Below are positions 1 through 64,000 of a stretch of DNA of 64,000 nucleotides, piece after piece. Under the pieces are notes generated by a model. The model searched no databases, had not been told where the DNA came from, and saw nothing but the letters and a program-made list of their open reading frames with translations. The stretch covers positions 1,061-65,060 of the forward strand of contig CAZNGL010000002.1 of assembly GCA_964572405.1 (NCBI GenBank), given 5' to 3'. The DNA is from an uncultured Bacteriovoracaceae bacterium (lineage in GTDB: Bacteria; Desulfobacterota; Desulfomonilia; UBA1062). The translations under genes and the position numbers were made by a program. Positions within the stretch are counted from its first letter, which is position 1. Every line of letters starts with the position of its first letter.

Positions 1-523
1 GTGACCTTCACGCGGTATCTGGGCTGGGTATAGTCGCCGAACTTGGTCGCCCACCACTGGCCGCTCATGAGGCCCACGTCGAGGACGGTGTTCTCGCCGA
101 ACTTCTGGGACAGGTAGGCGCGTTCAATGGAGATGTTGTCGTTGTTCTCCGACGAGTACATGTAGGGCCATGCATCCGGGCTATCGGTTCCTGTGTATCT
201 CGAAGAATCCGCCCATATCTCGTCGCGCATGTCGACCTTCACGATCACGGAGGTGCTGCCAACGGTGAGTTTGGGATACAGAGAGAGGTAACCCTTGTAG
301 AAAGAGTAGGTAACCGTATCATCTGCCGTGAGGTTCTTGTTGTCCCAGTAGAAACCTGCTGCGCTGAATTCACCATTGAGGTCGAACGTCACCTCGGGGG
401 TCCCCAGAACCTCATAGGTCCGCTCTCTCGCTGCCCGCGACATCTTGGAAGGATCGATCTCCGATCCCGCCCAGACCGTCGTGGCAACGAAGACGATCAG
501 TACTGCAAACAATGCCTTCTTCA
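1..523 (-). CDS. Secreted/outer-membrane protein, 5'-partial at the window edge (N-terminus MKKALFAVLIVFVATTVWAGSEID is a signal peptide)
   Basis: Reverse-strand reading frame running off the window start. ATG at 521-523 is preceded by AAGGAGGAGG Shine-Dalgarno. Cleavable signal peptide. Not in the ORF track because it is partial. Confidence 0.5.
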
Positions 524-1052
524 TCCTATCCTCCTCCTTTTGGTTTTTCTTCTTTTCGTTTGCGGCCTTACTGAACTTGAATCAACCATTTCAACAAGGC
601 CATGCTCCCTCTCCACGCAATCCACCGGATATTCCGCATGTAGATATACAACTTATGTGCCAAACAGAAAAGAACAATAAAATAATATAGATACAAACAG
701 GGCCGTCCAGTGTTGTTGAAAATGTGCCACAAGCAAAAAATAATTCCGTGGCGGAAATAATACAAGTTTCGTGCTGTTGCGCCCCCGGTGCATGAGCCCT
801 GGCGAGCCCGGGCGGGAGGCCGGCATAACGGCATCCACGGCCGCTGCCTTCGGGCGGCTCGGCCCTGCCCGGCCTGAATCCGCAGGGTGTCATGGGTATC
901 ATCCATAGCAGAAAAAAACGCATGTATTTCACTGTCTGGCCGGTACTTTCCGTTGACGGGCGATCACGCCGTGCTCTAGGATGAGTGGTGCGAAGAAGGA
1001 GTTGCATGTGTGTCAAAAAACCAACATGGTTTTCCATCGGAAGGGGTGAGTC

Positions 1053-2426
1053 ATGAATCCTGAGGTCTTTCGGGAGTACGACATCCGGGGCGTGGTGGGA
1101 ACGGACCTGGATGATGCATTCGTGGCAGGGCTTTCCCGGGCCCTGGGCGTGTATTTCCACGAGCGCGGGGTGCGCAGCGTCAGCCTGGGCATGGACGCCC
1201 GCCTCAGTTCCCCCGGATTCAGGGAGATCCTCAAAGACGGCATCACGGCGAGCGGCATCGAGGTCGTCGACCTCGGCATGGTGCCCACGCCGGTCATGTA
1301 CTTCTCGCTCTTCCGGTTGGGCGTCGGCGGCGGCATCGAGGTGACGGGCTCCCACAACCCGCCCGACAACAACGGGTTCAAGATCGCGCTTGGGAAGATG
1401 ACCATCTACGGCGACGAGATCCAGGAGATCAGGGCCATCATGGAGGAGGGCAGGGTGGTGAGCGGGAAGGCCGGAAGCCGGTCCTACGACATCATGCCCG
1501 AGTACCTCGACGACATCGTCTCCCGGATCAGGCCCGGGAGCAGGAGGCTCAGGGTGGTCGTCGACCCGGGCAACGGGGTGGGCGGCGCCCCGGCCATGGC
1601 CGTGTGCGCGGCCCTGGGCATGGAGGCCATGGGAATCTGCCTCGAGCCGGACGGCCGCTTTCCCAACCACCACCCGGACCCCACCACGGAAGACGGCCTT
1701 GCCATGCTCCGCGCCGCGGTGCTGGAGCACAGCGCCGACCTGGGCATCGGCCTGGACGGCGACGCCGACCGCATCGGCGTCATCGATGCGCACGGCAACA
1801 CGGTGTACGGCGACATGATCACCGCGGTCCTCGCCCGGGCGATCCTTGAACAGCGGCCAGGCGAGAAGATCATCGGTGAGGTGAAGTGCTCCAAGGCCTT
1901 CTTCGACGAGGTGGCCCGCTCGGGCGGCGTCCCGCTCATGGGCAGGGTGGGGCATTCCCCCATGAAGGCCCGGCTCATGCAGGAGCAGGCGGCCCTGGCA
2001 GGAGAGATGAGCGGGCACATCTTCTTCCTGGACCGGTGGTACGGCTTCGACGACGCCATCTACTCCACGGCCCGCCTCCTGGAGGTGCTGTCCCGCCAGG
2101 AAGACCCTCAGGCGATCTTCGACGGTCTTCCCCGCCTCGAGAACACCCCGGAGATCCGCATCGACTGCCCGGACAGGATCAAGTTCCAGGTGGTGGAGCG
2201 GTTCACACACTATGCCCGCAGCGCCTACGACGAGTGCGTGGATATCGACGGGGTCAGGTTCACCCGGGGCGACACCTGGGGACTGGTGAGGCCGTCCAAC
2301 ACCCAGCCGGTGATCGTGCTGCGGTTCGAGGCCAGGGACCGCGAGGCGCTCCGCCTCATCCACGACGACACCATGGCTCGGCTCGACGGGATCATCCGGG
2401 AACTCTCGGGGGTCTCGCGGCCATGA
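1053..2426 (+). CDS. Phosphomannomutase/phosphoglucomutase (alpha-D-phosphohexomutase family)
   Basis: 457 aa. Active-site TGSHNPPDNNGFK phosphoserine loop, EYDIRG N-terminus, GIGLDGDADR metal-binding loop. AAGGGG RBS upstream of ATG. Confidence 0.85.
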   Translation: MNPEVFREYDIRGVVGTDLDDAFVAGLSRALGVYFHERGVRSVSLGMDARLSSPGFREILKDGITASGIEVVDLGMVPTPVMYFSLFRLGVGGGIEVTGSHNPPDNNGFKIALGKMTIYGDEIQEIRAIMEEGRVVSGKAGSRSYDIMPEYLDDIVSRIRPGSRRLRVVVDPGNGVGGAPAMAVCAALGMEAMGICLEPDGRFPNHHPDPTTEDGLAMLRAAVLEHSADLGIGLDGDADRIGVIDAHGNTVYGDMITAVLARAILEQRPGEKIIGEVKCSKAFFDEVARSGGVPLMGRVGHSPMKARLMQEQAALAGEMSGHIFFLDRWYGFDDAIYSTARLLEVLSRQEDPQAIFDGLPRLENTPEIRIDCPDRIKFQVVERFTHYARSAYDECVDIDGVRFTRGDTWGLVRPSNTQPVIVLRFEARDREALRLIHDDTMARLDGIIRELSGVSRP

Positions 2427-2579
2427 TGCCGGGTTCCTTCGCCGCCGCCTCTCATCGGTGATCAGCGGCTCCGGAGCGTGCTTTTACCCTCAGCGCGCGG
2501 GGAAGGGGTTGCATGGTGGTGTGTTCTGCGTTACGCTAAGGTCAGCCATGATATTCAATCGGGGCGGTGAGGTCCTGGA

Positions 2580-3230
2580 ATGAGAAGAGGTGTAGCGGTT
2601 TTCCTGGTGGTTGTCTGTGCGGTCCTGATTGTACCGGTCGCGAGCCTGCATGCGAAGACCATGTACGTGAGGGACTGGATCGTCGTCACGATACGTGCCG
2701 TCCCCCTGGATACATCCCAGTCCCTGGGCACGGTGCAGACCAATGACGTGGTGGAGGTCCTGGAGGAGGTCGAGGGATGGTCGCGCATCCGGACCAAGAC
2801 GGGCGTCGAGGGATGGGTTGCGGGCAGGTTCCTGAGCCTGACCCCCCCGAAGAACCTCTATGCGAAGGAGCTCGAGGCCAAGCTCAAGGCCCTCCAGGAG
2901 GAGAACATGCGGCTCAGGGGAACCGCTCCCGCCGGGACGCCGCAGGGCGCAGGGCCGGCGGTTGCCGGAACTCAGGGCATCGCGGCGCCGCCGGAGGCCT
3001 CGTTCATGGACTGCGCCGGGCTCAAGGCCGGCTACGACAGGCTGCAGGCCCAGAACAAGGAGTGCACCCGGAAGAGCGGCCTGCTCGCCGCCGAGAACAG
3101 CAGGCTCAGGAACTCTGAGCGGCTCTTCTTCACCTTCATCGGCGGCGTGTTCATCATCCTGGGCGTGCTCATCGGGCTCTTCATCCAGATGGCCACGGCC
3201 AGGTCCAAGAAGCAGGGGTACAAGTTCTGA
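2580..3230 (+). CDS. Bacterial SH3-domain protein with coiled coil and C-terminal transmembrane anchor
   Basis: Signal/TM at N-terminus. SH3b-like segment (VQTNDVVEVLEEVEGWSRIRTKTGVEGWVAGRFL). Coiled-coil KELEAKLKALQEENMRL. C-terminal hydrophobic helix. Confidence 0.4.
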   Translation: MRRGVAVFLVVVCAVLIVPVASLHAKTMYVRDWIVVTIRAVPLDTSQSLGTVQTNDVVEVLEEVEGWSRIRTKTGVEGWVAGRFLSLTPPKNLYAKELEAKLKALQEENMRLRGTAPAGTPQGAGPAVAGTQGIAAPPEASFMDCAGLKAGYDRLQAQNKECTRKSGLLAAENSRLRNSERLFFTFIGGVFIILGVLIGLFIQMATARSKKQGYKF

Positions 3231-3255
3231 TCCCAACACATCTCGAGGTGGTGAT

Positions 3256-4242
3256 ATGCTGAAAAAGTACGAACGTCTGAGCACCCGGGTGACCATCAAG
3301 AACATCCTGAAGGCGCGCAGCGCCATCGCCCACTACGTCCACCGGACCAACCTCATCTACTACTCGGAGCTCAGCCGGATCATCGGGTGCGACGCCTTCG
3401 TGAAGCACGAGAACCACCTGCCCACCGGCTCCTTCAAGATCAGGGGCGCCATCAACTTCTTCCAGTCCATCCCCAAGGAGGACGTGGCCAACGGCGTGCT
3501 CGTGTCCACCCGGGGCAACCACGGCCTGGCCATGGCATGGGCCGGGCAGTGGTTCCACACGCCGTGCACCGTGGTGGTGCCCGAGAACAACAACCCCGAG
3601 ATCAACCGCATCATCGAGAGCTTCGGCGCCGAGCTCATCGTGCACGGGCACGACTTCTACGACGCCCAGTTCTACTGCGACGAGCTGGTGGCTGCCGCCG
3701 GCTACTACTATGTCGAGCAGGGGAACGAACCGGAGATGCTCAACGGCATCGGCACCATGGGTCTGGAGATCTTCGAGGACCTGCCGGACGTGGACGTCAT
3801 CATCTGCCCCATCGGCGGCGGCGGCGGGTGCGCATCCCTCCTCAGGGTGGCCCAGGCCATCAACCCCGGGGTTGAGATCATCGGCGTGCAGGCAGCCAAG
3901 GCCCCGGCCTTCGCGAAGTCGCTCCAGCAGGGAGAGTGGGTCGTGCTCGACGAAGCCGAGACCATCGCGGACGGCCTGGCGGCCCGCAGCGTGTTCCAGC
4001 TCCCCTACGTCATCATGAAGGACCACATCACCGACGTGGTCCTGCTCAGCGAGGAGGAGGTGCTCGAGGGCATCAGGCTCGCGCTCACCACCACGCACAA
4101 CCTGGCCGAGGGGGCCGGGGCTGCTTCGCTCATCGCCGCGGTGAAGATCAGGGATCGCCTCGCGGGCAGGAAGGTGGCGCTTATCATGTCCGGCGGAAAC
4201 CTCGACCGGGCGCACCTGGAACTTGCATTGCAGAAAGGGTGA
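3256..4242 (+). CDS. Threonine (serine) dehydratase / threonine ammonia-lyase, PLP-dependent, short form
   Basis: 328 aa. PLP-lysine motif SFKIRGA. Glycine-rich GGGGG PLP phosphate loop. Typical TdcB/IlvA-catalytic-domain layout. Confidence 0.8.
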   Translation: MLKKYERLSTRVTIKNILKARSAIAHYVHRTNLIYYSELSRIIGCDAFVKHENHLPTGSFKIRGAINFFQSIPKEDVANGVLVSTRGNHGLAMAWAGQWFHTPCTVVVPENNNPEINRIIESFGAELIVHGHDFYDAQFYCDELVAAAGYYYVEQGNEPEMLNGIGTMGLEIFEDLPDVDVIICPIGGGGGCASLLRVAQAINPGVEIIGVQAAKAPAFAKSLQQGEWVVLDEAETIADGLAARSVFQLPYVIMKDHITDVVLLSEEEVLEGIRLALTTTHNLAEGAGAASLIAAVKIRDRLAGRKVALIMSGGNLDRAHLELALQKG

Positions 4243-5160
4243 TCATCCCTCTTCGAGATCTTCCTCCGTCTTGAAGGTGCCGGCCCACCTGCGGTTGATC
4301 TCCTGCTGGATGTCCTCGATGGCGGCCTGGTCCATGAGCCTGAACCGCGCCTGGGCCTTGAAGTACTCCGCCACCGGCACCAGCGACCGCTTGTCCGCGA
4401 TCTTCTGGGATGCCCCGGTGAGCCGCACCACCGAGTTCTCCACCTCGTAGAGCTCGAACAGGCCCGTCTCCACGGCGAGCTTGCCCATCTTCACGGTGCA
4501 GCGGGGCTCGAACCCCCAGCCCGGCGGGCAGGGGATCTGGATGTGGAGGTACTTCACCCCGGGCAGGTCCACGGCCTTCTTCACCTTGTCGTAGAGGTCC
4601 AGGGGGTAGGCCGCTGAGCAGGTGGCCACGTAGGACAGGTTGTGGGCCGCCATGATGGCCGGCACGTCCTTCTTCTGCTGAAATTTCCCCTTGATGGGCG
4701 TGTTGGCCGTGATGGCGCCCCTGGGCGTGGTGCCCGAGCGCTGCACCCCGGTGTTCATGTACCCCTCGTTGTCGTAGCAGATGAACAGGAAATCGTCCCC
4801 GCGCTCGGCCGCCCCGGAGAGCGCCTGGAGGCCGATGTCCGCCGTGCCTCCGTCCCCGGCCCAGGCCACGACCCTGGTGTGGTCCCTGCCCAGGGCCCTC
4901 AGCGCCGCGAGCATGCCCGTGGAGGCGGCCGCGGTGGAGGCGAAGGTGACGTTCAGACAGGGGAGCTTGGTGGCGGCCACCGGGTAGAGCCCCTGGAGCA
5001 CGGTGAGGCAGCTGGGCGGCACCACGAGGATGGTGTCTTTCCCAAGGGCCTTGAGCGCGATGCGGTATGCGGTGCCCAGGCCGCATCCGGCGCAGGCCCG
5101 TGTGCCCGGGTTGACGAACTCCTCTTCCGGCAGGCTCAGGATGGTGGTCTTGGTGGTCAT
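4243..5160 (-). CDS. 2-oxoacid:ferredoxin oxidoreductase beta subunit (TPP-binding, PorB-type), operon 1
   Basis: 305 aa. GDG...CYDNEGYMNTG TPP/Mg-binding motif. Cys cluster CAGCG. Last gene of the G-D-A-B operon. Confidence 0.8.
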   Translation of the reverse strand: MTTKTTILSLPEEEFVNPGTRACAGCGLGTAYRIALKALGKDTILVVPPSCLTVLQGLYPVAATKLPCLNVTFASTAAASTGMLAALRALGRDHTRVVAWAGDGGTADIGLQALSGAAERGDDFLFICYDNEGYMNTGVQRSGTTPRGAITANTPIKGKFQQKKDVPAIMAAHNLSYVATCSAAYPLDLYDKVKKAVDLPGVKYLHIQIPCPPGWGFEPRCTVKMGKLAVETGLFELYEVENSVVRLTGASQKIADKRSLVPVAEYFKAQARFRLMDQAAIEDIQQEINRRWAGTFKTEEDLEEG

Positions 5161-5175
5161 GGCAGCGTCTCCCCT

Positions 5176-6381
5176 TCAGATCTTCAGCCCGATCCAGGCG
5201 GTTTCATCCGTGAGCGGCGCCTTGTCCGTGCAGGCGGCCTTCATGGCATCGTAGAGCTCCCGGGTCTTGATCTCCCTGCCGCCCAGGCCCAGGATGCAGT
5301 TGCGGACAAAGGGCGTCCTCTTCCGGGAGCCGGCAGCCGGATAGAGGGCCGCCTTGATGTCCGAGCAGAGCGGCCCCTCGTACCCGTAGCTCAGCGCCTT
5401 CTCGAACACGACCACGCCCTGGGCCGATGCGAGCACTTCGGCAACGGCCCGGGCCGGGAACGGGCGGTAGAGGTGGACGCTCATGATGCCCGCTTTGATG
5501 CCGTCCTTCCTCAGGGCGTCGACGACCTCCCGCAGGTGGTAGGAGAGCGAGCCCACGGCCACGGCGATGAACCGCGCGTCCTCGCACCGGTAGGTCTCGT
5601 AGAAGGGGTCGCCCCCCCTGCCGAACTGTTTCCTGAAACGCTCCTCCACGCCGGCCATGGCGCCTAGTGCCCGCTGCATGTCCTCCTGGAGGAGGTAGCG
5701 GATCTCCATGTACCCGTGGGCCACGTTGCCCAACGTGTCGGGCCTCACGTCCGGGAGCGTCACGGTGTTGAGGTTGGCAGGTTTTTCCGGGTCGAGGGCG
5801 TACTCCGGCCTATACGGGGGCAGGAACGCGTCCACCATGGCCTGGTCCGGGACTTCGAAGGGCATGTAGGTGTGCGACAGGAGGTAGCCGTCGTAGCAGA
5901 GCATGACCGGGACCATGACCTCTTCGGCCAGCATGTAGGACTTGATCACGCCGTCGATGATCTGCTGGTGGTCGTTCGCGTAGAGCTGGATCCAGCCGGT
6001 GTCGCGCTGGGACATGGAGTCCTGGTGGTCGTTCCAGATGGTCCAGGGCGCGCCCACGCCGCGGTTCACCACGCACATGACCAGCGGCAGCCTGGCGCCC
6101 GCGGCCCAGTGGATCTGCTCGTGCATGTAGAGCAGGCCGTTGGCGCTGGTGGCGGTGAAGGCCCGGGCGCCCGTGGACGAGGCAGCGATGCACACGGCGA
6201 GCGCGCTGTGCTCGCTCTCCACCGGGATGTACTGGGAAACCATCTCGCCGGACTCCACGAACTCGGAGAGCTTCTCGGTGAGCGGCGTCTGGGGGGTGAT
6301 GGGGTATGCGGCGATGACCTGCGCCCGCGAGAGCTTCACGCCCAACGCTGCGGCCACGTTTCCTGATTCGATGATATGCAT
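5176..6381 (-). CDS. 2-oxoacid:ferredoxin oxidoreductase alpha subunit (PorA-type), operon 1
   Basis: 401 aa. YPITPQTPL N-terminal motif typical of the OFOR alpha subunit. Confidence 0.85.
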   Translation of the reverse strand: MHIIESGNVAAALGVKLSRAQVIAAYPITPQTPLTEKLSEFVESGEMVSQYIPVESEHSALAVCIAASSTGARAFTATSANGLLYMHEQIHWAAGARLPLVMCVVNRGVGAPWTIWNDHQDSMSQRDTGWIQLYANDHQQIIDGVIKSYMLAEEVMVPVMLCYDGYLLSHTYMPFEVPDQAMVDAFLPPYRPEYALDPEKPANLNTVTLPDVRPDTLGNVAHGYMEIRYLLQEDMQRALGAMAGVEERFRKQFGRGGDPFYETYRCEDARFIAVAVGSLSYHLREVVDALRKDGIKAGIMSVHLYRPFPARAVAEVLASAQGVVVFEKALSYGYEGPLCSDIKAALYPAAGSRKRTPFVRNCILGLGGREIKTRELYDAMKAACTDKAPLTDETAWIGLKI

Positions 6382-6384
6382 CCC

Positions 6385-6705
6385 TTACTTCTTCCTCTCT
6401 TCGGTCTGGATGAAACAGGATTCCTCCACCATGGTGATGGCCTTGGTGGGGCACTCCTCGGCGCAGATGCCGCAGCCCTTGCAGTACTCGAGGTCGATGG
6501 CGGGCGGGACGGTCCTGGTGATGACCCCGTCCGGACAGTAGAGCCAGCAGATGTAGCACGCGGGCGCCCCGCGCTTGGCCGGGATGCAGGTCTGCGGGTC
6601 CATGACCGGGCGGGCGACCCGCCACGACCCGGTCCTGCCGCCGTCCCCGGGGCCCGGCTGGCTGTGCGACGTCTTTCTTCCATAGCTGCGGGTACCCACG
6701 TTCAA
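6385..6705 (-). CDS. 2-oxoacid:ferredoxin oxidoreductase delta subunit (2x[4Fe-4S] ferredoxin, PorD-type), operon 1
   Basis: 106 aa. Two CxxCxxCxxxCP clusters (CYICWLYCP, CKGCGICAEECP). TTG start overlapping the porG stop (TTGA). Confidence 0.7.
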   Translation of the reverse strand: MNVGTRSYGRKTSHSQPGPGDGGRTGSWRVARPVMDPQTCIPAKRGAPACYICWLYCPDGVITRTVPPAIDLEYCKGCGICAEECPTKAITMVEESCFIQTEERKK

Positions 6706-7262
6706 CCTCCCATCAGGGTGTGTTCATAGGCGAGCCGGGCCGCCTTGGCGTTCCGTTCGGGTCTGCGCTGGGCGAATTCCTCCTTGATCTCCTCCACGAG
6801 CATGTCCATGCCGACGATGCCGCTCGCCCTCGCAAAGGCGCCGATGATGCCGGAGTTCACCATGCCCTCGGGAAGGCCTGCCTTCACCGACAGCGAGGTG
6901 ACGTCGCAGATGGCCACCCGGTACCGGTCGTAGTGGTAGGCGTCGATGCTGCAGGGGGTGTTGACCACGATGATGCCCCCCTCCTTGAGCCCTGAGGTGA
7001 TGTCCGCCTCCTCCAGCAGCACGTGGTCGAGCACCACCACGATGTCGGGGCGCTCGATGGGGGAGAGGTCGTAGATCTTCTCCTTGGAGATCTTCAGCGA
7101 GGTGAACACCGGCGCTCCCCTGCGCTCGGTCCCGAAGGTGGGCACCATGGCCACGCCCGGGTATCCGGAGGCGAACATGGCCTTGGCCACGATCTTCGCC
7201 GCGGTGATGGCCCCCTGGCCGCCCCTGCCGTGCCACCTGATGTCGATGGAATCCTGTGTCAT
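6702..7262 (-). CDS. 2-oxoacid:ferredoxin oxidoreductase gamma subunit (PorG-type), operon 1
   Basis: 187 aa from ATG 7260-7262 (MTQDSIDIRWHGRGGQGAITAAKI...), GGAGC RBS. The 287-aa ORF in the track is an upstream extension, not used. Confidence 0.8.
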   Translation of the reverse strand: MTQDSIDIRWHGRGGQGAITAAKIVAKAMFASGYPGVAMVPTFGTERRGAPVFTSLKISKEKIYDLSPIERPDIVVVLDHVLLEEADITSGLKEGGIIVVNTPCSIDAYHYDRYRVAICDVTSLSVKAGLPEGMVNSGIIGAFARASGIVGMDMLVEEIKEEFAQRRPERNAKAARLAYEHTLMGG

Positions 7263-7626
7263 ATCCGCTCCCGTCTTCCTCTTCGCCGTTGCCTGCATTG
7301 ACGGGCACGTTTCAGCCGCGCCGTGCACGCCTTGCGTATTCCTTGTCCGGGTACCGGGTCTGGACAGAGACAAGCATGAAAGGCCTTCCCAAAAGGACAT
7401 GGCCTGGCAGGGACCTGCCGATGGCCGGTTTTGCCCGTGCCTCGACCCCCTGCATGCGCTGCCGGTGACCGCTCGTGTTCCTCCGTGAATCCGTGCCGCC
7501 TGTCGTGGATCGCCGTGCCTGGAACTGTGCGAACACACTATATACCACAACACGGGGTTTATCAAGGCACATACTTTGCATAAAACCTTGGCGTGTCTGA
7601 GAAACCATTGCCTGAGAGGAGCACCG

Positions 7627-8604
7627 ATGATCGCACGTCAGACCAGGGATAATGCAGCGAGGAGAAAGACGGGCATGATCGCTCAGGACCGGGACAAGCC
7701 CCTGGCCCTGTTCACCGAGAGCATGATGAGCGTGCTCAAGAGCCGCACTGCATCGAGCGCGTGCGCCGAACTCGTCTCGCTCATGGGGCAGACCTTCCCG
7801 CTGTCCGCGCCAGCGCTCTACGTGAGCGTCCAGGGCGCACAGCCGCAGGTGTACTCCGTGCTCGATGCCTCCCAGGGAGGCGACGTCGATGCCCGGCGGA
7901 TGCTCGGTGAAAAGGGCTGCGCCTACACCCGTGTGCTGGCCGGCGGCCAGGCCCCGTACCTTCCTTCCCGGGTGGACATCCCCCTCATCGCCTCGCCCGG
8001 TGCCCAGGTGACCCTGTCCATCAACCCGGGTGTCCATGAGGGGATCTTCGCAGAATGGGTCAAATATTTGACGCCAGCCATCGCCAAGCTCCTGGACAAC
8101 GAGCTCCTCATGAACATGGCCTTCCGCGACGGTCTCACGGGGCTGCTCAACTACCGTGCGTTCTCCGAGATCCTCCCGGCCGAGTGGGAGCGGTCCCGGC
8201 GCTACCGGACGGTCTTTTCGCTCATGATGATCGACATCGACCATTTCAAGCGAATCAACGACGAGCACGGGCATCCCGTGGGAGACATGGTGCTCAAGGC
8301 CGTCGCCTCAGGGCTCCAGGGAAGGGTGCGCAAGAGCGACCTGGTGTTCCGGTACGGGGGCGAGGAGTTCATGGTCATGCTGCCCCAGACAGGGCTCTCC
8401 AAGGCCCACCTGCTGGCCGAGCGGATACGCGGATATGTGGGAAAGATGCGGCTCCCGGCCGGGATCGCGCTCACCGTCAGCATCGGCATCAGCCAGTATC
8501 GGGATGGACTCACGCCTGCGGATCTTGTAGAACAGGCGGATGCGGGGCTCTATCGCGCCAAGGGAAGGGGCCGCAACCGCGTGGAGGCATACGAGGGAGT
8601 ATAA
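7627..8604 (+). CDS. GGDEF-domain diguanylate cyclase with N-terminal sensory region
   Basis: RYGGEEF active site. DIDHFKRIND metal/GTP-binding motif. Start placed at the ATG preceded by a GAGAGGAG RBS (in frame with the longer 7576 ORF). Confidence 0.8.
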   Translation: MIARQTRDNAARRKTGMIAQDRDKPLALFTESMMSVLKSRTASSACAELVSLMGQTFPLSAPALYVSVQGAQPQVYSVLDASQGGDVDARRMLGEKGCAYTRVLAGGQAPYLPSRVDIPLIASPGAQVTLSINPGVHEGIFAEWVKYLTPAIAKLLDNELLMNMAFRDGLTGLLNYRAFSEILPAEWERSRRYRTVFSLMMIDIDHFKRINDEHGHPVGDMVLKAVASGLQGRVRKSDLVFRYGGEEFMVMLPQTGLSKAHLLAERIRGYVGKMRLPAGIALTVSIGISQYRDGLTPADLVEQADAGLYRAKGRGRNRVEAYEGV

Positions 8605-8625
8605 TTCCTTGCAAAGGACTTGGGA

Positions 8626-9456
8626 ATGAATATTGACAGTCTCCTTGATCTGGGCTCGGGGCTCGCCGCCCACGGTCCCGACGGCAAGAGGGTAAAGGGC
8701 AGGGTCACCGAGGTACTTGAGGAGGACCTCTTCGTGTTCGTCCCGGAGGAACCGCTCGACGTGACCATCGGCTCCATCGTGAAGGTGACCGACGGCCAGG
8801 ACTCGGTCATGGGCAGGGTGGTGGAGAGGACCGAGAAGGGGCTGAAGCTCGCCGTGGAGTGCTACCTCTCCCCGGGGCACGAGCGTCGCCAGGACGTCAG
8901 GATCTACGACAAGGTCTACTACAGCGCCGGCCTGCTCTGCCCGGCCGCCGAGAAGTCCAGGGCGCTGCCGGAGGCCATGGCGCGCATCCAGGCCAGCAAG
9001 CTCATCCTCGACTCGTTCCTCAAGGGCAAGTACGGCCACCCCGGCTCCGACGACGCAGCGCCCCAGCGGGAGGCGGGTCTGAGCCAGGGGCTCTGGGAGA
9101 TCAACCGCAAGCTCGACCTGCTCATCCACATGGTCCTTGCCGACGAGTTCAAGGAGCTCATGACGAGTGCCCCCAAGGAGGTCAACATCTCCGCCTCGGG
9201 CATCCGGTTCATCTCGGACGAATCCCGGGAGATGGGAGACCTGATGGAGATCCGGATCATCCTCCCCATGGCGCCGCTGCTGTTCGTGAGGCTCGTGGGA
9301 GAGGTGATCCGCCAGAAGGCCTTGACCAGCACGCCCGTGACCAGCCGCTATGCCGTGGCCGTGAAGTTCCTGAAGATCGATACGGACACCCGCGAGGACA
9401 TCATCCGCTACCTCTTCATGCGGCAGCGCGAGGTGCTCCGGAAGAGACAGGTCTGA
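8626..9456 (+). CDS. PilZ-domain c-di-GMP effector protein (two-domain, YcgR-like arrangement)
   Basis: C-terminal NISASGIRF ((D/N)xSxxG) and the typical C-terminal helix. RRQDVR (RRxxxR) lies in the N-terminal beta-rich domain. 10-15 bp gaps to GGDEF upstream and PBP downstream. Confidence 0.6.
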   Translation: MNIDSLLDLGSGLAAHGPDGKRVKGRVTEVLEEDLFVFVPEEPLDVTIGSIVKVTDGQDSVMGRVVERTEKGLKLAVECYLSPGHERRQDVRIYDKVYYSAGLLCPAAEKSRALPEAMARIQASKLILDSFLKGKYGHPGSDDAAPQREAGLSQGLWEINRKLDLLIHMVLADEFKELMTSAPKEVNISASGIRFISDESREMGDLMEIRIILPMAPLLFVRLVGEVIRQKALTSTPVTSRYAVAVKFLKIDTDTREDIIRYLFMRQREVLRKRQV

Positions 9457-9499
9457 CCCATCAGGATTGACACCCGACCCCCCACCCGCCTATAGAGGG

Positions 9500-11761
9500 G
9501 TGGTCGTGACACGCACCCGCAGGTTCATCATCGGGGGCATCTGCGCCCTCGCGCTCCTTGGCATGCTGCTGCTTGCCGTCTGGACCGCGAATGCCTACCG
9601 GGAGATGAGGAGGATCCAGACCGGCACCCTGTGGCGGCTGCCCACCAGGGTGTATGCGGCCCCATTCGAGCTCTCTCCCGGCATGGACATCGCCCGGGCC
9701 GGTCTCACGGAGAGGCTTGCGCACCTGAGATACCGCAGGATGGAGCAGGCTGGCTCGCCAGGCCAGTACAGTACCACCCCCGGCCGCATGGTGATCCGAA
9801 GGCGCCGGTTCGTGGACGCCCATGGCGACCATCCGTCCGCCAGGGTGGAGCTCGACCTGGAGGGAAGCCGTATCAGGAGGGTGCTTTCCGGGGATTCGCG
9901 GCAGGAGGTTTCTTCGGCGCGGATCGAGCCCGAATGCATCGCAACCCTGTACGACGGCGGGTACGAGGACCGCGAGATCGTGTCCCTGAAGGACTGTCCG
10001 CCCGTGCTCATCGATGCCCTGCTGAGCGTGGAGGACCGCAGGTTCCGGGAGCATCCGGGCATCGATGTACGGGCCATGGCCAGGGCCCTGCTGGCGGACC
10101 TGTTCAGCGCCCGGGTGGTGGAGGGCGGATCCACCATCACCCAGCAGCTCGTGAAGAACCTGTTCCTCTCCCACGAGAGGACCCTCGGCCGCAAGCTGAA
10201 GGAGGCCTGGCTCGCGCTCATCATGGAGACGGCCTTCACCAAGGACGAGATCCTCGCCCTGTACCTCAACGAGATCTATCTCGGCCGCAGCGGGTATGCG
10301 GGTATCCACGGGTTCGCCAGGGCCTCGAGGCTGTTCTTCGACAAGGAGGTGTCCTCCCTCGACCTGCACGAGGCCGCCCTGCTGGCGGGCATCGTGCGCT
10401 CGCCGAACCGCTACTCGCCCTATACCCACCCGAAGGCCGCCCTGGACCGCAGGAATACCGTGCTCACGCTCATGCACGACCAGGGGAGGGTGTCGTCACG
10501 GAGCTGCCGGGAGGCCCTGAAGAAGCCGCTGGGCGTGGTGCCCTTCACCCCGGCCGTGCGGCAGGCCCCCTACTTCGTCGATTACGTGGTCTCTGCGCTG
10601 CGCAGGATGTTCCCGGGTGAAGAGGGGGCAGTGACGTCGGGGCTGAACGTCTACACCACCCTGGACATGCACGCGCAGCGCACGGCCGAGGACGCCGTCC
10701 GCAGGACAGTCGCCTCCATGCCCGCACGCGTCCAGGCGGCCGTGGTGGTCCTCAGGCCGTCCACCGGGGAGATCCTGGCCATGGTGGGGGGGAGGGACTA
10801 CCGCGTCTCCCAGTTCAACCGGGCCGCAAGCGCCAGGCGGAGCATCGGCTCGCTCATCAAGCCCATGGTCTACTACACGGCCCTGAGGAACGGGTACGCC
10901 CTGTCCAGCCTCGTCGAGGATACCCCGGTGAGTGTCCCCCTGCCCGACGGGAGCGTGTGGTCACCCGTGAACTACGACGGCCGGAGCCATGGGGAGGTGC
11001 TGCTGGTGGACGGTCTGGCCTTCTCCCACAACCAGGCCACGGTCCGGCTCGGGCTCGATGTGGGCCTGGACCGGGTGGTGGCCGAGGCGAAGAAGGTCAT
11101 GCCTCAGACCCGGGTACCGGCGCACCCGTCCGTGCTCCTGGGGGCAGTGGACTGTTCGCCCCTGGACGTGGCCCTGATGTATGCGGTCTTCGCCGGCAGG
11201 GGCATGCGGCCCGGGGTGTCGGCGATCACGGCCGTCCTCGACGGGCACGGCGCGGTCCTCCACAGCGCCGGGCCGAACCCTGGCGAGCGCGTCCTGGACG
11301 AGGGGGCAACGTATCTCGTGAGTGCCGCCCTCCGGGAGGCCATGAGGAGGGGGACCGCCAGGGCCGCCCATGCCTACGGGGTCCCGGCCGGGGTGTGCGG
11401 CAAGACCGGCACCACCAACGACCTGCGGGACTCCTGGTTTGCCGCGTACACAGAGGATGTCGTCACCGTGGCATGGATGGGGGACGACTCCTTCCGGTCC
11501 ATCGGGCTCAGCGGCGCCCAGGGGGCCCTGCCCGTGGCTGCGAGGATCATGGCCCGGATCGCCTCCCCCGCGGTCTCTCATGCCCCCGAGGGGATCGCCT
11601 TCTGCGAGGTGGACCCGGTGAACGGCAAGCGGGCCACCGCATGGACCGCATCGCCCCTGACCCTGCCTTTCATTGCGGGGACCCAGCCCGAGCAGGAGTC
11701 CACCGAGGGCATGCCCGGACTCTTCAAGGTGCTGCGCTCCCTGTTCAGGTTCGACAGGTAG
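9500..11761 (+). CDS. Class A penicillin-binding protein (bifunctional glycosyltransferase/transpeptidase, PBP1C-like length)
   Basis: GT51 motifs EDRRFREHPGID and GGSTITQQLVKN. Transpeptidase SIGSLIK (SxxK), SHN, KTGTT. Short cytoplasmic N-terminus plus a TM helix. Start ambiguous (TTG 9467 / GTG 9500-9506). Confidence 0.85.
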   Translation: MVVTRTRRFIIGGICALALLGMLLLAVWTANAYREMRRIQTGTLWRLPTRVYAAPFELSPGMDIARAGLTERLAHLRYRRMEQAGSPGQYSTTPGRMVIRRRRFVDAHGDHPSARVELDLEGSRIRRVLSGDSRQEVSSARIEPECIATLYDGGYEDREIVSLKDCPPVLIDALLSVEDRRFREHPGIDVRAMARALLADLFSARVVEGGSTITQQLVKNLFLSHERTLGRKLKEAWLALIMETAFTKDEILALYLNEIYLGRSGYAGIHGFARASRLFFDKEVSSLDLHEAALLAGIVRSPNRYSPYTHPKAALDRRNTVLTLMHDQGRVSSRSCREALKKPLGVVPFTPAVRQAPYFVDYVVSALRRMFPGEEGAVTSGLNVYTTLDMHAQRTAEDAVRRTVASMPARVQAAVVVLRPSTGEILAMVGGRDYRVSQFNRAASARRSIGSLIKPMVYYTALRNGYALSSLVEDTPVSVPLPDGSVWSPVNYDGRSHGEVLLVDGLAFSHNQATVRLGLDVGLDRVVAEAKKVMPQTRVPAHPSVLLGAVDCSPLDVALMYAVFAGRGMRPGVSAITAVLDGHGAVLHSAGPNPGERVLDEGATYLVSAALREAMRRGTARAAHAYGVPAGVCGKTGTTNDLRDSWFAAYTEDVVTVAWMGDDSFRSIGLSGAQGALPVAARIMARIASPAVSHAPEGIAFCEVDPVNGKRATAWTASPLTLPFIAGTQPEQESTEGMPGLFKVLRSLFRFDR

Positions 11762-11830
11762 CTCTGTGGCGCCGCACCGGCGCTGATTGCCCTTGCCCTT
11801 GTCCGCGTTCCCGTCGTATGCTCCCTGGGC

Positions 11831-12091
11831 ATGGATTTCCGGAAAGACCACTGCGCCTGGTGCGCCATGAGGGACGGTCCCATCGAGGACTGCGGACCCT
11901 GCCCCAAGTACCGGCGCCACGCCCTCGGGCTCGACGGGGCCCTGACCATGGATGCCTTCTGCGGCGTCTGCATCCACCGCGGCGAGAGCGGGCTCGAGGT
12001 CTTCTGCCGGACCAACCGGTTCCTCCAGGAGGACAGCGGTGAGGACTTTGACTGCTACCGGTTCAGCATCAAGCCCCTCACAGGCGGCTAA
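11831..12091 (+). CDS. Small Cys-rich hypothetical protein (possible zinc ribbon)
   Basis: 86 aa with three CxxC pairs (CAWC, CGPC, CGVC). No strong RBS. Confidence 0.25.
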   Translation: MDFRKDHCAWCAMRDGPIEDCGPCPKYRRHALGLDGALTMDAFCGVCIHRGESGLEVFCRTNRFLQEDSGEDFDCYRFSIKPLTGG

Positions 12092-12149
12092 TCTTTTCCT
12101 GTACATTCCCGAAACAGCCCTGTAGGAGGGCAGCAACAGGACGTCAGCC

Positions 12150-12758
12150 ATGTGGTGGAAGAAGAAAAGGCAAAACGGCGACTTCTTTGCGCTCCTCCAC
12201 GAACAGGGGGGCAAGACCCTGGAGGGCCTGTGCGCCCTGTGCAGGTTCGTGGAGAACAGCACCCGGGAGAACGCCGAGCAGGTCAAGGACATCGAGACAG
12301 AGGCCGACGACCTCCGCAGGATCATCATCGACCATCTCAACCAGACCTTCATCACCCCCATCGACCGGGAAGACATCTTCTCCCTGTCCCGGGCCATCGA
12401 CGACGTCATGGACTACGCCTGCTCCACGGTGTACGAGATGCAGATCTACAAGGTGACGGCCGACGAGCACATCAGCGCCATGACCGAGATCCTCAAGAAG
12501 GAGTGCAAGGAGCTCATCGCGGCGCTGAAGAACCTCAGACACTACCCCAACGTGGCCATGGAACACGCCAGGGAGGCCAAGGCCTACGAGAACAAGATGG
12601 AAAAGGAGTACCGCAGGGCCCTGGCCGACCTCTTCGAAGGGACCGACCCGGTGTACATGCTCAAGATGCGGGAGATCTACCGGCACCTGAGCAATGCCGC
12701 CGACCGGGGTGACGAGGCGGCGAACATCATCAGTGACATCATCGTCAAGATGACCTGA
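12150..12758 (+). CDS. DUF47-family protein (PhoU-like, YkaA-type)
   Basis: 202 aa. Hallmark motifs ETEADDLRR and ITPIDREDIFSLSRAIDDVMD. Confidence 0.6.
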   Translation: MWWKKKRQNGDFFALLHEQGGKTLEGLCALCRFVENSTRENAEQVKDIETEADDLRRIIIDHLNQTFITPIDREDIFSLSRAIDDVMDYACSTVYEMQIYKVTADEHISAMTEILKKECKELIAALKNLRHYPNVAMEHAREAKAYENKMEKEYRRALADLFEGTDPVYMLKMREIYRHLSNAADRGDEAANIISDIIVKMT

Positions 12759-12876
12759 ACCCGCGGCGAAGGGCGCCCGGCCGAACTGAGAACTTGGAAT
12801 TTCGCACAGGGAATGCTACATCTTCCGGTATTGTTTTCGGAGGGATCTTTTCCCTCACCTGCATGAAGGGGGATAT

Positions 12877-14361
12877 ATGAACCTGTATTCGTGGCTGCGC
12901 ACGCACGCAAAGGAGCGTCCCGGCAAGACCGCCATCCGTTTCCGAGACCAGGAGATCTCCTTCTCGGAGCTCTACCGGCTCACCGACTCACTGGGCACGG
13001 CGCTGCGCAAGGCTGGCATCGGCAGGGACGACCACGTGACCCTCATGCTGCCCAACATGCCGGAATTCGTCGTCACCTACATGGCCACCGTCGGGATCGG
13101 CGCGGTGGTGACCACGGTGAACCCGGCCTACACCGCGCGCGAGCTCAGGCACATCCTGAGCGATTCACAGTCCAGGGCCCTCATCATCGAGGTCGGCAAC
13201 CAGGAGACCTATGATGCCATCGCCCGGGAGGTCCCCCAGGACGTGCTCATCACGGTGGGCAGCGGGGGCACCTTCCCGGGGTGGGTCTCGGGCAGGGGCA
13301 GCGGCATCGAGGAGGAGAGGGAGCCGGACGACGTGGCGGTCATGATCTACTCGTCCGGGCTGACCGGCTACCCCATGGGCGCCCAGCTCACCCAGAGGAA
13401 CCTGGACCACAATTCGGACCTCCTGCGCGTCTGCATGGAAGCCGACGACACGGACACCACGCTCACCCTCATCCCCTGCTTCCACTCCTTCAGCGCCAGC
13501 GTGAACATGCTCTCCATGCTCCGCTACGGCGGCACCATGCACCTCATGAAGAAGATCGACTTCAAGGAGCTCAGAGCCGTCCTCACCGGGGGAGGGATCA
13601 CCGCCATCTGCGCCGTGCCAACCCTCTTCTTCGGGCTGGTGCACCACCCCGAGATGCAGGACGTGGATTACGCAGCAGTACGGACCCTCATCGCCGGGGG
13701 CTCGGCCCTGCCCCTCGAGGTGTACGAGTCCTTCAGGGAGAAATTCCACACGGAGATCCGGCAGGGCTACGGCATCACCGAGGCCTCGCCGGTATGCTCG
13801 GTGAACCAGAAGTACCGCCCCATCAAGCCGTCCACCATCGGGCAGACCGTTCCCGGGGTGTCCGTGCGGGTGGTGGACGACGGCGGCAGGGAGCTCGGCC
13901 CCGGGGAGACCGGCGAGCTCATGTTCAAGGGGCCCAACGTCATGAAGGGTTATTACCGCAGGGAGAAGGAGACCGCCGAGATCCTCACGGACGGGTGGCT
14001 CCACACCGGAGACCTCGGGTACGTGGACGGGGAGGGGTACATCACCATCACCGGGTACAAGAAGGACATGGTCATCACCTCGGGCTTCAACGTCTACACG
14101 AGGGAGGTGACAAACGTCCTCAACACGCTGCCCGGCGTGCGCGACTCGGCCATCATCGGCGAGCCGGACCTCATGCGTGGCGCCATCATCAAGGCCTATG
14201 TGGTGGCCGACAGCAGGGACCTGAGCGAGGACGACGTGAAGAGGTTCGCCCGCAAGCACCTGGCGTCCTTCAAGACCCCCCGGAAGGTGGTGTTCGTCCC
14301 CGAGATCCCCCGGGACGACAGGGGAAAGGTCATCCAGGATCTCCTCAGGGACACCCCGTGA
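12877..14361 (+). CDS. AMP-binding (acyl-CoA synthetase / adenylate-forming) enzyme with atypical P-loop
   Basis: 494 aa. GYGITEASP, TGDLGYVDGEGYITITGYKKD and a C-terminal GK (A10 lysine). The phosphate loop reads YSSGLTGYPMG, whereas the canonical form is (T/S)SG(T/S)TGxPKG. AAGGGGGA RBS. Confidence 0.75.
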   Translation: MNLYSWLRTHAKERPGKTAIRFRDQEISFSELYRLTDSLGTALRKAGIGRDDHVTLMLPNMPEFVVTYMATVGIGAVVTTVNPAYTARELRHILSDSQSRALIIEVGNQETYDAIAREVPQDVLITVGSGGTFPGWVSGRGSGIEEEREPDDVAVMIYSSGLTGYPMGAQLTQRNLDHNSDLLRVCMEADDTDTTLTLIPCFHSFSASVNMLSMLRYGGTMHLMKKIDFKELRAVLTGGGITAICAVPTLFFGLVHHPEMQDVDYAAVRTLIAGGSALPLEVYESFREKFHTEIRQGYGITEASPVCSVNQKYRPIKPSTIGQTVPGVSVRVVDDGGRELGPGETGELMFKGPNVMKGYYRREKETAEILTDGWLHTGDLGYVDGEGYITITGYKKDMVITSGFNVYTREVTNVLNTLPGVRDSAIIGEPDLMRGAIIKAYVVADSRDLSEDDVKRFARKHLASFKTPRKVVFVPEIPRDDRGKVIQDLLRDTP

Positions 14362-15260
14362 AGCCATGCACGCTGTGCCCGAGGCGGTGCGGGGTTGACC
14401 GCGACCGGGCCAGGGGTGCCTGCAGGTCCTCACGCGAGGTCCTCGTGGGAGCCGTGGTCGTCCACCGGGGCGAGGAGCCCCCGCTGGTGGCGGGTGCAGG
14501 GTCGGGGGCCGTGTTCTTCTGCGGATGTCCCATGCGGTGCAGCTACTGCCAGAACGCCCAGATCAGCCAGCGCTGCCAGGGCCGGCCCATGGGGACCTTG
14601 GAGCTGGCCGAGGCAATGCTGCGGCTCGAAGGTGCGGGCTGCTCGAACATCAACCTGGTGAGCCCTACCCACTACACCCCCTGGGTCTGTGACGCCGTCG
14701 CCTCCGCGCGGACGCGGGGCCTGAAGGTGCCCGTCCTCGTGAATTCCAGCGGCTACGAGACCAGGGAGTGCCTCGAGGTCTGGAGGGAGCATGCCCAGAT
14801 CTTCCTCATGGACCTCAAGTACGGGGACAACGCCACGGGCAGCGCCCTGAGCGGGGTGGACGATTACTGGGATGCGGCACGCCAGGCCATCTCCTATCTG
14901 TACGGGGCCATCGGACCGCTCGTGAACGATCCTGCGGGCAGGGCCGTGCAGGGGCTCATGGTGAGGCACCTCGTGCTGCCGGGCATGCGCTCAAACCCCT
15001 TTGCGGTCCTCGAATTCCTCGCCGGCCTCTCCACGGGGATCCCCCTGAGCCTCATGTCCCAGTACAACCCTGTCCATTACCGGGGGGACCTGCCCGACAT
15101 GCGTCGCCGCATCACCCCCGAGGAGTACCGGGTGGTGCTGGACAGGGCGGAGGAACTCGGGTTCGAGACCGTGTTCTGCCAGGACCTGGATGCCGCGAAC
15201 ACCTACAACCCGGACTTCGATGCGGATCACCCCTTCGACGACCTGCCCAGACTCCTCTGA
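14358..15260 (+). CDS. Radical SAM protein, pyruvate formate-lyase activase-like (PflX/COG1313-type)
   Basis: GTG start overlapping the upstream stop (GTGA). CPMRCSYC = Cx3Cx2C radical-SAM cluster. About 300 aa. Confidence 0.75.
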   Translation: MKPCTLCPRRCGVDRDRARGACRSSREVLVGAVVVHRGEEPPLVAGAGSGAVFFCGCPMRCSYCQNAQISQRCQGRPMGTLELAEAMLRLEGAGCSNINLVSPTHYTPWVCDAVASARTRGLKVPVLVNSSGYETRECLEVWREHAQIFLMDLKYGDNATGSALSGVDDYWDAARQAISYLYGAIGPLVNDPAGRAVQGLMVRHLVLPGMRSNPFAVLEFLAGLSTGIPLSLMSQYNPVHYRGDLPDMRRRITPEEYRVVLDRAEELGFETVFCQDLDAANTYNPDFDADHPFDDLPRLL

Positions 15261-15325
15261 GCCCCTGCCCCCAGAGAGGGGACCACTTAAATTTTCCACG
15301 TCATATGCCGATAGTGTGAAATGGT

Positions 15326-17047
15326 ATGGCTGTGAAGAACGAACCATGGCATGAGCGCTTTCTCGGCGAGACGCGGGAGCTCTACCATCAGAGGGTGCTC
15401 GCCATCCTCCTGATCGGCATCGTCCTGATCCCGCTCTTCAGCATCCTCGATTACGTGGTGGTGCGGCCCCACTTCCAGCTCTTCCTGCTCTACCGGCTGG
15501 GCTGCGCCTGCATCCTCACGGGCTTCCTCATCCTGTATTTCTCCCAGTGGGGCAGGGCGCTGGCGTACCCCATCTCCATCATCGCATACCTCATCTCGGG
15601 TGCCACCATCACGCTCATGTGCGTGAAGATGGGGGGGTACGACTCGTTCTACTACGTGGGGGTCGTCATGGTCCTGGTGGCGGTCCTGGTCATCCTGCCG
15701 CTGAATGCACTGCAGGGGGCGGTCCTCGGGGTGGTGCTCTACATCGTCTATGCGGTTCCCATCGTGCTTCTTTCCCGGCATACGCCGGAAAACCTGAACG
15801 TCTTCTTCAGCAACAGCTTCTTCTTCGCGTTCTTCATCGTCATCGCCGTGCTGAAGTGCTTCGAGGACACGAGGGCCCGCAAGCGCGAGGTGAAGCTCAA
15901 GAGCGAGATGGATGCCCTGGCGGAACGGCTTTCGTACTATGCACACAATCTCGAGTCAGACGTGGAGAAGCGGGTGAAGCAGCTCGAGGAGTCCGAGCTG
16001 CGGTACCGGGAACTCTACGAGAACATCATCGACATCGTGCTCCTCGTGGACAGAGACTCCCGGATCCTCATGGCCAACCCCCGGTTCTACGAGTTCATCG
16101 GCTCCGCCGACGAGAAGGCCCACACCAATTTCCTGAGCCTGGTGCATCCCTCACAGATGAGCCTGGTGGAGCGCATGATCATCCGGCTCCCCGTGGAGCA
16201 GACCGTGAAGGACCTCCAGTTCAAGATCGTGAACCGGCAGGGCAGGGTGTTCGACGTGGAGTGCAACGCCAAGTGCATCATGAAGGAATACCAGATCGTG
16301 GGGTTCCAGCTCGTGATCCGCGACATCACCGTGCGCAAGCGCCTGGAGAAGGACCTCCTCGAGTCCTACAAGAAGGTGCAGAGCGCCCGGAACGCCACCA
16401 TCCTCGGGCTCGCCAAACTCGCCGAGTACCGGGACGCCGACACGGGCGCCCACCTGGAGCGGATCAGGGAGTACAGCAAGGTGGTGGCCGAGGAACTCGC
16501 CCAGCACAGCGAGTACGCGGGCTACATCACCGCCGACTACATCGAGGACATCTACAATTCCTCCATTCTCCATGACATCGGCAAGGTGGGCATCCCGGAC
16601 GCCATCCTCCTGAAGCCGGGGCGGCTCAATCCCGATGAGTTCGAGGTGGTCAAGCGCCACTCGGCCCTGGGGGGCGAGGCCCTCAAGGAGGTGGAGGCGA
16701 AGATCGAAGGCCAGTCCTTCCTGACGCTCGGCAAGGAGATCGCCTACTACCACCACGAGAAGTGGGACGGGACGGGCTACCCCAGGGGTCTCAAGGGCGA
16801 GCAGATACCCCTGTCGGCCAGGATCGTGGCCCTGGCCGACGTGTACGATGCGCTCACCTCCAAGCGTGTCTACAAGGACGCGTACTCCCACGAGGACGCG
16901 AAGAAGATCATCGTGGAGAGCCGCGGCACCCATTTCGCCCCCGACGTGGTGGACGCGTTCATCAAACACGAGCACACCTTCCGCAGGATCAGGGAAGAAC
17001 TCTTCAAGGACCAGGAACTTCCGGAACACCGCTATTCGGCTGGATGA
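15326..17047 (+). CDS. Membrane-anchored (7TM-type) PAS-domain HD-GYP c-di-GMP phosphodiesterase
   Basis: N-terminal multi-helix hydrophobic region and a PAS-like middle. HD-GYP signature ILHDIGKVGIPD ... YHHEKWDGTGYPRGL. Confidence 0.8.
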   Translation: MAVKNEPWHERFLGETRELYHQRVLAILLIGIVLIPLFSILDYVVVRPHFQLFLLYRLGCACILTGFLILYFSQWGRALAYPISIIAYLISGATITLMCVKMGGYDSFYYVGVVMVLVAVLVILPLNALQGAVLGVVLYIVYAVPIVLLSRHTPENLNVFFSNSFFFAFFIVIAVLKCFEDTRARKREVKLKSEMDALAERLSYYAHNLESDVEKRVKQLEESELRYRELYENIIDIVLLVDRDSRILMANPRFYEFIGSADEKAHTNFLSLVHPSQMSLVERMIIRLPVEQTVKDLQFKIVNRQGRVFDVECNAKCIMKEYQIVGFQLVIRDITVRKRLEKDLLESYKKVQSARNATILGLAKLAEYRDADTGAHLERIREYSKVVAEELAQHSEYAGYITADYIEDIYNSSILHDIGKVGIPDAILLKPGRLNPDEFEVVKRHSALGGEALKEVEAKIEGQSFLTLGKEIAYYHHEKWDGTGYPRGLKGEQIPLSARIVALADVYDALTSKRVYKDAYSHEDAKKIIVESRGTHFAPDVVDAFIKHEHTFRRIREELFKDQELPEHRYSAG

Positions 17048-17135
17048 CCCCCGCTGTCTTCCCCGGGGCCGGCGGGTGTCCTGGAGGGGATGTCAGGCGG
17101 GACCGCGGTCGGATGAGCCCTTCCCCGGCGTGATG

Positions 17136-17696
17136 CTACTGCTCGGGAGCCGCCTCGGGGGACGGGGCCTTGCCGGCGCCGCGGTAGCTCACCAGACGCT
17201 GGGTGATGGTCGCCGCCTTGACGGGTTCCATGTAGGACAGGATGCCGCCAGCCACGTCGCCCTTCAGGCCGAGGAAGACCTCCACCGCCACGTCGGTGTC
17301 CAGGTTGTTCATCAGGTTCGCTGCGGCCCCCGGCTTCATGGAGGAGTAGATTTTCACGAGGTGCTTGATCCTCTCGCTGCTGGCGAACCGGTACGCCGCC
17401 AGGTCGGCCTTGATGGCTGCCTCGACGGCCTCGAGGCGTGCGATCTTTTCCTGGACCTGCTGTTCCAGTTCCTTGAGCTCCTTCTCGCGGGCCTTGAGGC
17501 GTTCCTCCTTCTGGCGGATGATCTCCGCCTGATCGGCCGGGGTCATCCCGATAGGCTGCTGCAGAATGGGCTGGGTCTGGTTCTTCTGGGTTGTCTGGGT
17601 GTCCACCGCCGCCACCGGGGCGGGCCTCACGGCGAGGTAGATGCCCACCAGGGACAGATTGATGATGAGCAGTCCGAGCAGAATCTTCACCTTCAT
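17136..17696 (-). CDS. Flagellar-operon protein with MgtE-N-like domain (YlxF/MotE-like), secreted or membrane anchored
   Basis: N-terminal TM/signal, coiled coil, C-terminal MgtE_N-like segment (PGAAANLMNNLDTDVAVEVFLGL). Sits after fliJ as ylxF does in Bacillus. ATGA overlap with fliJ. Confidence 0.45.
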   Translation of the reverse strand: MKVKILLGLLIINLSLVGIYLAVRPAPVAAVDTQTTQKNQTQPILQQPIGMTPADQAEIIRQKEERLKAREKELKELEQQVQEKIARLEAVEAAIKADLAAYRFASSERIKHLVKIYSSMKPGAAANLMNNLDTDVAVEVFLGLKGDVAGGILSYMEPVKAATITQRLVSYRGAGKAPSPEAAPEQ

Positions 17697-18133
17697 CTCT
17701 TACCTCCAGCCTTTATGACGGCGATCTCGTCCAGGAAGTTCATCTCGTGCTTCCTCTCGATCTCGTCATACCGGGCCTGGTGGATCTCCCTGAGCCGCAT
17801 GATCCCCTTGTGGGCACGTTTCGCCTTCAGGAGTGCTTCACGTTTCTCGTCCACCAAGCGCCCTGCCTTTTCTATGTTCTCGTCGATGCGCGCGATGCCT
17901 TCCTCCAGATGATGGAGGTATGTGTAGTACTGCCGCACCTCTTCCGATGTGACGCCGCCCTGCATCCTGGTCATGAGCTCCGCCCTGAGCACCTCCTTGC
18001 GGATCATGACCTGCTCCCTCATGGCCACGAGCGTGCTCATCTGGCGCTGGGCCTGGGACAGGGCCTGCTGCGCCAGGTTTTCCTGGATCCTCCGCACGTT
18101 CAAAAGGATGGCGAACCTGAACCGGAAGGCCAT
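17693..18133 (-). CDS. fliJ: Flagellar export chaperone FliJ
   Basis: 146-aa coiled-coil protein directly downstream of fliI in conserved order. Confidence 0.65.
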   Translation of the reverse strand: MAFRFRFAILLNVRRIQENLAQQALSQAQRQMSTLVAMREQVMIRKEVLRAELMTRMQGGVTSEEVRQYYTYLHHLEEGIARIDENIEKAGRLVDEKREALLKAKRAHKGIMRLREIHQARYDEIERKHEMNFLDEIAVIKAGGKR

Positions 18134-18134
18134 G

Positions 18135-19466
18135 TCACGCCTTTCCCGCGTTCTTCGCGGCCGTGATGGCGTTCATCTGGGCCACGGACTCCTCGATGGT
18201 GGCCTTCTCGTTGATGCCCTGCCTCAGGAACCGGGTGATGGCATCGTGGTGGCGGATCGCCGTGTCGATCTCGGGGTTGTTCCCCGCCACGTAGGCGCCG
18301 ATGTTGATGAGGTCGCGTGCCTCCTCGTACACCGCCGACAGGGACAGGATGTCCCTTGCCGACTTCAAGTGCTTTTCATCCACGATGTCGTTCATGACCC
18401 TGCTCACGCTCCTGAGGATGTCGACGGCCGGGTAGTGGGCCCTGGAGGCCAGCTCCCGGGAGAGCACGATGTGTCCGTCCACGATGGACCTCACCGTGTC
18501 TGCCACGGGCTCGGTCATGTCGTCGCCCTCCACGAGCACCGTGTAGAGGCCGGTGATGCTCCCCTTGGACGCGGTGTTGCCGACGCGTTCCAGCAGTTTG
18601 GGCATCTTGGCGAAGCACGACGGGGTATAGCCCTTGGTGGTGGGGGGCTCTCCCACGGCCAGCCCGATCTCCCGCATGGACATGGCGAACCGGGTGATGG
18701 AGTCCATCATGAGGAGGACGTCCTTGCCCTGGTCGCGGAAGTACTCCGCAATGGCCGTGGCGAGGTACGCCCCCCGGATGCGGATCAGGGAGGGCTGGTC
18801 GGATACGGCCGCGACCACCACGGACCGCTTGAGGCCCTCATCGCCCAGGTCCCGCTCCAGGAATTCCTTGACCTCCCTGCCGCGCTCGCCGATGAGCGCG
18901 ATGACGTTCACGTCGGCCTTGGTGTGGCGTGCCATCATGCCCAGGAGCACGCTCTTGCCGACGCCGGAGCCCGCCATGATGGCCATGCGCTGGCCCTTGC
19001 CCACGGTCAGCAGGCCGTTGATGGCCTTGATGCCGAGGTCCAGGGGCGTATCGATGCGCCTCTTCTTCAGGGGGTTGTAGGGGTTGCCGTAGAGCGGCAT
19101 CTCCTGGTCCAGCACCAGCGGTCCCTTGCCGTCCAGGGGTTCGCCCATGCCGTCGATGACCCTGCCCAGCATGTCGCCGCCCACCTTGACCGTGGGCTGC
19201 GATTTCCGGGCGATGATCATGCTGCCCGGCCCGATGCCGCTCAGGTCGCCCAGCGGCATGAGGAGGACCCGCTTGTCGCGGAACCCCACCACCTCCGCCA
19301 TGATGGACTCCCTGCGGGACCGCGAGAATATCTCGCACATGCCGCCCATGGCGCTGCCCGGGCCGTGCCCCTCCACCACCAGGCCCACGATGTTGGTGAC
19401 CTTGCCGCGGACCAGGATGGGGTCCTGCTCCCTGAGCGCCAGGATCTGTCGTCGCAGGTCGATCAT
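18135..19466 (-). CDS. fliI: Flagellum-specific ATP synthase FliI
   Basis: Walker A GSGVGKS, Walker B LLMMDS, T3SS-ATPase family. Start set at MIDLRRQ (ATGA overlap with the fliH stop). The longer 522-aa ORF is an artefact. Confidence 0.9.
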   Translation of the reverse strand: MIDLRRQILALREQDPILVRGKVTNIVGLVVEGHGPGSAMGGMCEIFSRSRRESIMAEVVGFRDKRVLLMPLGDLSGIGPGSMIIARKSQPTVKVGGDMLGRVIDGMGEPLDGKGPLVLDQEMPLYGNPYNPLKKRRIDTPLDLGIKAINGLLTVGKGQRMAIMAGSGVGKSVLLGMMARHTKADVNVIALIGERGREVKEFLERDLGDEGLKRSVVVAAVSDQPSLIRIRGAYLATAIAEYFRDQGKDVLLMMDSITRFAMSMREIGLAVGEPPTTKGYTPSCFAKMPKLLERVGNTASKGSITGLYTVLVEGDDMTEPVADTVRSIVDGHIVLSRELASRAHYPAVDILRSVSRVMNDIVDEKHLKSARDILSLSAVYEEARDLINIGAYVAGNNPEIDTAIRHHDAITRFLRQGINEKATIEESVAQMNAITAAKNAGKA

Positions 19467-20107
19467 TTCTCCAGCACGGCCTCTCTCAGGTGCTCTATCT
19501 GCGAGCGGATGCTCGCATCGATCTCGCCGAACTCGGTGTCGATGATCACACCCCCGCGGTCCAGGGTGGTGTCCTCCACGAAATGCAGGGTGCGCTTGCC
19601 GGTGAGGTGGGTGGACAGGATTCGCTCGATGTCGCGCATGTACTCGAAGTCCGAGGGGTGGAGCCGGATGCGGATCTCCTCGGTCTCGGACAGGTGGGTG
19701 CATGCCTGCCTCACCGTGTCAAGGACGATGTCCGGGGACAGGTTGATCTCGCGGTGGATGATGCGCTCGGCGATGAGGAACAGGATCTCCAGGATCTGGT
19801 CCTGGTGCTTCTCCACGATGAGCTGCCTGATCTTCTTCACTTCCTCCACGGCCTTCGTGAGCGTCTGGAACAGGGGCTCGATCCGCTTGACCGCCATCTT
19901 CTGGCCCTGGGCCTGACCCTGCTCCAGGCCCTTGCGGTAGGCCTCCATCTCGATGGCCTCCTTCTCGGCCCGCGCCCTCTTGAGGATGGCCTCGGCCTGG
20001 GCCTGGGTGTCCTTGAGGCTGGCCTTGGCCTGCATCTCCCTGGCCTTGTACGGGGTGACGCTGGCGTCCCGCGGGTCGCCGCCCCGGATGATCTTAGACG
20101 AGGACAT
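19463..20107 (-). CDS. fliH: Flagellar assembly protein FliH
   Basis: 214 aa with charged coiled-coil N-terminus. Position between fliG and fliI. Confidence 0.7.
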   Translation of the reverse strand: MSSSKIIRGGDPRDASVTPYKAREMQAKASLKDTQAQAEAILKRARAEKEAIEMEAYRKGLEQGQAQGQKMAVKRIEPLFQTLTKAVEEVKKIRQLIVEKHQDQILEILFLIAERIIHREINLSPDIVLDTVRQACTHLSETEEIRIRLHPSDFEYMRDIERILSTHLTGKRTLHFVEDTTLDRGGVIIDTEFGEIDASIRSQIEHLREAVLEK

Positions 20108-21113
20108 CTTCCCCGCCCTTTCCGCCGATGACGATCTTGCCGGCCGCCTCGAGCTTGCGCGCCACGCGCACGATGTTCTGCTGGGCGTTCTCCACGTCCG
20201 AGAGCTTCACCGGGCCCATGGTCTCCATATCCTCCAGGAGCATCTCGGATGCACGCGAAGACATGTTCTTGAGGATGTGGTTCTTGAGCGTCTCGCTGGA
20301 GGTCTTGAGCGCCAGGGAGAGGTCCTCGTTGGTGATCTCCTTGAGGATGGTCTGGATGCCGCGGTTGTCGATGTTGATCAGGTCCTCGAAGACGAACATC
20401 TTCTGGCGGATGGTTTCCGCCAGGTCGGCGTCGATCTCCTCCAGCGAGGCGAAGATGTTGTTCTCGGTATTGTGGTCGAGCTGGTTCATGATCTCGGCAA
20501 CGGTCTCGACGCCGCCGAGTTTCTTGCTCTCCACGCTGCCCATCGCCTCGATCTCCTTCTTGAGCACCTCGTCCACGTCCTCTATGACCCCGGAGGGGAC
20601 CATGCCGAGGTTCGCGATGCGGAAGACGATCTCGTGCTGGAGCTTTTCAGGCATCTCCTTGATGATCTGGGCGACCTTCTGGTGGTCGAGGTGGGCCAGC
20701 ACCAGGGCGATGGTCTGGGGGTGCTCGCCCTTGAGGTAGTCCACCAGGATGGACGGGTCGATGGAACGCAGCGACGAGAAGGCCGCCGTGTCCATGGCCA
20801 GGGAGATGGAGTCCAGGATAGGTTTGGCCTTGTCCTGGCCCAAGGCCGACACGAGGGCATCGCGCAGGTAGGTGATGCCCTTGCCGGTGACGCCGCTCAC
20901 CTCGCCGGAGAGCTGCTCGAATTCGTCCATGATGGTGCGGACCGTGTCCACCGGGATGGTCACGTCCTCGAGGGCTGCCATGCGCCTGCCGAGCAGCATC
21001 ATTTCGTGCTCGGTGAGGCCCTTGAAAATGGCCTGGGTGAAGTCGTCTCCCATTGCCATGAGAAAGATCGCGGCCTTCTGCGGGCCGTCAACCCTCTTGA
21101 GTTTTCCCATCAT
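20094..21113 (-). CDS. fliG: Flagellar motor switch protein FliG
   Basis: 339 aa. FliG N/middle/C domains. Conserved synteny. Confidence 0.85.
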   Translation of the reverse strand: MMGKLKRVDGPQKAAIFLMAMGDDFTQAIFKGLTEHEMMLLGRRMAALEDVTIPVDTVRTIMDEFEQLSGEVSGVTGKGITYLRDALVSALGQDKAKPILDSISLAMDTAAFSSLRSIDPSILVDYLKGEHPQTIALVLAHLDHQKVAQIIKEMPEKLQHEIVFRIANLGMVPSGVIEDVDEVLKKEIEAMGSVESKKLGGVETVAEIMNQLDHNTENNIFASLEEIDADLAETIRQKMFVFEDLINIDNRGIQTILKEITNEDLSLALKTSSETLKNHILKNMSSRASEMLLEDMETMGPVKLSDVENAQQNIVRVARKLEAAGKIVIGGKGGEDVLV

Positions 21114-22729
21114 GCATTCTCCTGCAGCCAGGATTTCACCACCGCCGTGGCGGTGTTCATGTCATTCTTCGTGATGTGCTCGATGGTCTTGCGCTTGCCC
21201 TGCACGGCCCGCTTCATCTCGTCGCTCTTGGCCACGGCCTCGATCTGCGGAATCTCCTCGCCGCCTTCCAGCAGCTCGCGGTCCTCTGCCGGAATCCCCC
21301 GCTCATGGACGTGGACGCGCTCCACCACCCGGCCGGACCTGGTGGTGAGCCACTTGAGCAGCGGCCGTATGACCAGGAAGAGCACCAGCAGGATCGCGAG
21401 GAAGGCGAGCGTGTACTTCACCAGGGTCATGATGAGCTCCCGGTTCTTTTCCAGGGTGGACATGGCGGCGACGTCGGTGTCGTCCTGGGCGAACGGCATG
21501 CAGGACACCGAGATGAGGTCTTCCCGGTCCGCGTTGAACCCCACCGCGTTCTTCACCGCGTTCTCGATCTCCCTGAGCTCGGAGGCCTGCCGGGCCACGA
21601 ACAGCTTGTTGCCGTCCTTGTCGGTCTTGTACGTCCCGTCCACCACCACGGACACCGTCAATTTCTTGACTTCGCCCGGGGAGTAGATGCGTTCCGTCTG
21701 GTTCCTGCCGATCTCGTAGTTCCGCACGATGGACCCGGCGCCCGCGGCATCCTGGCCCGGGACCGCCTCGGGGCCGCCCCTGCCCGTGGGGAGGTTCGAC
21801 GGCGTGCCCGCGGCGCCCTGGGTGTCACCCCGGGCCGCTGCATACTGGTTCTTGAGCTCCTCGGAACGCACCACGTGGATCTCGGGGTCGTACATGTCCT
21901 GGACGCTCTTGACCATGTCCATGTTCACGTCAGCGCTCACCTTCACCACGGCGGCGTTCGGACCCACGATCTTTTCCAGGAGGTCCTCGGAGCGTTCCTG
22001 CAGCTGGTGCTCGATGGCCCTCTTGAACTCGAGGCGGTCGCTGGCCATGGTGACCGAGTCGGAGTCCTTCTTCCCCTCGTAGAGGACCCTTCCCCTGATG
22101 TCCACGATGCTGATGTTCTCGGGATCGAGCCCCCGGATGCTCTTCTCCACCAGGTACACGATGCCCTGTACCCGGGAGGGACCCATCTGCATGCCGGGCT
22201 TTGCCCGGATGACGATGGATGCCTTGGCGGGCTTCTCGTCCTCGATGAAGATGCTCTCCTTGGGCATGGCGATGTGGACCCGTGCGAACTCGACCTCTTC
22301 CAGGGACATGATAGTGTTGGCCAGCTCGTTCTGCAGGGCCCGCTGGTAGTTGATCTTCTGCACGAACTCGGAGGTGGCGAATCCGGTCTCGTCGAACAGC
22401 GCGAAGCCCTTGTCCGTGCCCCCCTTGGGGATGCCCTCGGCGGCCAGCGTCAGGCGCGTCTCGTAGACGTTCTCCTCAGGGATCATGACGGCGGTCCCGC
22501 CCTTGGTGAGGCGGTAGGGGATGCGGTCGTCCTTGAGGCGCTGCACCACCAGGGACGCGTCCTGCTCGTTCAGGTTCGTGAACAGGTACTGGTACTTCGG
22601 CGCGGTGGCCCACATGATGCTCACCGCGATGACCGCAAGGGCCATGGCGCTCACGGCCACGAGGCCGATCCGCTGGCCCATGCTCATGGCGGTGAATTTG
22701 GCCGGAAGCTGTTTTACGAGGTTCATCAT
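21110..22729 (-). CDS. fliF: Flagellar M-ring protein FliF
   Basis: 539 aa. N- and C-terminal TM helices. ATGA overlap with fliG. Confidence 0.85.
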   Translation of the reverse strand: MMNLVKQLPAKFTAMSMGQRIGLVAVSAMALAVIAVSIMWATAPKYQYLFTNLNEQDASLVVQRLKDDRIPYRLTKGGTAVMIPEENVYETRLTLAAEGIPKGGTDKGFALFDETGFATSEFVQKINYQRALQNELANTIMSLEEVEFARVHIAMPKESIFIEDEKPAKASIVIRAKPGMQMGPSRVQGIVYLVEKSIRGLDPENISIVDIRGRVLYEGKKDSDSVTMASDRLEFKRAIEHQLQERSEDLLEKIVGPNAAVVKVSADVNMDMVKSVQDMYDPEIHVVRSEELKNQYAAARGDTQGAAGTPSNLPTGRGGPEAVPGQDAAGAGSIVRNYEIGRNQTERIYSPGEVKKLTVSVVVDGTYKTDKDGNKLFVARQASELREIENAVKNAVGFNADREDLISVSCMPFAQDDTDVAAMSTLEKNRELIMTLVKYTLAFLAILLVLFLVIRPLLKWLTTRSGRVVERVHVHERGIPAEDRELLEGGEEIPQIEAVAKSDEMKRAVQGKRKTIEHITKNDMNTATAVVKSWLQENA

Positions 22730-22731
22730 GG

Positions 22732-23022
22732 CTAGCTCAACCTCTTCAGCTCGTTGAAGCCTTCAATGAGCTTGTTGGTCATGGTCACCATGAGGCGCAG
22801 CGTGATATCGGTCTTCTGCATGGCGATCATGGCCTCGTGGATGCTCGGTGCCCTGCCGGACGAGAGGTCTGTTGCCATCTGCTCGGACTCCTTTGCCTGT
22901 CGGTTGACGGAGTCGATGGCTTCCCTCAGGGTTTCCATGAACGTTCCGCCCTTTCCGGAGGGCTTGTCCTTGGCAGGGGTGAACGGACCGGTCAGGGTGA
23001 AATCAGGCTTGTCGATGCGCAT
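22732..23022 (-). CDS. fliE: Flagellar hook-basal body protein FliE
   Basis: 96 aa. Synteny flgB-flgC-fliE-fliF. Confidence 0.75.
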   Translation of the reverse strand: MRIDKPDFTLTGPFTPAKDKPSGKGGTFMETLREAIDSVNRQAKESEQMATDLSSGRAPSIHEAMIAMQKTDITLRLMVTMTNKLIEGFNELKRLS

Positions 23023-23024
23023 GA

Positions 23025-23426
23025 CTACCTCCCGATCTGCAGCGCCTTGAGCGCCATGTCCTTCTGTGATTTCACGGCGATGGAGTTCGCCTCGAAGGCC
23101 CTGGCTGCGTTCATCATGTTCACCATCTCCTCCATGAGGTTCACGTTGGGCATGGTGACATAGCCCTGTTCGTCCGCGTCAGGGTTGCCCGGGTCGTAAA
23201 TGCGCTCCCCCGGGGTGGTGTTCACGGCGATCTCCTGAACATCCACGCTCGAAAGGGCATCCTTGAAGGACCGTTCCCGCAGGATCACGTCCCTGCGCTG
23301 GTAGGGACCGCCTTCGGGGGTCCTGGTGGTGCGGGCGTTCGCGATGTTGCTGGAAATGACGTTCATCCTGGTGCGCTGGGCCCTCAGGCCGCTCGCGCTG
23401 ATGTCCATGGCGGTGAAAAGGTCCAT
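23025..23426 (-). CDS. flgC: Flagellar basal-body rod protein FlgC
   Basis: 133 aa. N-terminal SNIANANT-like rod motif (SSNIANARTTRTPEGGPYQRR). Confidence 0.85.
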   Translation of the reverse strand: MDLFTAMDISASGLRAQRTRMNVISSNIANARTTRTPEGGPYQRRDVILRERSFKDALSSVDVQEIAVNTTPGERIYDPGNPDADEQGYVTMPNVNLMEEMVNMMNAARAFEANSIAVKSQKDMALKALQIGR

Positions 23427-23809
23427 TACCTGATACCTCCTATCACGTTCCTGAGCCCCTCGAACTTTCTGGTGAGGATTTCCGCCGAAGCATTGTACAG
23501 GAGCTGGTTCTGGCTGAGCTTCATCATCTCCCGGTCGATATCCACGGTGTTGGCGTCGTTCCCGATGCGGGAGTATGGGTCGACCACGGTCCTGTACAGG
23601 GGCCTGCCCGGCGACTCCTTCATGTGGGCGGTGTCGGTGACGGTCATCTTCAGCCGGGAATCCAGCTCCTTCTCGAACGTGGCCTCCCTGGCCTTGTAGC
23701 CGGGAGTGTCCGCATTGGCGATGTTGCTGGAGATGACCTCCTGGCGATAGGTCCGGTACGTCATGTGATCCGTCACTTCCGGGATGATCTTTCCGAAGAT
23801 GTCGCCCAT
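23426..23809 (-). CDS. flgB: Flagellar basal-body rod protein FlgB
   Basis: Start placed at the second ATG (MGDIFG) because an AGGAGAGAGG RBS precedes it. SSNIANADTPGYKA rod motif. Confidence 0.8.
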   Translation of the reverse strand: MGDIFGKIIPEVTDHMTYRTYRQEVISSNIANADTPGYKAREATFEKELDSRLKMTVTDTAHMKESPGRPLYRTVVDPYSRIGNDANTVDIDREMMKLSQNQLLYNASAEILTRKFEGLRNVIGGIR

Positions 23810-23833
23810 ATCCTCTCTCCTCATGCCATTGAA

Positions 23834-23849
23834 AGCAATTGTCGTACCA
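23834..23849 (-). promoter_or_regulatory. Sigma-54 (-24/-12) promoter for the flgB operon
   Basis: Minus-strand TGGTACGACAATTGCT matches TGGCACG-N4-TTGCW with GG and GC correctly spaced. It lies about 25 nt upstream of the flgB ATG and downstream of a sigma-54 activator gene. Confidence 0.5.
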
Positions 23850-23870
23850 AGGGTGCGTACGGGAAAAGTG

Positions 23871-25214
23871 CTAGGAATCTTCAGGGTTGCAGCCTGCGGG
23901 GTCCCCGGGGAAATCGTCAGAAATTTGACCTCCCCTGGTGTATTCGTTGAGCTTGTTCCGCAGGGTCCTGATGCTGATGCCCAGGAGTGTGGCGGCCTTG
24001 GTCCTGTTGCCGGCCACCTTTTGAAGGGTCGAGTATATCAGGCGTTTTTCCATGTCGTGGATGGTGGTTCCCGCTTCGGGCAGGGCTAGGGCATCCCCCA
24101 TGGACATGCCGTCCACATGGACGTGCTCCGGCGAGATGGTGTCCCCCTCGGTGAGGATCATGGCCCGCTCGATGACGTTCTCCATTTCCCGTACATTGCC
24201 CGGCCAGGAATACTTCAGGAGGGCATCTTTTGCCTGTGTGCTGAGCACTTTTTCCGGCATGCCCTCGCGGGCGGCGATCTTCCTGACAAAATGGGTCGCC
24301 AGCGGCAGGATGTCGTCCCTGCGGTCCCTCAAAGGGGGCACCGTGATGGGTATGACGTTCAGGCGGTAGAACAGGTCGTTCCGGAACCGGCCCGCCTTGA
24401 TTTCTGATGCGATGTCGCGGTTGGTGGTGGAGATAACCCGGAAATCCACCTTGACGGGGATCTTCCCCCCCACGCGGTCGATCTGGCGTTCCTGGAGGAC
24501 CCTGAGCAGCTTGGCCTGCAGAGCGTACCCGATCTCGGTAACCTCGTCCAGCAGGATGGTGCCGCCGTCGGCCTGTTCGAACCTGCCCACCCTTGTCGCA
24601 TAGGCCCCGGTGAACGCCCCCTTCTCGTACCCGAAGAGCTCGCTTTCCAGGAGCGTCTCGGGGATGGCGGCCAGGTTGATCCCCACGTAGGGGCCTGTCC
24701 GCCTCCTGCTCAGCGCATGGATGGTCCGCGCGATGACCTCCTTGCCCGTGCCCGATTCCCCCATGATGAGCACCGGCGCCTGGGTGGGGGCGACCTTGCG
24801 GATGACCTCCATGATCCGCCCCATGGCGGCATCCGCCACCACGAAGGGGGTCTCTGCCTGAGCCTGCCGGGCCTGCCCGGGTGTGCCCAGGGCCTGGATG
24901 ACCTGGACGATCTCCTCGGCCCTGAAGGGCTTGCGCAGGAAGTGCGAGGCGCCGGCCTTCAGGCACGCAGAGCCGTCGGACGCGCCGATGGCGATGATCT
25001 CGATGGTGTCGTAGACCTGCTTGGTCCCCTCCACCACGTCGACGAATTCGTCGGAGATGATGGCGATGGAGTGCTGCCCGGGGTTGATGACCTCGAGGAA
25101 CTTGTCCTTGCTGGTGTACGGACAGGGGGACTCGCCGGTCTCTGCGATGAGTTCGGCCAGGAGGTTGGCGGTTTCCTTGTCAGTGTCCAGGATGGCGATA
25201 CCCATGGCGCTCAC
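23871..25214 (-). CDS. Sigma-54-dependent transcriptional activator with atypical N-terminal receiver-like domain (FleQ/FlrA-like flagellar master regulator)
   Basis: AAA+ sigma-54 interaction domain ([15 protein letters not shown], the arginine-finger region). C-terminal Fis-type HTH. N-terminal domain lacks the canonical DD...D...K receiver signature. GTG/ATG start at 25214/25205 abutting the TPR gene stop. Confidence 0.8.
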   Translation of the reverse strand: MSAMGIAILDTDKETANLLAELIAETGESPCPYTSKDKFLEVINPGQHSIAIISDEFVDVVEGTKQVYDTIEIIAIGASDGSACLKAGASHFLRKPFRAEEIVQVIQALGTPGQARQAQAETPFVVADAAMGRIMEVIRKVAPTQAPVLIMGESGTGKEVIARTIHALSRRRTGPYVGINLAAIPETLLESELFGYEKGAFTGAYATRVGRFEQADGGTILLDEVTEIGYALQAKLLRVLQERQIDRVGGKIPVKVDFRVISTTNRDIASEIKAGRFRNDLFYRLNVIPITVPPLRDRRDDILPLATHFVRKIAAREGMPEKVLSTQAKDALLKYSWPGNVREMENVIERAMILTEGDTISPEHVHVDGMSMGDALALPEAGTTIHDMEKRLIYSTLQKVAGNRTKAATLLGISIRTLRNKLNEYTRGGQISDDFPGDPAGCNPEDS

Positions 25215-27847
25215 TGTCTCTCCGATCGTGGTTTCGTCGCCTCGTATCCCTCGAGATCCTTGTCCAGCTCGATTTCGGCGGACAGTGCCCGGGCTGCGGA
25301 GAGCAGGACGGGGTCCTTGCTGATCCGCGATATGTTGATGAGGATCTCCCTGGCCTTCCCGCGATCCCCCCGGGTGCCGGCGATGCCGGCGAGGTGGTAC
25401 ATGGCCCAGTGCGCGTGGGCCGATCTTGGGTAGGCGTCCAGCAGCGCCTGGTAGAGCGATCGGGCCCGTTCGAGGTCACCGGTCTTCCTCAGCTGGTTCG
25501 CCCTGAGGTAGAGGGCCTCCTCGATGACGGGCGAGACCCTGTCCGGATGGTAGGAGATGATCCTGTCCAGGGTCTGCCGCTGTTTCTCAGGCATGTCCAG
25601 CCTGCGGTAAGCGTCGTTGAGGAACGACAGGGACTGCAGGGCCAGCGGCCCTTTCCCGTCGGCGGAGGCCTCGAGGTACGGCAGGCATGCGGTGAGGCTG
25701 CCCAGACGATACAGCGCCTCGCCCCGCCGCTCCTTCATGTACCCGGAATCCCTTCCCGACGGGTAGGAGCTCTGGTACAGGGTGTTCCAGATGAGGGCCT
25801 CCTCGTAGCGCTCCTGCTTCATGTCGATGGTGAAGAGCAGCACGTAGGCCTGCTCCTTGTAGACGGAATCGCCCCTGATGGAGAGGTCCAGCATGGAGCG
25901 TGCCGCCTTGAGATCCCCCCTGCGGTTCAGGGTGTCTCCGATGATGAACAGGGCGGCGCTGTCCTGCAGCTCCTTGATGAAGGTATCCTTGTACCGCGCG
26001 TAGATGGCGTATATCTGGTCATGGCGTGAATCCCGGTACAGGACGCGGACCCGCTCCATGATGCTCCTGAGTGCCTCCACCTGGGCATAGTGGTGGATGG
26101 TGTCACCCTTTTTCGAGCCTTTCCACACCTCGAGGTAGGTGTCCAGGGCCTGTTCCCAGTCCCCGTGCCTGGCATATGCCTGGGCGATCCGGACCTTCAC
26201 GAGGGAGGCGAGGGACTTGTCCCTGAACTCCTCCGTGGTCTTCAGGGACTCGTAGATGTCCATGACCTCGTTGAAGGCCCTGTCGGGGAGCATGCCGCGC
26301 TCGTCCGTGTTTTTCTCCACGATGATCCGCGCGGTCTTGAGCTTGGCGATGACCAGGCTGTCGCCCCCGGGCGCCAGGGACTCCACCTGGGAGAAGACCA
26401 CCGCGGCGCCGTCCTTTTCCCCGAGCTGATACAGGCTGTCTCCCAGCATGAGGAGGTGGCTCTGCCGCTCGGCATTGTCACCCAGATTGAAGGCGCGGGT
26501 GAGGATGTCCCGGGCCTGGACGAAGTCGCCCATCTTGAACGCAGCCTGGCCCATGCGCGCATGGATGCCCGGATCCCGGCGGGGATAGGACGGATCCTGG
26601 GCGAGGGCCTGCCGGTACAGATCCAGCGCCCTGGGGTAGTCGTTCAGCCCGAGGTAGGTGTCGGCCAGCACGGCCAGGTGCATCGGCCTGAGGGCTACGG
26701 GAAGGTCTCCTTCGCCGAGACCCATCATGAGGCGCTTGTTTGCCGCGTACGCATCCTGGTGGGACCCTGCCCGGTTCAGGATGACCATCTCGCAGAGGGC
26801 GGCTTCGGTCCTGATGCGCGTGTCGGAGGATTCCAAGAGCTGCTTGACCAGCGGTGAGGCCCCTGCATGATTCCCGGCGCGGATGAGCATGGAGCCGTAC
26901 TCCAGCATGGCCTCCTCGCGGCCGCGGCCTTCGGGCATGTCCTGCACCGCATCCCTCATCAGGGACAGGGCCCTGTTCGACGTTTCCCCCATCCGGTAGG
27001 GAAAGGCCCGCGCCCAGGTGGCCCGCGCCAGGAGGATCTTCTCCTCGGGGGTGAGCGTCTGCAGGCGGGGCTGGAGCAGGGAGACGACCCCGGCGCTGTT
27101 TCCCGCTGCCAGGAGCTGTTCGGCCGCCCGGCGGCGGATCCCGGAAGACTCCGGGGTCTCCTTCAGGTCCATGTCGAAGATGATCCGCCTTCTGCCGGTC
27201 TCGACCCTGGTGCCCTTCAGCGAATACCCGGGTGCCAGGGAGAGGGTCAGCGTCGTGCCGGGCTCCATCCTGGTGAGCCGGACGAAAGTGAGCTGGGGAG
27301 TGCCCTGGAGCAGCCGTTCCATGTCCTGGCATGCGATCGTTCCGCCAAAGGTGATGAAGACGGTGCCCGCCTTGGTGGCACGGACTTCGGGCATGGCCGT
27401 ATCGCTGAGCACCATGGCCACGCTGAGATCCTCCTTGCCCTGGACCGTGTCGAAACGCCGGATGGGGCAGGGGATCTCCGCCTCGGCCGGCCCCCGCTCC
27501 GTCACGTCGATGATGAACCGGGTGGGCATCTGTTTGAAGGTGGCCGTGTAGGTGAAGGGCTTCTTGATGGTAATGACCGCACGGGTGCCGTCAAAGGAGA
27601 GGCTCTGGATCAGGAACCGGTCCTGGATGCTCTGTGGCTCCGCGACAGTGTGGGGAAAATTGACGATCAGCGTCTGGTTTTGCTCTGAGACGTCGGGGCT
27701 GATGGTATGGACCGCCTTGATGAAGAAGACGATGCGGGTGCCTGTGGAGGAGGCCCCGACCAGGACGTCTCCGGCTCCCGCCGGGCCTGCGGAGATGAGG
27801 ATCGCGCAGATGACCGGCATGGCATGCCGGAGCATCGCTGTGAGCAT
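25211..27847 (-). CDS. Large secreted tetratricopeptide-repeat (TPR) protein
   Basis: About 880 aa. Signal peptide (MLRHAMPVICAILISAGPAGAG). Repeated TPR-like AxxxY/LG helices throughout. Start ambiguous (ATG 27847/27835/27820; the track ORF begins with TTG 27895). Confidence 0.6.
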   Translation of the reverse strand: MLTAMLRHAMPVICAILISAGPAGAGDVLVGASSTGTRIVFFIKAVHTISPDVSEQNQTLIVNFPHTVAEPQSIQDRFLIQSLSFDGTRAVITIKKPFTYTATFKQMPTRFIIDVTERGPAEAEIPCPIRRFDTVQGKEDLSVAMVLSDTAMPEVRATKAGTVFITFGGTIACQDMERLLQGTPQLTFVRLTRMEPGTTLTLSLAPGYSLKGTRVETGRRRIIFDMDLKETPESSGIRRRAAEQLLAAGNSAGVVSLLQPRLQTLTPEEKILLARATWARAFPYRMGETSNRALSLMRDAVQDMPEGRGREEAMLEYGSMLIRAGNHAGASPLVKQLLESSDTRIRTEAALCEMVILNRAGSHQDAYAANKRLMMGLGEGDLPVALRPMHLAVLADTYLGLNDYPRALDLYRQALAQDPSYPRRDPGIHARMGQAAFKMGDFVQARDILTRAFNLGDNAERQSHLLMLGDSLYQLGEKDGAAVVFSQVESLAPGGDSLVIAKLKTARIIVEKNTDERGMLPDRAFNEVMDIYESLKTTEEFRDKSLASLVKVRIAQAYARHGDWEQALDTYLEVWKGSKKGDTIHHYAQVEALRSIMERVRVLYRDSRHDQIYAIYARYKDTFIKELQDSAALFIIGDTLNRRGDLKAARSMLDLSIRGDSVYKEQAYVLLFTIDMKQERYEEALIWNTLYQSSYPSGRDSGYMKERRGEALYRLGSLTACLPYLEASADGKGPLALQSLSFLNDAYRRLDMPEKQRQTLDRIISYHPDRVSPVIEEALYLRANQLRKTGDLERARSLYQALLDAYPRSAHAHWAMYHLAGIAGTRGDRGKAREILINISRISKDPVLLSAARALSAEIELDKDLEGYEATKPRSERQ

Positions 27848-27961
27848 GGGCGGTATGGGTCTTTTGTTCTTCACCGCAGGAGAGAAATACAACAACCATG
27901 CCAGTGACAGGGACCGGACATACCGCCGACGGGTTCCGCCCGGGGGGTGGTACTTCAGGGC

Positions 27962-29365
27962 CTATGCCATGTTCTGTTCGGATGGTTTCTCGAGCTTCTG
28001 CTTCTTTATCTTCTCCACCAGGGTGGTGCGGTTCACGCGAAGCAGCTTGGCTGCCCGGTTCTTGACCCAGTTGCTCTTGGTCAGCGCCTGGATGATGATA
28101 TTGCGCTCGAATTCGTTCACCGCGGTGGACAGGTCGATGCCCGAGTCGGGGAGGTCAATGAGATGCCGGGTGACTGCGGACGCCGGCGCAGCCGAGAGGA
28201 TCTTTTCAGGGAGGTCCTCCGCCTCGATGAGTGGGGCGTCGCACAGGACCACCATGCGCTCCACCAGGTTCTCCAGCTCACGCACGTTGCCGGGCCACCG
28301 GTAGCGCATGAGCGCGGAAAGCGCCCTCTTGCTGAACTCGGCCTTTTTCTGGCATTTTCCGTCGCCGTACTTCTCGAGGAAGTGCTTGACGAGGAGCGGG
28401 ATGTCGTCCGACCTCTCGCGCAGCGGCGGGATGTGGATGGGGATCACGTTGAGCCGGTAGTAGAGGTCTTCCCGGAACCTCCCGGCATTCACCTCCTCCT
28501 CGAGGTCCCTGTTGGTGGCTGCGATGATCCTCACGTCGGCCCTGATGGACTTCACGCCGCCCACGCGCTCGAACTCGCGCTCCTGGATGACGCGCAGGAG
28601 TTTGACCTGAAGGTTCGGGCTCATCTCCGAGATCTCGTCAAGGAAGATGCTGCCGCTGTTTGCCAGCTCGAACCTGCCGATTCTCGTCCTGAAGGCCCCG
28701 GTGAAGGCACCCTTCTCGTGGCCGAAGAGCTCGCTCTCCAGCAGTTCTTCCGGAATGGCCCCGCAGTTTACCGGGACGAAGGGGTTGGCGGCCCGGGCAG
28801 AGTTGAAGTGCAGGGCCCTGGCGACCAGTTCCTTGCCCGTGCCGGATTCGCCGAGGATGAGGACCGTGGAGTCGGTGGACGAGACCTTGTCTATGAGGCT
28901 GAAGATCTTCTGCATCTTGTCGGAGGTGCCCACGATGTTGTCGAACTTGTACTTCGCCTTGAGCTGCTGTTTGAGGAAGACGTTCTCCTCCTGGAGGGCG
29001 AGGTGTTCCAGGGCCCGCTTCACCACCACCTTGATCTCGTCGGCCTTGAAGGGCTTGGTGATGTAATCGAAGGCCCCGAGCTTCATGGCGTCCACCGCCG
29101 TCTTCACCGAGCCGTAGCCCGTGTACAGGATGCCGATGGTGTTCAGCTTGTTGTCCACCATGTGCCGGATCACCCCGAGACCATCGAGGCCGGGCATCTG
29201 CAGGTCGGTGAGCACGATGTGAAAATAGTCCTGGGAAAGACGAGCCACTGCGTCGTTTCCGTTGGCGGCGGTGGCTACGGAATACCCTTCCTCGGAGAGG
29301 ATTTCACAGAGATACTCCCTGTTCTGGGCTTCGTCGTCAACAATGAGTATGGATTGGTTTCCCAT
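27962..29365 (-). CDS. Sigma-54-dependent two-component response regulator (NtrC family; FlrC/FleR-like)
   Basis: Canonical receiver (ILIVDDE ... [12 protein letters not shown]). AAA+ domain with GESGTGKE and GAFTGA. C-terminal HTH. Confidence 0.85.
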
Positions 29366-29379
29366 AGGGTTGTGAGGGC

Positions 29380-29408
29380 ATTATAACGCATGGCGTCATA
29401 TGCGTCAA
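29380..29408 (-). promoter_or_regulatory. Sigma-70-type promoter (-35 TTGACG / 17 bp / -10 TATAAT) for the response-regulator operon, with an overlapping palindrome ACGCAT-N8-ATGCGT
   Basis: Read on the minus strand: TTGACG catatgacgccatgcgt TATAAT, then about 14 nt to the ATG (very short leader, no Shine-Dalgarno). Palindrome at 29386-29405. Confidence 0.45.
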
Positions 29409-29461
29409 TATATAGACGCTCTCATTCGGGAATCGGTTCACAGCCCGATTGAACCAGGGAT

Positions 29462-29746
29462 CTACTGTTCCTTGTCGTTCACCTGATCGCGCATATCCTT
29501 GCCGGACTTGAAGAACGGCAGCGTTTTCGACTTGACCTGGATCTTCTCCCCGCTCTTGGGATTTCTCCCCACATAGGGCCGGTAATCCCTCATGACAAAG
29601 CTGCCGAAGCCCCTGATCTCGACACGCCTCTTGTTCTTCATGGCATTGATCATGGAGCCGAGGATGGAGTTCACCAGGGCCTCTGCCTTCTTTGGGTGGA
29701 GAGCCATGCGCATGGAGAGTTCTTCGATCAGTTCGGATTTGTTCAT
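29462..29746 (-). CDS. Integration host factor / HU-family DNA-binding protein (IHF subunit-like)
   Basis: 94 aa. IRGFGSF beta-arm motif, and R...P proline in the arm. Strong CCAGGAGGAG RBS. Confidence 0.75.
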   Translation of the reverse strand: MNKSELIEELSMRMALHPKKAEALVNSILGSMINAMKNKRRVEIRGFGSFVMRDYRPYVGRNPKSGEKIQVKSKTLPFFKSGKDMRDQVNDKEQ

Positions 29747-29783
29747 GTATCTCCTCCTGGTTCAGTCTGGATTCCCCTATAAG

Positions 29784-29811
29784 AATATAAAGCATGACGG
29801 GCTCATGTCAA
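29784..29811 (-). promoter_or_regulatory. Sigma-70-type promoter for the IHF/HU gene (-35 TTGACA, 16-bp spacer, -10 TATATT)
   Basis: Minus strand: CTTGACA tgagcccgtcatgctt TATATT, about 35 nt upstream of the ATG. Confidence 0.4.
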
Positions 29812-29815
29812 GTTT

Positions 29816-30538
29816 TTAATGTTTTTTTAGTATCTTATGGAGGGACCTGACCTCCTGTGGGCTCAGTTCGCGGATCTCGCCGGGCGCCATGCCCTTGAGG
29901 ACCAGGGGCCCGATGCTGATCCGCTTCAGCGACACCACCTTCAGGCCCACGGACAAGGCCATGCGCTTGATCTGGTTCTTGAGCCCCTGGTGCAGGGTGA
30001 TCCGCAGGGTGGAGCCGTCGGCGCCGGCGTGCACATGGACGATCCGGGCGGGCAGGGTCTTCTCCCCGTCGAGGACAACTCCCTGCTCCATCTGCGCGAT
30101 GCCCTCGGCCGTGGCCCTGGGTGTAACCTTCACCACGTAGACCTTGGGCACCTGGAAGGAGGGGTGATGGATGGCATGCGCCAAATCTCCGTCATTGGTC
30201 AGGATGAGGAGGCCTTCCGCGTCGTAGTCCAGTCTGCCCACCGGGAAGACCCCCTGGAACTGCCGGGGCACCAGATCCCTGATGCAGGGTCTGCCTTTGG
30301 GGTCGCTCATGGTGGTGAGCACGTACCTTGGCTTGTACAGGGCGAGGATACAGATCCTCTGGCTGGTGAGCGGCCTGCCGTCGAGGCGTACCTCGTCACG
30401 GGCCGGGTCGATGACATCGCCGAGGCGGGCCGGTTTCCCGTTGATCCGCACACGGCCGGCCTCTATGAGTTCGTCCGCCTTTCTCCGGGAGATGGCACCG
30501 CTGGAGGCCACGTACCGATTGATGCGTATCCCTGCCAT
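29816..30538 (-). CDS. rluB: 23S rRNA pseudouridine synthase, RsuA/RluB family (S4 domain + PseudoU synthase)
   Basis: N-terminal S4 (RINRYVASSGAISRRKADELIEAGRVRING). Catalytic GRLDYDAEGLLILTNDG aspartate motif. Confidence 0.8.
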   Translation of the reverse strand: MAGIRINRYVASSGAISRRKADELIEAGRVRINGKPARLGDVIDPARDEVRLDGRPLTSQRICILALYKPRYVLTTMSDPKGRPCIRDLVPRQFQGVFPVGRLDYDAEGLLILTNDGDLAHAIHHPSFQVPKVYVVKVTPRATAEGIAQMEQGVVLDGEKTLPARIVHVHAGADGSTLRITLHQGLKNQIKRMALSVGLKVVSLKRISIGPLVLKGMAPGEIRELSPQEVRSLHKILKKH

Positions 30539-30633
30539 GACAAGTCCTTATAGCGCAAAAAGGGTGTTTTGGGGGAGATGTCTGCGGGAGATGCCCGCAG
30601 CACTCAATGGTCCCGAGCGGTCCTGCTTCCCCT

Positions 30634-31029
30634 TTAGTCTGCGGTCTCTTCCTGTGAGTCCAGTCGTGTCCTGCACACGTCACAGTGGTCCCTGCAGTAG
30701 GGGTCGCTGCCTGTGTACACGATGAGGCTTGCATCGTCGCCCAGGCCGTAGCGTTCGGCGCATCCGGCACAGAAAAGGCGGCCGATGGCGTCGAGGTACC
30801 CGAGGACCTCCCTGCCGTGAGGGTGCTCAAGGGCGGTGTCGTTCCTGAATTCGCTGATGATGCCCATGGATCCGCACTCGGGACATGCATAGCCGCAGGC
30901 CGCGTCGAAGAAGGTGGTGCGGCAGGTGACCCTGGCGCAGTAGTACCGCTTGACCCTCTTCCTGTTCTTATCCATGAGGGAATGGATGATGTCGCTGTAG
31001 ATGTTCTTCCTTGACGCCTCTGTCTTCAT
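30634..31029 (-). CDS. Cys-rich hypothetical protein (multiple CxxC / zinc-ribbon-like motifs)
   Basis: About 130 aa with CPECG, CAGC and CDVC motifs. Alternative start at 31077. Confidence 0.3.
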   Translation of the reverse strand: MKTEASRKNIYSDIIHSLMDKNRKRVKRYYCARVTCRTTFFDAACGYACPECGSMGIISEFRNDTALEHPHGREVLGYLDAIGRLFCAGCAERYGLGDDASLIVYTGSDPYCRDHCDVCRTRLDSQEETAD

Positions 31030-31155
31030 GTCCGCTCCCTTCTGTGCCGGTGTCCATGGACTTTTGCAATGGATCATCTGTAAACCTCTTAGGGGCGGGG
31101 AGACATTGTTTCAATGGGATCGCCCCATGGCCCCGGCACGCGTGTGGCGCCCGCA

Positions 31156-31866
31156 TCAGAACATGCAAGGAATGTTCCTGCCAAGGGACACCCCGGAAAG
31201 CGATATGGCCGTGTCATATGCCAGGACCTCCACGCCGGCCTCCATTGCCTGTCGGAGCGCTGCGGCGTACTCGGGGTCGATATGACCGGCAGTGGTGAAG
31301 GCCGTGGCATCCATGCGCTGGATGATGAAAAGCATGACAGCCCTGTATCCCTTTCGACACAGGTCCTGAAGCTCACGTGCATGCCTGCGGCCCCTCGCGG
31401 TCACTGCATCCGGGAACATGGCCTTGGCGTCCACAACAAGGGTGGAGCTCTTCACCTCCACGAGGCAGGGTCTCTTTCCGGGCCCTTCGAGGAGCAGGTC
31501 GATACGGGAGCGATCGGACACCCTCACCTCGGGGCTGACATGCAAATAGCCGGACAGTTCGGGGATGAGCCCCTTTTCGATGGCGCTGCGGGCGATGCGG
31601 TTTGCCCGCAGCGTATTGACCACCACCAGCGTTTTGGGCATGCGGATCATCTCCCAGGTGTGGGGAAACTTCCTGCCGGGACTGTGGGATAGAGAGAGGT
31701 ACACGGGCCTGAGAGGCTCCGAGCACGTCAGCATCCTGCCCGGGTTGGGGCAGTGGGCGGTTACGATCGTGCCATCTGGGAGCCGGACGTCTGCCATGAA
31801 GCGCTTGTACCGCCTCAGCAGGGTCCCTGTGGTGAGCGGGGGCCAGCTGATCAGGGGGGTGTCCAT
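31156..31866 (-). CDS. sfsA: Sugar fermentation stimulation protein SfsA homolog
   Basis: LLRRYKRFMADV signature and length typical of SfsA. Start chosen at MDTPLISW by alignment to the family N-terminus. Confidence 0.75.
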   Translation of the reverse strand: MDTPLISWPPLTTGTLLRRYKRFMADVRLPDGTIVTAHCPNPGRMLTCSEPLRPVYLSLSHSPGRKFPHTWEMIRMPKTLVVVNTLRANRIARSAIEKGLIPELSGYLHVSPEVRVSDRSRIDLLLEGPGKRPCLVEVKSSTLVVDAKAMFPDAVTARGRRHARELQDLCRKGYRAVMLFIIQRMDATAFTTAGHIDPEYAAALRQAMEAGVEVLAYDTAISLSGVSLGRNIPCMF

Positions 31867-31927
31867 GGGCACCCTGTTAGCAGGGAGGAAACCTCGGGGC
31901 AAGGGGCGAGGTCGGTGCCCGGCTGCA

Positions 31928-33199
31928 TCACCCCCGCATCCGCTTGATGGCGCAGTACTCCCCGCACATGGTGCATTCCTCCCCGGCCCCGATGCCGCTC
32001 TGTTCCCTGAGCATGCGGGCGTACGGGGGGTTCACGGACAGCTCGTACTGGCGGTCCCAGGCGAGTTCCCTGCGCGCCAGCGCCATCTCCCGCTCCCGCC
32101 GGCGGGCAGAGCCCAGGCCCTTTGCCAGGTCTGCGGCGTGGGCGGCGATGCGTGACGCGATCACTCCCTCCACCACATGCCGCTCATCCGGCAGGCGCAG
32201 GTGCTCCGCAGGGGTCACGTAGCAGAGGAAGTCGGCGCCGAAGAATGCCGCCAGGGCCCCGCCGATGGCGCCCGCGATGTGGTCGTAGCCCGCCGCGCAG
32301 TCCGTGACCAGGGGACCCAGCACGTAGAAGGGCGCGCCCTGGCACAGGGCCTTTTCCATCCGGATGTTCTGCTCGATCATGTCCAGGGGCACGTGGCCGG
32401 GACCTTCGACGATCACCTGCACGCCCCTGTCCCTCGCCCGCCGGGCGAGTTCCCCCAGGGTGACGAGTTCGGCCATCTGGGCCCGGTCCGTGGCGTCCAC
32501 GGTGGATCCCGGCCGCATGCCGTCGCCCAGGGAGAGGGTCACGTCGTAATCGGCCAGGATGTCCAGTACCTCGTCGAAGTGTTCGTAGAGGGGGGATTCC
32601 CTCCTGTTCCTCCGCATCCACGCGATGAGCATGGAGCCCCCCCTGCTCACCACATCCAGGGCCCTGCCCTGGGACTCCATGGCATTCAGGGCATGCATGG
32701 TCACCCCGGCATGGATGGTCATGAAGTCGACGCCGTCTTCGGCCTGCCCGTGGATGGTGGCCAGGAAGTCTTCCATGGTCATGTCCGTGATGCCCCCGCC
32801 CCGGCACGAGAGTTCGTACGCGGTCTCATAGATGGGTACCGTCCCCACCATCACCGGGGATGCAGCCAGGATCTCGGACCTGATCCTCGGGATATCGCGA
32901 CCAAGGGAGAGGTCCATGACGGCGTCAGCCCCGTGCCTGACCGCGGCCAGGAGCTTCTTCAGCTCGCCGGAGACGTCCATGTTCAGCGGCGAAGCGCCGA
33001 TGTTGGCATTGACCTTGGTTCGCAGTCCTTCTCCGATACCACGGATGTGTTCGAAGTCCCGGCGGCGGTTCTTCGGGATCACCACCGTACCCTGCGCCAC
33101 CTTCCCGCGGACAGTCTCGGGATCCAGGCCCTCGTGGCGGGCCGTCCGGACCATCTCCGGGGTGACGATTCCCTGTCTGGCCGACTGAAGCTGAGTCAT
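31928..33199 (-). CDS. thiC: Phosphomethylpyrimidine synthase ThiC (radical SAM)
   Basis: 424 aa. C-terminal CTMCGEYCA cluster, conserved ThiC core. AGGAGGTAT RBS. ATGA overlap with thiE. The 577-aa ORF extension is rejected. Confidence 0.9.
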   Translation of the reverse strand: MTQLQSARQGIVTPEMVRTARHEGLDPETVRGKVAQGTVVIPKNRRRDFEHIRGIGEGLRTKVNANIGASPLNMDVSGELKKLLAAVRHGADAVMDLSLGRDIPRIRSEILAASPVMVGTVPIYETAYELSCRGGGITDMTMEDFLATIHGQAEDGVDFMTIHAGVTMHALNAMESQGRALDVVSRGGSMLIAWMRRNRRESPLYEHFDEVLDILADYDVTLSLGDGMRPGSTVDATDRAQMAELVTLGELARRARDRGVQVIVEGPGHVPLDMIEQNIRMEKALCQGAPFYVLGPLVTDCAAGYDHIAGAIGGALAAFFGADFLCYVTPAEHLRLPDERHVVEGVIASRIAAHAADLAKGLGSARRREREMALARRELAWDRQYELSVNPPYARMLREQSGIGAGEECTMCGEYCAIKRMRG

Positions 33200-34215
33200 G
33201 ATACCTCCTGGAACATGGTGTGCAGCCGCACCATCTCCGCGCAGGGGTCGGGAGACGACGCCACCGCGCCGATGACCGCCGCGCAGCGACATCCGCTCCG
33301 CCTCACCGCCGCCACGTGGTTCGCCGTGATACCCCCGATGGCCACCACCGGCACGGTGGAGACCTTCACCGCGTTGACCAGTGCAGACAGTCCGGTCACC
33401 TCCCCGGGGTTTTCCTTGGACAGTGTGGGGAACACGGGGCCGAAGCCGATGTAGTCCACGGGCAGCGCGTTCGCCCGGAATACCTGGTCTGCGGTGTGGG
33501 TGGACATGCCGATGACGACGTCTGGGCCAAGGAGGGTCCGGGCCGTGGCCGGGTCCATGTCGTCCTGGCCGAGGTGGAGGCCGTCCGCCTTCGCCAGGAG
33601 GGCGATGTCCGGCCGGTCGTTCACGATGAACATCGTCGGGGTGCCGGAGACGATCCCGCAAAGCGTTCTGGCAAGCTCCAGGAAGGCCCTGTCCGGGCCT
33701 CCTTTCCAGCGGAGCTGGATCGCGCTCAGACCGGCTTCGGCGGCCGTCTCCGCACGTTTCTGGATGTCCGGACTATTCCCGTTCAGGATGAGGTAGAGCC
33801 CCCTGGAGAGGCGCTTCTCCCGGGAGGTGAAGATCTTCCGCTCGATCTCGTAGGCCTCGTACCGGATCTTCTCGCACCCGGCAGAGGCGTGCGGGTTCCC
33901 GATCCTGAACACCTCCTCCAGGACCCTGAGGCCCTCCTGGGCGCGCTTCAGGTTCGCCCTGGCCACATCCGCCAGATCCTTCCGGGACGGCCCCCCTCCG
34001 GTCTCTGAGACGGCGCCCACATCACCGGCAGGGTTCCTGGCCGGGATGTACCCGCGGGTGTCCACCAGGGCGAGGAGGCCGTGGCGCATTGCCCTGAGAC
34101 GTTCCCGGAGGCCTCTGTCGTTCCATGCGTACCGGCACACGTCCTCTGCGGCGCGAAGCCCCTCGGTGACGCGGTTGATGTTCGCATCCACGATCCGCCG
34201 CATCTGCGCGTTCAT
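33196..34215 (-). CDS. thiE: Thiamine-phosphate synthase ThiE with an approximately 130-aa N-terminal extension domain
   Basis: C-terminal TIM-barrel ThiE motifs ([40 protein letters not shown]). ATGA overlap with the thi4 stop. Confidence 0.75.
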
Positions 34216-34988
34216 GCGTCCAGCCTCGCAACGAGCTCCTGGGCCGCCTTCAGACCCGAGAGGAACATCCCGCCGAAGACCGGCCCCATGCGGTACCCGC
34301 CGAACACGGCGTTGGCCGCCATGCCCGAGACGAACAGGCCCGGGAAGGCCTCCTTCGTGTTCTCCACCGTGTGTCGCTCGCCGAGATCGGCATCCATGGA
34401 CTTCTCCCCCATCATGGCGCCCGTCTCGGTGTGGAGCCGCACCCCCATCTTGCGCACCAAATGCGAGACCACGTCCGCCCCGTGGCCCGTGGCATCGAGC
34501 ACGTAGCGCGCGTGCAGGGTCAGGGGGTCCACGTGGAGGCGGGCCGACTCCACCGGGGACCAGTTGATGACCAGCCCGCTCACCCTCCCCTGGCGGTACA
34601 CCACATCCTCCACCAGGATGCAGTTGAACACCGACAGGCCGGCCTGGACCGCGCGACAGGTGAGGCATCCGGACGCCTCCACGGCGTCCACGGTGTGGTA
34701 CCCAGGGGCATAGGAGACCGATCGCATGCCAAGCTCCTCCACGATGTGCAGCGCCTCGTCCTGAACCACGATCCGGTTGAACATCATGCCCCCGCCCAGC
34801 ATGCCTCCGCCCATGGACAGCTTCTTTTCGAACAGCGCCACCTTCTTCCCGGCCCTGGCCAGGAAATAGCCCGCCACGAGCCCCGAAGGTCCGGCGCCGA
34901 CGATGGCCACATCGAGCTCGAGGGCCGCCTCGAGCTTGGCGAGGTACGAGGAGATGATGGCCCTGGTGATGGTCGTTTCGTTGAGCAT
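34212..34988 (-). CDS. Thiazole synthase, Thi4/THI1 family (archaeal/eukaryotic type)
   Basis: [25 protein letters not shown] Rossmann motif and Thi4 family core. Start at [11 protein letters not shown]. First gene after the TPP riboswitch. Confidence 0.8.
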
Positions 34989-35063
34989 GGGTCCCTCCCG
35001 TGGGTGTTTGATGGTCCCTGCGGGGGTGGGACGAGACGACCCGGGCGCCATGTGCGCGATGAT

Positions 35064-35095
35064 AACAAAAAAACCGCCTCCTCACGAGGAGACGG
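35064..35095 (-). terminator. Intrinsic terminator forming the TPP riboswitch expression platform (9-10 bp GC stem + U7)
   Basis: Minus strand CCGUCUCCUC gug GAGGAGGCGG UUUUUUUGUU. The G-U wobble exists only in the minus-strand RNA. Lies between the aptamer and the thi4 ATG. Confidence 0.5.
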
Positions 35096-35119
35096 CCCTT
35101 CTACCCGTGTGGGGGACGA

Positions 35120-35222
35120 CGATGGTCCCTCACGATCTCCCTACGCTGGTATTACCCAGGTCAGGTTCAAAGGGTATGATCTCAGGCTCTCAGGAGCCAC
35201 CCCTGCGGAACGGCTTGCAGTA
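35120..35222 (-). promoter_or_regulatory. TPP (THI-box) riboswitch aptamer
   Basis: Minus strand: GCAGGGGUGGCUCCUGAGAGCCUGAGAUCAUACCCUUUGAACCUGACCUGGGUAAUACCAGCGUAGGGAG. Contains the conserved GGGGUG, CUGAGA and ACCUGAUCUGGAUAAUGCCAGCGUAGGGA elements. Confidence 0.85.
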
Positions 35223-35309
35223 TAGTCCCGGCCGGGACGGTCCGTCAAGGGGGAAGAGGATGGGGTTGGTTTTGACACCATGACCCCTGTACGGTATAAG
35301 GCCTGTGCA

Positions 35310-35927
35310 ATGGGCCAGATGAACGAGATCCTCAGCCAGATAGTCCTCCTGATCGTGCCGGTGCTCTTCTCCATCACGGTCCATGAGGTCAGCCACGGGT
35401 ATGCGGCGTATCTCTTCGGCGACCCCACGGCGAAGATGGCCGGCAGGCTCACCCTGAACCCCATCAAGCACATCGACCCCATCGGCATGCTGGTGCTCTT
35501 CATCACCCGCATGATCGGGTGGGCCAAGCCCGTGCCGGTGGACCCCCGATATTTCAAGCGCCCCAGAAAGGACATGGTGTGGGTCTCCCTGGCGGGCCCG
35601 GCATCGAACCTCGTCATGGCGGCCCTCACCGCCGCGGTCCTGAAGCTCGCCGGGCCGTCGCTGGCCGCCACGTACCTCTACCCCCTGGTGATCATGGGGC
35701 AGCTCATGGTGATGATCAATGTGGGGCTCGCCGTCTTCAACCTCATCCCCATCCACCCCTTGGACGGCAGCCACATCATGGAGGGGCTGCTTCCGCCGAA
35801 GATGGCCCTCGAGTACTCCAAGCTCCAGCCCTACGGGTTCATCATCCTGCTGGTGCTCATCTTCACCAAGGTGGTGGATTCCGTCATTGCCCCCATCATC
35901 ACCACCATCTATGGAATGCTCATGTAG
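35310..35927 (+). CDS. Site-2 protease family (M50) membrane zinc metalloprotease
   Basis: HEVSHG (HExxH) in the first TM helix. Multi-TM. LDGSH-like motif (HPLDGSHIMEG). Alternative start at 35280. Confidence 0.7.
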   Translation: MGQMNEILSQIVLLIVPVLFSITVHEVSHGYAAYLFGDPTAKMAGRLTLNPIKHIDPIGMLVLFITRMIGWAKPVPVDPRYFKRPRKDMVWVSLAGPASNLVMAALTAAVLKLAGPSLAATYLYPLVIMGQLMVMINVGLAVFNLIPIHPLDGSHIMEGLLPPKMALEYSKLQPYGFIILLVLIFTKVVDSVIAPIITTIYGMLM

Positions 35928-35948
35928 GAAGGAGAGAATACGGACAGT

Positions 35949-36935
35949 ATGGACAGAAAGCGCATCGTTTCCGGCATCAGGCCCACCGGGGATCTCCACA
36001 TCGGCCACTATCTCGGGGTGCTCAAGAACTGGGTGAGCCTCCAGGACGAGTACCAGTGCTACTACTTCATTGCGGACTGGCACGCGCTCACCAGCGAGTA
36101 CAAGGACCCCTCGGTCATCCGCCAGAGCGCCCGGGACATGGTGGTCATCTGGCTGAGCGTGGGCCTCGACCCCGAGAAGTCCGTCCTGTTCCGGCAGTCC
36201 GACATCAAGGAGCACGCCGAGCTGTTCACGCTCCTGTCCATGATCACCCCCGTATCCTGGCTGGAGCGCAACCCCACCTACAAGGAGATGAAGGAGGAGC
36301 TCAAGGAGAAGGACCTGAGCACCTTCGGCTTCCTGGGCTACCCCGTGCTCCAGGCCGCGGACATCGTGATCTACCACGCGGACCGGGTCCCCATCGGCGA
36401 GGACCAGCTCCCCCACCTGGAGCTCACCCGCGAGATCGTGCGGCGGTTCAACTACCTCTACGGCTCCGAGATCCTCAAGGAGCCCAAGGAGATCCTCACG
36501 GAGGCGCCCCGGGTGCCCGGGCTCGACGGCAGGAAGATGTCCAAGTCCTACGGCAACGCCATTTTCATCGCCGAGACCGAGGAGTCACTGAAGCCGAAGG
36601 TCATGCAGATGCTCACGGACATCAAGCGCATGCGCAAAACCGACCCCGGCGAGCCCAAGGACTGCAACCTCTACCCCTTCCACGAGTTCTTCACCGACGA
36701 GGCGAAGCGCGAGGAGATCCGCTCGGGGTGCAGGAGCGCGCAGTGGGGGTGCGTGGACTGCAAGAAGGTCCTCATCAAGAACCTTGTTGCCGAATTCTCC
36801 CCGGTATGGGAAAAGATCAGCTATTACCAGGGGCACCAGTCTCTGGTGGATGATATCCTCAAGGCCGGCTGCGAGCGGGCAACCCGTGAGTCCGAGCTCA
36901 CCATGGCGCGGGTCCGGGAGGCCATGAAGCTCTAG
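35949..36935 (+). CDS. trpS: Tryptophan--tRNA ligase
   Basis: 328 aa. HIGH motif (TGDLHIGHYLG) and KMSKS. Confidence 0.9.
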   Translation: MDRKRIVSGIRPTGDLHIGHYLGVLKNWVSLQDEYQCYYFIADWHALTSEYKDPSVIRQSARDMVVIWLSVGLDPEKSVLFRQSDIKEHAELFTLLSMITPVSWLERNPTYKEMKEELKEKDLSTFGFLGYPVLQAADIVIYHADRVPIGEDQLPHLELTREIVRRFNYLYGSEILKEPKEILTEAPRVPGLDGRKMSKSYGNAIFIAETEESLKPKVMQMLTDIKRMRKTDPGEPKDCNLYPFHEFFTDEAKREEIRSGCRSAQWGCVDCKKVLIKNLVAEFSPVWEKISYYQGHQSLVDDILKAGCERATRESELTMARVREAMKL

Positions 36936-36951
36936 GGTGCAGGGGGGGCGG

Positions 36952-37671
36952 ATGGAACATGCATATGCGGTTGCAGCGTCGGACACCCGGTTTGTGCTGC
37001 ACCTGCCCCTGTTCGAGGGCCCGCTGGACCTGCTGCTCTACCTCATCGAGAAGAACCGGTTCACCCTGTACGACCTGGAGGTGAGCCCCATCATCGACCA
37101 GTACCTGGCCTATATCGAGAAGGTGCGCCTGCTCGACATCTCGCTGGCGGGGGAATTCCTCGACATGGCCTCCTACCTCATCTGGCTCAAGTCGCGCATC
37201 CTGCTGCCCCAGGAGGTCACCCTCCGGGACGAGGAGGACCGCTCTCCGGTGGAGGAGCTCAGGGAGATGCTGCTGGCCTACCAGGCCATCAAACAGGCCT
37301 CACGGGAACTCGCCCAGCGGCCCATGCTCTACTGGGACACCTTTCCCAAGGGGGCGGTCCAGAGGGAACGTGACATCAGCCGCACGAGCCTGGGGCCGCT
37401 GCTGGAGGCCATCGCGGCGATCCGCGTCCGCACCAAGCAGCTCGTTGTGAGTATAACGCCCATGCGGTTCAGCATCCAGGAGATCATGGCCAGGATCCAG
37501 GGGCTCTTCACGGGAAGGGACACCATCGAGCTCAGGGAGGCCGCACCGAGCGGGGAGAAGACCGAGCTCATCGGGGCCTTCATGGCGGCCCTGGAGATGT
37601 CGCGGCTCAGCATCGTGAGGCTCCTCCAGCGGGGGCTGTTCGCTCCCATCTATCTGATGAAGAGGCAGTGA
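36952..37671 (+). CDS. scpA: Segregation and condensation protein A (kleisin)
   Basis: LHLPLFEGPLDLLLYLIEKNRF signature. Immediately followed by scpB. AGGGGGGG RBS. Confidence 0.8.
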   Translation: MEHAYAVAASDTRFVLHLPLFEGPLDLLLYLIEKNRFTLYDLEVSPIIDQYLAYIEKVRLLDISLAGEFLDMASYLIWLKSRILLPQEVTLRDEEDRSPVEELREMLLAYQAIKQASRELAQRPMLYWDTFPKGAVQRERDISRTSLGPLLEAIAAIRVRTKQLVVSITPMRFSIQEIMARIQGLFTGRDTIELREAAPSGEKTELIGAFMAALEMSRLSIVRLLQRGLFAPIYLMKRQ

Positions 37672-37720
37672 GGGGCCATGGGACGCTTCCTGCCCGGGGT
37701 GGACTGAAGGGGTCTTTTCC

Positions 37721-38266
37721 ATGGCGACACGGGAGATCATCGAATCACTCATCTTCTCTGCAAGCGGGGCCGTGGCCGTCAAGGACATCCTGCGGATCGT
37801 GCCGGGCACCTCGGCCGAGGAGGTCGACCGGCTCGTGGAGGAGCTCAACGGCCTGTATGAATCCGGCCATCGGAGTTTCCGGATACACCGGGCAGGCCCT
37901 GGATACCTGTTCGTGACGCAGCCCGAGTACGCTTCCTATATCCGGCAGCTGGTGAGCCCGGTGAGGCTCACTGCGGCAGCCCTGGAGGTGCTCGCCGTGG
38001 TGGCCTACAAGGGGCCGTGCTCCAAGCAGACCATCGACGGCATCCGCGGCGTGGACTCCACCTCGAGCCTCAAGCAGCTCGTCAGGCACCAGCTCGTGGA
38101 CATCAGGCCGGGAAAGCCCATGATGTACGCCACCACCGGCAAGTTCCTCGAGGTGTTCGGGCTCACATCCCTGTCCGAGCTGCCCGACATCGCGCAGTTC
38201 GAGGAGGTCTTCGGCATGCCGGAGATCGCTGAAGGCGCTTTCCCGCCAGAGGCGGAAGATGCGTGA
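37721..38266 (+). CDS. scpB: Segregation and condensation protein B
   Basis: Winged-helix repeats (IIESLIFSASGAV ... VLAVVAYKGPCSKQTIDGIRGV). 181 aa. Confidence 0.8.
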   Translation: MATREIIESLIFSASGAVAVKDILRIVPGTSAEEVDRLVEELNGLYESGHRSFRIHRAGPGYLFVTQPEYASYIRQLVSPVRLTAAALEVLAVVAYKGPCSKQTIDGIRGVDSTSSLKQLVRHQLVDIRPGKPMMYATTGKFLEVFGLTSLSELPDIAQFEEVFGMPEIAEGAFPPEAEDA

Positions 38267-39733
38267 CTACGAGGGCATCTCTGAAGGCTTGACGATGTTG
38301 AGGAAGAGGTTCACGCCCTCGGGTTCCTTTTCCACCACCACGTGCGGGTTGCCCGGAAGATCCGAGGCGAGACGTTTCAGTTCGTCCTCGCTGCGGTGGA
38401 TGAGGAACCACTCGGCGCCGTACTCCATGATGAACCGCTGGGGGTTGTAGATCCCGAAGTTGCCGATGATCAGCATCCCCCCGGGCCGCAGGAAGCTGTA
38501 GAGCTTGTGGATGAGGCGGCTGGAAGCTCGGTCGGAAAGGTAATCGAAGAGCCCGGCCGTGTAGATGAGGTCGGCGTTTTCGTAGAGGGTTTTCCCGGAT
38601 CCCCGCTCCACGATGAGCCGCTTGATGTTGTCCTGCTCGAAGTGCACCCTGACCTTCGGATTGTCCCTGACGGCCGGCTCTATCCTCGCGCGGGCGTCCT
38701 CCAGGGCGAGGCTGTCCTGGTCCAGGGCGATGAAGTCGATGACGGTGGAAAGCGGCGCCCCCTCCATGGCCTTGATGAAGTCCACGAACTCGAGGGCCGG
38801 TCCGCAGGCCACGCTCATGATCCTGATGCCGGGGCGAGGCGGGTTGCCCGGGACCAGTTCCCTGAGCTTCCTGAAGAGGTAGGTCCTGCGGTTTCTCACC
38901 GCTCGGGACGCGGTGCCCTCGCAATCGACCTTGTTCAGGACCTGGGCGAAGAGCGAATCTCCCTCGTAGGCGTTCCGGTAGATGATGTTCATCATCTCAT
39001 AGTCGCCGGCATACCCCAGCGGCTTGGTGATGCTCCGGTTGAACAGACAGGACTTGGTGAGGTACTCGTTCAGGCGCTTCTGGAAGAACTCCCGGTGGAT
39101 GAAATGCTGCTTGGGATCGGTGAACCGGCTGGTGATGCCGGAGAAGTGGTCGTAGTAGCGGTTCATCTCGTCGAACAGCGCATCGAAGGCAAGGGTCCGC
39201 AGGGTTTCCAGCAGGGCCTCACGGAGCCCCTCGTCCTCTATCAGGATGCGATCGAGGTCCTGGTCGAGCCGTTTGGCGAAGCCCTCCAGGATGTAGTGCA
39301 GGTGCGAGGTGAGGTTGACGAACTCGGGGTCGAGGCTTTCCTCGATGGCCATGGACTGGACGAAGTCGAGGAAGTCGTTCTGGAGCTTGGTGACCTTGTC
39401 CGCCTTCACCACGGCATAGACGTCCATGGAGCGGTCCAGGTACGAGCAACCGACACAGGAGAGGACCGTGCCGTCCTTCTCCTCGTCCTGGATGTGGATG
39501 ATGGTGGCGCCGGAACTGTGCACCTCGTGACCGGCCGAGAGGAATCTCAGATCCGCGATGACATCGCCGATGTGCAGGATGAGGCTCCCGTCCTCGAGGT
39601 AGAAGGAAACCCCTGTTCGGGAATAATCCTTGACCCGGCACGTGTGCTCGGTCTTCTGGAAATCGCGGAAGCGTACCACCTTGTCGGTGTCATTCTCATC
39701 GACGGCGTATCGCAGGTCACGGTTGAGTCGCAC
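38267..39733 (-). CDS. Fusion protein: N-terminal PilZ-like domain + C-terminal class I SAM-dependent methyltransferase
   Basis: GTG start with GAGGAGAG RBS. N-terminus MRLNRDLRY...DYSRTGVSFYLEDGS (DxSxxG plus beta-rich segment). C-terminus has MTase motif I IMSVACGPALEF, an acidic post-I residue (IALDQD), motif II LIYTAGLFDYL and motif III LRPGGMLIIGNF. Confidence 0.6.
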   Translation of the reverse strand: MRLNRDLRYAVDENDTDKVVRFRDFQKTEHTCRVKDYSRTGVSFYLEDGSLILHIGDVIADLRFLSAGHEVHSSGATIIHIQDEEKDGTVLSCVGCSYLDRSMDVYAVVKADKVTKLQNDFLDFVQSMAIEESLDPEFVNLTSHLHYILEGFAKRLDQDLDRILIEDEGLREALLETLRTLAFDALFDEMNRYYDHFSGITSRFTDPKQHFIHREFFQKRLNEYLTKSCLFNRSITKPLGYAGDYEMMNIIYRNAYEGDSLFAQVLNKVDCEGTASRAVRNRRTYLFRKLRELVPGNPPRPGIRIMSVACGPALEFVDFIKAMEGAPLSTVIDFIALDQDSLALEDARARIEPAVRDNPKVRVHFEQDNIKRLIVERGSGKTLYENADLIYTAGLFDYLSDRASSRLIHKLYSFLRPGGMLIIGNFGIYNPQRFIMEYGAEWFLIHRSEDELKRLASDLPGNPHVVVEKEPEGVNLFLNIVKPSEMPS

Positions 39734-39874
39734 GGATCTCTCCTCTTCAAAGAATACAGGGGATGCACGGAATCTCCCGCCTCACGATCATACCATACGG
39801 CATGAGGACCGGAAATCTTTAATTCTTTCCGGGCTTCGGAAGGCGTTTGCGCCCGGGAGCCGGACAGGGCCGTG

Positions 39875-40366
39875 CTAGGACTGTGCGCACTCGCTCATGT
39901 CTCCGCCGAGCTTGTCCAGGGCATGGGGCAGGGCTGGGAGAACCGCCTCCAGGCATTCTTTGGCCGCCTTGGGGCTTCCGGGGAGGTTGATGATGAGGGT
40001 GCGCCCCCGCGCGCCCACCACGGCCCGGGAGATCATGGCATGGGGGGTCTTCTTCAAGCTCTCCGCGCGCATCACCTCCTCCATGCCGGGCACGCGCCTG
40101 TCGATGACGGACAGGGTGGCCTCGGGGGTGACGTCGCGGGGAGACAGGCCGGTGCCGCCGGTGGTGACAACGAGGTCGAGGCCGATCTCGTCGGACCAGG
40201 CACAGAGTCGTTCCCTGATGAGGTCGAGGTCGTCCGGGATGACCTGCATCGTTTCCACGTGGATGCCCCGGCCGGAGAGGATCTCCGAGATGATGGGGCC
40301 GCTCGCGTCCTGGCGCTGACCCGACGCGCCCTTGTCGGAGAGGGTGAGGATACCCGCCTTCTTCAT
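39875..40366 (-). CDS. Molybdenum cofactor biosynthesis protein MogA/MoaB (molybdopterin adenylyltransferase family)
   Basis: 163 aa from MKKAGILTLSDKG. VVTTGGTGLSPRD motif. Upstream ORF extension rejected. Confidence 0.75.
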   Translation of the reverse strand: MKKAGILTLSDKGASGQRQDASGPIISEILSGRGIHVETMQVIPDDLDLIRERLCAWSDEIGLDLVVTTGGTGLSPRDVTPEATLSVIDRRVPGMEEVMRAESLKKTPHAMISRAVVGARGRTLIINLPGSPKAAKECLEAVLPALPHALDKLGGDMSECAQS

Positions 40367-40797
40367 CGCTTCACCGTCTTGAGCCTGCTCTCGGCCGCGA
40401 TGACAAGGGGGCGCGGGACGCCCTTGCTCTTCGCCAGCAGTCCCAAGTCCCGCTGGTTCAGGTAGGTGACCTGGGCCATGGCAATGGTCAGGGGGGTCTT
40501 GGGGTTGTTCACCAGGGCGAGCCTGACCTGGTAGTTTCTCAGCCATTCCCGGTTCATCCCGATCTCCCTGAGCACGTCCTCGGTCACCTGCCGGTTGGCA
40601 GCTATGGCTATGATCTCGCTCTCGGTGATCTTGGGGGAGTTCACCACGGCGAGCTGGACGAGCTTGTTGGAATCCCGCATGAGGATGGTGCGGGCCTCCT
40701 TGGAGGCCTTGCGCGCCAGATCGAGTTTCTCGGAGACCGTCATGGTCTGTATCTTCTGATACAGGCTGGCGACGTTGTCTGGCCCGTTATTTTCCAT
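40363..40797 (-). CDS. Hypothetical protein with leucine-rich-repeat-variant/HEAT-like repeats (LAxxNxPKxP)
   Basis: 144 aa. Repeated LAVVNSPKIT / LALVNNPKTP units. ATGA overlap with mogA and 11-nt overlap with the EF-G gene. Confidence 0.4.
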   Translation of the reverse strand: MENNGPDNVASLYQKIQTMTVSEKLDLARKASKEARTILMRDSNKLVQLAVVNSPKITESEIIAIAANRQVTEDVLREIGMNREWLRNYQVRLALVNNPKTPLTIAMAQVTYLNQRDLGLLAKSKGVPRPLVIAAESRLKTVKR

Positions 40798-42871
40798 CCT
40801 TTGCTGCCTTCGCCTCCTCGACGATCTTCTCCTGGAGGTTGTACGGCACCGGGTCCATGTGCGAGAAGCTCAGGGTGAAGGTTCCCCGTCCCGAGGTGAT
40901 GGAGGTGAGGCTGGCCGCGTAGGTGAGGACCTCGGCCAGGGGGATCTGGGCCTTGAGTTCCTGGTACTTGCCCCTCGAGTTCATGCCCTCGATCTTGGCC
41001 CTGCGGCTGTTGAGGTCTCCCATGACGTCTCCCATGCACTCCTCGGGCACGGTGACCGTGATGTTCATGATGGGCTCCAGCAGGATGGGTCTGCACTGCT
41101 CCATGGCCTTCTTGAAGGCGAGTGACCCGGCGATCTTGAAGGCCATTTCCGAGGAGTCCACCTCGTGGTACGAGCCGAAGTACACGGTGACCTTGATGTC
41201 CACCACGGGGTTGCCCGAAAGCGGTCCCGACTGCATGGCCTCGTGCACGCCCTTCTCGATGGCCGGGATGTACTGCTTGGGGATGACGCCGCCCACGATG
41301 GCGTTCACGAACTCGAAGCCCTTGCCGCGCTCCAGGGGTTCCACCCTGAGCCAGCAGTCACCGAACTGCCCGTGGCCGCCGGTCTGCTTCTTGTGCTTGC
41401 CCTGCACCTCGGCCATGGCGGTGATGGTCTCCTTGTACGGGACCCTGGGGGTCTTGAGGTCCACCTCGACGCCGAACCTCCTCTTGAGCCTGTCCACGGC
41501 GATCTCGATGTGGAGCTGGCCCAGGCCCGACAGGATGAACTCGCCCGTCTGCTCGTCGCGGTACACCTTGAGGACCGGGTCCTCGTCCATGATCTTCTGG
41601 AACGAGGGCATGATCTTCTCCACGTCCGCCTTGGTCTTCGGGGTCACGGCCATGTTCATGATGGTGTCGGGGAATACCGGGCTCGGCAGCGTGAAGGCCA
41701 CGGACTCGGAGAGCAAAGTGTCGCCGGTCTTGGTTTCCTTGAGCTTGGCCACGGCGAAGATGTCTCCGGGCCCCACGAGCTCCACGGGCTTCTGTGCCTT
41801 GCCTTCCAGCATGAGGAGCGAACCGATCCTCTCCTTGGTCTCCCGGGTGGCGTTGAAGACGCTCGAATCGGGGCTCAGGGTGCCGGACAGGCAGCGGATG
41901 ATGCTCAGCGTCCCGGTGTACGGGTCGCTCATGGTCTTGAACACGTAACCGCAGAAAGGCTGGTCCTCAAGGGGCTTGTACTCCCTGGTTTCGCCCTTGG
42001 CGTTCTTCAGGGTCGGTATGGTGCGCTTGTCCGGGTTGATGAACGAGGACGCCATGAAGTCCATGAGCGGCTGCACGCCCATGTTCAGCAATGCGGATCC
42101 GCAGAACACGGGCAGGAACAGGCCCTTCGCGAGCCCTGCGGACAGGGCGCCGTCGAGCTCTGCCGGGGAGAGCTCTCCGCCCTCCAGGTACTTCTCCATC
42201 AGCGCGTCGTCCACCTCGGCGAGATCCTCGACGACCTTGCCGTAGACCTCCTCCAGCTGGTCAGCCATGTCGGCGGGGATGGGGGCCTCCTTGAAGGATC
42301 CCGAACCGTCCTTCTCGTAGAGGTAAGCCTTCTTCCTGAACACGTCCACCACGCCGGCAAACCTCTCCTCTGCGCCGATGGGAAGCGTCAGGGGCAGCGG
42401 CTTGATCTCGAAGATCTCCGCGATGTCCTTGAGGACCTGGCCGAAGTTGGCTCGTTCGCGGTCCATCTTGTTGATGAAGCAGGTGCGGGTGAGACCTTCG
42501 GTGCCGGCGAGCCTCCAGAGATTCTCCGAATAGGGCTTGATGGAGTCGATGGCATCGATGACGAACAGGGCGTTGTCGGCGGACTTCAGGCCGAGGATGG
42601 CCTCCGAGGTGAAGTTGGTGTCTCCGGGGGTGTCCAGCATGATGATCCCGGTGTTCTTCCACTTGAAGTTATGCAGTGCGCTGAAGATGGATGACTGCCG
42701 TTTGATCTCCTCGGGCTCGAAGTCAAGGACCGAGTTGCCGTCGAGTACCTTGCCGAGGCGCGTGGTGGCCTTGGCATTGAACAGGAATGCCTCGCCCAGC
42801 GATGTCTTTCCGGAACCGGACTGAGACATGATGATGACATCTTTCAAGTTTTCCGAACGAAATTTCCGCAT
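40787..42871 (-). CDS. Elongation factor G paralog (EF-G2-like translational GTPase)
   Basis: 694 aa. GTPase G1 SQSGSGKTS, G3 DTPG. EF-G domains II-V. AAGGGGAGGA RBS. Start chosen at MRKFRSENLKDVII. Confidence 0.85.
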   Translation of the reverse strand: MRKFRSENLKDVIIMSQSGSGKTSLGEAFLFNAKATTRLGKVLDGNSVLDFEPEEIKRQSSIFSALHNFKWKNTGIIMLDTPGDTNFTSEAILGLKSADNALFVIDAIDSIKPYSENLWRLAGTEGLTRTCFINKMDRERANFGQVLKDIAEIFEIKPLPLTLPIGAEERFAGVVDVFRKKAYLYEKDGSGSFKEAPIPADMADQLEEVYGKVVEDLAEVDDALMEKYLEGGELSPAELDGALSAGLAKGLFLPVFCGSALLNMGVQPLMDFMASSFINPDKRTIPTLKNAKGETREYKPLEDQPFCGYVFKTMSDPYTGTLSIIRCLSGTLSPDSSVFNATRETKERIGSLLMLEGKAQKPVELVGPGDIFAVAKLKETKTGDTLLSESVAFTLPSPVFPDTIMNMAVTPKTKADVEKIMPSFQKIMDEDPVLKVYRDEQTGEFILSGLGQLHIEIAVDRLKRRFGVEVDLKTPRVPYKETITAMAEVQGKHKKQTGGHGQFGDCWLRVEPLERGKGFEFVNAIVGGVIPKQYIPAIEKGVHEAMQSGPLSGNPVVDIKVTVYFGSYHEVDSSEMAFKIAGSLAFKKAMEQCRPILLEPIMNITVTVPEECMGDVMGDLNSRRAKIEGMNSRGKYQELKAQIPLAEVLTYAASLTSITSGRGTFTLSFSHMDPVPYNLQEKIVEEAKAAKDGK

Positions 42872-43097
42872 CGATCCTCCCCTTAAGCCAAATCTAGAGT
42901 TAAGGCTTTTAACTGAAAAGGGCACGATAAGTCAAGGAGCGGCTTCCATGGCCCTGAAAACCCTGTTGCCGGCACTGAAGGGTTGCAAAGGCCTCCTCTC
43001 CTGCAGTACTCTCCGTCGCAGGGTGCTATTCCGGCCCATGGCATGCATGGCGCCATCGGGGCCGTACATGCAGGGGAATTCGTTTCGGAGATACTCC

Positions 43098-44003
43098 ATG
43101 TGGAAAGACATCGCAGGGCATGAACAAATCAAGGAGCGCCTGAGGGAGTACTCCGCCTCGGGCAACGTCCCCCATGCCTTGCTGTTCTCCGGTATCGCAG
43201 GACAGGGGAAGACCCGGGTCGCCGCGGAGTTTTTCAGGGCGTTGAACTGCGCCGAGCTCACGGGGGAAGCCTGCGGCCGTTGTCCAAGCTGCCTGAAGGC
43301 CGCGTCCGGCAACCATCCGGACTGGGTGGCACTGAACCCCGACGGCCGCTGGATCAAAGTGGACAATATCCGTGAGGTCATTGCCGATATCGGCCTGAAG
43401 CCGTTCGAGGCCAGGTGGAAATGCGTCGTCATCGAGCCTGCGGAGAGCCTGAACACGGAGAGCGCCAATGCCCTGCTGAAGACCCTGGAAGAGCCCCCGG
43501 ACCGGACCGTGATCGTGCTCATCAGCCACAGGCCCAGGCTCCTGCTGGCCACCCTGGTGTCGAGATGCCAGTCCATCAGGTTTGCGGAGGCACCGGGCGG
43601 TGATGTCCTGGCGGGGTATGGCGAAGGATCGCCTCCGGAAGGTGCGCCCTGCGGAGCAGACCACGCCGCGGCAATCCGGCGGGAGGTGACAGGCCTGCTG
43701 GGCGGTAACGACCCGGCCCTGCTTGCAAAAAAGTATTTCGACAGGGAGGGGTGGGACCTTCTGCCGGAGGTGCTCATGCGGGTCGAGTCCGTCATCCGGG
43801 ATATCCTGGCCCTCCGCCACGGTTCGGACAGGCTCGTGAACGAGGAGCTGAGGCGTGTGCCACTGAGGCATGCCGGTCTCGAAGAACTCGAGGAGATCCT
43901 CGCCCTGGTGCGTGCCATGCGGCGGGGGGTCATCGAGAACATCAACGTGCGGATCGCTGCAACGGAGTTGTTCGTCAGGTTGAGCCAGCTGGGAGGACGG
44001 TGA
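43098..44003 (+). CDS. holB: DNA polymerase III subunit delta prime
   Basis: 301 aa. GIAGQGKT P-loop-like motif. Zn-module CAELTGEACGRCPSC. ALLKTLEEPP and SRCQ motifs. Confidence 0.8.
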   Translation: MWKDIAGHEQIKERLREYSASGNVPHALLFSGIAGQGKTRVAAEFFRALNCAELTGEACGRCPSCLKAASGNHPDWVALNPDGRWIKVDNIREVIADIGLKPFEARWKCVVIEPAESLNTESANALLKTLEEPPDRTVIVLISHRPRLLLATLVSRCQSIRFAEAPGGDVLAGYGEGSPPEGAPCGADHAAAIRREVTGLLGGNDPALLAKKYFDREGWDLLPEVLMRVESVIRDILALRHGSDRLVNEELRRVPLRHAGLEELEEILALVRAMRRGVIENINVRIAATELFVRLSQLGGR

Positions 44004-44009
44004 GCGTTT

Positions 44010-44702
44010 TCAGCGGGGCCTGTTCCATTGTGACTTCACGGGCCGCTTCTTGAGCAGGACGTACATGGCGCCTGTTCCTCCGTCGCAGGGCCTGGCAGAG
44101 CAGAAGGCCAGCACCAGGTGGGACAGTGTCCCTGTGGTGAGCCACTTCACCACCCCCTCCTTCAACACCGGCCCCGAGTCCGACTTCAGCCCCCTGCCAT
44201 GGATGACGAGGAGTGATCGCAGCCCCAAGGCGTGGCAGTTCCGGATGAAGGTCGTCAGCGAGGATTTCGCCTGTTCCAGGATGCAGCCGTGGAGGTCGAG
44301 ATGGGCCTGTATGGTGAACTCGCCGGATTTCAGCTGCTTGATGACCCGCGGGTCCAGCGCGACCACGTGTCCCTCGAGGTACTCGCCCGTGCAGGTTACA
44401 TCGAAGCGGCTCTTCCCAGATACCAGTGAATGCAGCGCGTCCATGACATCCTGGTCCTGCCTTCGCAGGTTCTCGCGGACCTGCTCCACAATTGCGGACT
44501 TCTCCATGGGCTCGGGTGCGATCGTGTCGTTTGGCAGGGGTGTCACCCCGTCCATGGCCTTGGTGAAGAGGGAGGAGTCGTCCTCGGCGGGAGGGGGCTG
44601 CAGCGTGCGCGGTGGGGGGTCCTGCCTGGGGACTTTCCTCGGTGCAGCCTTCACCCCTTTGAGCCTTGCGAACGGTGCGTTGAATGGTTTGTCTTCCTTC
44701 AT
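44010..44702 (-). CDS. Smr-domain protein
   Basis: C-terminal Smr domain (LDLHGC...LLVIHGRGLKSDSG...LKEGVVKWL). Pro-rich linker. Confidence 0.65.
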   Translation of the reverse strand: MKEDKPFNAPFARLKGVKAAPRKVPRQDPPPRTLQPPPAEDDSSLFTKAMDGVTPLPNDTIAPEPMEKSAIVEQVRENLRRQDQDVMDALHSLVSGKSRFDVTCTGEYLEGHVVALDPRVIKQLKSGEFTIQAHLDLHGCILEQAKSSLTTFIRNCHALGLRSLLVIHGRGLKSDSGPVLKEGVVKWLTTGTLSHLVLAFCSARPCDGGTGAMYVLLKKRPVKSQWNRPR

Positions 44703-44891
44703 GCACCGTCTTGTTAGCAAAAAAAAAGGGCCCACTCAATATGAGGTGGTAGTGGGCCTAAAAGGAGGTCTATAGCCCTTTGGAAAGATTGCTATAGGCT
44801 GTGCGGGTTATATAGGAGCCATTTTCGACGTGTCAAATATTAATCTCTTATGATATTGTTAAACAAAAGTAAATTATGGTGTAGGAGCGTC

Positions 44892-45800
44892 ATGAATATC
44901 CATCAGGTACGCATCTTCAATATCGCGGCCCGTACCCTGAGCATCACCAAGACCGCCAAGAAGATGCATCTCTCCCAGCCCTCGGTGAGCATCCAGATCA
45001 AGGACCTGGAGGATGCCCTCAACGTGCGCCTCTTTGACCGCATCAACCGCAAGATCACGCTGACCGATGCAGGGAAGGTGTTCTTCGAGTATTCTGAAAG
45101 GCTCCTCGGGCTCATCGACGAGATCAATGCCGTCATGACCGAGTTCGGCTCGGGTGATGTCGGCAGGATCGTCCTGGGCGCGTCCAGTACCGTGGGCGTG
45201 TATGTACTGCCGAAGTTTCTGGGTGAGTTCAAGGAGCTCTTCCCCAAGGCAGAGATATCGCTGCACATTCAGAACCGCCAGGAGGCGGTGGAGCAGTGCA
45301 TAGAGGGGGAGCTCGACTTCGCCTTCATGCAGGAACCGCCCAAGCACCCCGACCTCCAGGCCGAGTTCTTCATGAAGGACGAGCTCGTCATCGTCTGCTC
45401 GCCCAGACACCGGTGGGCACACCGGGATCATCTCACCATGAAGACCCTTTCCTCGGAACCTGAGCCCATTATCCTCAGAGAGGAGGGCTCGGGCACGAGG
45501 GGGCTCATCGAATATGTCCTCAAGCGATACGGGATCGAAAAGAAGGTCACCATGGAGCTGAGCTCGTCCGAGGGCATCAAGCGGGCCGTGGAGGCCAATC
45601 TCGGCGTTGCGGTGCTTTCCCGGAACGTCATCCTCAACGAGCTGAAGAACAAGACGCTCCTGGCGCTGCCCATACGGGACCTGAACACGGTCCGGGACTT
45701 CTACGTGGTGCGGAACAGGAAGCGCAAGTCCACCCCGCTCATGATGAAATTCTTCGACTTCATCCTGGAGCGCAGGAAGCAGATAGAAATGGCCTCGTAG
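44892..45800 (+). CDS. LysR-family transcriptional regulator
   Basis: N-terminal HTH (IHQVRIFNIAARTLSITKTAKKMHLSQPSVSIQIKDLE) and a LysR substrate-binding domain. GTAGGAG RBS. Confidence 0.85.
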   Translation: MNIHQVRIFNIAARTLSITKTAKKMHLSQPSVSIQIKDLEDALNVRLFDRINRKITLTDAGKVFFEYSERLLGLIDEINAVMTEFGSGDVGRIVLGASSTVGVYVLPKFLGEFKELFPKAEISLHIQNRQEAVEQCIEGELDFAFMQEPPKHPDLQAEFFMKDELVIVCSPRHRWAHRDHLTMKTLSSEPEPIILREEGSGTRGLIEYVLKRYGIEKKVTMELSSSEGIKRAVEANLGVAVLSRNVILNELKNKTLLALPIRDLNTVRDFYVVRNRKRKSTPLMMKFFDFILERRKQIEMAS

Positions 45801-45956
45801 AATCCGGAATTGAGCCGTATGCTATCTCTAAGAATTTTCTCTCTCTTCTCGTGATGATTTCATGGTCGAAGAATGGTCCATCGACTCTCGAGTGCCTTGA
45901 CAGCATACGTTCAGGGATGTTATGAATCACCATTCAATTCCCGTACAGGAGTTCAT

Positions 45957-46508
45957 ATGCTTGAGATCAGGGTCCACGGTCGTGGCGGCCAGGGCGCGGT
46001 GACATCGGCTGAGCTGGTGGCCATTGCGGCGATCAACACGGGCAGGTCTGCACAGGCGTTTCCGAGTTTCGGGCCGGAGCGCCGTGGAGCACCGGTGGTG
46101 GCGTTCTGCCGGGTGGACGATCGGAAGATCAACATCCGGGCGAAGGTGTACAATCCGGACGTGGTGGTGGTCCTTGATCCCGGGCTGGTGGCGCTCATCG
46201 ACCCCACCGAGGGGATGAAGGAGGGCGGCATCCTGATCATGAACACGCGGAAGCGGCCCGAGGAGGTGGAGACCACGAAGGGGTCGCTGATCCGGGTTGC
46301 CACGGTGGATGCGGACCGGATCGCCATCGAGGAGCTTGGGCGGCCCATTGTGAACACCACCATGATCGGGGCGTTCATCAAGGCCACGTCTGCGATATCC
46401 ATCGCCGACATCAGGGAGCCTCTTCTGGAGCGGTTCGGCTCCAAGCTTGGGGAGCGGAACCTGAAGGCCATGGAGCGGGCGTTCAACGAAGTGGTGATCA
46501 AGGGGTAG
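45957..46508 (+). CDS. 2-oxoacid:ferredoxin oxidoreductase gamma subunit, operon 2
   Basis: MLEIRVHGRGGQGAVTSAELVA, homologous to the 6702..7262 gamma. AGGAG RBS. Confidence 0.8.
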   Translation: MLEIRVHGRGGQGAVTSAELVAIAAINTGRSAQAFPSFGPERRGAPVVAFCRVDDRKINIRAKVYNPDVVVVLDPGLVALIDPTEGMKEGGILIMNTRKRPEEVETTKGSLIRVATVDADRIAIEELGRPIVNTTMIGAFIKATSAISIADIREPLLERFGSKLGERNLKAMERAFNEVVIKG

Positions 46509-46511
46509 GAT

Positions 46512-46805
46512 ATGGCGAAGCCGATGGATCAGATCACGTGGCAGGAGCTGGAAACCGGCGCGGTCGTCGTCGAGGTCGGGAATTCAACCCAGTACGAGAC
46601 GGGTTCTTGGCGGTCCGAGCGCCCGGTGGTGGAGAAGGAGAAGTGCATCAAGTGCATGTACTGCTGGCTGTACTGTCCGGAGGCGTGCATCCACCAGGCA
46701 GAGGAGGGGCACTTCGAGGCGGACCTGAGGTACTGCAAGGGGTGTGGGATCTGCGCGACAGAGTGCCCGGCGAAGTGCATCACCATGATCAGCGAGGAGA
46801 AGTGA
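46512..46805 (+). CDS. 2-oxoacid:ferredoxin oxidoreductase delta subunit (ferredoxin), operon 2
   Basis: Two 4Fe-4S motifs (CIKCMYCWLYCP, CKGCGICATECP). Confidence 0.8.
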   Translation: MAKPMDQITWQELETGAVVVEVGNSTQYETGSWRSERPVVEKEKCIKCMYCWLYCPEACIHQAEEGHFEADLRYCKGCGICATECPAKCITMISEEK

Positions 46806-46808
46806 GCC

Positions 46809-47987
46809 ATGGCCAAGGTACGAAAGGGAGTCGAGGTATCCATCGCCATCGCCGACGCCGTGGCGCAGGCTGACGTGGACGTGATCGCGGCCTATCCCAT
46901 CACGCCCCAGACACACATCGTGGAGCACCTGTCCGAGATCGTGGCGGACGGTGAGCTGGACGCGGAGTTCATACCTGTGGAGAGCGAGCACTCGGCCATG
47001 AGCGTGTGCTGCGGGTCGTCGGCCGTGGGCGCCCGCACGTTCACCTCCACGAGCTCGCAGGGACTCGCGCTCATGAGCGAGATCTTCTTCATCGCTGCCG
47101 CCATGCGGCTGCCCATGGTGATGGCGCTGGCGAACCGTTCGCTTTCGAGCCCGCTGTCCATCTGGAACGACCACTCCGACGTGATGATGGTGCGGGACGC
47201 GGGGTGGATCCATGTATTCGTGGAGAACGGGCAGGAGACGTACGACAACATCTTCTGCGCCTTCCGGATGTCGGAGGACCCGGAGGTGATGCTGCCCGTG
47301 GCGGTGAACCTGGACGGGTTCATCCTGACGCACATGATCGAGCCGGTCATGTACGAGGACGACGAGCTCATCCGGAAGTACCTGCCGCCCTTCAAGATGA
47401 AGAACGCGCTGCACCCGGACAACCCCGTGTCCATGGGGTGCTTCGGCATGCCCGAGATCTACACCGAGGCGCAGATGAACCGGGAGACGGGGGTGAGGAA
47501 CTCCTACCCGCACATCATCAGGGCGTGGGACGAGTGGGGCAGGCTCACCGGGAGGAACTACCATCCCGTGGAAACCTACCGCGCGGACGACGCGGAGTAC
47601 TGCATCGTGACCATGGGCTCCTACGGGGAGACGGCCATGGAGGTGGTGGACACGCTGCGGGAGCAGGGCGAGAAGGTGGGGGTGATCAAGATCCGGCTGT
47701 GGAGGCCGTTCCCCTTGGAGGAGTTCCGCAAGGCCGCGCTCGGCAAGAAGCACCTCATCGTGCTCGACCGGGCGATCTCCTTCGGGACCCAGGGAGGCCC
47801 GGTGGCCACCGAACTGCGTTCCGCCCTCTACGGCAAGCCCGGCGCCCCGAGCGTCGTGAACTACGTGGCGGGCCTTGCGGGCAGGGACGTGTCGAGGAAG
47901 GACTTCACGAACATCATCCTTGAAGGCAGGAAGAAGGCGGCCTCCGGCGATACCGAAGGCTTCACCCTGTACGGGTTGAGGGGCTAG
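46809..47987 (+). CDS. 2-oxoacid:ferredoxin oxidoreductase alpha subunit, operon 2
   Basis: AYPITPQTHIVEHLSE N-terminal motif. 392 aa. Confidence 0.85.
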   Translation: MAKVRKGVEVSIAIADAVAQADVDVIAAYPITPQTHIVEHLSEIVADGELDAEFIPVESEHSAMSVCCGSSAVGARTFTSTSSQGLALMSEIFFIAAAMRLPMVMALANRSLSSPLSIWNDHSDVMMVRDAGWIHVFVENGQETYDNIFCAFRMSEDPEVMLPVAVNLDGFILTHMIEPVMYEDDELIRKYLPPFKMKNALHPDNPVSMGCFGMPEIYTEAQMNRETGVRNSYPHIIRAWDEWGRLTGRNYHPVETYRADDAEYCIVTMGSYGETAMEVVDTLREQGEKVGVIKIRLWRPFPLEEFRKAALGKKHLIVLDRAISFGTQGGPVATELRSALYGKPGAPSVVNYVAGLAGRDVSRKDFTNIILEGRKKAASGDTEGFTLYGLRG

Positions 47988-47998
47988 GGAGACTCAGC

Positions 47999-48931
47999 AT
48001 GGCAAAGACGTCTGTTTCATCTCCGAAGAATGTAGAGCGGGCCGAGTACCTTGCGTCGGGTCACCGGGCGTGCCAGGGGTGCGCGGAGGTCCTGGCGGTA
48101 CGGCTGGTCCTGAAGGCGCTCGGCAAGGACACCATCGTGGCCATGGCCACGGGATGCATGGAGATCATCACGTCGCCGCTGCCCATCACATCGTGGCGGG
48201 TGCCGTGGATCCACAACGCCTTCGAGAACCCTTCCGCGGTGATCTCGGGGTGCGAGGCCGGGATGAAGGCGATGATGCGCAAGGGAAAGCTGCCGCAAAA
48301 GAAGATCAACTTCGTGGGCATGGGGGGCGACGGGGCCACGGCGGACATCGGCTTCGGGCAGCTGTCCGGGGCGCTCGAGCGCGGCCACGACATGATCTAC
48401 GTGTGCTACGACAACGAGGCCTACATGAACACCGGGATCCAGCGGTCGTCGTCCACGCCGTACGGTGCGAGCACCACCACGAGTCCTGCGGGGAAGAAGA
48501 GCATCGGGCAGCAGACGCAGAAGAAGAACATGGTGGAGATCTGCGCGGCGCATGGCATACCCTACGTGGCCACGGCGTGCCCGAGCTTCCCCTTCGATCT
48601 TTTGGACAAGGTGAAAAAGGCATCCGAGACACCGGGGCCGGCATACATCCACATCCTGTCGGTGTGCCCCACGGGGTGGAGGATCCAGCCCGCCGACGCC
48701 ATCAAGTACGGTCGGCTGGCCGTGAACTCCTGCGTGTTCCCGCTCTATGAAGTGGTGGACGGGAAGCACCGGCTCACCTACAAGCCCTCCGAGAAGAAAC
48801 TCATCCCGGTCTCGGAATACCTCGGCGGCCAGGGCAGGTTCAGGCACCTCACCGACAAGGACATCGAACAGATCCAGGCCGCGACCACCCGCACCTATGA
48901 ACGTCTCCTCAGACTGAGCGAGCAGGAATGA
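47999..48931 (+). CDS. 2-oxoacid:ferredoxin oxidoreductase beta subunit (TPP-binding), operon 2
   Basis: GGDGATADIG...CYDNEAYMNTG TPP motif. CQGCAE cysteines. Confidence 0.85.
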   Translation: MAKTSVSSPKNVERAEYLASGHRACQGCAEVLAVRLVLKALGKDTIVAMATGCMEIITSPLPITSWRVPWIHNAFENPSAVISGCEAGMKAMMRKGKLPQKKINFVGMGGDGATADIGFGQLSGALERGHDMIYVCYDNEAYMNTGIQRSSSTPYGASTTTSPAGKKSIGQQTQKKNMVEICAAHGIPYVATACPSFPFDLLDKVKKASETPGPAYIHILSVCPTGWRIQPADAIKYGRLAVNSCVFPLYEVVDGKHRLTYKPSEKKLIPVSEYLGGQGRFRHLTDKDIEQIQAATTRTYERLLRLSEQE

Positions 48932-48981
48932 CATGACAGGTAGGGGCCGGATACCGACCGGCCTGATCCATACGCTCAGAA

Positions 48982-49012
48982 AGGCCCGCTGGACCAGGCG
49001 GGCCTTTTTTTG
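48982..49012 (+). terminator. Rho-independent terminator after OFOR operon 2
   Basis: AGGCCCGC tggaccag GCGGGCCT followed by TTTTTTT. Confidence 0.6.
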
Positions 49013-49027
49013 GGCTGGATGCATACA

Positions 49028-49057
49028 TTGACAGGGGCTGAATTTATTGGCTAGCAT
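49028..49057 (+). promoter_or_regulatory. Candidate sigma-70 promoter for ffh (-35 TTGACA, 18 bp, -10 TAGCAT)
   Basis: TTGACAggggctgaatttattggcTAGCAT about 35 nt upstream of the ffh ATG. Confidence 0.3.
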
Positions 49058-49089
49058 AGGGCTCCTTCATCATCTTCAGGAGAAAGAGC

Positions 49090-50559
49090 ATGCTGGAACT
49101 GATTTCTGATGGATTTCGAAAGGCCCAGGACATTCTCCAGGGCAAGGTCGTCATCCAGGAGAAGCATATCGAAGACGCGGTCAAGGAGATCCGCCTTTCG
49201 CTCCTGGAAGCGGACGTGGAGTTCCATGTGGTCAAGGAGTTCATCGACCACGTGAAGGAGAAGGCACTGGGGGAGATCGTCCACACCAAGGTCGCCCACG
49301 GCGGGAAAAAGATGAAGGTCTCCCCTGAGAACCACTTCGTCAAGATCTGCTACGACGAACTCGTGGGACTCATGGGGCCGGTGGACACCTCCCTGAAGTT
49401 CGGCGGGAGGGCGGTCAATGCCGTCATGATGGTGGGACTCCAGGGCAGCGGCAAGACCACCACCACGGCCAAGATCGCCCGGTTCATCCAGAAGCAGGGC
49501 AGGAAGCCCATGATGGTGGCCGCCGACATCTACCGGCCCGCCGCCATCGAGCAGCTCAAGGTTCTCGGCAATCGACTGGACATCCCGGTGTTCCATGCCC
49601 CGGGCAAGACCCCGCCGCAGATCTGCAGGGACGCCATGGAGGCGGCCCAGTTCAAGGGCTGCAACGTGGTGCTCTTCGACACCGCGGGCCGCACCATCGT
49701 CGACGACACCCTCATGCAGGAACTGGAGGATATCAAGGCTGCGACGAACCCGGAAAACATACTGCTCGTGGTGGATGCCATGATCGGCCAGGAATCCGTC
49801 AACGTGGCCAGGGAGTTCGACCGGAGGCTCGACCTCTCGGGGTTCATCCTCACCAAGCTCGACGGCGATGCCAGGGGCGGTGCGGCGCTGTCCATCAAGG
49901 AAGTGACCAAGAAGCCGGTGAAGTTCCTCGGCATGGGCGAGTCACTGGACCGCATCGAAGAGTTCCGGCCTGAAGGGCTCGCGTCACGTATCCTCGGGCA
50001 CGGGGACATCGTGGGCCTGGTCAAGGACTTCGAGGAGGTCATGGACGAGAAGAAGGCCGAAGAGGATGCAGAGAAGCTCCTGAGAGGTGACTTCACCTTC
50101 GACGACTTCCTCAAGCAGCTCAAGGTCATGAAGAAGATGGGCTCGCTCACCGACATCATCGGCAAGCTCCCCCTGGGCCAGTTCGGCATGCCCCAGGGGA
50201 TGAAGGTGGACGACAAGGAGATCGTGCGGGTGGAGGCCATCATCAGCTCCATGACCACGCATGAGCGGAATCACCCGGACTGCCTGAACGACAGCCGCAT
50301 CAGCCGGATTTCGAAGGGGTGCGGCCAGCCCCGGCCCAAGGTGGTGGAGCTCATCGCGCGGTTCAACACCATGAAGCAGGTCATGCTGGGGCTCGGCATG
50401 GGCAAGAAGAAGGTGCTGGGCAAGCTCGGCGTGAACCCGAACATCGCGGGGGTGTTGGAGAAGGGGGCGCCCAGGCCGCCCAAGAAGAACCTCGTGGACC
50501 TCAAGAAACGCAGGGACAAGAAGAAGACAGCGAAGAAGTCAAAGAAGCGCAACCGCTAG
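49090..50559 (+). CDS. ffh: Signal recognition particle protein Ffh
   Basis: N/G domains with GLQGSGKTTT P-loop, DTAGR and TKLDGDARGG. Met/Lys-rich C-terminal M domain. Confidence 0.9.
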   Translation: MLELISDGFRKAQDILQGKVVIQEKHIEDAVKEIRLSLLEADVEFHVVKEFIDHVKEKALGEIVHTKVAHGGKKMKVSPENHFVKICYDELVGLMGPVDTSLKFGGRAVNAVMMVGLQGSGKTTTTAKIARFIQKQGRKPMMVAADIYRPAAIEQLKVLGNRLDIPVFHAPGKTPPQICRDAMEAAQFKGCNVVLFDTAGRTIVDDTLMQELEDIKAATNPENILLVVDAMIGQESVNVAREFDRRLDLSGFILTKLDGDARGGAALSIKEVTKKPVKFLGMGESLDRIEEFRPEGLASRILGHGDIVGLVKDFEEVMDEKKAEEDAEKLLRGDFTFDDFLKQLKVMKKMGSLTDIIGKLPLGQFGMPQGMKVDDKEIVRVEAIISSMTTHERNHPDCLNDSRISRISKGCGQPRPKVVELIARFNTMKQVMLGLGMGKKKVLGKLGVNPNIAGVLEKGAPRPPKKNLVDLKKRRDKKKTAKKSKKRNR

Positions 50560-50581
50560 GGGCAATCTCGAAAAGGCCGAC

Positions 50582-52576
50582 ATGGGGAACAGGGAGTCCA
50601 TGGAGAGCAAGGAGCTGATCATCTTCCGGAGGATCAACGAGGCCATCTCGCTGTCCCCCGATGTGGAGGCCGTGGCCCGGGCCATCCTGGATATCGTCAT
50701 CGACTGCACGCCCGGGGAGAATGCCTCCATCATGATGCCAGGTTCAGACGGATCGCACCTGGAGATTAAGGCGGCCAAGGGCAGGAAGGACAAGAAAGGC
50801 AGGTATTCCGAGAAATCCCTGGGCCAGGTCTTCGCCATGGGCGAGGGCATCGCGGGCACGGCCGCCTCCACCAGGAAATCGGTGATCATCCACGACACCT
50901 CCACGGACACCCGCTTCCAGGCCCGCAACAGCAAGGTCAGCGTCGGCTCCATCCTGAGCCTGCCCATGATCTACAGCAAGGACGAGCTGGTGGGCGTGCT
51001 CAACGTGAGCCACCCGAGCCCCCATGCCTTCCATGAGGACGACCTCGGCATCATCTCGGGGCTGCTGTCGCCTGCGGCCCTGGCGCTGAGGAACGCACGG
51101 CTCATGCGGGAGGTGGACGAGGTCAACAGGATGCTCAAGGCCGAGCTCTCCATGACGGACAAGGCCATGGCGGAATTCGGCAGGAGCATCCTCAAGGTGT
51201 TCAACTGGATGTCCATCGGCGTGCTCACCACCGACCCGAAGGGATCCATCTCCACCATCAACAAGCGCGCCTGCGAGATGCTGGGCAAACGGGCCGGGCA
51301 GAGCATCACGGACGTGGTGGGCAGCGAGATCATCCAAGCCATCGTGTCCCGCAAGGAAGGCCTGTCCCTGGACGTGGAACGCTCTGGCAGGATATACAGC
51401 TTCGATCTGTCCCTCCTCCCGCTGAAGCCCACGTGGCAGGTGGTGGCGTGCGTCAGGGACGTGACCGTGGAACGGTTCAAGGAGAAGGAACTCGTCCGGG
51501 TCAAGGACCAGTACAAGGACATGGTGGAGAAGGCCATCGACGCCGTCTACATCATCCGCAACGGCCGTTTCCTCCTGGTGAACCGGAAGTTCCAGGACAT
51601 GCTCGGCTACGAACCGGACGAGATCCTGAACCGGCATTTCCGGCACATCCTGCCCCGGGAGTCGCTCCACACCCTTGCCCTTGCCCTGCGCACCGTCAAG
51701 GGGAACATCTTCGTGCCCAACCTGGAGATCCAGGCCATCCGGAAGGACGGCCAGACGGTCTTCCTGGAAATCAGCATCGGCAGGATCATGATCGACAACG
51801 ACGAGTGCTACGTGGGGGTGGTCCGGGACATCACCAGCAAGAAGGAACTCCTCACCATGAAGACCCGGTTCCTGAACGTGGCATCCCACGAGATCCGGGT
51901 GCCGCTCACCGTGATCCGGGGCTACGGGAGGATGCTGGCGCGGGACACGGAATGCGCGCTCACCGACGGGCAGCGGGAGTGCATCGACGAGATCGAGAAG
52001 CAGTGCGAGAAGCTGCTGAGATTCTCCAACTCGCTCCTGGATTTTGCCAAGGTCCATTCCGAGAAGTTCACCCTGAACAGGGAACAGGTGAACATGGCGG
52101 ACTACATCAGGGGAATCACCCGGAATCTGCAGATCAGCGCAAAGGAAAAGAACGTCACGATCCTGTTCAGGGATCTCGGCGGCGTGGAGACCCTGTGCAT
52201 CGATCCCATCCGGTTCGAACAGGCCCTGACGAACCTCATCGACAACGCGGTGAAGCACTCCCCCGAGGGGTCCGAGGTGGAGGTGACCCTGTCGCTGGCC
52301 CGGTCGGACAGCGAGAGCCTGAGGATGTTCTTCCACCAGGAAAGTGCGCTGATCTCGGTGCAGGACCAGGGGCCGGGCATCAAGACCGACGAGGCCCGGG
52401 AGCTCTTCAAGGACTTCTTCGTGGGCACCAGCGGCAGGGCCAAGGGCGGCATAGGCCTGGGCCTGGCCATCACCCGGGAGATCGTCCATGCCCACGGAGG
52501 ACAGGTGGAGGCGCGTTCATCCGATAAGGGCGGGCATTTCATCGTCACAATACCCTTGAAGTGGCAAGATTATTAA
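50582..52576 (+). CDS. Cytoplasmic GAF-PAS sensor histidine kinase
   Basis: GAF (N-terminal), two PAS-like segments, H-box SHEIRVPLTVIRGY, HATPase N/G boxes (LIDNAVKHSPEGS ... GGIGLGLAITREIV). No TM helices seen. Confidence 0.8.
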   Translation: MGNRESMESKELIIFRRINEAISLSPDVEAVARAILDIVIDCTPGENASIMMPGSDGSHLEIKAAKGRKDKKGRYSEKSLGQVFAMGEGIAGTAASTRKSVIIHDTSTDTRFQARNSKVSVGSILSLPMIYSKDELVGVLNVSHPSPHAFHEDDLGIISGLLSPAALALRNARLMREVDEVNRMLKAELSMTDKAMAEFGRSILKVFNWMSIGVLTTDPKGSISTINKRACEMLGKRAGQSITDVVGSEIIQAIVSRKEGLSLDVERSGRIYSFDLSLLPLKPTWQVVACVRDVTVERFKEKELVRVKDQYKDMVEKAIDAVYIIRNGRFLLVNRKFQDMLGYEPDEILNRHFRHILPRESLHTLALALRTVKGNIFVPNLEIQAIRKDGQTVFLEISIGRIMIDNDECYVGVVRDITSKKELLTMKTRFLNVASHEIRVPLTVIRGYGRMLARDTECALTDGQRECIDEIEKQCEKLLRFSNSLLDFAKVHSEKFTLNREQVNMADYIRGITRNLQISAKEKNVTILFRDLGGVETLCIDPIRFEQALTNLIDNAVKHSPEGSEVEVTLSLARSDSESLRMFFHQESALISVQDQGPGIKTDEARELFKDFFVGTSGRAKGGIGLGLAITREIVHAHGGQVEARSSDKGGHFIVTIPLKWQDY

Positions 52577-52614
52577 TGTATTTTGAAGCCGGAAAATTAT
52601 AGGGTTGGGTGGTG

Positions 52615-54033
52615 ATGAAAGAGAATATCCGGATACTGATTGTCGATGACGACGAGAGTATCCGCAGGTACATCGTCAAGCTGCTGACGCAGGGCGGGTA
52701 CGATGTGTCTGCGGTTTCCAGCGGCAAGGAGGCCCTGCGCGAACTGAGGGCAGGGCAGGAGTTCTCCCTGGTGATCCTCGACATCCTCATGCCTGACATG
52801 GACGGCCTGGAGACCCTCGGGGAGATCAGGAAGATATCCAAGGATCTGCCGATCCTCATGCTCTCGGCGCTCGGCCAGACCAACATCATCGTGAAGGCCA
52901 TGAAGGCCGGAGCCACCGATTACCTGGTGAAGCCCTTCGAGGAGGACGAGCTCGATCTGGCCATCACCAAGTCTCTGGAGAAGCGCAAGCTGCTTTCCGA
53001 GATCTCGAGCCTTCGCAAGCAGCTGCGGGTGGACGAGCTCAAGGGGGAGTTCATCTACAACAGCCCCAAGATGCAGAAGGTCAAGGAACTCGTGGATCAG
53101 GTTGCCGAGACGGACGTGAGCGTGCTCATCGAGGGCGAGAGCGGCACCGGCAAAGAGCTCGTGGCCCGGGCCCTGCACTACAAGTCCCGCCTCAGGGACA
53201 AGCCCTTCGTCAAGGTGAACTGCGCCGCGCTGCCCCATGACCTGCTGGAGTCGGAGCTCTTCGGGTACGAGCGGGGGGCCTTCACCGGCGCCTACCGGTC
53301 CAAGCCGGGCAAGTTCGAACTGGCGAACAACGGGACCATCTTCCTGGACGAGATCGGCGAGATGGACATGGCCATCCAGTCCAAGCTCCTGCAGGTCCTC
53401 CAGGAGGGTACCTTCTCCCGCCTGGGCGGCAAGCAGGACGTCCAGGTGAACGTCCGCGTCATCGCCGCAACCAACCGCGACCTGAAGAAGGCCATCGAGC
53501 AGGGGACGTTCCGGGAAGACATCTACTACCGGCTCAACGTGGTGAGCGTCAACATCCCCCCCCTGACGGACCGCAGGGAGGACATCACCTACCTCTTCGA
53601 ATACTTCCTGGACACGTACAACGAGAAGTACGGCAAGAACATCCAGGTGAACAAGGACGAGCTCTACCCCATGCTCGTGTCCTATCCATGGCCGGGCAAT
53701 GTCCGGGAGCTCAAGAACCAGGTCAAGCGCCTTGTCATCCTGGGAAACATCGACGAGATGGTCCAGTATCTCAAGGGCAGCGCCGCCGTGGTCATGGAGA
53801 AACGGTCACTGGAGATCCGCGACAGGGGTCTCGAGGTCCCGGCTCCCAGCGATCCGGCCGAGATCACGCCGCTCAAGCTCGCCGCCAAGGAGGCCACCCT
53901 GAAGGCCGAGCGGGACATGATCCTAAAGGCGCTGCGCGGAACGAACTGGAACAAGAAGAAGGCGGCCCATCTCCTGCAAGTGAGCTACAAGGCGCTTCTG
54001 TACAAGATCAAGGAATGCGGTATCGAGAAATGA
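52615..54033 (+). CDS. Sigma-54-dependent response regulator (NtrC family; PEP-CTERM-locus PrsR-like)
   Basis: Receiver (ILIVDDDESIRRY...ILDILMPDMDG). AAA+ with GESGTGKEL and GAFTGA. C-terminal HTH. GTG-GTG-ATG start region. Confidence 0.85.
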   Translation: MKENIRILIVDDDESIRRYIVKLLTQGGYDVSAVSSGKEALRELRAGQEFSLVILDILMPDMDGLETLGEIRKISKDLPILMLSALGQTNIIVKAMKAGATDYLVKPFEEDELDLAITKSLEKRKLLSEISSLRKQLRVDELKGEFIYNSPKMQKVKELVDQVAETDVSVLIEGESGTGKELVARALHYKSRLRDKPFVKVNCAALPHDLLESELFGYERGAFTGAYRSKPGKFELANNGTIFLDEIGEMDMAIQSKLLQVLQEGTFSRLGGKQDVQVNVRVIAATNRDLKKAIEQGTFREDIYYRLNVVSVNIPPLTDRREDITYLFEYFLDTYNEKYGKNIQVNKDELYPMLVSYPWPGNVRELKNQVKRLVILGNIDEMVQYLKGSAAVVMEKRSLEIRDRGLEVPAPSDPAEITPLKLAAKEATLKAERDMILKALRGTNWNKKKAAHLLQVSYKALLYKIKECGIEK

Positions 54034-54047
54034 AAGGGGGCACGACG

Positions 54048-54593
54048 ATGAAGAGGAGCATGGTCCTGTGTCTGCTCGTGTGGATGGCGCTGCCGGTGGC
54101 CGTCATGGCCGAGGAGTCCGCGTACCTCATCGGTGCCTCCGATCTGCTGGAGATCTCTGTCTGGGGGGAGCAGAACCTCTCCCGGCAGGCATCCGTGAGG
54201 AGCGACGGGTTCATATCCCTGCCGCTGGTCGGCGATGTCCTCGCAGTCGGCAGAACCCCGGTGCAGCTCAAGGCGGATCTCGAATCCCTTCTGGCGAAAT
54301 TCATCAAGGACCCGCGCTGCGCGGTTATCGTCCTGGAGCCGAGGAGCAAGCGGTTCTATGTGCAGGGCCAGGTCGCGACCCCGGGACAGTACACCCTTGA
54401 CAAGGACCTCACGCTGACCCAGGTCATCCCCATAGCGGGCGGGTTCACCCAGTGGGCCGACGAGGACGATATCGTCATCCTCCGTGAGGAAGGGGACAGG
54501 AGAGTCAGGCTGGAGATCGATTACAACAGGATCGTCAAAGGCAAGGACCAGGATGTCCCCATCAGACCGGGAGATACCATCATAGTCCCGTGA
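54048..54593 (+). CDS. Periplasmic polysaccharide export protein (Wza/EpsE-like, PEP-CTERM-locus type)
   Basis: Signal peptide. Polysaccharide export PES motif region (LIGASDLLEISVWGE ... PLVGDVLAVGRTPVQL). AAAGGGGG RBS. Confidence 0.7.
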   Translation: MKRSMVLCLLVWMALPVAVMAEESAYLIGASDLLEISVWGEQNLSRQASVRSDGFISLPLVGDVLAVGRTPVQLKADLESLLAKFIKDPRCAVIVLEPRSKRFYVQGQVATPGQYTLDKDLTLTQVIPIAGGFTQWADEDDIVILREEGDRRVRLEIDYNRIVKGKDQDVPIRPGDTIIVP

Positions 54594-55840
54594 GGAATAT
54601 CACGTTTCTTTGCATCATTGCCCTTGCACCGATCCTGGTGCCGGCGGCAGGGTATGCCGCATTCACCTACGAGGCGCATCCGGGGATCTACAACTCGTAT
54701 GAGTACACCGACAACTATTACGGCGGCGTTCGGGACGCCCGGAGCGAGGGAACATACCTCGTGGGTCCGAGCCTGGGCATTACCGCGGTCTCTCCCACGA
54801 TCAATCTGGACTTCACCGGAAGGTACACCAAGAGCTTCCACAGGCGGTTCTCCGAGGATGACAGCCCGGAGGTACACCTGTCGTCCAGCGCATCCTATTC
54901 GGTCCCAAGACAGGTTTCACGTCTGACATACACCTTCACCAGGACGCTGACGCGGGAGAACCTCAGCGAACCCTTCGGCGAGGCCAGGATCCATACCGGA
55001 GGCATCTCCTCGTCATGGGAGCTGACCCGGCGGACATCGCTGCAGCTCGGGTATGATATCACGGCCGAGCGAAGGTCCGGAGACGCGGCGACGGAGGAGG
55101 ACGTGACGTCACATACGGGGAACCTTGGATGCACCCATGCCATGAGTCCGGTGAGTCGGGTGGGCATGACGGTACAGCAGGTGCGCCATGAGTACGAAGA
55201 GAGCGAGAATGTCATCGAGACAGGCGGGACGGTGAGCGGGGGATACGATGTCTCACCGGTCTTCACCTTGGGGGCCGTATCGTCCTACTACCACGAAGAC
55301 CGAGGCGACCTGCCGGGTGAGGACCGCTATGACGCACGCCTCACCGGGAACTATGCGTTTCCCAGGGGAATAACCCTGCGCATGGAGGGCGGCTGTCGCT
55401 GGCTCGTCACGGAAGGACAGGACCGCGAGACCGGATTTGCGGGCAGCGCATTCCTGGCCAAGGATCTGGAGCACGACAGATTCAGCCTGCGTGTTGCCAA
55501 GGAGTACACCTCGGAGTTCACCACGAACCGCTACGGCACCTATGACACCACCTCCGGATCCTTCGAGTGGCACAGGGACATTGACAGGGGTTTATCGACC
55601 GCTGCAAGATACTCCGTTGACAGGCGAAGGCCCGTCAGGGGAACCGATGATGAGGACCAGACGGACGACAATGCCGGATTCACCATCGACTGGAATCCTG
55701 TCGAGGCGTATGCCCTTTCCTGGGACCCCATCGAAGAAGTCCTCGTTACCCTGGCCTATAATCATCTCAGAACCAAATATGAGACTTCAGGCACGGCCCG
55801 GGAAAACCGATACAGGGTTATGGTAGAGGTGCGATATTGA
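54590..55840 (+). CDS. Predicted outer-membrane beta-barrel protein of the EPS locus (PEP-CTERM-associated OMP-like)
   Basis: Signal peptide. Alternating hydrophobic/Tyr-rich strands. C-terminal aromatic residue (Y). GTG start overlapping the upstream stop. Confidence 0.5.
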   Translation: MRNITFLCIIALAPILVPAAGYAAFTYEAHPGIYNSYEYTDNYYGGVRDARSEGTYLVGPSLGITAVSPTINLDFTGRYTKSFHRRFSEDDSPEVHLSSSASYSVPRQVSRLTYTFTRTLTRENLSEPFGEARIHTGGISSSWELTRRTSLQLGYDITAERRSGDAATEEDVTSHTGNLGCTHAMSPVSRVGMTVQQVRHEYEESENVIETGGTVSGGYDVSPVFTLGAVSSYYHEDRGDLPGEDRYDARLTGNYAFPRGITLRMEGGCRWLVTEGQDRETGFAGSAFLAKDLEHDRFSLRVAKEYTSEFTTNRYGTYDTTSGSFEWHRDIDRGLSTAARYSVDRRRPVRGTDDEDQTDDNAGFTIDWNPVEAYALSWDPIEEVLVTLAYNHLRTKYETSGTARENRYRVMVEVRY

Positions 55841-57372
55841 CGGAACAGGTGAAAAACATCACGATCCAGGACCTCATCGACGCACTCATCAGGAAATGGT
55901 ACTGGGTGAGCATCCCCCTTCTATTCTTTCTCCTGATGGGAGTCTGGTTCTATGTCGTGTACCCAAGGACCTATGAGGCCACCACCCTGATCCTGGTACA
56001 GTCTCAGGAGATTCCCCAGTCCTACGTAGCGGCAACAGTGAGTCAGGATGTGTCGGAGCGGGTACGCACCCTCTCCCAGGAGGTACTCTCCAGGTCGAAT
56101 CTGGAGGCCATCATCAACGAGATGCATCTCTTTAGGGAGGAGAAGAACAAGGGGACGTCCATGGACATCCTTGTAGCTGCCCTTCGTAAGCGGATCACAG
56201 TTAACACCAACGTAGGGCCGCGGAATGAGACGAGCTCGTTCACCATCACCTATAAAGGAAGGGAGCCGAAAGAGGTGGCCGATGTCACCAACCGGCTTGC
56301 CTCTTATTTCATTGACAGCAACCTCAAACTCAGGGCAAGACAGGCCAGTGAGACGACCATCTTTCTGCAGAAACAGCTTGAGGAGCTCAAAGCCCTGCTT
56401 GACAAGCAAGAAGCGCAGGTCCAGGAGTACAGGAACCAGTACATTGGCGAACTGCCTGACCAGCTGCAGAGCAACATCTCCACCATCACCAGCCTCCAGA
56501 TGCGCCTGGAGTCTTCCCAGGCGTCCCTCACCGAGGCCATGAACCGGCGTCTGACCATCCAGGGTCAGCTCTCTTCGGCTGAATCAGGAAGCCCTGGGAC
56601 CATATCCCAGCGGGGACAGCGGATTGCGGAGCTTAGGAACCAGCTCGAAGAGATGAAATCGAGATATACGCCCCAGCACCCGGAGATAAAGAGAATCGAG
56701 GACCAGATTGCAGAACTGGAGAAACAACCAGACAGGAGAACCACGGCCCATGTCGACCCCCGGGTGATGGACCTGAGGACCCAGCTGAACAACGCGAGCA
56801 TCGAGGTGGAGTCGCTCAGGGCGGATGTGAATAGGATAAAGGCCCAGATAGATCAGTACCAGAGCCGGGTGGAAGGCACCCCGAAGCGCGAGCAGGAGCT
56901 TGCAGCGCTCACCAGGGATTACAACATCACCCAGCAGAACTACCAGCGGCTTTTGGACAGGTTCTATGAGGCGAAGCGTGCCGAGGACATGGAGAAAAGG
57001 CAGCAAGGGGAACAGTTCCGCGTCGTGGACTATGCCCATCTGCCCGAGGTCCCGGTGAGCCCGAATCCCATGAGGATCGCGTTGATTTTTCTCACCCTGG
57101 GTCTGGGTACAGGGGCAGGGATCATCATCATGCTCGAGCTGCTCGATTCCACCGTCAAGGGAGTCAAACAGCTTGAACAATGGTCTGGCGAAATTCCCTG
57201 CATCTCCGCCATTCCGCTGGCCATGACGGAAACAGACAAGCACAGGCAGTACCTCATGAACATCCTCTTCCTTGGTATCAACGGGGCCATCATTGTAGTG
57301 GGTGCTGTCATCATAATAGTATCAAAGGTCATGAACCTGGTTATCGACCTGCCCATGCCGCTTCCGTTCTGA
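55837..57372 (+). CDS. Polysaccharide co-polymerase (chain-length determinant, Wzz/GumC-like PCP)
   Basis: N-terminal TM. Long periplasmic coiled-coil. C-terminal TM. No kinase domain (the kinase is a separate gene at 58947). Confidence 0.7.
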   Translation: MTEQVKNITIQDLIDALIRKWYWVSIPLLFFLLMGVWFYVVYPRTYEATTLILVQSQEIPQSYVAATVSQDVSERVRTLSQEVLSRSNLEAIINEMHLFREEKNKGTSMDILVAALRKRITVNTNVGPRNETSSFTITYKGREPKEVADVTNRLASYFIDSNLKLRARQASETTIFLQKQLEELKALLDKQEAQVQEYRNQYIGELPDQLQSNISTITSLQMRLESSQASLTEAMNRRLTIQGQLSSAESGSPGTISQRGQRIAELRNQLEEMKSRYTPQHPEIKRIEDQIAELEKQPDRRTTAHVDPRVMDLRTQLNNASIEVESLRADVNRIKAQIDQYQSRVEGTPKREQELAALTRDYNITQQNYQRLLDRFYEAKRAEDMEKRQQGEQFRVVDYAHLPEVPVSPNPMRIALIFLTLGLGTGAGIIIMLELLDSTVKGVKQLEQWSGEIPCISAIPLAMTETDKHRQYLMNILFLGINGAIIVVGAVIIIVSKVMNLVIDLPMPLPF

Positions 57373-57383
57373 GGGGAGGGACG

Positions 57384-58943
57384 ATGTACCGGGAGCACTT
57401 CGGCCTCAAGCTCAAACCCTTCTCCATCACCCCTGATCCGAAGTTCCTGTACATGAGCCCGGGGCACAAGGAGGCCCTGGCGCACCTGCTGTACGGGCTC
57501 AAGGAGGCCAGCGGCTTCGTGGTCATCACCGGCGAGGTGGGAACCGGCAAGACCACGATCCTGAACGCCTTCCTGCTGAAGCTGCCGCCCAGGATCCCCA
57601 AGGTGGTCATCAAGAACCCGCACATCAAACCGGACAACCTCTACTTCCTGCTGGGAGAGGCCATCGGCATGCCCGAGGAGAAACGCTCCCGCAACTACAT
57701 CAACGAGTTCGAGGACCGTCTGAAGGCCACCGGGGGGGTGGTCCTCATCTGCGACGAGGCCCAGGGGCTGTCCCTCGAGATGCTCGAGGAGATCAGACTG
57801 CTCTCGAACCTGGAGACAGTGCACGAGAAGCTGGTGCAGATCATGCTGCTGGGCCAGCAGGAGCTGAACGAAAAGCTCAGCAGCCCCCAGCTCAGGCAGC
57901 TCAAGCAGCGCATCGGCGTCAAGTACCACATCCCCCCCCTGGACACCAGCGAGACCAGGGACTACATCGACCACCGGCTCAGGGTGGCGGGGTACGAGCC
58001 CAGGGAACAGCCGCTGTTCACGTCATCGGCCCTCGGTGAGATCTACCGGTATACCCGGGGCTTCCCCAGGCTCATCAACATCGTCTGCGACAACGTGCTG
58101 CTGGCCGCCTACAGCGATGACCAGACCCAGGTGAGCGCAACCCTGGTGAAGAAGGTCGTGGGAGGCATGGAGAAGACCTACGAGCGCCATGTCCCCCATG
58201 TCCCCGGCCAGAGGGCCGGCACCGGCGGGCGCTTGGGAGTCTGGATGGCCGTGGCCGCGATATCGGGAGCGATCGTCGTGGCTGCCCTGATCGCTCTGGC
58301 GCTGTATACACCCATGGGGCGGGACCTTGCTGGCAGGGCCGGCATCATGACCGGGGGGCGGACAGGACAGCCTGCCGCCATGACCACCCCGGTGGGACAG
58401 CGGGATGCTGCCGAGGCCGCCCTCGAGCCCGATGCCATGCCGGAAGTGACCCTCGAGGACCAGGCCGGGAGGGACGCAGTCCTCTCTGCAGGTGGGGCGG
58501 GCCAGAAGGCCCCCGGAGGGACCACCGTGGTCGTGGGGCCCAGGGATACCGTTGCCAGGATCGCCGCGAGGCACTACGGGAGGATCGATGCGGACATCCT
58601 GGAACTCGTGCGGCGGGCCAACACCCATCTGGGCAGTATCGACCTGATCTACGAGGGGCAGAAGATCTACCTGCCGCCCCTGGCGGGAGGCACCCAGGCG
58701 GTGTTCACGGTGAGCGTGGCCACGTACCATTCCATCAACGAGGCCACCGCCGTATTCCTGGACCTGGTGAAGAAGGGGTTCAAGGCCACCGTGTACCCCT
58801 TTCTGGATGCCAACGGGAATACCTGGTACCGTGTCACCATCGGGACGTTCCCGAGCCTCGATGAGTCCGATGCCTATGCCGGCGAGCTCAAGGGCAAGGG
58901 ATTTCTTTATGCGCGGTCGGTGAAGGTGAGCGTGGAGGGATAG
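57384..58943 (+). CDS. ExeA/GspA-like AAA ATPase fused via a TM helix to LysM-like and SPOR peptidoglycan-binding domains
   Basis: Walker A GEVGTGKTT, Walker B VLICDEAQ. TM LGVWMAVAAISGAIVVAALIALALY. LysM-like VVVGPRDTVARIAARHYG...YEGQKIYLPP. SPOR FTVSVATYHSINEATA...WYRVTIGTF. GAGGGGAGGG RBS. Confidence 0.7.
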   Translation: MYREHFGLKLKPFSITPDPKFLYMSPGHKEALAHLLYGLKEASGFVVITGEVGTGKTTILNAFLLKLPPRIPKVVIKNPHIKPDNLYFLLGEAIGMPEEKRSRNYINEFEDRLKATGGVVLICDEAQGLSLEMLEEIRLLSNLETVHEKLVQIMLLGQQELNEKLSSPQLRQLKQRIGVKYHIPPLDTSETRDYIDHRLRVAGYEPREQPLFTSSALGEIYRYTRGFPRLINIVCDNVLLAAYSDDQTQVSATLVKKVVGGMEKTYERHVPHVPGQRAGTGGRLGVWMAVAAISGAIVVAALIALALYTPMGRDLAGRAGIMTGGRTGQPAAMTTPVGQRDAAEAALEPDAMPEVTLEDQAGRDAVLSAGGAGQKAPGGTTVVVGPRDTVARIAARHYGRIDADILELVRRANTHLGSIDLIYEGQKIYLPPLAGGTQAVFTVSVATYHSINEATAVFLDLVKKGFKATVYPFLDANGNTWYRVTIGTFPSLDESDAYAGELKGKGFLYARSVKVSVEG

Positions 58944-58946
58944 ACG

Positions 58947-59711
58947 ATGCACATTCTGAAGGCACTGGAAAAGCAGGAACACGAGCTGACCGCTGAAGGC
59001 GGCGCCCTTGGGCCACTCGACGACCATCTCTACATGCACCACATGCCCTATTCGTACACGGCCGAGCAGATCCGCAAGCTCAGGACCCACATCTTCCACA
59101 TGTCCGACAGGCCGGTACCCAGGATCATCATGGTGACGAGCGCCCTGCCCGGGGAGGGCAAGAGCGTCATCTCGTCGAACCTCGCCATCGCCATCGCAAA
59201 GGGGGAAGACCAGCAGGTCCTGCTCGTGGACTGCGACCTGAGGAAGCCTTCCCTGCACGAGCTCTTCAAGTACCCCCACTCCAAGGGGGTGAGCGAGATC
59301 CTGCAGGGCAAGGCCGACATCTCGGAGTGCCTCATCAGCACCCCCATCGACAAGCTCACCATCCTGCCCGCTGCCAAGGAACCCCCTGCCAACCCTTCCG
59401 AGCTCCTGGAGTCGCGCAAGACCGGCGCACTCATCCAGAGCCTCGCGGCCCGGGAGGGGGACTGGTTCATCGTGGTCGACACGTCGCCCATCCAGGCCAC
59501 CGTGGACCCCAAGATCCTCTCCGACGTGGTGGACGGCATCGTCATGGTGGTCCGGTACCGGTACACCAGGGAGGCCGAGTTCAAGATGGCCCTGGAGGCG
59601 CTCCCCAAGGAGAAGATCATCGGCACGGTGCTCAACGCCGTGGACGAGCTGCCCGTGAAGAAGTACACCTACAAGAAATACAAGTACTACAAGAACTACT
59701 ACAACCGTTGA
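58947..59711 (+). CDS. BY-kinase-type (CpsD/Wzc C-domain-like) tyrosine autokinase ATPase with C-terminal tyrosine cluster
   Basis: Walker A PGEGKS, A' LLVDCDLRKP, B FIVVDTSP. C-terminal KKYTYKKYKYYKNYYNR Tyr cluster. Confidence 0.75.
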   Translation: MHILKALEKQEHELTAEGGALGPLDDHLYMHHMPYSYTAEQIRKLRTHIFHMSDRPVPRIIMVTSALPGEGKSVISSNLAIAIAKGEDQQVLLVDCDLRKPSLHELFKYPHSKGVSEILQGKADISECLISTPIDKLTILPAAKEPPANPSELLESRKTGALIQSLAAREGDWFIVVDTSPIQATVDPKILSDVVDGIVMVVRYRYTREAEFKMALEALPKEKIIGTVLNAVDELPVKKYTYKKYKYYKNYYNR

Positions 59712-59797
59712 AGAACCGGTCCCCTGCCGCGGCGCGATGATCGTGGGAGGGGCTTTGTCTGTTGTGGCCGCTCGCGGTGATGTGATATGCTCCTGCC

Positions 59798-60484
59798 ATG
59801 CTCCGGCGCATCTTCTCCCATGTCTTCCCTGTCCGATGCCTCGTGTGCGGAGCCTGCACCAAAGACCATATCTCTGGGGTGTGTCCTCGGTGTGCCTCCC
59901 TGGTGGAACCGGTGCCCCGGCCGGTCTGCAAGGTGTGCGGCAGCCCGTCTGCATCCGAAGGCCCCTGCCTGCGGTGTCAGGTCGACCCGCCGCCGTACGA
60001 CAGGCTGGCGAGCGCCGCGCTCTTCGCAGGACCCTTGAAGGACATGATCCATGCCTTCAAGTATGCCGATGCCACGTACTACAAGGGGTTCCTCGCCCGA
60101 ATGCTCTATGACCTGGTGGGCGCGGATGTCCGGAACTGCGACGTGATCACCTTCGTTCCCCTGCACTGGAGCAGGATGGTGTCACGGGGGTACAACCAGT
60201 CCGCGATCCTCGCGCGGGAGCTCTCGGGCATGACCGGCGTCCCGGTGGGGTACGGCATCCTGAAGAAGCTTCGGGGCACGCCCCCGCAGGTGGGGCTCAC
60301 CCGGCAGGGGAGGGAACGCAACATTCGAGGCGCATTCCGTGCGCAGGGTGTGGCTGGCAGGGCGGTCATGGTGGTGGACGACGTGGTCACCACCGGGTAC
60401 ACCGCCCGGGAGGTCTGTGGTTCATTGAAGAGGGCAGGGGCGGACTATGTGCTCTTTGCCAGCGTGGGGAGGATCCCTGCATGA
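59798..60484 (+). CDS. ComF/GntX-family protein (double zinc ribbon + phosphoribosyltransferase domain)
   Basis: N-terminal CxxC x4 (CLVCGAC...CPRC...CKVCGS...CLRC). PRTase motif VMVVDDVVTTGYT. Confidence 0.75.
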   Translation: MLRRIFSHVFPVRCLVCGACTKDHISGVCPRCASLVEPVPRPVCKVCGSPSASEGPCLRCQVDPPPYDRLASAALFAGPLKDMIHAFKYADATYYKGFLARMLYDLVGADVRNCDVITFVPLHWSRMVSRGYNQSAILARELSGMTGVPVGYGILKKLRGTPPQVGLTRQGRERNIRGAFRAQGVAGRAVMVVDDVVTTGYTAREVCGSLKRAGADYVLFASVGRIPA

Positions 60485-61383
60485 GCCCCTTGAGACAGCC
60501 GGGCAAGAAGGATCCGCGGTACCTGGAAGACATCACCTACTCTGTGGCCACGCAGCCCGTGAACAAGAACGACCCCTTCGCCTCCTCGCTCTTCATGGGC
60601 AGGTACGAAGAGCGAACGCTCATGGAGATGCTCGACAGGACCGGCATGATCGGCATCCTCCACAGGAGGGGATACCGTAATCTGGTGGTGAACGTCGTCA
60701 GGCAGGACGACTACACCTCCCGGCTCTACGTGAACTTCGACTCCGACCAGAGCGATTCGCGTCTCATCGAGCTGGTGGTGCGGGAGGGCGTGTTCAGGCC
60801 GAAGGAGAACTTTGTCCCGGCGTACGACTTCTCCGGCGGCCTGTCCATGCTTCTCATCGAATGGGTCGCCCTGCAGGACCCGAGGGCGCAGTTCACTCCG
60901 GACAAGCCGAGACTCCCAGGACAGCAGTACCCGGGCCTGGGTGGGCTGAAGAACATGCAGGACTTTCTCTACAAGCTCGGGAAGCTCACCGGCAAGGACG
61001 CCATCGTGGACGTGCCGGAGTACTTCCATTCGGCCGCAATCTATTCCCGCCTCTACACGGAGATCTACGACCGCATGTACGCATTCTTTTCCCCCGTGGA
61101 TGCGGGCATCATGCAGGCCGTGCTCCGGGATATCACGGGGAGGCCCCTGGCCGAGATTTCCTTTGCCATCGCCTTTGACTGCCTGCTCGACAGGCGCACC
61201 GGTGCCCGGGTGAAGTGGCGGCCCTCGGAGCAGATCTACCCCATCACGAAGAAGCTTCACCGCTATGTGGAGGACGAGCAGTACAAGCGGATCGTGCTGC
61301 AGACCATGGATGAGCGGGCGTTCGCCATGGACTGGGAACGCTACGAGCACATCAAGGCCCAGGGGTTGATGGATGAGATATAG
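60481..61383 (+). CDS. Conserved hypothetical protein (no recognisable motif)
   Basis: 300-aa ORF translationally coupled on both sides (ATGA overlap with comF; 11-nt overlap with the downstream gene). Coding-like composition. Confidence 0.4.
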
Positions 61384-62647
61384 CTTCGGCATCGTCGGCC
61401 TCGGCAGGGTGGGCGGGGCAATGCTCGCCATGCTCCGGGACGCGGGACATTCGCCCGTCTGGGCGGTGTCATCGAAGCAGGAAGCCTTTGGTATCCCGGT
61501 AACCGGCACGCCCCCCGCATCTCCCGGCGGGGCCCAGGTGGTGCTCATCGCGGTGCCCGACGGTCATATCCGTGAGGTCTCCCTCCGGATCGCCAGGACC
61601 TGGGAAGGGGCGTGCAGGGGGATCGTGTTCCTCCACCTGAGCGGCCTGCTGACCTCCGAAGAACTCTCCGCCCTGTCGGAGCAGGGGGCCGAGGTGGGCA
61701 GCCTCCACCCCCTGCAGTCCATACCCGATGCCACACGGGCACGACAGATCCTCAAGGGAAGCCTGTTCACCTTCGAGGGGACCCGGGGTGCCGGAGAGGC
61801 CGCCCGTATGATAGCGGCATCCCTGGGCGTGGAGATGATCCCGATCTCGCGGGAAAACAAGGTCCTCTACCACGCCTCCGCCGTCATGGCATCGAACTAC
61901 CTGGTGGCACTCATGGATCAGGCATCACAGGTGATTGCGTCGACCGGCCTCTCGCTCGGGCATCTCATGCCGCTGGTCAGGGGGACCCTTGCCAACGTAG
62001 AAGCCCAGGGCGGCAAGGCCCTGACGGGTCCTGTGACGCGGGGCGACTGGTCCACGGTACGGGCCCATGTGGATGCCCTCAGGGGTAGATTCCCCGACCT
62101 GCTCCCCGCATACCTCGAGCTCGGCAGGTACACGGCGCGCCTGGCGGGCCGCCGGTTCCCGGAGGAACTGGTCGCATATCCCACCCTTGCAGGCCTCGAT
62201 GAGCTCTGTGACATCCTCGCGACGAAGAGGGCGCGGGGTATGAGGGTGGTCTTCACCAACGGCTGCTTCGATATCATTCATGCAGGTCATGTCACCTACC
62301 TGGCCAGGGCCCGCTCCCTGGGAGACTGCCTGGTGGTGGGGCTCAACTCGGACGAGTCTGTGAGGCGGATCAAGGGGCAGGGCCGCCCGGTGAACACCGA
62401 GCATGCGCGAGCGGCCGTACTCGGAGCGCTCTCGAGCGTGGACCATGTGGTGCTCTTCGGCGAGGATACGCCGTTGCGTCTCATCGATCGTATCCGGCCG
62501 GATGTCCTGGTAAAGGGGGGAGACTGGGCCGTTCAGGACATCGTGGGCGCAGACGTGGTACGCGCAGCGGGCGGAGAGGTGCTGACCATCCCCTTTGAGG
62601 AGGGTTTTTCCACCACCGGAATCATCGGGCGGATCAGAAGGGACTGA
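61373..62647 (+). CDS. Fusion: N-terminal Rossmann-fold DUF2520/NADP-oxidoreductase-like domain + C-terminal HldE domain II-type cytidylyl/adenylyltransferase (D-glycero-D-manno-heptose-1-phosphate adenylyltransferase-like)
   Basis: N-terminus [12 protein letters not shown] dinucleotide-binding motif. C-terminus [18 protein letters not shown] (HxGH nucleotidyltransferase motif) and ISSTGII-like end. Confidence 0.7.
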
Positions 62648-62650
62648 CCA

Positions 62651-63715
62651 CTAGAACCCTGCCCAGAAGCGCATGGCATACCGGCGGTCGGCCTTCTGGC
62701 CCGCATACGTTCCGATCTCCTCTGCATAGGTCAGAAAGTCGAGCCGCACGACACGTCCGTCAAGGCCAAGCCCTGCGGTGAAGTAGCCCTGGTACACACC
62801 CGCCCTCAGCTCGAGGAACTTCATGAGCTCGCACTCGGCCCCCATCCTGATGCGCTTGGCGATATCGTCGTCTGTGCCCAGCTGGGAGAAGATGTCGATG
62901 TAGTCAAAGGCCAGGGTGACTTTGGTCACCTTCAGGTCCAGGTCCTGGGCAATGCCGATGTCCACGTGATCATCCAGGTCCTCGGCGTCTGCGAGCTTGG
63001 ACCCGATGAGGTTGCTGGCGGAGACGCCGACCTTTGTGTCGCCCAGTCCGATGCTCGCGAGCCTGTAGATGACACCGAGGTCCAGGAGGATGCCGCTCCC
63101 GTCCTCGAGGTCATCCTCGATCCTCTCGTCGAAGTCGCTGTCCGCGATGTCGGTCACCGTGTAGATCTCGGATATGCTCTGGCGTCTTACGAATTTCAGG
63201 CTCGCACCGATGAGGAGCGAGTCGTCGAGGAGAGGGTGGCCGTATCCGGCGCCGAGCCCGTAATCCAGGATTCCCTGCACCTCGAGCTTGGGGTACTGCC
63301 GGTCATGGGCAGTGATGTCGGAGTGTGCGCTCCCGAAGGCGCAGAACGCGAAGCGGGGCATGGAGAACGATGGCACGAGGGAGAGCCCGAAGTGGGCCGT
63401 TTCCCCGATGTAGTCGCGCAGGAACTGTGCGGTCTCTGCCTCGCTGTCGAAGTCCACGTCCGCTGCGTCCTGATACATGTCCCACGACTTCTCGCTGAAT
63501 TCAATCTCCAGGGGGAAGATGGCCCCCCGTATGCTGCCGATGTCCGCAAGGCCTGCGGGGTTGTAGAACAGGGCGTTGGCGTCGTTCGAGACGGCGACAA
63601 AGGCGCCTCCCATGCCCATGGGCCGGATGCCCTTGTAGATGTAGGGGTACTCGGCAGCCATACCCGGTATGGACATGCAGCACAGGAGCATCACCCAGAA
63701 CAGGCGGTTCTTCAT
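62651..63715 (-). CDS. Outer-membrane beta-barrel protein, FadL/PorV-like
   Basis: Signal peptide. N-terminal GMGGAFVAVSNDANALFYNPAGLA motif reminiscent of FadL-family hatch region. C-terminal F. GAGGGGAGGA RBS for start 63715. Confidence 0.5.
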   Translation of the reverse strand: MKNRLFWVMLLCCMSIPGMAAEYPYIYKGIRPMGMGGAFVAVSNDANALFYNPAGLADIGSIRGAIFPLEIEFSEKSWDMYQDAADVDFDSEAETAQFLRDYIGETAHFGLSLVPSFSMPRFAFCAFGSAHSDITAHDRQYPKLEVQGILDYGLGAGYGHPLLDDSLLIGASLKFVRRQSISEIYTVTDIADSDFDERIEDDLEDGSGILLDLGVIYRLASIGLGDTKVGVSASNLIGSKLADAEDLDDHVDIGIAQDLDLKVTKVTLAFDYIDIFSQLGTDDDIAKRIRMGAECELMKFLELRAGVYQGYFTAGLGLDGRVVRLDFLTYAEEIGTYAGQKADRRYAMRFWAGF

Positions 63716-63729
63716 GGAATCCTCCCCTC

Positions 63730-64000
63730 TCATTCGTACATGAGCAGGGTATCATTGACGAATTCCGTGATATCCTGCGCGGTATAGGAGTTGATGGCAC
63801 TTGTCACGGCCTGATCGGAGCTCCCTTCGGGAAGGCCGAGCAGGTCACAGACGAAGCCGTCGAGTTCTTCGGTGATGTCTTCGCCGCGGCCGATGTTTTC
63901 TGCAAGGGTCTGCACAGCCCCATAGATGTTCAGAAGGTCCGTTTTCAGGGCAGTGAGGTCTTCGGGGTGCGTTTCCAGATACGCCGTGGTTTGGTCCAGG
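63730..64000 (-). CDS. Hypothetical protein, 5'-partial (runs off the window end)
   Basis: Open reading frame continues without stop to position 64000 on the minus strand. Acidic C-terminal region. Confidence 0.3.
   Translation of the reverse strand, partial: LDQTTAYLETHPEDLTALKTDLLNIYGAVQTLAENIGRGEDITEELDGFVCDLLGLPEGSSDQAVTSAINSYTAQDITEFVNDTLLMYE

Follow-up and report, generated by a model that had tools for sequence, protein, structure and literature searches.

YcgR of E. coli, MotI (DgrA, YpfA) of B. subtilis and FlgZ are two-domain PilZ proteins acting as flagellar brakes or clutches. The tPilZ proteins (PF16823: XCC6012, PA2989, PlzB, FlgX) contain a helical insertion and almost always stand alone; FlgX binds MotA, and PA2989 binds c-di-GMP (PMC11725899). 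In the YcgR-like protein YcgR-GAZ of Leptospira (LIC_11920) an inserted module interrupts the PilZ domain behind its first strand and RxxxR motif, and c-di-GMP is still bound, with Kd of 60-300 nM (PMC11800159). MotL of Shewanella putrefaciens is a stand-alone PilZ receptor of c-di-GMP encoded beside the lateral motAB genes; it tunes the motor output (PMC8203827). Diguanylate cyclases with an RxxD inhibitory site (I-site) include those of the PleD, WspR and DgcB type. E. coli PBP1B (MrcB) consists of a transmembrane helix followed by UB2H, glycosyltransferase and transpeptidase domains, and the cytoplasmic tail of its alpha form has about 63 residues. No paper linking PilZ with PBP1b or with any class A penicillin-binding protein (PBP) was found in the literature searched.

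The locus described here brings together a cyclase, a PilZ protein and a class A PBP. It lies in a 64-kb stretch of DNA from an uncultured member of Desulfomonilia, analysed as a whole and called the window below. Its relevant features are as follows.

4243..7262, minus strand: divergent 2-oxoacid:ferredoxin oxidoreductase (POR) operon, gamma, delta, alpha, beta (Pfam POR)
7566..7580, plus strand: predicted sigma-54 type -24/-12 element GGCAC-N5-TTGCA, 46 nt upstream of the cyclase ATG
7627..8604, plus strand: diguanylate cyclase, 325 aa, GGDEF domain with GGEEF and I-site RKSD
8626..9456, plus strand: putative two-domain c-di-GMP receptor (PilZ), 276 aa
9467..9496, plus strand: predicted sigma-70 type promoter of PBP1B, -35 TTGACA (9467-9472), 18-nt spacer, -10 TATAGA (9491-9496)
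9506..11761, plus strand: class A penicillin-binding protein of the PBP1B type, with UB2H, Transgly and Transpeptidase (Pfam)
11831..12091, plus strand: small Cys-rich ORF, 86 aa, present after PBP1B in 27 of 46 related loci (tblastn)
15326..17047, plus strand: membrane-bound PAS-HD-GYP protein (Pfam PAS and HD_5/HD)
17136..23848, minus strand: flgB-flgC-fliE-fliF-fliG-fliH-fliI cluster and an MgtE_N-like ORF (FliF, FliG, FliH and FliI ATPase by Pfam; flgB, flgC and fliE named from reading the ORF translations alone)
23834-23848, minus strand: predicted sigma-54 -24/-12 element GGTACGACAATTGCT, just upstream of flgB

The original prediction held that the first three genes form one operon in which a cyclase and its receptor control a peptidoglycan synthase. 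The same-strand trio is indeed present, and the three proteins match the expected Pfam models (GGDEF; PilZ; transglycosylase and transpeptidase). The cyclase and PilZ genes are separated by 21 nt, exactly as claimed. The spacer between the PilZ and PBP genes is also short, but it measures 43-49 nt and not 10-40 bp.

The GGDEF domain of the cyclase (PF00990, E = 3.5e-44, 150.8 bits) is preceded by a sensor-like alpha/beta domain (approximately residues 26-135) and a long helix (138-165). The GGEEF active site was correctly described as intact: besides the HMM match, it is invariant across 32 orthologues. Five residues upstream of it is the RxxD inhibitory site R235-K-S-D238, whose R235, S237 and D238 do not vary among these orthologues and whose K236 hardly does. 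The closest known enzymes are the I-site cyclases mentioned above; however, the sensor-like domain here has no Pfam match and its relatives are confined to the clade. A homologue search with this domain alone yielded six fragments, and the domain is not traceable outside the clade, as the search with the full-length cyclase gave orthologues only.

The PilZ protein, predicted to be soluble, matches PF07238 with 34.8 bits (cutoff 22.5, E = 2.1e-8), only profile positions 28-101 being aligned. All 28 orthologues match this profile as well, and among them the residues of the binding motifs RRxxxR (R86/R87/R92) and NxSxxG (N187/S189/G192) vary hardly or not at all. Thus both the significant profile match and the retained binding residues uphold the PilZ assignment. 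In the AF2 model, an N-terminal beta-barrel (residues 13-81) is followed by the RRxxxR linker (86-92) and strand beta1 (93-105). Between this strand and the next one (184-188) there are two inserted helices (107-132 and 153-179) connected by a low-confidence loop (136-151). The PilZ barrel (184-248) carries N187xSxxG192 and precedes a basic C-terminal helix (253-274), so that the six-stranded barrel and following helix of a PilZ domain are both present. Nothing in the protein suggests an enzymatic or DNA-binding domain. The binding motifs are 95 residues apart because the two-helix insertion (approximately residues 107-179) comes after strand beta1. This wide separation had been interpreted as an unusual split of the motifs between two domains. 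The separation is real, but RRxxxR is situated not in the N-terminal domain but in the linker with which the PilZ domain begins, its place in all PilZ proteins. The arrangement is in fact common, with 534 clusters at 50% identity matching the family profile at E<=1e-10.

The beta1-alpha-alpha-beta2 topology of the receptor and its motif NRKLDLLI match those of tPilZ, where helix alpha3 contains D75-AKLDLIL (PMC3131395). Both the approximately 60-aa two-helix insertion between beta1 and beta2 and the heptad helix with a D-x-K-L-D salt-bridge motif, the marks of tPilZ, are seen in the receptor. Within N160-R-K162-L-D164 the residues R161, K162 and D164 are invariant, and positions a/d of the helix are hydrophobic (L156, I159, L163, L166, V170); the heptads and the KLD motif were compared with tPilZ by eye against PMC3131395. 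XCC6012 aligns with the receptor over 147 residues. On the other hand, PF16823 has no match at E<=10 in the 28 orthologues, six distant homologues and ten wider relatives. The same sequences have no PilZN or PilZNR match at this threshold, PF07238 alone being found. Neither the family profile nor the isolated C-terminal domain, searched against PDB sequences, gave more than chance-level matches to MinE and RecN.

Among the closest known designs is tPilZ, with its helical insertion, but the receptor has an additional N-terminal barrel. YcgR, MotI and FlgZ may be close to it as two-domain proteins, but it lacks a PilZN or PilZNR match, its barrel is broken by a two-helix insertion of about 75 residues, and its gene is paired with a cyclase rather than with motor genes. 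In the Leptospira protein the module inserted at the same point is a GAF-like domain, whereas here it is a helical hairpin. MotL (144 aa), in contrast, has neither the insertion nor the N-terminal domain, and is encoded downstream of motB. The receptor presumably binds c-di-GMP, and may oligomerise.

The exact sequence GGCACNNNNNTTGCA occurs only once in the 64-kb window, upstream of the cyclase. The more general pattern GGYAC-N5-TTGCW has just two matches in the window, this one and the one upstream of flgB. The pattern GGCA[CT]-N5-TTGC[AT] is found at the same position 5' of the cyclase in 40 related loci, usually as the sole match per locus of about 16 kb. The window also contains genes for three sigma-54 activators. 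The cyclase and PilZ genes are 2-26 nt apart or overlap by 4 nt in 43 of 46 genomes. This close spacing, the intact motifs and the shared conserved sigma-54 promoter speak for a dedicated cyclase/receptor pair, as had been proposed; judging by its sequence, the pair is a candidate sigma-54-driven two-gene operon of its own.

The PBP gene probably does not belong to this operon, contrary to the initial suggestion: the spacer that separates it from PilZ is variable and contains a conserved promoter of the sigma-70 type. The pattern TTGACN-N16-19-TATAG has one occurrence on the two strands of the window, and TTGACA-N16-18-TATAG is found directly 5' of PBP1B in 36 of 38 loci. A consensus promoter scan of the window did not detect this promoter, since TATAGA has no T at position 6. 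Of 34 loci, 31 have 8 or 9 nt between the -10 box and the start codon; in the window a GTG follows at 9 nt. Such a distance implies a leaderless mRNA, and the transcript of PBP1B is predicted to be leaderless or nearly so. Shine-Dalgarno-like sequences are absent in 22 of 34 loci; the window and 11 other loci have GAGGGG 5' of the GTG. The long PBP reading frame is opened by the TTG at 9467. This codon was rejected as the start because the same TTG belongs to the -35 hexamer; in all orthologues the frame opens just a few codons 5' of the basic tail of the protein.

While the distance from the promoter to the GTG is fixed, the distance from the PilZ stop codon to the -35 hexamer ranges from -4 to 516 nt (median 63). 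The spacers tolerate inserted palindromes and, in one locus (L028), a pair of additional genes. In several relatives the stretch from PilZ to the PBP1B promoter contains long perfect hairpins (stems of 24-26 bp). In a terminator test, short spacers had no enrichment of structure and strong hairpins occurred only in long ones. No terminator follows PilZ in the 49-nt spacer of the window, and thus read-through into PBP1B is possible there. Both promoters are predictions from sequence and conservation only, and by these predictions the locus is two adjacent, separately promoted transcription units, with PBP1B as the second. The 86-aa Cys-rich ORF, which has no Pfam or NCBIfam match, is possibly co-transcribed with PBP1B.

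The PBP is a bifunctional class A enzyme, as was originally stated, with UB2H (4.9e-16), Transgly (8.9e-63) and Transpeptidase (9.7e-18) domains by Pfam and with EDxxFxxH, SLIK, SHN and KTG in its translation. Its assignment to the PBP1C subtype was rejected in favour of PBP1B, as the UB2H domain is present and the score is 674.7 bits with TIGR02071 (PBP_1b), below the equivalog cutoff of 717.75, against 307 bits with PBP_1c. A short basic tail and a single transmembrane helix are followed by UB2H, glycosyltransferase and transpeptidase. This is the architecture of E. coli PBP1B, with the catalytic motifs present. The differences from the latter are the score just below the cutoff, the GTG start, the predicted leaderless mRNA and the tail, of which only some 6-10 residues face the cytoplasm in the orthologues.

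There are 46 related loci in all, and 45 genomes have enough downstream sequence for the analysis of gene order. The order GGDEF-PilZ-PBP1B is retained in 37 of these 45 species-level Desulfomonilia genomes, with PilZ identities down to 45-50%, in agreement with the expectation that the triad would recur in relatives. However, this conservation is unspecific, because an entire block of more than 20 kb is syntenic (PGM...POR, GGDEF-PilZ-PBP1B...AMP-ligase-rSAM-HD-GYP-fli genes), unrelated genes included. In eight genomes the synteny is broken: there the cyclase-PilZ pair, or PilZ, has remained beside POR without PBP1B. An MBL-fold gene adjoins the pair in five genomes. The most constant neighbour of the pair is the POR operon, found upstream by tblastn in every locus with upstream sequence, and the -24 element of the cyclase promoter directly adjoins a predicted sigma-70-like promoter on the minus strand (7565-7537). 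The case illustrates how block synteny may mimic an operon.

In relatives, too, the HD-GYP gene stands after the rSAM gene and before the flagellar genes; it encodes the likely c-di-GMP phosphodiesterase of this neighbourhood. The fli genes, 8.7 kb away in the window, directly follow the HD-GYP gene in the window and two relatives, the only three genomes where flagellar genes were seen; FliI and FliJ occur at the same position in the relatives. One locus where PBP1B is not a neighbour (L052) has no fli genes within 10 kb. No match to FliS was obtained in the window or the 46 loci by tblastn with a Nitrospirota query. The outgroup homologues of the receptor are encoded directly upstream of motA-motB in all four cases looked up, two of which follow an HD-GYP response regulator. 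Identity of the Desulfomonilia proteins to these relatives reaches only 38-41%, over about half their length, so that a new function is conceivable. Genes motA and motB are absent from the window and the 46 loci (tblastn with Nitrospirota MotA and MotB), so the target proposed below is not adjacent here. No paper on Desulfomonilia flagella was found in the literature searched.

On balance we lean towards control of the flagellar stator or motor by c-di-GMP as the function of the cyclase-PilZ pair, with PBP1B merely a syntenic neighbour having its own promoter. The gene assignments, the motifs and the modelled fold, the two predicted promoters and how widely each is conserved, the synteny, and the position of the outgroup genes next to motAB come straight from the analysis; from these we infer the stator as the target and the independence from PBP1B. 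An enhancer-binding protein would fire the sigma-54 promoter, and the cyclase, probably a soluble sensor-GGDEF enzyme with an active site and a product-inhibition site, would make c-di-GMP beside its receptor. The latter would be cytoplasmic, with a two-barrel layout similar to YcgR and MotI and a tPilZ-type insertion between RRxxxR/beta1 and NxSxxG. The ligand would clamp the RRxxxR linker onto the barrel, and the receptor, possibly oligomerised via the inserted KLD helix, would act on the motor. By analogy with YcgR, MotI and FlgX, the most likely target would be the MotA/MotB stator. Resetting of the signal would fall to the HD-GYP enzyme encoded 6 kb downstream. PBP1B would not be a target; its transcription would start at its own sigma-70 promoter and give an mRNA with little or no leader.

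The opposite possibility is that the pair does control the PBP, the c-di-GMP-loaded receptor binding PBP1B at the membrane and switching peptidoglycan synthesis. The trio is adjacent on one strand in 37 of 45 genomes, and the window has no terminator between PilZ and PBP1B. However, a soluble PilZ protein would have only the 6-10 or so cytoplasmic residues of PBP1B to act on; PBP1B is served by a conserved promoter of its own, which keeps a constant distance to the GTG and lies behind a variable spacer; and the synteny over more than 20 kb takes in unrelated genes. Moreover, PBP1B is lost nearby in eight genomes while PilZ stays, outgroup members of the receptor family reside in motAB operons, and no precedent was found in the literature. 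Direct control is thus very unlikely. A variant where the tPilZ-like receptor, alone or via a MotA/TolQ-type membrane complex, gates PBP1B, and the sigma-54-controlled cyclase tunes peptidoglycan synthesis, is conceivable, given that 37 genomes keep the three genes together and that no terminator intervenes in the window. It seems to us less probable still; if true, it would be the first PilZ-to-class-A-PBP pathway. These observations remove the evidence for a functional link between the pair and PBP1B, but none of this disproves the link itself.

The coupling could also be transcriptional, with no contact between the proteins: read-through from the sigma-54 promoter would conditionally boost PBP1B and the 86-aa ORF above the level set by the constitutive promoter. 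The short spacer of the window, free of terminator-like structure, would allow this, and GAGGGG could serve a leadered transcript in the window and 11 loci. However, such a transcript would be poorly translated in the 22 of 34 loci that lack a Shine-Dalgarno-like sequence. Together with the hairpins preceding the PBP1B promoter in several relatives and the two genes inserted in L028, this makes read-through unlikely. It is possible, though doubtful, that the pair is autonomous and acts on a non-flagellar target, encoded elsewhere or being the POR operon itself. Candidates are another stator of the MotA/TolQ/ExbB type, a secretion or polysaccharide machine, and the divergent POR operon abutting the sigma-54 element. 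Such autonomy would be consistent with the constancy of POR as a neighbour in all loci with upstream sequence, the contact of its promoter with the -24 element, the absence of adjacent motAB, the pairs beside the MBL-fold gene in five genomes, and the lack of fli genes in L052, extended by 10 kb. On the other hand, the receptor has no domain suggestive of enzymatic activity or DNA binding, its fold and the context of its family speak for motor proteins, and both the promoter type and the neighbourhood are shared with flagellar genes.

If the flagellar reading is right, the locus contains no new c-di-GMP route to the cell wall. It would instead be a clade-wide case of local signalling, in which one sigma-54 operon next to flagellar genes supplies both the cyclase and its receptor. 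For gene expression in an uncultured class, the conserved promoter of PBP1B, with its GTG start and predicted leaderless mRNA, is a minor but clear finding. The receptor would join two designs of motor regulators so far treated separately, the two-barrel layout of YcgR and MotI and the tPilZ helical insertion of FlgX. Its family, which has more than 500 clusters at 50% identity and is only half recognised by the current Pfam models, would be well suited for testing the action of c-di-GMP-competent tPilZ-like proteins on stator units.

Three consecutive genes encode a GGDEF cyclase, a PilZ receptor and a class A penicillin-binding protein (PBP), and the order, strand and positions of these genes in the original prediction are borne out:

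7627-8604, plus strand, cyclase gene, 325 aa
8626-9456, plus strand, PilZ receptor gene, 276 aa
9506-11761, plus strand, class A PBP gene

The preferred start of the cyclase gene is ATG 7627, preceded by the ribosome-binding site GAGAGGAG. The GGDEF domain occupies the C-terminal half of the cyclase (Pfam, 3.5e-44), and the first ~160 residues have no Pfam match. The PilZ gene starts with ATG 8626, 21 nt past the cyclase stop. The Pfam PilZ profile matches its product significantly (34.8 bits against a cutoff of 22.5), as anticipated, the match spanning profile positions 28-101 only. The third product contains UB2H, transglycosylase and transpeptidase domains (Pfam) and the motifs EDxxFxxH, SxxK (SLIK), SxN (SHN) and KTG. 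It had been labelled PBP1C; however, it scores 675 bits with the PBP_1b model and 307 bits with PBP_1c, and thus is of the PBP1B type.

The PilZ homologues found by database search carry the names of Desulfomonilia or of unclassified deltaproteobacterial MAGs. Using a profile of 28 PilZ orthologues, we gathered 46 related loci (L numbers), each from a different species-level genome, and scored gene order by tblastn with the proteins of the window. The cyclase gene is directly upstream of the PilZ gene in 43 of the 46 loci, the two being 2-26 nt apart or overlapping by 4 nt. Of the 45 loci with room for it, 37 have the PBP1B gene downstream, so the triad is indeed kept in relatives. However, this conservation does not single out the triad, as an entire stretch of more than 20 kb is syntenic: the phosphoglucomutase, SH3 and PALP genes, the POR operon, the cyclase, PilZ, PBP1B, AMP-ligase, radical-SAM and HD-GYP genes, and then flagellar genes. 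The closest neighbours are as follows:

upstream of the cyclase, divergent, POR, a four-gene 2-oxoacid:ferredoxin oxidoreductase operon
downstream of PBP1B, an 86-aa Cys-rich ORF (orf86), a DUF47 gene, an AMP-ligase gene, a radical-SAM gene and a PAS-HD-GYP gene

The POR operon is upstream in all loci having upstream sequence (tblastn). In L027, L031, L036, L037 and L039 the gene after the cyclase-PilZ pair encodes an MBL-fold protein, and the 5-8 kb of downstream sequence contain no PBP1B gene; in three further genomes, L043-L045, a solitary PilZ gene lies beside POR. PilZ and PBP1B are separated in L028 by two ORFs (8928-10590; 169 aa and 388 aa), and PBP1B there retains a promoter-like TTGACA-N16-TATATT.

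Several features of the neighbourhood were observed along the way. orf86 (11831-12091), with two CxxC motifs and further cysteines and without a family match, directly follows PBP1B in 27 of the 46 loci and may be co-transcribed with it. Between orf86 and the AMP-ligase gene (12150-12758 in the window) the otherwise fixed gene order varies: the window has only DUF47, L051 only a NUDIX/IF-2B fusion gene, and L053 both. An apparent second POR-type operon, judged by the N-terminal sequences of its three ORFs, occupies 45873-48931, and a second POR-like set is also present in L004, downstream of PBP1B:

45873-46508, plus strand, gamma-like subunit
46809-47987, plus strand, alpha-like subunit
47999-48931, plus strand, beta-like subunit

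An alignment of the 130-nt regions that precede the cyclase genes revealed a near-invariant AAGGCACATACTTTGCATAA, which has the form GG-N10-GC of a sigma-54 -24/-12 element. The copy in the window lies at 7566-7580, 46 nt before the cyclase ATG, and is the sole exact match to GGCAC-N5-TTGCA in 64 kb. When the pattern is relaxed, 40 loci have a match at the corresponding position, with hardly any others within these loci. Back to back with the -24 element there is a conserved TTGAT(A/T)-N17-TATAGT (7537-7565, minus strand, and related loci), which could either serve the POR operon as promoter, with a 5' UTR of ~270 nt, or act as an upstream site of the sigma-54 promoter. The cyclase/POR intergenic region of L027, L028, L031, L043-L045 and L053 contains a gene for an Lrp/AsnC-type regulator.

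The spacer between PilZ and PBP1B has a median length of 93 nt (range 24-553 nt). Its final ~40 nt are conserved and contain TTGACA-N16-18-TATAG[A/T] in 36 of 38 loci; the strict motif occurs once in the window, both strands counted, at 9467-9496. The TTG at 9467, which opens the long PBP ORF, was rejected as a start, being part of the -35 hexamer. The distance from the PilZ stop to this hexamer varies from -4 to 516 nt, and thus it is the predicted PBP1B promoter, not the PilZ junction, that is conserved. The -10 hexamer is followed by the start codon, GTG in nearly all loci, after 8 nt (18 loci) or 9 nt (13 loci), that is, in 31 of 34 loci. Transcription is therefore predicted to start on the GTG or no more than 2-3 nt from it, and the PBP1B mRNA appears to be leaderless or nearly so. 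No Shine-Dalgarno-like sequence precedes PBP1B in 22 of 34 loci. A pyrimidine usually stands just before the G of the GTG. The spacers of several relatives contain, before the promoter, long perfect palindromes with stems of 24-26 bp (L001, 8860-8915; L009, ~8880-8940; L015, ~8845-8905), with AT-rich repeats in L004, L005 and L011; they resemble mobile or REP-like palindromes, or terminators.

Both promoters are predictions from sequence, backed by conservation. They divide what had been proposed as one operon into two candidate units, cyclase-PilZ behind the sigma-54 element and PBP1B behind its own TTGACA-type promoter.

In the 28 receptor orthologues the motifs ERRxDVRI and VNISAxG, 95 residues apart, are invariant or nearly so, and the stretch between them is conserved too (SFLKGxYG, WExNRKLDLL). 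The AlphaFold model (pLDDT 81) is organized as follows:

13-81, N-terminal beta-barrel
83-92, linker with RRxxxR, low confidence
93-105, long strand beta1
107-132, helix
136-151, disordered loop
153-179, helix
184-248, remainder of the PilZ barrel
253-274, basic C-terminal helix

RRxxxR had been assigned to the N-terminal domain; in the model it is at the entrance of the PilZ domain, its usual place, and the wide spacing between RRxxxR and NxSxxG is explained by the two-helix insertion after beta1. This design is common: a profile search of 1.84 billion representatives yielded 534 proteins at E<=1e-10. These include stand-alone forms of ~190 aa and forms of ~250-290 aa with the N-domain, and all carry RxxxR, the KLD helix and NISGxG.

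Structural matches to the receptor (PDB entry, score)
B. subtilis MotI/YpfA, 5vx6, 12.7
Alg44 PilZ, 4rt0, 12.0
tetrameric PilZ XCC6012, 3ph1, 11.7, 147 residues aligned, the most among the matches
YcgR PilZ domain, 5y6g, 10.8

In XCC6012 helices alpha2 and alpha3, joined by a flexible loop, are inserted after beta1, and a heptad helix contains D75-A-K-L-D79 (PMC3131395; bioRxiv 10.1101/814665). The receptor shares this topology, and its corresponding helix reads N160-R-K-L-D164-L-L-I, with invariant R161, K162 and D164 and hydrophobic residues at a/d positions. Leptospira YcgR has a GAF-like insertion at the same point with binding intact (PMC11800159). Among tetramer-forming PilZ proteins (tPilZ), PA2989 binds c-di-GMP and FlgX is located under the MotA pentamer (PMC11725899). 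However, tPilZ proteins are said to be stand-alone in almost every case, whereas the receptor has an N-terminal barrel; PF16823, PilZN and PilZNR match no orthologue or wider relative, and PDB sequence searches gave no match. We therefore describe the receptor as tPilZ-like and YcgR/MotI-like in design, the HMM searches giving no ground for membership.

Outside the clade, the closest relatives show 38-41% identity over about half the protein. All four outgroup relatives looked up have a PilZ gene that adjoins or overlaps motA, with motB next; two of these PilZ genes come after a response-regulator HD-GYP gene in a flagellar region with fliS-type and glycosyltransferase genes. In the window, flagellar genes lie close by:

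8.7 kb beyond PilZ, minus strand, flgB-flgC-fliE-fliF-fliG-fliH-fliI
23834-23848, minus strand, sigma-54 -24/-12 element GGTACGACAATTGCT, just upstream of flgB, head of the flgBC-fliEFGHI cluster
23871-25214, sigma-54 activator gene ending 46 nt upstream
27962-29365, minus strand, sigma-54 activator gene
52609-54033, plus strand, sigma-54 activator gene

The window thus has genes for three sigma-54 activators. GGYAC-N5-TTGCW has only two matches in 64 kb, GGTACGACAATTGCT and the cyclase promoter, against 0.35 expected by chance. The HD-GYP gene lies between the triad and the fli genes, as in two relatives (60% and 52% PilZ identity).

On balance, we lean towards a sigma-54-dependent cyclase-receptor operon that would target the flagellar motor, and there probably the stator, while the HD-GYP enzyme would reset the c-di-GMP signal, with a separate leaderless PBP1B gene alongside, transcribed from its own promoter. 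Direct control of PBP1B by the cyclase/PilZ pair, as originally proposed, is very improbable. In all PBP1B orthologues only a few codons separate the opening of the frame from a short basic segment (such as VTRTRRF or VKGIFRKG) and the transmembrane helix, so that only ~6-10 residues would be exposed to the cytoplasm, the compartment of the soluble PilZ protein. Contact is still possible, but such a tail leaves little to bind.

Coupling by transcriptional read-through only is unlikely; no terminator was found after PilZ in the window, where some read-through into PBP1B may occur. It is somewhat less unlikely, if still doubtful, that the pair acts on another, unlinked target, the motA-motB linkage of the outgroup genes pointing to the motor. 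The favoured cyclase-receptor operon is not a new kind of c-di-GMP output; it joins known kinds, a YcgR/MotI-like layout, a tPilZ-like insertion and a dedicated cyclase.

Follow-up and report, generated by a model that had tools for sequence, protein, structure and literature searches.

What does a protein do that appears to join a PilZ-like barrel to a methyltransferase? The question is raised by a single gene in the window, by which we mean the whole 64,000-nucleotide stretch of DNA that was analysed. An earlier note, made from the letters of that DNA, put forward the hypothesis that the protein is a c-di-GMP-gated methyltransferase and, as such, a new type of output. The features around this gene on which our answer draws are as follows (all on the minus strand).

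38267..39733, minus strand: coding sequence of a 488-aa protein with PilZ, helical and methyltransferase parts, assigned to the PhcB family (ORF list, sequence, full-length orthologues)
39740..39745, minus strand: Shine-Dalgarno sequence GAGGAG, 6 nt 5' of the GTG (sequence reading)
39422..39733, minus strand: predicted PilZ domain (residues 1-104), made up of a loop at the N-terminus and a six-stranded beta-barrel (AF2 secondary structure, Foldseek, Pfam, profile search)
39710..39721, minus strand: R5-D-L-R8, arginine motif of the N-terminal loop (alignment column counts, MrkH alignment)
39611..39628, minus strand: D36-Y-S38-R-T-G41, the [D/N]hSxxG motif of PilZ (alignment column counts)
38849..39421, minus strand: all-helical middle region, residues 105-295 (AF2 model with pLDDT ~90; conserved with PhcB)
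38999..39025, minus strand: family signature K237-P-L-G-Y-A-G-D-Y245 ((nearly) invariant alignment columns)
38270..38848, minus strand: class I (Rossmann) SAM methyltransferase domain, residues 296-488
39796..39821, minus strand: sigma28/FliA-like motif TAAAGATT-N12-GCCGTATG, the -10 part given as GCCGTA (orthologue conservation)

Judged by its sequence and its relatives, the gene is real and conserved. The GTG (cac on the plus strand, 39731-39733) is the first start codon past an in-frame stop, and with GAGGAG just ahead of it the start and ribosome-binding site proposed earlier for this 488-aa reading frame stand; the stop codon is at 38267-38269. The protein has more than 1180 database matches, and its orthologues, 48-94% identical, align over the full length. 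All 16 orthologous loci share the same synteny, in which genes for an EF-G-like protein, a 144-aa protein and a MoCF_biosynth protein are followed by the PilZ-methyltransferase gene and by convergent scpB-scpA-trpS, scpB being the downstream neighbour in the window. The intergenic gap between mogA and the PilZ-methyltransferase gene spans 77-290 nt. No NCBIfam model fits the 488-aa protein or true PhcB, and an Rfam scan of 38000-40200 gave nothing useful.

The N-terminal ~104 residues are predicted to have a PilZ fold. AF2 modelled the full-length protein with a pLDDT of 90 and the N-domain with one of 87, placing six strands (18-23, 29-37, 41-47, 58-66, 69-86 and 89-98) ahead of a helix at 105-133. 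When this N-domain was compared with the PDB by Foldseek, the best 30 matches were all PilZ domains (query-normalised TM 0.42-0.67), including those of YcgR, MrkH, PlzA, Alg44 and BcsA, and a profile search matched the PilZ domains of MrkH, VCA0042 and BcsA in the PDB. Searched against PDB sequences as sole query, the 488-aa protein returned weak methyltransferase matches only. The Pfam PilZ model (PF07238) gives 20.0 bits on the full protein (E=9e-4), under the 22.5-bit gathering cut-off, and 23.3 bits, over it, on the N-terminal 128 aa alone; across the family it matches 29 of 37 N-domains, at best with 3e-11. Because the N-domain is modelled as a PilZ barrel, a non-PilZ fold, on which the c-di-GMP proposal would founder, is not what the prediction gave, and the barrel suspected in the earlier note is upheld.

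If the fold is that of PilZ, are the ligand-binding residues there? The protein shares with the PilZ domains of YcgR, MrkH, PlzD/VCA0042, Alg44 and BcsA the six-stranded barrel, its C-terminal helix and the [D/N]hSxxG motif, and it resembles the canonical receptors in having an Arg-rich N-terminal loop ~28 residues before that motif. The distance from R8 to D36 is 28 residues, which we take to be the same as in YcgR and MrkH. Residues 2-8 read RLNRDLR and residues 36-44 DYSRTGVSF, as had been noticed at the outset, and the reservation made then about an inexact RxxxR spacing was warranted: an exact RxxxR is absent from the protein, which has N4-R5-D-L-R8 instead. In the alignment to RRRDPRF of MrkH, position 4, an Asn, lies opposite the first Arg of RxxxR and R8 opposite the last. 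The arginine motif of the family as a whole is RxxR, position 4 being K, R, N, S, A or E in orthologues. The Pfam PilZ alignments give no information on RxxxR, since for every member they begin only at position 16-21 of the profile and leave the arginine segment uncovered.

The two arginines, R5 and R8, are invariant in 106 of the 106 aligned relatives having that segment. Among 114 aligned relatives, 113 carry D or N at position 36 and the remaining one a Glu; S38 is kept in all of them except one and G41 in all. We know of no PilZ domain with RxxR spacing that is a demonstrated c-di-GMP binder. The protein also differs from the canonical receptors in that its domain forms the N-terminus of an enzyme and that its c-di-GMP binding is putative. 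From these motifs, binding of c-di-GMP by the N-domain is plausible but, with RxxR in place of RxxxR throughout the family, unproven. For [D/N]hSxxG in PilZ we follow the definition in bioRxiv 10.1101/814665.

The protein as a whole falls into a known family. PhcB is the Ralstonia enzyme that makes the methyl 3-hydroxy-fatty-acid quorum-sensing signal, the family's characteristic products being methyl 3-hydroxymyristate or -palmitate. A BLASTP comparison with PhcB of R. pseudosolanacearum (P0445) gave E=4e-41 and 27% identity over residues 14-477. Both proteins follow the same order from end to end, with the same three-part layout, KPLGYAGDY and the class I methyltransferase motifs, and hhalign matched the N-domains of the 488-aa protein family and of PhcB with a probability of 90%. 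JGI labels many homologues with the PhcB KO (K19620-type), and some NCBI records of relatives are already named 'PilZ domain-containing protein'. On sequence grounds, we assign the 488-aa protein to the PhcB signal synthase family as a full-length member. The fusion of PilZ and methyltransferase seen in the earlier note is correct as an architecture and is not isolated: it is common in the PhcB family, which is large.

Within this family the N-domain takes two forms. In about half of the relatives it carries the invariant RxxR...[D/N]xSxxG, and the barrel of the 488-aa protein retains R5, R8, D36, S38 and G41, i.e., all the invariants of the motif-bearing half. In true PhcB and in the Verrucomicrobiota members both motifs are degenerate and there is no Pfam PilZ match; in true PhcB the arginine segment is missing, and NLQRKS stands in place of DYSRTG. 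The alignments indicate that the PilZ N-domain is ancestral to the PhcB family and degenerate in true PhcB. Both of these groups function although their N-domain is motif-less, so the domain has some c-di-GMP-independent role. Within the library searched, literature on PilZ-methyltransferase fusions, on PhcB with PilZ or c-di-GMP and on PhcB homologues in other phyla yielded no earlier description.

The PilZ C-terminal helix (105-133) opens the helical middle, and further helices start at residue 136 in the AF2 model; we read these as an active-site lid. Aligned with PhcB of Ralstonia and of Paraburkholderia, the protein shows no difference along KPLGYAGDY. In the catalytic domain, motif I is SVACGPALE, and ALDQD, LIYTAGLFDYLSD and LRPGGMLIIGN are also conserved. 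Pfam found Methyltransf_12/25 in the full protein (E=1e-4 to 4e-4), which together with the AF2 model bears out the C-terminal class I SAM-dependent methyltransferase of the earlier note. It also found CheR at E=0.013; PF01739 reached 15.3 bits against a 27-bit cut-off and CheR_N had no match in the 488-aa protein, and many homologues give faint or weak CheR matches. By sequence, the catalytic domain finds its best match in the PDB in B. subtilis CheR (E=3.9e-8), and the match to 5ftw is confined to the Rossmann core. The nearest solved structure to the methyltransferase is 3ocj ('possible exported protein' of Bordetella parapertussis), an uncharacterised protein without PilZ domain that is 18-19% identical and was missed by the sequence profile search.

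If the protein makes a signal, the signal needs a receiver. The phcBS(R)Q operon has been described (PMC10653808), and relatives of the 488-aa protein share its synthase-then-sensor gene order: a large same-strand ORF starts between -80 and +151 nt from the stop in 61 of 71 non-orthologous species loci, and downstream ORFs often overlap the synthase gene by 4-8 nt. The gene of a Paraburkholderia homologue (E=4e-45) is followed by those of a kinase and two response regulators. The partners in relatives are hybrid kinases (TM-HisKA-HATPase-REC-HisKA-HATPase) or sensor-cyclases with one common sensor domain. The window departs from the phc operon in that no PhcS, PhcR or PhcQ adjoins the PilZ-methyltransferase gene, and a sensor gene was found in the flanks of none of the 16 orthologous loci of the window clade. 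In the phylogeny this clade is nested within the motif-bearing, sensor-linked clade.

A sensor gene is nevertheless present elsewhere in the window. We built an HMM of the sensor from domains encoded beside PhcB-like genes in 59 loci; it also finds a PhcS-like kinase absent from the model (E=2.5e-45). Its sole match in the window (110.5 bits, E=1.1e-33) is a protein encoded 21 kb from the PilZ-methyltransferase gene, which we propose as the partner and which has a promoter-like motif of its own.

15326..17047, plus strand: proposed partner, PhcS-type membrane sensor domain followed by PAS and HD-GYP (HMM, Pfam)
15288..15314, plus strand: sigma28-like motif TAAATTTT-N11-GCCGATAG, directly 5' of the HD-GYP gene

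The sensor covers residues 10-211 of this protein, PAS 226-334 and HD-GYP 371-541 (HDIGK, HHEKWDGTGYP); Pfam found PAS and HD_5. A metagenome scan with it was dominated by the generic HD-GYP peptide, and the loci returned held no PhcB-like gene and one full-length orthologue (L089, on a 2.8-kb contig). The c-di-GMP proteins listed in the earlier note were recovered for the most part: besides this HD-GYP phosphodiesterase there is a GGDEF protein (7576-8604), and the FleQ-like regulator is a sigma54 activator without receiver domain (23871-25214) beside fliF/fliI, among the flagellar genes present in the window. A second PilZ protein did not turn up in a six-frame motif scan of the window, a non-exhaustive one. 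The N-terminus of FliI was rejected as a candidate, as its RxxR...DxSxxG is a chance string inside the ATP-synthase beta-barrel domain.

Both genes carry motifs of the sigma28 type, for which the pattern was a -35 TAAAG(TTT) and a -10 GCCGATAA with ~11 nt between. Upstream of the PilZ-methyltransferase gene the motif begins 85 nt before the start codon. The pattern recurs at -60 to -100 in 9 of 10 orthologous upstream regions and, as an independent test, in all six of the separately fetched orthologues and in L006 (shuffles average 0.2 of 6), which brings the total to 16 of 17 orthologous loci. It resembles the E. coli FliA promoters of PMC4183435 and the FliA-type elements -35 TAAAG / -10 GCCGATAA (PMC12784957), with a spacer 1 nt longer than in the FliA-type promoters of E. 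coli and P. aeruginosa. The motif of the HD-GYP gene is weaker evidence because there are just two sequences to compare: L089, the sole orthologue (68%), keeps the -10 element ATGCCGATAG at the same distance from the ATG. Across the window the pattern occurs twice where 2.0 occurrences are expected, and since there is no such enrichment the sigma28 argument rests on position and conservation. No fliA was located in the window, and a scan for sigma70 promoter and terminator consensus sequences gave nothing useful. The targets of FliA in E. coli include yhjH and the PilZ gene ycgR (PMC4183435).

We tentatively propose, at somewhat below an even chance, that in flagellated cells a c-di-GMP-gated signal synthase works together with a receptor that degrades c-di-GMP. 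The nucleotide would dock on the N-terminal loop and barrel of the 488-aa protein, and binding would turn the methyltransferase on or off, in whichever direction, via the PilZ C-terminal helix that leads straight into the helical lid. The enzyme would probably methyl-esterify the carboxylate of a small lipid-like molecule, and the PhcS-type membrane sensor fused to PAS and the HD-GYP phosphodiesterase would receive the product, a pairing of the two genes that we infer. Because the sensor domain is fused to HD-GYP, the product would make itself felt through altered c-di-GMP, which feeds back on the synthase, and because both genes have sigma28 (FliA)-type motifs, the loop would operate in flagellated cells under putative FliA control.

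The barrel might instead have the PilZ fold and bind no c-di-GMP, serving all PhcB-family enzymes as a structural, dimerisation or substrate/partner-binding domain, with control by transcription only. This would suit the motif-less version of true PhcB and the Verrucomicrobiota clade, unrecognised by Pfam PilZ, the RxxR in place of RxxxR with its variable position 4 in orthologues, and the fact that many PilZ-related domains no longer bind (Galperin and Chou, bioRxiv 10.1101/814665). Yet R5, R8, G41, S38 and D/N36 are (near-)invariant in a motif-bearing clade that is otherwise ~30% identical, and the conserved positions are exactly those lost in the other clade, the pattern expected from selection on a ligand site; PilZ domains within fusion proteins, moreover, mostly still bind (bioRxiv 10.1101/814665). 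We regard a non-binding barrel as somewhat unlikely.

A gated enzyme could also have another substrate. MapZ-CheR1 of Pseudomonas aeruginosa sets a precedent, with PilZ c-di-GMP input onto a SAM methyltransferase of CheR-related fold, coupled by the PilZ C-terminal helix, and the window protein could be its cis-fused counterpart, a protein carboxyl methyltransferase akin to CheR that serves the motility apparatus and through which c-di-GMP controls methylation of chemoreceptors or a flagellar protein. The B. subtilis CheR match, the faint CheR matches of homologues, the sigma28-like promoter and the nearby flagellar genes all fit. The PilZ adaptor of MapZ-CheR1 acts in trans, whereas the window protein is one polypeptide, and its methyltransferase is of PhcB type whereas CheR1 is a chemoreceptor methylase. 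We consider this substrate improbable. Far less credible still is an orphan housekeeping methyltransferase, metabolic or translation-linked, with no signalling role and no relation to the HD-GYP protein. The gene order conserved in 16 of 16 orthologous loci would favour it, but the gap from mogA holds a conserved promoter-like motif of the gene's own, the neighbour genes have no evident tie to methyl transfer, and the clade descends from sensor-linked synthases.

The signal synthase and receptor that we favour recall the DSF/Rpf system of Xanthomonas, in which RpfF is the synthase, RpfC the sensor kinase and RpfG an HD-GYP protein. Both would involve a diffusible lipid-type signal that, once perceived, leads in the end to c-di-GMP being hydrolysed by HD-GYP. 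In the window, by contrast, the sensor is fused straight to HD-GYP without a phosphorelay, and the synthase is a methyltransferase with a putative c-di-GMP receptor of its own where RpfF is a crotonase.

PhcB has long been studied as an enzyme of virulence quorum sensing, and these results suggest that its N-terminal third, so far unexplained, derives from a PilZ domain that has decayed. They further suggest that several phyla widely possess Phc-like modules of synthase and sensor, and that the sensor domain of PhcS is portable, being carried by kinases, cyclases and one HD-GYP enzyme. In its widest form the proposal is a one-step autoinducer / c-di-GMP loop together with Phc-type pairs that are common outside Betaproteobacteria, which taken whole we think unlikely. 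A PilZ-bearing PhcB-type synthase would sense c-di-GMP and make a diffusible methyl ester, and a PhcS-type sensor-HD-GYP would perceive the ester and alter c-di-GMP, feeding back on the synthase, under FliA control in swimming cells. Phc-type synthase-sensor pairs would then be common in Myxococcota, Bdellovibrionota, Verrucomicrobiota and Acidobacteriota, with about half of the synthases bearing an intact PilZ-like ligand site and the PhcS-type sensors acting through kinases, class III cyclases or HD-GYP. To our knowledge, c-di-GMP acting through PilZ has so far been seen to control motility, secretion, polysaccharide synthesis or transcription only. If it gated a cell-cell signal synthase directly, this output would be new and would tie the making of the signal to second-messenger state with no transcriptional step in between.

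The gene studied here is real, with more than 1180 matching proteins in the databases. The 488-aa protein begins at a GTG, as the earlier note had read it. This is the first start past the in-frame stop, with GAGGAG 6 nt upstream; RLNRDLR stands at residues 2-8 and DYSRTG at residues 36-41. The gene (the target) and its conserved surroundings are the following.

38267-39733, reverse strand: target coding sequence, an ORF of 488 aa
39796-39821: sigma28-like motif 5' of the target, reading TAAAGATTTCCGGTCCTCATGCCGTA, an instance of a conserved pattern
40363-40797, reverse strand: 144-aa protein at a conserved position, with no Pfam match
40787-42925, reverse strand: EF-G paralogue of 712 aa with all five EF-G domains

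Searched whole against Pfam, the target matches PilZ at 20.0 bits, under the cut-off of 22.5, and Methyltransf_12/25 and CheR likewise only below threshold; NCBIfam gave no match. Its N-terminal 128 residues alone exceed the PilZ cut-off (23.3 bits), and Pfam PilZ matches 29 of 37 diverse N-domains of the family (best 3e-11). A PDB search with an N-domain profile retrieved the PilZ domains of MrkH, VCA0042/PlzD and BcsA. AlphaFold2 models built using the family alignment (pLDDT of 90 for the full-length protein, 87 for the N-domain) agree in fold: a loop precedes six strands, and a long helix starts at residue 105. When the N-domain was compared with the PDB by Foldseek, the top 30 matches were all PilZ domains, including those of YcgR, MrkH, PlzA, PP4397, Alg44, PA0012, VCA0042, BcsA and MotI (best E=1.8e-4; TM 0.42 to 0.67, normalised to the query). 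The N-domain thus has a PilZ fold, as the earlier note had suspected, and not the non-PilZ fold that would have refuted that reading. It is firmly supported that the target joins a PilZ-fold domain, a helical region and a class I methyltransferase in one protein.

The motifs of this domain were counted over an alignment of 115 relatives. R5, R8 and G41 never vary; S38 is missing from a single sequence, and a single one has neither D nor N at position 36. The first arginine of the MrkH RxxxR (RRRDPRF) aligns with position 4, which is variable (K in 33 orthologues, R in 29, N in 7, also S, A, T and E) and hydrophobic in distant relatives. This makes RxxR-(27)-[D/N]hSxxG the family signature, its arginine motif having one residue fewer than the canonical RxxxR. 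Since the target has all the invariant residues, its Asn4 is no special defect. The arginine segment lies outside every Pfam PilZ alignment of the family. The inexact RxxxR spacing that had been remarked upon is a family-wide trait and the DxSxxG motif stands (DYSRTG); judged from these residues, c-di-GMP binding is putative.

The identity of the enzyme emerges from its relatives. Many homologues bear the JGI name 'extracellular factor 3-hydroxypalmitic acid methyl ester biosynthesis protein'. A tblastn search against plasmids led to a gene of Paraburkholderia graminis; genes for a histidine kinase and two response regulators come after it, and its product aligns with target residues 13-481 (E=4e-45). 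With Cupriavidus as a bridge, we reached the protein that NCBI names PhcB in Ralstonia pseudosolanacearum; compared directly, it is 27% identical to the target over residues 14-477 (E=4e-41). Membership of the target in the PhcB family is firmly supported. The product of PhcB is methyl 3-hydroxymyristate or -palmitate, and phcB belongs to the phcBSRQ operon, which also codes for the sensor kinase PhcS, for PhcR with both receiver and kinase domains, and for PhcQ with a receiver domain (PMC10653808).

In profile-profile comparison, the PilZ domain of the target and the first ~100 residues of betaproteobacterial PhcB prove homologous (probability 90%, E=1.6e-6); the PhcB region has NLQRKS in place of DYSRTG and lacks the arginine segment. 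Pfam PilZ matches neither these N-domains nor those of Verrucomicrobiota. From sequence comparison, true PhcB seems to have a decayed PilZ-type barrel as its N-terminal third. Such regions, with an hhalign probability of 90% to the target domain, span residues ~5-95 of R. pseudosolanacearum PhcB (P0445) and 5497-5880 of locus L081; the barrel of true PhcB is without both c-di-GMP motifs. The literature searched held no mention of it. Among the loci fetched, RxxR...[D/N]xSxxG occurs in 40 (Myxococcota, Bdellovibrionota, Acidobacteriota, others and the window clade) and neither motif in 38, chiefly Verrucomicrobiota. A neighbour-joining tree of the catalytic core sets a motif-less clade (Verrucomicrobiota and true PhcB) apart from the motif-bearing one, within which the window orthologues form a monophyletic subgroup. 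That the target carries a conserved, family-specific RxxR...[D/N]hSxxG signature, lost in true PhcB, is firmly supported.

We fetched 80 species-representative loci, 71 of them non-orthologous to the window gene. These 71 are arranged like phcBS: in 61 a large same-strand ORF has its start at -80 to +151 nt relative to the stop codon, and overlaps of 4-8 nt are frequent. This ORF has 677-938 aa in 50 loci, and the two inspected encode membrane sensor-HisKA-HATPase-REC-HisKA-HATPase, which is a PhcS-PhcR fusion; in one locus followed further, a receiver protein comes next. Eight others, of ~470-486 aa, share the N-terminal sensor region (L020, L028, L041, L044, L055, L059, L062 and L068, from Acidobacteriota, Oligoflexia, Bdellovibrionota and others). 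In the two inspected, L028 and L044, a class III adenylate/guanylate cyclase domain replaces the histidine kinase, so the PhcS-type sensor domain seems to be a portable module whose outputs include second messengers. Tight synthase-sensor pairing among the PhcB-like relatives is firmly supported.

The window clade has an invariant neighbourhood of its own: in all 16 loci an EF-G-like gene, the 144-aa protein and a MogA-like gene are followed by a gap of 77-290 nt, the target and convergent scpB-scpA-trpS, and no sensor gene was found in the flanks. The EF-G paralogue heading this string is probably a second, specialised copy. The gene of the 144-aa protein (51-79% identity in the first eight loci) overlaps both the EF-G-like and the MogA-like gene.

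A candidate partner lies elsewhere in the window. An HMM built from the ~220-aa sensor regions of 59 downstream partners recognises a Paraburkholderia PhcS-like kinase absent from the model (E=2.5e-45) and matched exactly one of 363 window ORF segments: residues 10-211 of the 15326-17047 protein (110.5 bits, E=1.1e-33).

7576-8604, forward strand: GGDEF protein, outside the flagellar cluster
12877-14361, forward strand: AMP-binding (acyl/aryl-CoA ligase-type) enzyme
15288-15314: near-consensus sigma28-like motif TAAATTTT-N11-GCCGATAG, directly 5' of the sensor-HD-GYP gene
15326-17047, forward strand: PhcS-type sensor (by the HMM) with PAS and HD-GYP domains
17136-25214: flagellar gene cluster, holding the next three
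18135-19703, reverse strand: FliI
21110-22729, reverse strand: FliF
23871-25214, reverse strand: FleQ/FlrA-like sigma54 activator without a receiver domain

The protein has an N-terminal multi-pass membrane domain of ~200 aa, and the HDIGK and HHEKWDGTGYP motifs of its HD-GYP domain are intact. Pfam has no family for the sensor domain, with weak MASE8 similarity only, in PhcS-like proteins. One orthologue (68%, locus L089) has the same architecture. The existence of a PhcS-type sensor fused to HD-GYP in the target's window is firmly supported. The gene adjoins the fliF-fliI cluster with its sigma54 activator. The GGDEF protein, HD-GYP protein and FleQ-like regulator of the earlier note are all present; a non-exhaustive motif scan of the window found no second PilZ protein. 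The AMP-binding enzyme is encoded ~1 kb upstream on the same strand; a tie to a fatty-acid-derived signal would be purely speculative.

The upstream intergenic regions of the target orthologues are otherwise unalignable, and have in common TAAAG(A/T)(A/T)(A/T)-N12-GCCGAT. Nine of the first ten loci have TAA[AT]-N16-18-[CT]CG[AT][AT] between -62 and -86 (shuffles average 0.34). Fixed in advance and then sought in six newly fetched orthologues and in locus L006, the pattern was found in all; shuffles of the new orthologue set average 0.2, and 0 of 5000 reached 6. A conserved promoter-like motif upstream of the target is firmly supported. It resembles E. coli FliA sites, among them those of flgMN (TAAAGATTACCCGTCCCTTGCCGATAAA) and flxA (PMC4183435), and, with one more spacer base, P. 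aeruginosa fliC (-35 TAAAG, -10 GCCGATAA; PMC12784957). The FliA targets of E. coli include yhjH and the PilZ gene ycgR (PMC4183435), so a PilZ gene in a FliA regulon has precedent. L089 keeps the -10 element of the 15288-15314 motif and its distance to the ATG. Over the whole window, matches to the pattern are no more numerous than in shuffled sequence, and no fliA gene was located there.

A new circuit around the target is plausible. In it, c-di-GMP would bind the N-domain and control catalysis, the enzyme would form the methyl ester of a small carboxylate, the HD-GYP protein would be the receptor for that ester, and both genes would depend on FliA. According to the main rival, the barrel lost c-di-GMP binding, or never had any, and does something else, as must be the case in true PhcB. 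A CheR-like role in methylating proteins is less likely, since the target lacks the CheR N-domain and its full-length kinship is to PhcB.

The fusion is common, and some NCBI records of the family are already labelled 'PilZ domain-containing protein'; as a sequence object it is not new. Among the database matches of the target, about 90 full-length orthologues (48-94% identity) come from Desulfomonilia, 'Deltaproteobacteria' or Syntrophia-type metagenome genomes. HMMER, run exhaustively over 1.84 billion cluster representatives, matched 2964 clusters at E<=1e-10, of which 624 reach E<=1e-30; eight of the matched proteins (P0241-P0245, P0248, P0250 and P0257; 590-800 aa) have 120-320 extra residues before the PilZ-like domain. 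In the literature searched we found no paper on a PilZ-methyltransferase fusion, on a PilZ-like domain in PhcB or on c-di-GMP control of PhcB-type enzymes. What the target would combine are two known kinds of protein, a PhcB synthase and a PilZ receptor.

Follow-up and report, generated by a model that had tools for sequence, protein, structure and literature searches.

Seven tightly packed, co-oriented genes on the plus strand of a 64-kb window (the whole stretch of DNA analyzed, from an uncultured bacterium related to sulfate reducers; genes at positions 50582 to 59711) raise the question of which polysaccharide system they serve. All seven open reading frames (ORFs) of the initial annotation are present at the coordinates given there, in the order histidine kinase (HK), sigma-54 response regulator (RR), short OPX protein, outer-membrane beta-barrel protein (OMP), PCP, ExeA-like ATPase with a SPOR domain, and BY-kinase, so that the PCP and its kinase are indeed split by the ATPase gene (Table 1). 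Among relatives of the exosortase-adjoining export genes of neighboring lineages, the module is an ordinary one, though tidily conserved. We consider it likely that it provides export across the envelope and chain-length control, one half of a putative Wzx/Wzy-type exopolysaccharide pathway, and that it belongs to the evolutionary lineage that accompanies XrtA-like exosortases in Desulfobacterota.

Table 1. Features of the export module and its flanks (group A, UBA1062-like Desulfomonilia, the lineage of the window)
Feature	Position	Strand	Characteristics
Sigma-70-like promoter match upstream of ffh	49028..49057	+	TTGACA-18-TAGCAT, 10/12 positions
ffh (SRP54)	49090..50559	+	Conserved upstream neighbor of the module; synteny in all complete group A loci
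Cytoplasmic sensor HK, 664 aa	50582..52576	+	Pfam GAF, PAS, PAS, HisKA, HATPase_c
NtrC-family sigma-54-dependent RR, 474 aa	52609..54033	+	Receiver, AAA+ with GAFTGA, Fis-type HTH (HTH_8)
Short periplasmic OPX, class 3, 181-187 aa	54030 or 54048 to 54593	+	Sec signal peptide; PF02563, PF10531, PF22461
Outer-membrane beta-barrel (OMP), diverged TIGR03016 type	54590..55840	+	Signal peptide, C-terminal Tyr, no Pfam match
PCP/chain-length determinant, 511 aa	55837..57372	+	Wzz and GNVR; TM ~22-44, 412-436, 471-509
ExeA/GspA-like AAA ATPase with SPOR	57384..58943	+	AAA residues 1-265; one TM ~281-313
Separate cytoplasmic BY-kinase	58947..59711	+	Walker A (PGEGKS), A' (LLVDCDLR), B (IVVDTSP); C-terminal tyrosine cluster
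ComF-family protein, 300-aa protein of unknown function, DUF2520-RfaE domain II fusion	59798..62647	+	Downstream; NCBIfam, Pfam, synteny

Export proteins and their proposed working

For all five export proteins, the top-scoring NCBIfam models are those associated with XrtA/PEP-CTERM systems (TIGR03027, TIGR03016, TIGR03007, TIGR03015, and TIGR03018; Haft 2006, PMC1569441), with generic Wza/Wzc models far lower. The curated cut-offs of these models are reached by the PCP only, and that four of the five proteins score below them counts against the reading as an export half. The PCP exceeds its TIGR03007 cut-off by less than 1 bit (279.5 versus 278.85 bits), and Wzc models give it at most 54 bits. 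The BY-kinase scores 175.7 bits with TIGR03018 (cut-off, 230.65) and 134.6 bits with TIGR01007, above the cut-off of 108.05. Seven of its last 17 residues are Tyr, and this C-terminal cluster (KKYTYKKYKYYKNYYNR) is conserved, together with the Walker motifs, across group A and a sister set of Desulfatiglandales/Desulfobacterales loci (group B). With the group 1 capsule Wza-Wzc system of Escherichia coli, the module has in common the logic of OPX, PCP, and BY-kinase, the Walker motifs, and the tyrosine cluster. The Wza lipoprotein of E. coli, 359 aa long, has D3 and D4 domains that form its own alpha-helical pore, and Wzc is a PCP fused to the kinase, whereas PCP and kinase are separate in the window.

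The OPX protein consists of Poly_export and one SLBB domain and lacks the Wza_C helix, an architecture that defines class 3 OPX proteins (PMC9603273). Its best NCBIfam model is TIGR03027 (134.6 bits; EpsY, 117 bits), and it aligns end to end with a solved chain of 186 aa (9n9a_A, E = 1e-22) deposited as "Polysaccharide export protein." What the initial annotation described as a "Wza-like exporter" belongs to class 3 and has no membrane pore of its own; it would need the adjacent barrel, a point absent from that annotation. The neighboring OMP, a barrel of ~20 strands in the model, is the presumed pore partner, and the pair matches the known class 3 OPX/beta-barrel translocon, a composite that is experimentally established in Myxococcus xanthus (PMC9601211, PMC12819527). 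In the EpsY-EpsX-EpsV and WzaB-WzpB-WzcB sets of M. xanthus (PMC9601211, PMC9603273, PMC12819527), the gene for a short Poly_export-SLBB OPX protein without a pore helix likewise adjoins those for a large outer-membrane barrel and a PCP; the EpsY and EpsV models are secondary matches in the window, and the best PDB match of the window OPX is the 186-aa OPX. The systems differ in the barrel (18 strands in M. xanthus), in the signal peptide of the OPX protein (type I in the window, lipoprotein type in M. xanthus), and in that the window module includes an ExeA-like SPOR ATPase and has its kinase as a separate polypeptide.

The periplasmic part of the ATPase comprises a low-complexity linker, a LysM-like stretch, and a peptidoglycan-binding SPOR domain (Pfam scores: AAA_22, 88.8 bits; SPOR, 33.5 bits; LysM, 20.1 bits), an architecture common to its relatives. 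TIGR03015 is its only real NCBIfam match (262.6 bits; cut-off, 324.5), and a sequence search detected no solved homologue. The type II secretion protein ExeA/GspA is built likewise, with an N-terminal cytoplasmic AAA domain (AAA_22), a single TM, and a periplasmic peptidoglycan-binding domain, which is there PF01471 and not SPOR with a LysM-like stretch; unlike ExeA/GspA, the window ATPase has neither an ExeB/GspB partner nor a secretin nearby. The TIGR03015 model itself is classed as a hypothetical equivalog.

From homologous systems, we infer the following working. The PCP would form an inner-membrane and periplasmic scaffold on which the BY-kinase docks, and cycling of the kinase's tyrosine cluster between autophosphorylated and dephosphorylated states would gate polymerization and export. 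The short OPX would serve as the periplasmic conduit and, since it has no membrane-spanning helix, would hand the polymer to the adjacent barrel, the putative outer-membrane pore. Anchored in the inner membrane and binding peptidoglycan through its SPOR domain, the ATPase most likely aids assembly of the machine through the cell wall, or its anchoring there, by analogy with ExeA and the type II secretin.

Gene junctions and the two-component pair

The overlapping stops and starts described in the initial annotation are real at the OPX/OMP (GTGA) and OMP/PCP (TTGA) junctions, each a 4-nucleotide (nt) overlap; the RR and OPX genes overlap (ATGA) if OPX starts at 54030, an overlap retained in relatives, and lie 14 nt apart if it starts at 54048. 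Gaps of 11 nt and 3 nt separate the PCP from the ATPase gene and the ATPase from the BY-kinase gene, respectively, and only 22 nt lie between the ffh stop and the HK start. The match upstream of ffh is the sole promoter-like site on the plus strand ahead of the block, so that transcription of the whole block from there is possible, and the HK and RR genes are probably cotranscribed with the export genes. No sigma-54 promoter was found in the cluster, ahead of any export gene; the previously proposed sigma-54 control of the locus is therefore an assumption. The RR would most likely activate sigma-54 promoters elsewhere, at unlinked biosynthesis genes.

Like the PrsK/PrsR/PrsT regulators (PMC1569441), the pair combines an NtrC-type sigma-54 enhancer-binding RR, whose GAFTGA motif was read directly in the translation, with a GAF-containing HK. 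In agreement with the initial annotation, the HK is not PrsK, since it contains no hydrophobic 19-mer window, which indicates a soluble protein, and PrsK is not among its 25 best NCBIfam matches. PrsR was rejected for the RR, which scores 381 bits with TIGR02915 against a cut-off of 502.6, below its own AtoC (448 bits) and NtrC (415 bits) scores; a second, unrelated regulator of the window reaches 425 bits on TIGR02915. A TPR protein in the window was rejected as PrsT.

Relatives bear on whether the two regulators belong functionally to the export genes. The position of the HK is kept in all complete group A loci, and one relative (L054) retains ffh-HK-RR-ATPase-ATPase-comF, with two ATPase paralogues, and lacks OPX, barrel, PCP, and kinase, which suggests that regulators and ATPase may be a chromosomal backbone, not part of the export module. 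Together with the lack of a sigma-54 promoter in the cluster, this locus favors the view that HK and RR are mere synteny neighbors exerting no control over export; we regard this as unlikely, given the close or overlapping RR/OPX junction and the sigma-54 activator genes that lie directly upstream of the OPX gene in group B as well.

Gene neighborhoods in the window lineage and its sister lineages

In group A, the module is fixed in an 11-gene block from ffh to the DUF2520-RfaE fusion, and this synteny extends over at least 16 GTDB species representatives and additional metagenome contigs, with PCP identity down to 50%. Chance juxtaposition is excluded because the same gene order recurs in dozens of genomes. 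The three downstream genes are tied to the module by synteny only.

As had been reported, no exosortase or exopolysaccharide (EPS) glycosyltransferase is present among the ~55 ORFs scanned in the whole window, and no PEP-CTERM-tailed ORF was found there. Genes for a priming transferase, Wzx, Wzy, or a glycosyltransferase are absent from the window and, in all close relatives, from the surrounding 10 kb, a point against the reading as a Wzx/Wzy-type export half. The suggestion that the core may lie beyond position 64000 is unlikely, with comF, the unknown gene, and DUF2520-RfaE downstream and, among at least 16 UBA1062-like Desulfomonilia species representatives, none that has an exosortase, a transferase, or a PEP-CTERM gene within 10 kb.

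The order OPX-OMP-PCP-ATPase-BY-kinase is identical in eight group B loci, where the five genes are followed by an EpsB-type transferase gene or accompanied by an exosortase. Three of the eight carry an exosortase and canonical PEP-CTERM ORFs, the latter behind sigma-54 promoters (TGGCAY-N5-TTGCT sites). These loci, the best-scoring XrtA-associated models, and the naming of the nearest outgroup PCPs as XrtA-system PCPs agree with the reading of the initial annotation, in which the module would be the accessory set of a full XrtA/PEP-CTERM system whose exosortase, PEP-CTERM proteins, EpsB-type transferase, and glycosyltransferases are encoded at a different site in the genome; the module would then export the polysaccharide to which sorted proteins are linked. 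This is a serious possibility, if short of an even one: the match to the exosortase accessory set stands for model ranking and gene order, but the regulators are not PrsK/PrsR, the TPR protein is not PrsT, and neither the window nor the 20-kb neighborhoods of ~25 related genomes contain an exosortase or PEP-CTERM ORF. The best 120 matches of an exosortase profile search include none attributed to Desulfomonilia, which is weak evidence as most carry no taxonomic name, and the two exosortase contigs examined belong to other assemblies.

Somewhat more doubtful is an exosortase-independent derivative, its sorting half lost or never present, that would export a general envelope or biofilm polysaccharide from among housekeeping genes. 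The stable ffh-comF placement in at least 16 species, the tight coupling to a non-Prs two-component pair, the strong divergence of the barrel (18 bits with TIGR03016; only 17% identity to group B barrels, those of XrtA-like loci included), and the local absence of the PEP-CTERM genes and sigma-54 promoters seen in group B fit it; local absence, however, carries no information on the remaining genome, and PCP, ATPase, kinase, and OPX match the XrtA-associated models as well as those of the exosortase-linked lineage do.

Our preferred reading, an export half from the lineage accompanying XrtA-like exosortases, draws on XrtA-like EPS loci (L006, L034, L036, and L043) that share the gene order, SPOR ATPase included, and have similar HMM scores; for L006 versus the window, these are 141.8 and 134.6 bits for the OPX (Wza), 264.1 and 262.6 for the ATPase, and 182.1 and 175.7 for the BY-kinase. 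Their EpsB-type transferase, or else their exosortase and the PEP-CTERM genes that follow sigma-54 sites, has no counterpart within reach in the window or its clade; compared with these loci, the window regulators are a complete pair of soluble HK and receiver-containing RR. Besides its EpsB-type transferase, L006 encodes an AsnB-type amidotransferase, an acyl-CoA ligase, and an ACP; L034 additionally has a deacetylase, which the window and the other members of its clade likewise lack within reach.

Composition and family assignment of the export module

The locus is a well-conserved, stand-alone representative of a type of export module that is already known. Its seven genes encode a histidine kinase (HK), an NtrC-type sigma-54 response regulator (RR), a short Wza-like exporter (OPX), an outer-membrane beta-barrel (OMP), a chain-length determinant (PCP), an ExeA-like ATPase and a separate BY-kinase (BYK). 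This order on one strand, read from the sequence in the initial annotation, was borne out by ORF listing, translation and Pfam/NCBIfam matches, as were the overlapping stops and starts that had been described: the OPX and OMP genes overlap by 4 nt (GTGA) and the OMP and PCP genes likewise (TTGA), and the OPX gene has two start candidates, ATG 54030, overlapped by the RR stop, and ATG 54048, 14 nt past it. Gaps of 11 nt and 3 nt separate PCP from ATPase and ATPase from BYK, and the HK start follows the ffh stop by just 22 nt. In hydropathy scans, signal peptides were seen on OPX and OMP and three hydrophobic segments in PCP. The ORF survey (∼55 ORFs, whole window covered) yielded housekeeping, flagellar, c-di-GMP and oxidoreductase genes and, as noted initially, no exosortase or exopolysaccharide glycosyltransferase; a regular expression applied to the ORF tails detected no PEP-CTERM-tailed ORF in the window.

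Features of the window and of two related loci, with strand, content and model scores (bits, cut-off in parentheses)
Feature	Position	Strand	Content	XrtA/PEP-CTERM-associated model	Other models
Gene cluster	50582-59711	+	seven co-oriented genes
HK		+	GAF-PAS-PAS-HisKA-HATPase domains
RR		+	NtrC family: receiver, sigma-54 AAA+ domain, Fis HTH; GAFTGA visible in translation	TIGR02915 (PrsR) 381.1 (502.6), below	AtoC 448; NtrC 415
OPX		+	181-187 aa; Poly_export, SLBB	TIGR03027 134.6 (180), below	generic export model 65
OMP		+	416 aa; no Pfam match	TIGR03016 18.3 (90.85), below
PCP		+	Wzz/GNVR co-polymerase	TIGR03007 279.5 (278.85), marginally above, by 0.65	EpsF next, 92.7; Wzc 54
ATPase		+	AAA_22; SPOR at C-terminus	TIGR03015 262.6 (324.5), below; sole real match
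BYK		+	P-loop tyrosine autokinase	TIGR03018 175.7 (230.65), below	Wzc 123; TIGR01007 134.6 (108.05), above
Segment of lower third-position GC	54590-57372		0.71 in barrel gene, 0.74 in PCP gene; flanking HK, RR and BYK genes 0.88-0.92
Sigma-54 match	53162		inside RR coding sequence
Sigma-54 match, one mismatch	23834-23849	-	between FlbD-like activator gene and flagellar rod/fliF genes
Sigma-54 match, one mismatch	647-662	-	upstream of ORF 1-581 (-)
Sigma-54 match, one mismatch	7565-7580	+	before GGDEF gene
Regulator group	23871-29380	-	FlbD-like sigma-54 activator, 916-aa TPR protein, second sigma-54 RR; directly upstream of fliF-G-H-I-J
TPR protein and adjoining RR	25211-29380	-	part of regulator group
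Second sigma-54 RR	27962-29380	-	part of regulator group	TIGR02915 425 (502.6), below
GGDEF and PilZ genes	7489-9456	+	diguanylate cyclase gene, then directly PilZ protein gene
PilZ-methyltransferase gene	38267-39781	-	separate gene
300-aa protein gene	60481-61383	+	no Pfam/NCBIfam match
Outer-membrane protein gene	62651-63733	-	TraF_2 similarity		PorV/PorQ 54.6 (90), sub-threshold
Oxidoreductase set 1	4243-7637	-	2-oxoacid:ferredoxin oxidoreductase alpha, beta, gamma
Oxidoreductase set 2	45873-48931	+	2-oxoacid:ferredoxin oxidoreductase alpha, beta, gamma
L006 ORF	5444-5923		PEP-CTERM-like tail
L054 ATPase region	9971-13031		two TIGR03015-like ATPase paralogues

For all five export proteins (OPX to BYK), the top NCBIfam model is an XrtA/PEP-CTERM-associated one, and generic Wza/Wzc models do not score better; the curated cut-off of these models is reached by PCP only, and BYK passes the generic TIGR01007. 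The initial annotation was correct in its observation, and its interpretation of the genes as the accessory set of an XrtA system is partly supported.

The exporter and its neighbour fit a known type of translocon. Class-3 OPX proteins are defined by an architecture of Poly_export and SLBB only (PMC9603273), and they form no pore in the membrane and act together with an adjacent beta-barrel porin (PMC9603273, PMC9601211, PMC12819527). Likewise, the OPX protein of the window (181 aa) ends in SLBB and contains no Wza_C or GfcC, and the gene for a large integral outer-membrane beta-barrel adjoins its own. The alignment of OPX with the 186-aa solved chain 9n9a_A ("Polysaccharide export protein"; E=1e-22) starts at the mature N-terminus of OPX and includes its final residue. 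The TIGR03027/TIGR03016 pair is now tied to this recently established class-3 OPX/beta-barrel translocon. BYK has the features of BY-kinases (Walker A PGEGKS, A' LLVDCDLR, B IVVDTSP; 7 Tyr in the final 17 residues), and its Walker motifs and tyrosine cluster are conserved both in the loci of the window's clade (group A) and in Desulfatiglandales/Desulfobacterales loci (group B). Many group A kinases had seemed to be pseudokinases without Walker A in a regular-expression search; this was rejected, as the alignment shows P[GSA]EGK[ST] to be conserved. The ATPase resembles ExeA/GspA in having AAA_22, a single transmembrane segment (281-313, the only hydrophobic one) and a peptidoglycan-binding SPOR domain beyond the membrane; no ExeB/GspB partner or secretin was found in the window, and no solved homologue was detected by sequence. 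By analogy, the TIGR03015 ATPase with its SPOR domain would be a candidate for a peptidoglycan-linked assembly factor.

Exosortase-linked loci with the same gene order

The order OPX, OMP, PCP, ATPase-SPOR, BYK recurs in eight group B loci. The separation of the PCP and kinase genes by the ATPase gene, which the initial annotation had singled out, is also found there and is the normal order in the phylum. Wherever upstream sequence is available, sigma-54 activator genes precede the five-gene set. An EpsB-type transferase gene follows BYK in four loci (L006, L037, L039 and L084) and lies divergently upstream in L034; further downstream, L006 encodes an ACP, an acyl-CoA ligase and an AsnB-type amidotransferase. 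Exosortases are encoded in three loci (L034, L036 and L043) and all three pass the generic model TIGR02602; XrtA is the best specific model for those of L036 and L043 (146-153 bits, cut-off 208), and XrtW outscores XrtA for that of L034. The same regular expression as for the window picked out six canonical PEP-CTERM tails in these three loci, on the pattern VPEPATMLLLG...GRRKFFK. TGGCAY-N5-TTGCT sites closely precede three of these PEP-CTERM genes, in L036 and L043, and the OPX gene in L034. One ORF of L006 has a PEP-CTERM-like tail with PEA replacing PEP (IPEAATMLLFGTGLVGISVIGRK); a TGGCAT-N5-TTGCT site lies within the ORF as called, which suggests that the true start is an internal MKKIIF.

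The proteins of L006, a member of this exosortase-linked lineage, score essentially the same as those of the window on the XrtA-associated models: its OPX reaches 141.8 bits on TIGR03027, which also fails the cut-off of 180, and its ATPase 264.1 bits on TIGR03015. The L006 barrel passes TIGR03016. Profile-profile comparison of the barrels of the window's clade with those of group B, which are members or near-members of TIGR03016, gave 99.7% probability (E=4e-25) over 397 columns at 17% identity. Together, the similar scores and the barrel homology identify the window module as a genuine evolutionary relative of the exosortase-linked export modules.

Relatives of the window and the link to exosortase

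For OMP, a database entry of 100% identity was found on an unannotated NCBI contig. Named close relatives are MAGs labelled "Desulfomonilia bacterium" and "Syntrophaceae bacterium UBA1062". A large uncultured clade comprises the PCP homologues of 49-94% identity, and XrtA-system PCPs from Desulfosarcina and Desulfatiglans come next, at 37-41%. The species of the window is absent from the GTDB representatives, among which the best match was at 74% ATPase identity. Group A loci were gathered by looking up gene contexts and by scanning GTDB species representatives, and were annotated with reference proteins. Their order is ffh, HK, RR, OPX, OMP, PCP, ATPase, BYK, ComF, an unknown 300-aa gene and a DUF2520-RfaE fusion, and at least 16 species representatives and three further assemblies have all of it; eight short contigs, seven of them with downstream genes, show part of it and are consistent. 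Of the two variants, L023 differs in its downstream genes, and L054 keeps ffh-HK-RR-ATPase-ATPase-ComF without OPX, OMP, PCP and BYK, so that the export genes were either lost there or inserted into the ffh-comF backbone in the window's clade. The two ATPase paralogues of L054 (Thermodesulfobacteriota LOGT_bin.0174) lie between ffh-HK-RR and ComF-unknown-RfaE, and the second has an FtsN/SPOR-like end. In every related locus, including L054, the 300-aa protein gene stands between the ComF-family gene and the fusion of DUF2520 with RfaE domain II; in the window it overlaps each neighbour by a few bases.

No exosortase, EpsB-type transferase, deacetylase or PEP-CTERM ORF was found within 10 kb in group A loci, and no exosortase within 10 kb in ∼25 related genomes. 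A database of 5.8 billion proteins was searched with a profile of the group B exosortases, and none of the best 120 matches was attributable to the window's clade. Two NCBI-sourced exosortase contigs were rejected, since they belong to other assemblies. We give roughly equal weight to a split XrtA-type system, with the exosortase and PEP-CTERM proteins encoded elsewhere in the genome, and to an exosortase-independent derivative. XrtA-associated export genes can form a self-contained, stably inherited module apart from any exosortase, sugar transferase or PEP-CTERM gene, so that these HMMs, used on their own, may give a misleading "XrtA system" annotation. The host lineage of the stand-alone module is widespread, uncultured and found in anaerobic digesters and sediment. 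The current picture of polysaccharide export is unchanged by these findings. A more far-reaching proposal, which we regard as rather unlikely, is that the exosortase-type export machine of UBA1062-like Desulfomonilia has lost its coupling to exosortase/PEP-CTERM sorting for good and has been captured in a housekeeping operon that follows ffh and is governed by a cytoplasmic GAF-PAS sensor. The ExeA-like ATPase with its SPOR domain would then be a conserved core part, as yet unstudied, of the class-3 OPX/beta-barrel type of translocon: a factor for assembly across the cell wall that the M. xanthus model lacks.

Regulators, promoters and neighbouring genes

The kinase PrsK is by definition a membrane-spanning protein (PMC1569441). 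No hydrophobic membrane segment was found in HK by hydropathy scan and TIGR02916 (PrsK) was absent from its 25 best NCBIfam matches, in agreement with the initial description of HK as soluble and unlike PrsK. The proposed identity of RR with PrsR did not hold, its TIGR02915 score being below both the cut-off and its own AtoC and NtrC scores. Its likeness to PrsR is generic, because the unrelated second RR of the window scores higher on the same model. That RR and the adjoining TPR protein, the only large one in the window, neighbour flagellar genes; as candidates for PrsR and PrsT both were rejected (425 versus 502.6 bits, and 33.5 versus 312.2 bits on TIGR02917, respectively).

Sigma-54 control of the cluster, as initially proposed, is unproven: no intergenic match to a sigma-54 site (-24 GG/-12 GC) was found ahead of any cluster gene. 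The only recurrent match in the cluster, ∼870 nt from the OPX gene, was rejected as a promoter, being an artefact of the conserved AAA+ motif. The scan was not blind, since the same pattern gave plausible sites ahead of flagellar rod genes and other window genes; sites were found in group B loci too. With three enhancer-binding proteins encoded in the window, the genome evidently uses sigma-54, and given that no site precedes the cluster genes, the targets of RR probably lie elsewhere. The ffh gene is preceded by a sigma-70-like site, and a convincing terminator was not found within the ffh-led block.

The c-di-GMP components of the window (GGDEF and PilZ genes) could bear on polysaccharide control and are not linked to the cluster. 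The outer-membrane protein gene downstream of the cluster has a counterpart at the same position in the relative L001, where the TraF_2 match was looked up. The second of the two separate oxidoreductase sets closely precedes ffh and is conserved in synteny in L001; a small delta gene of the ferredoxin type was noticed nowhere but next to its L001 counterpart.
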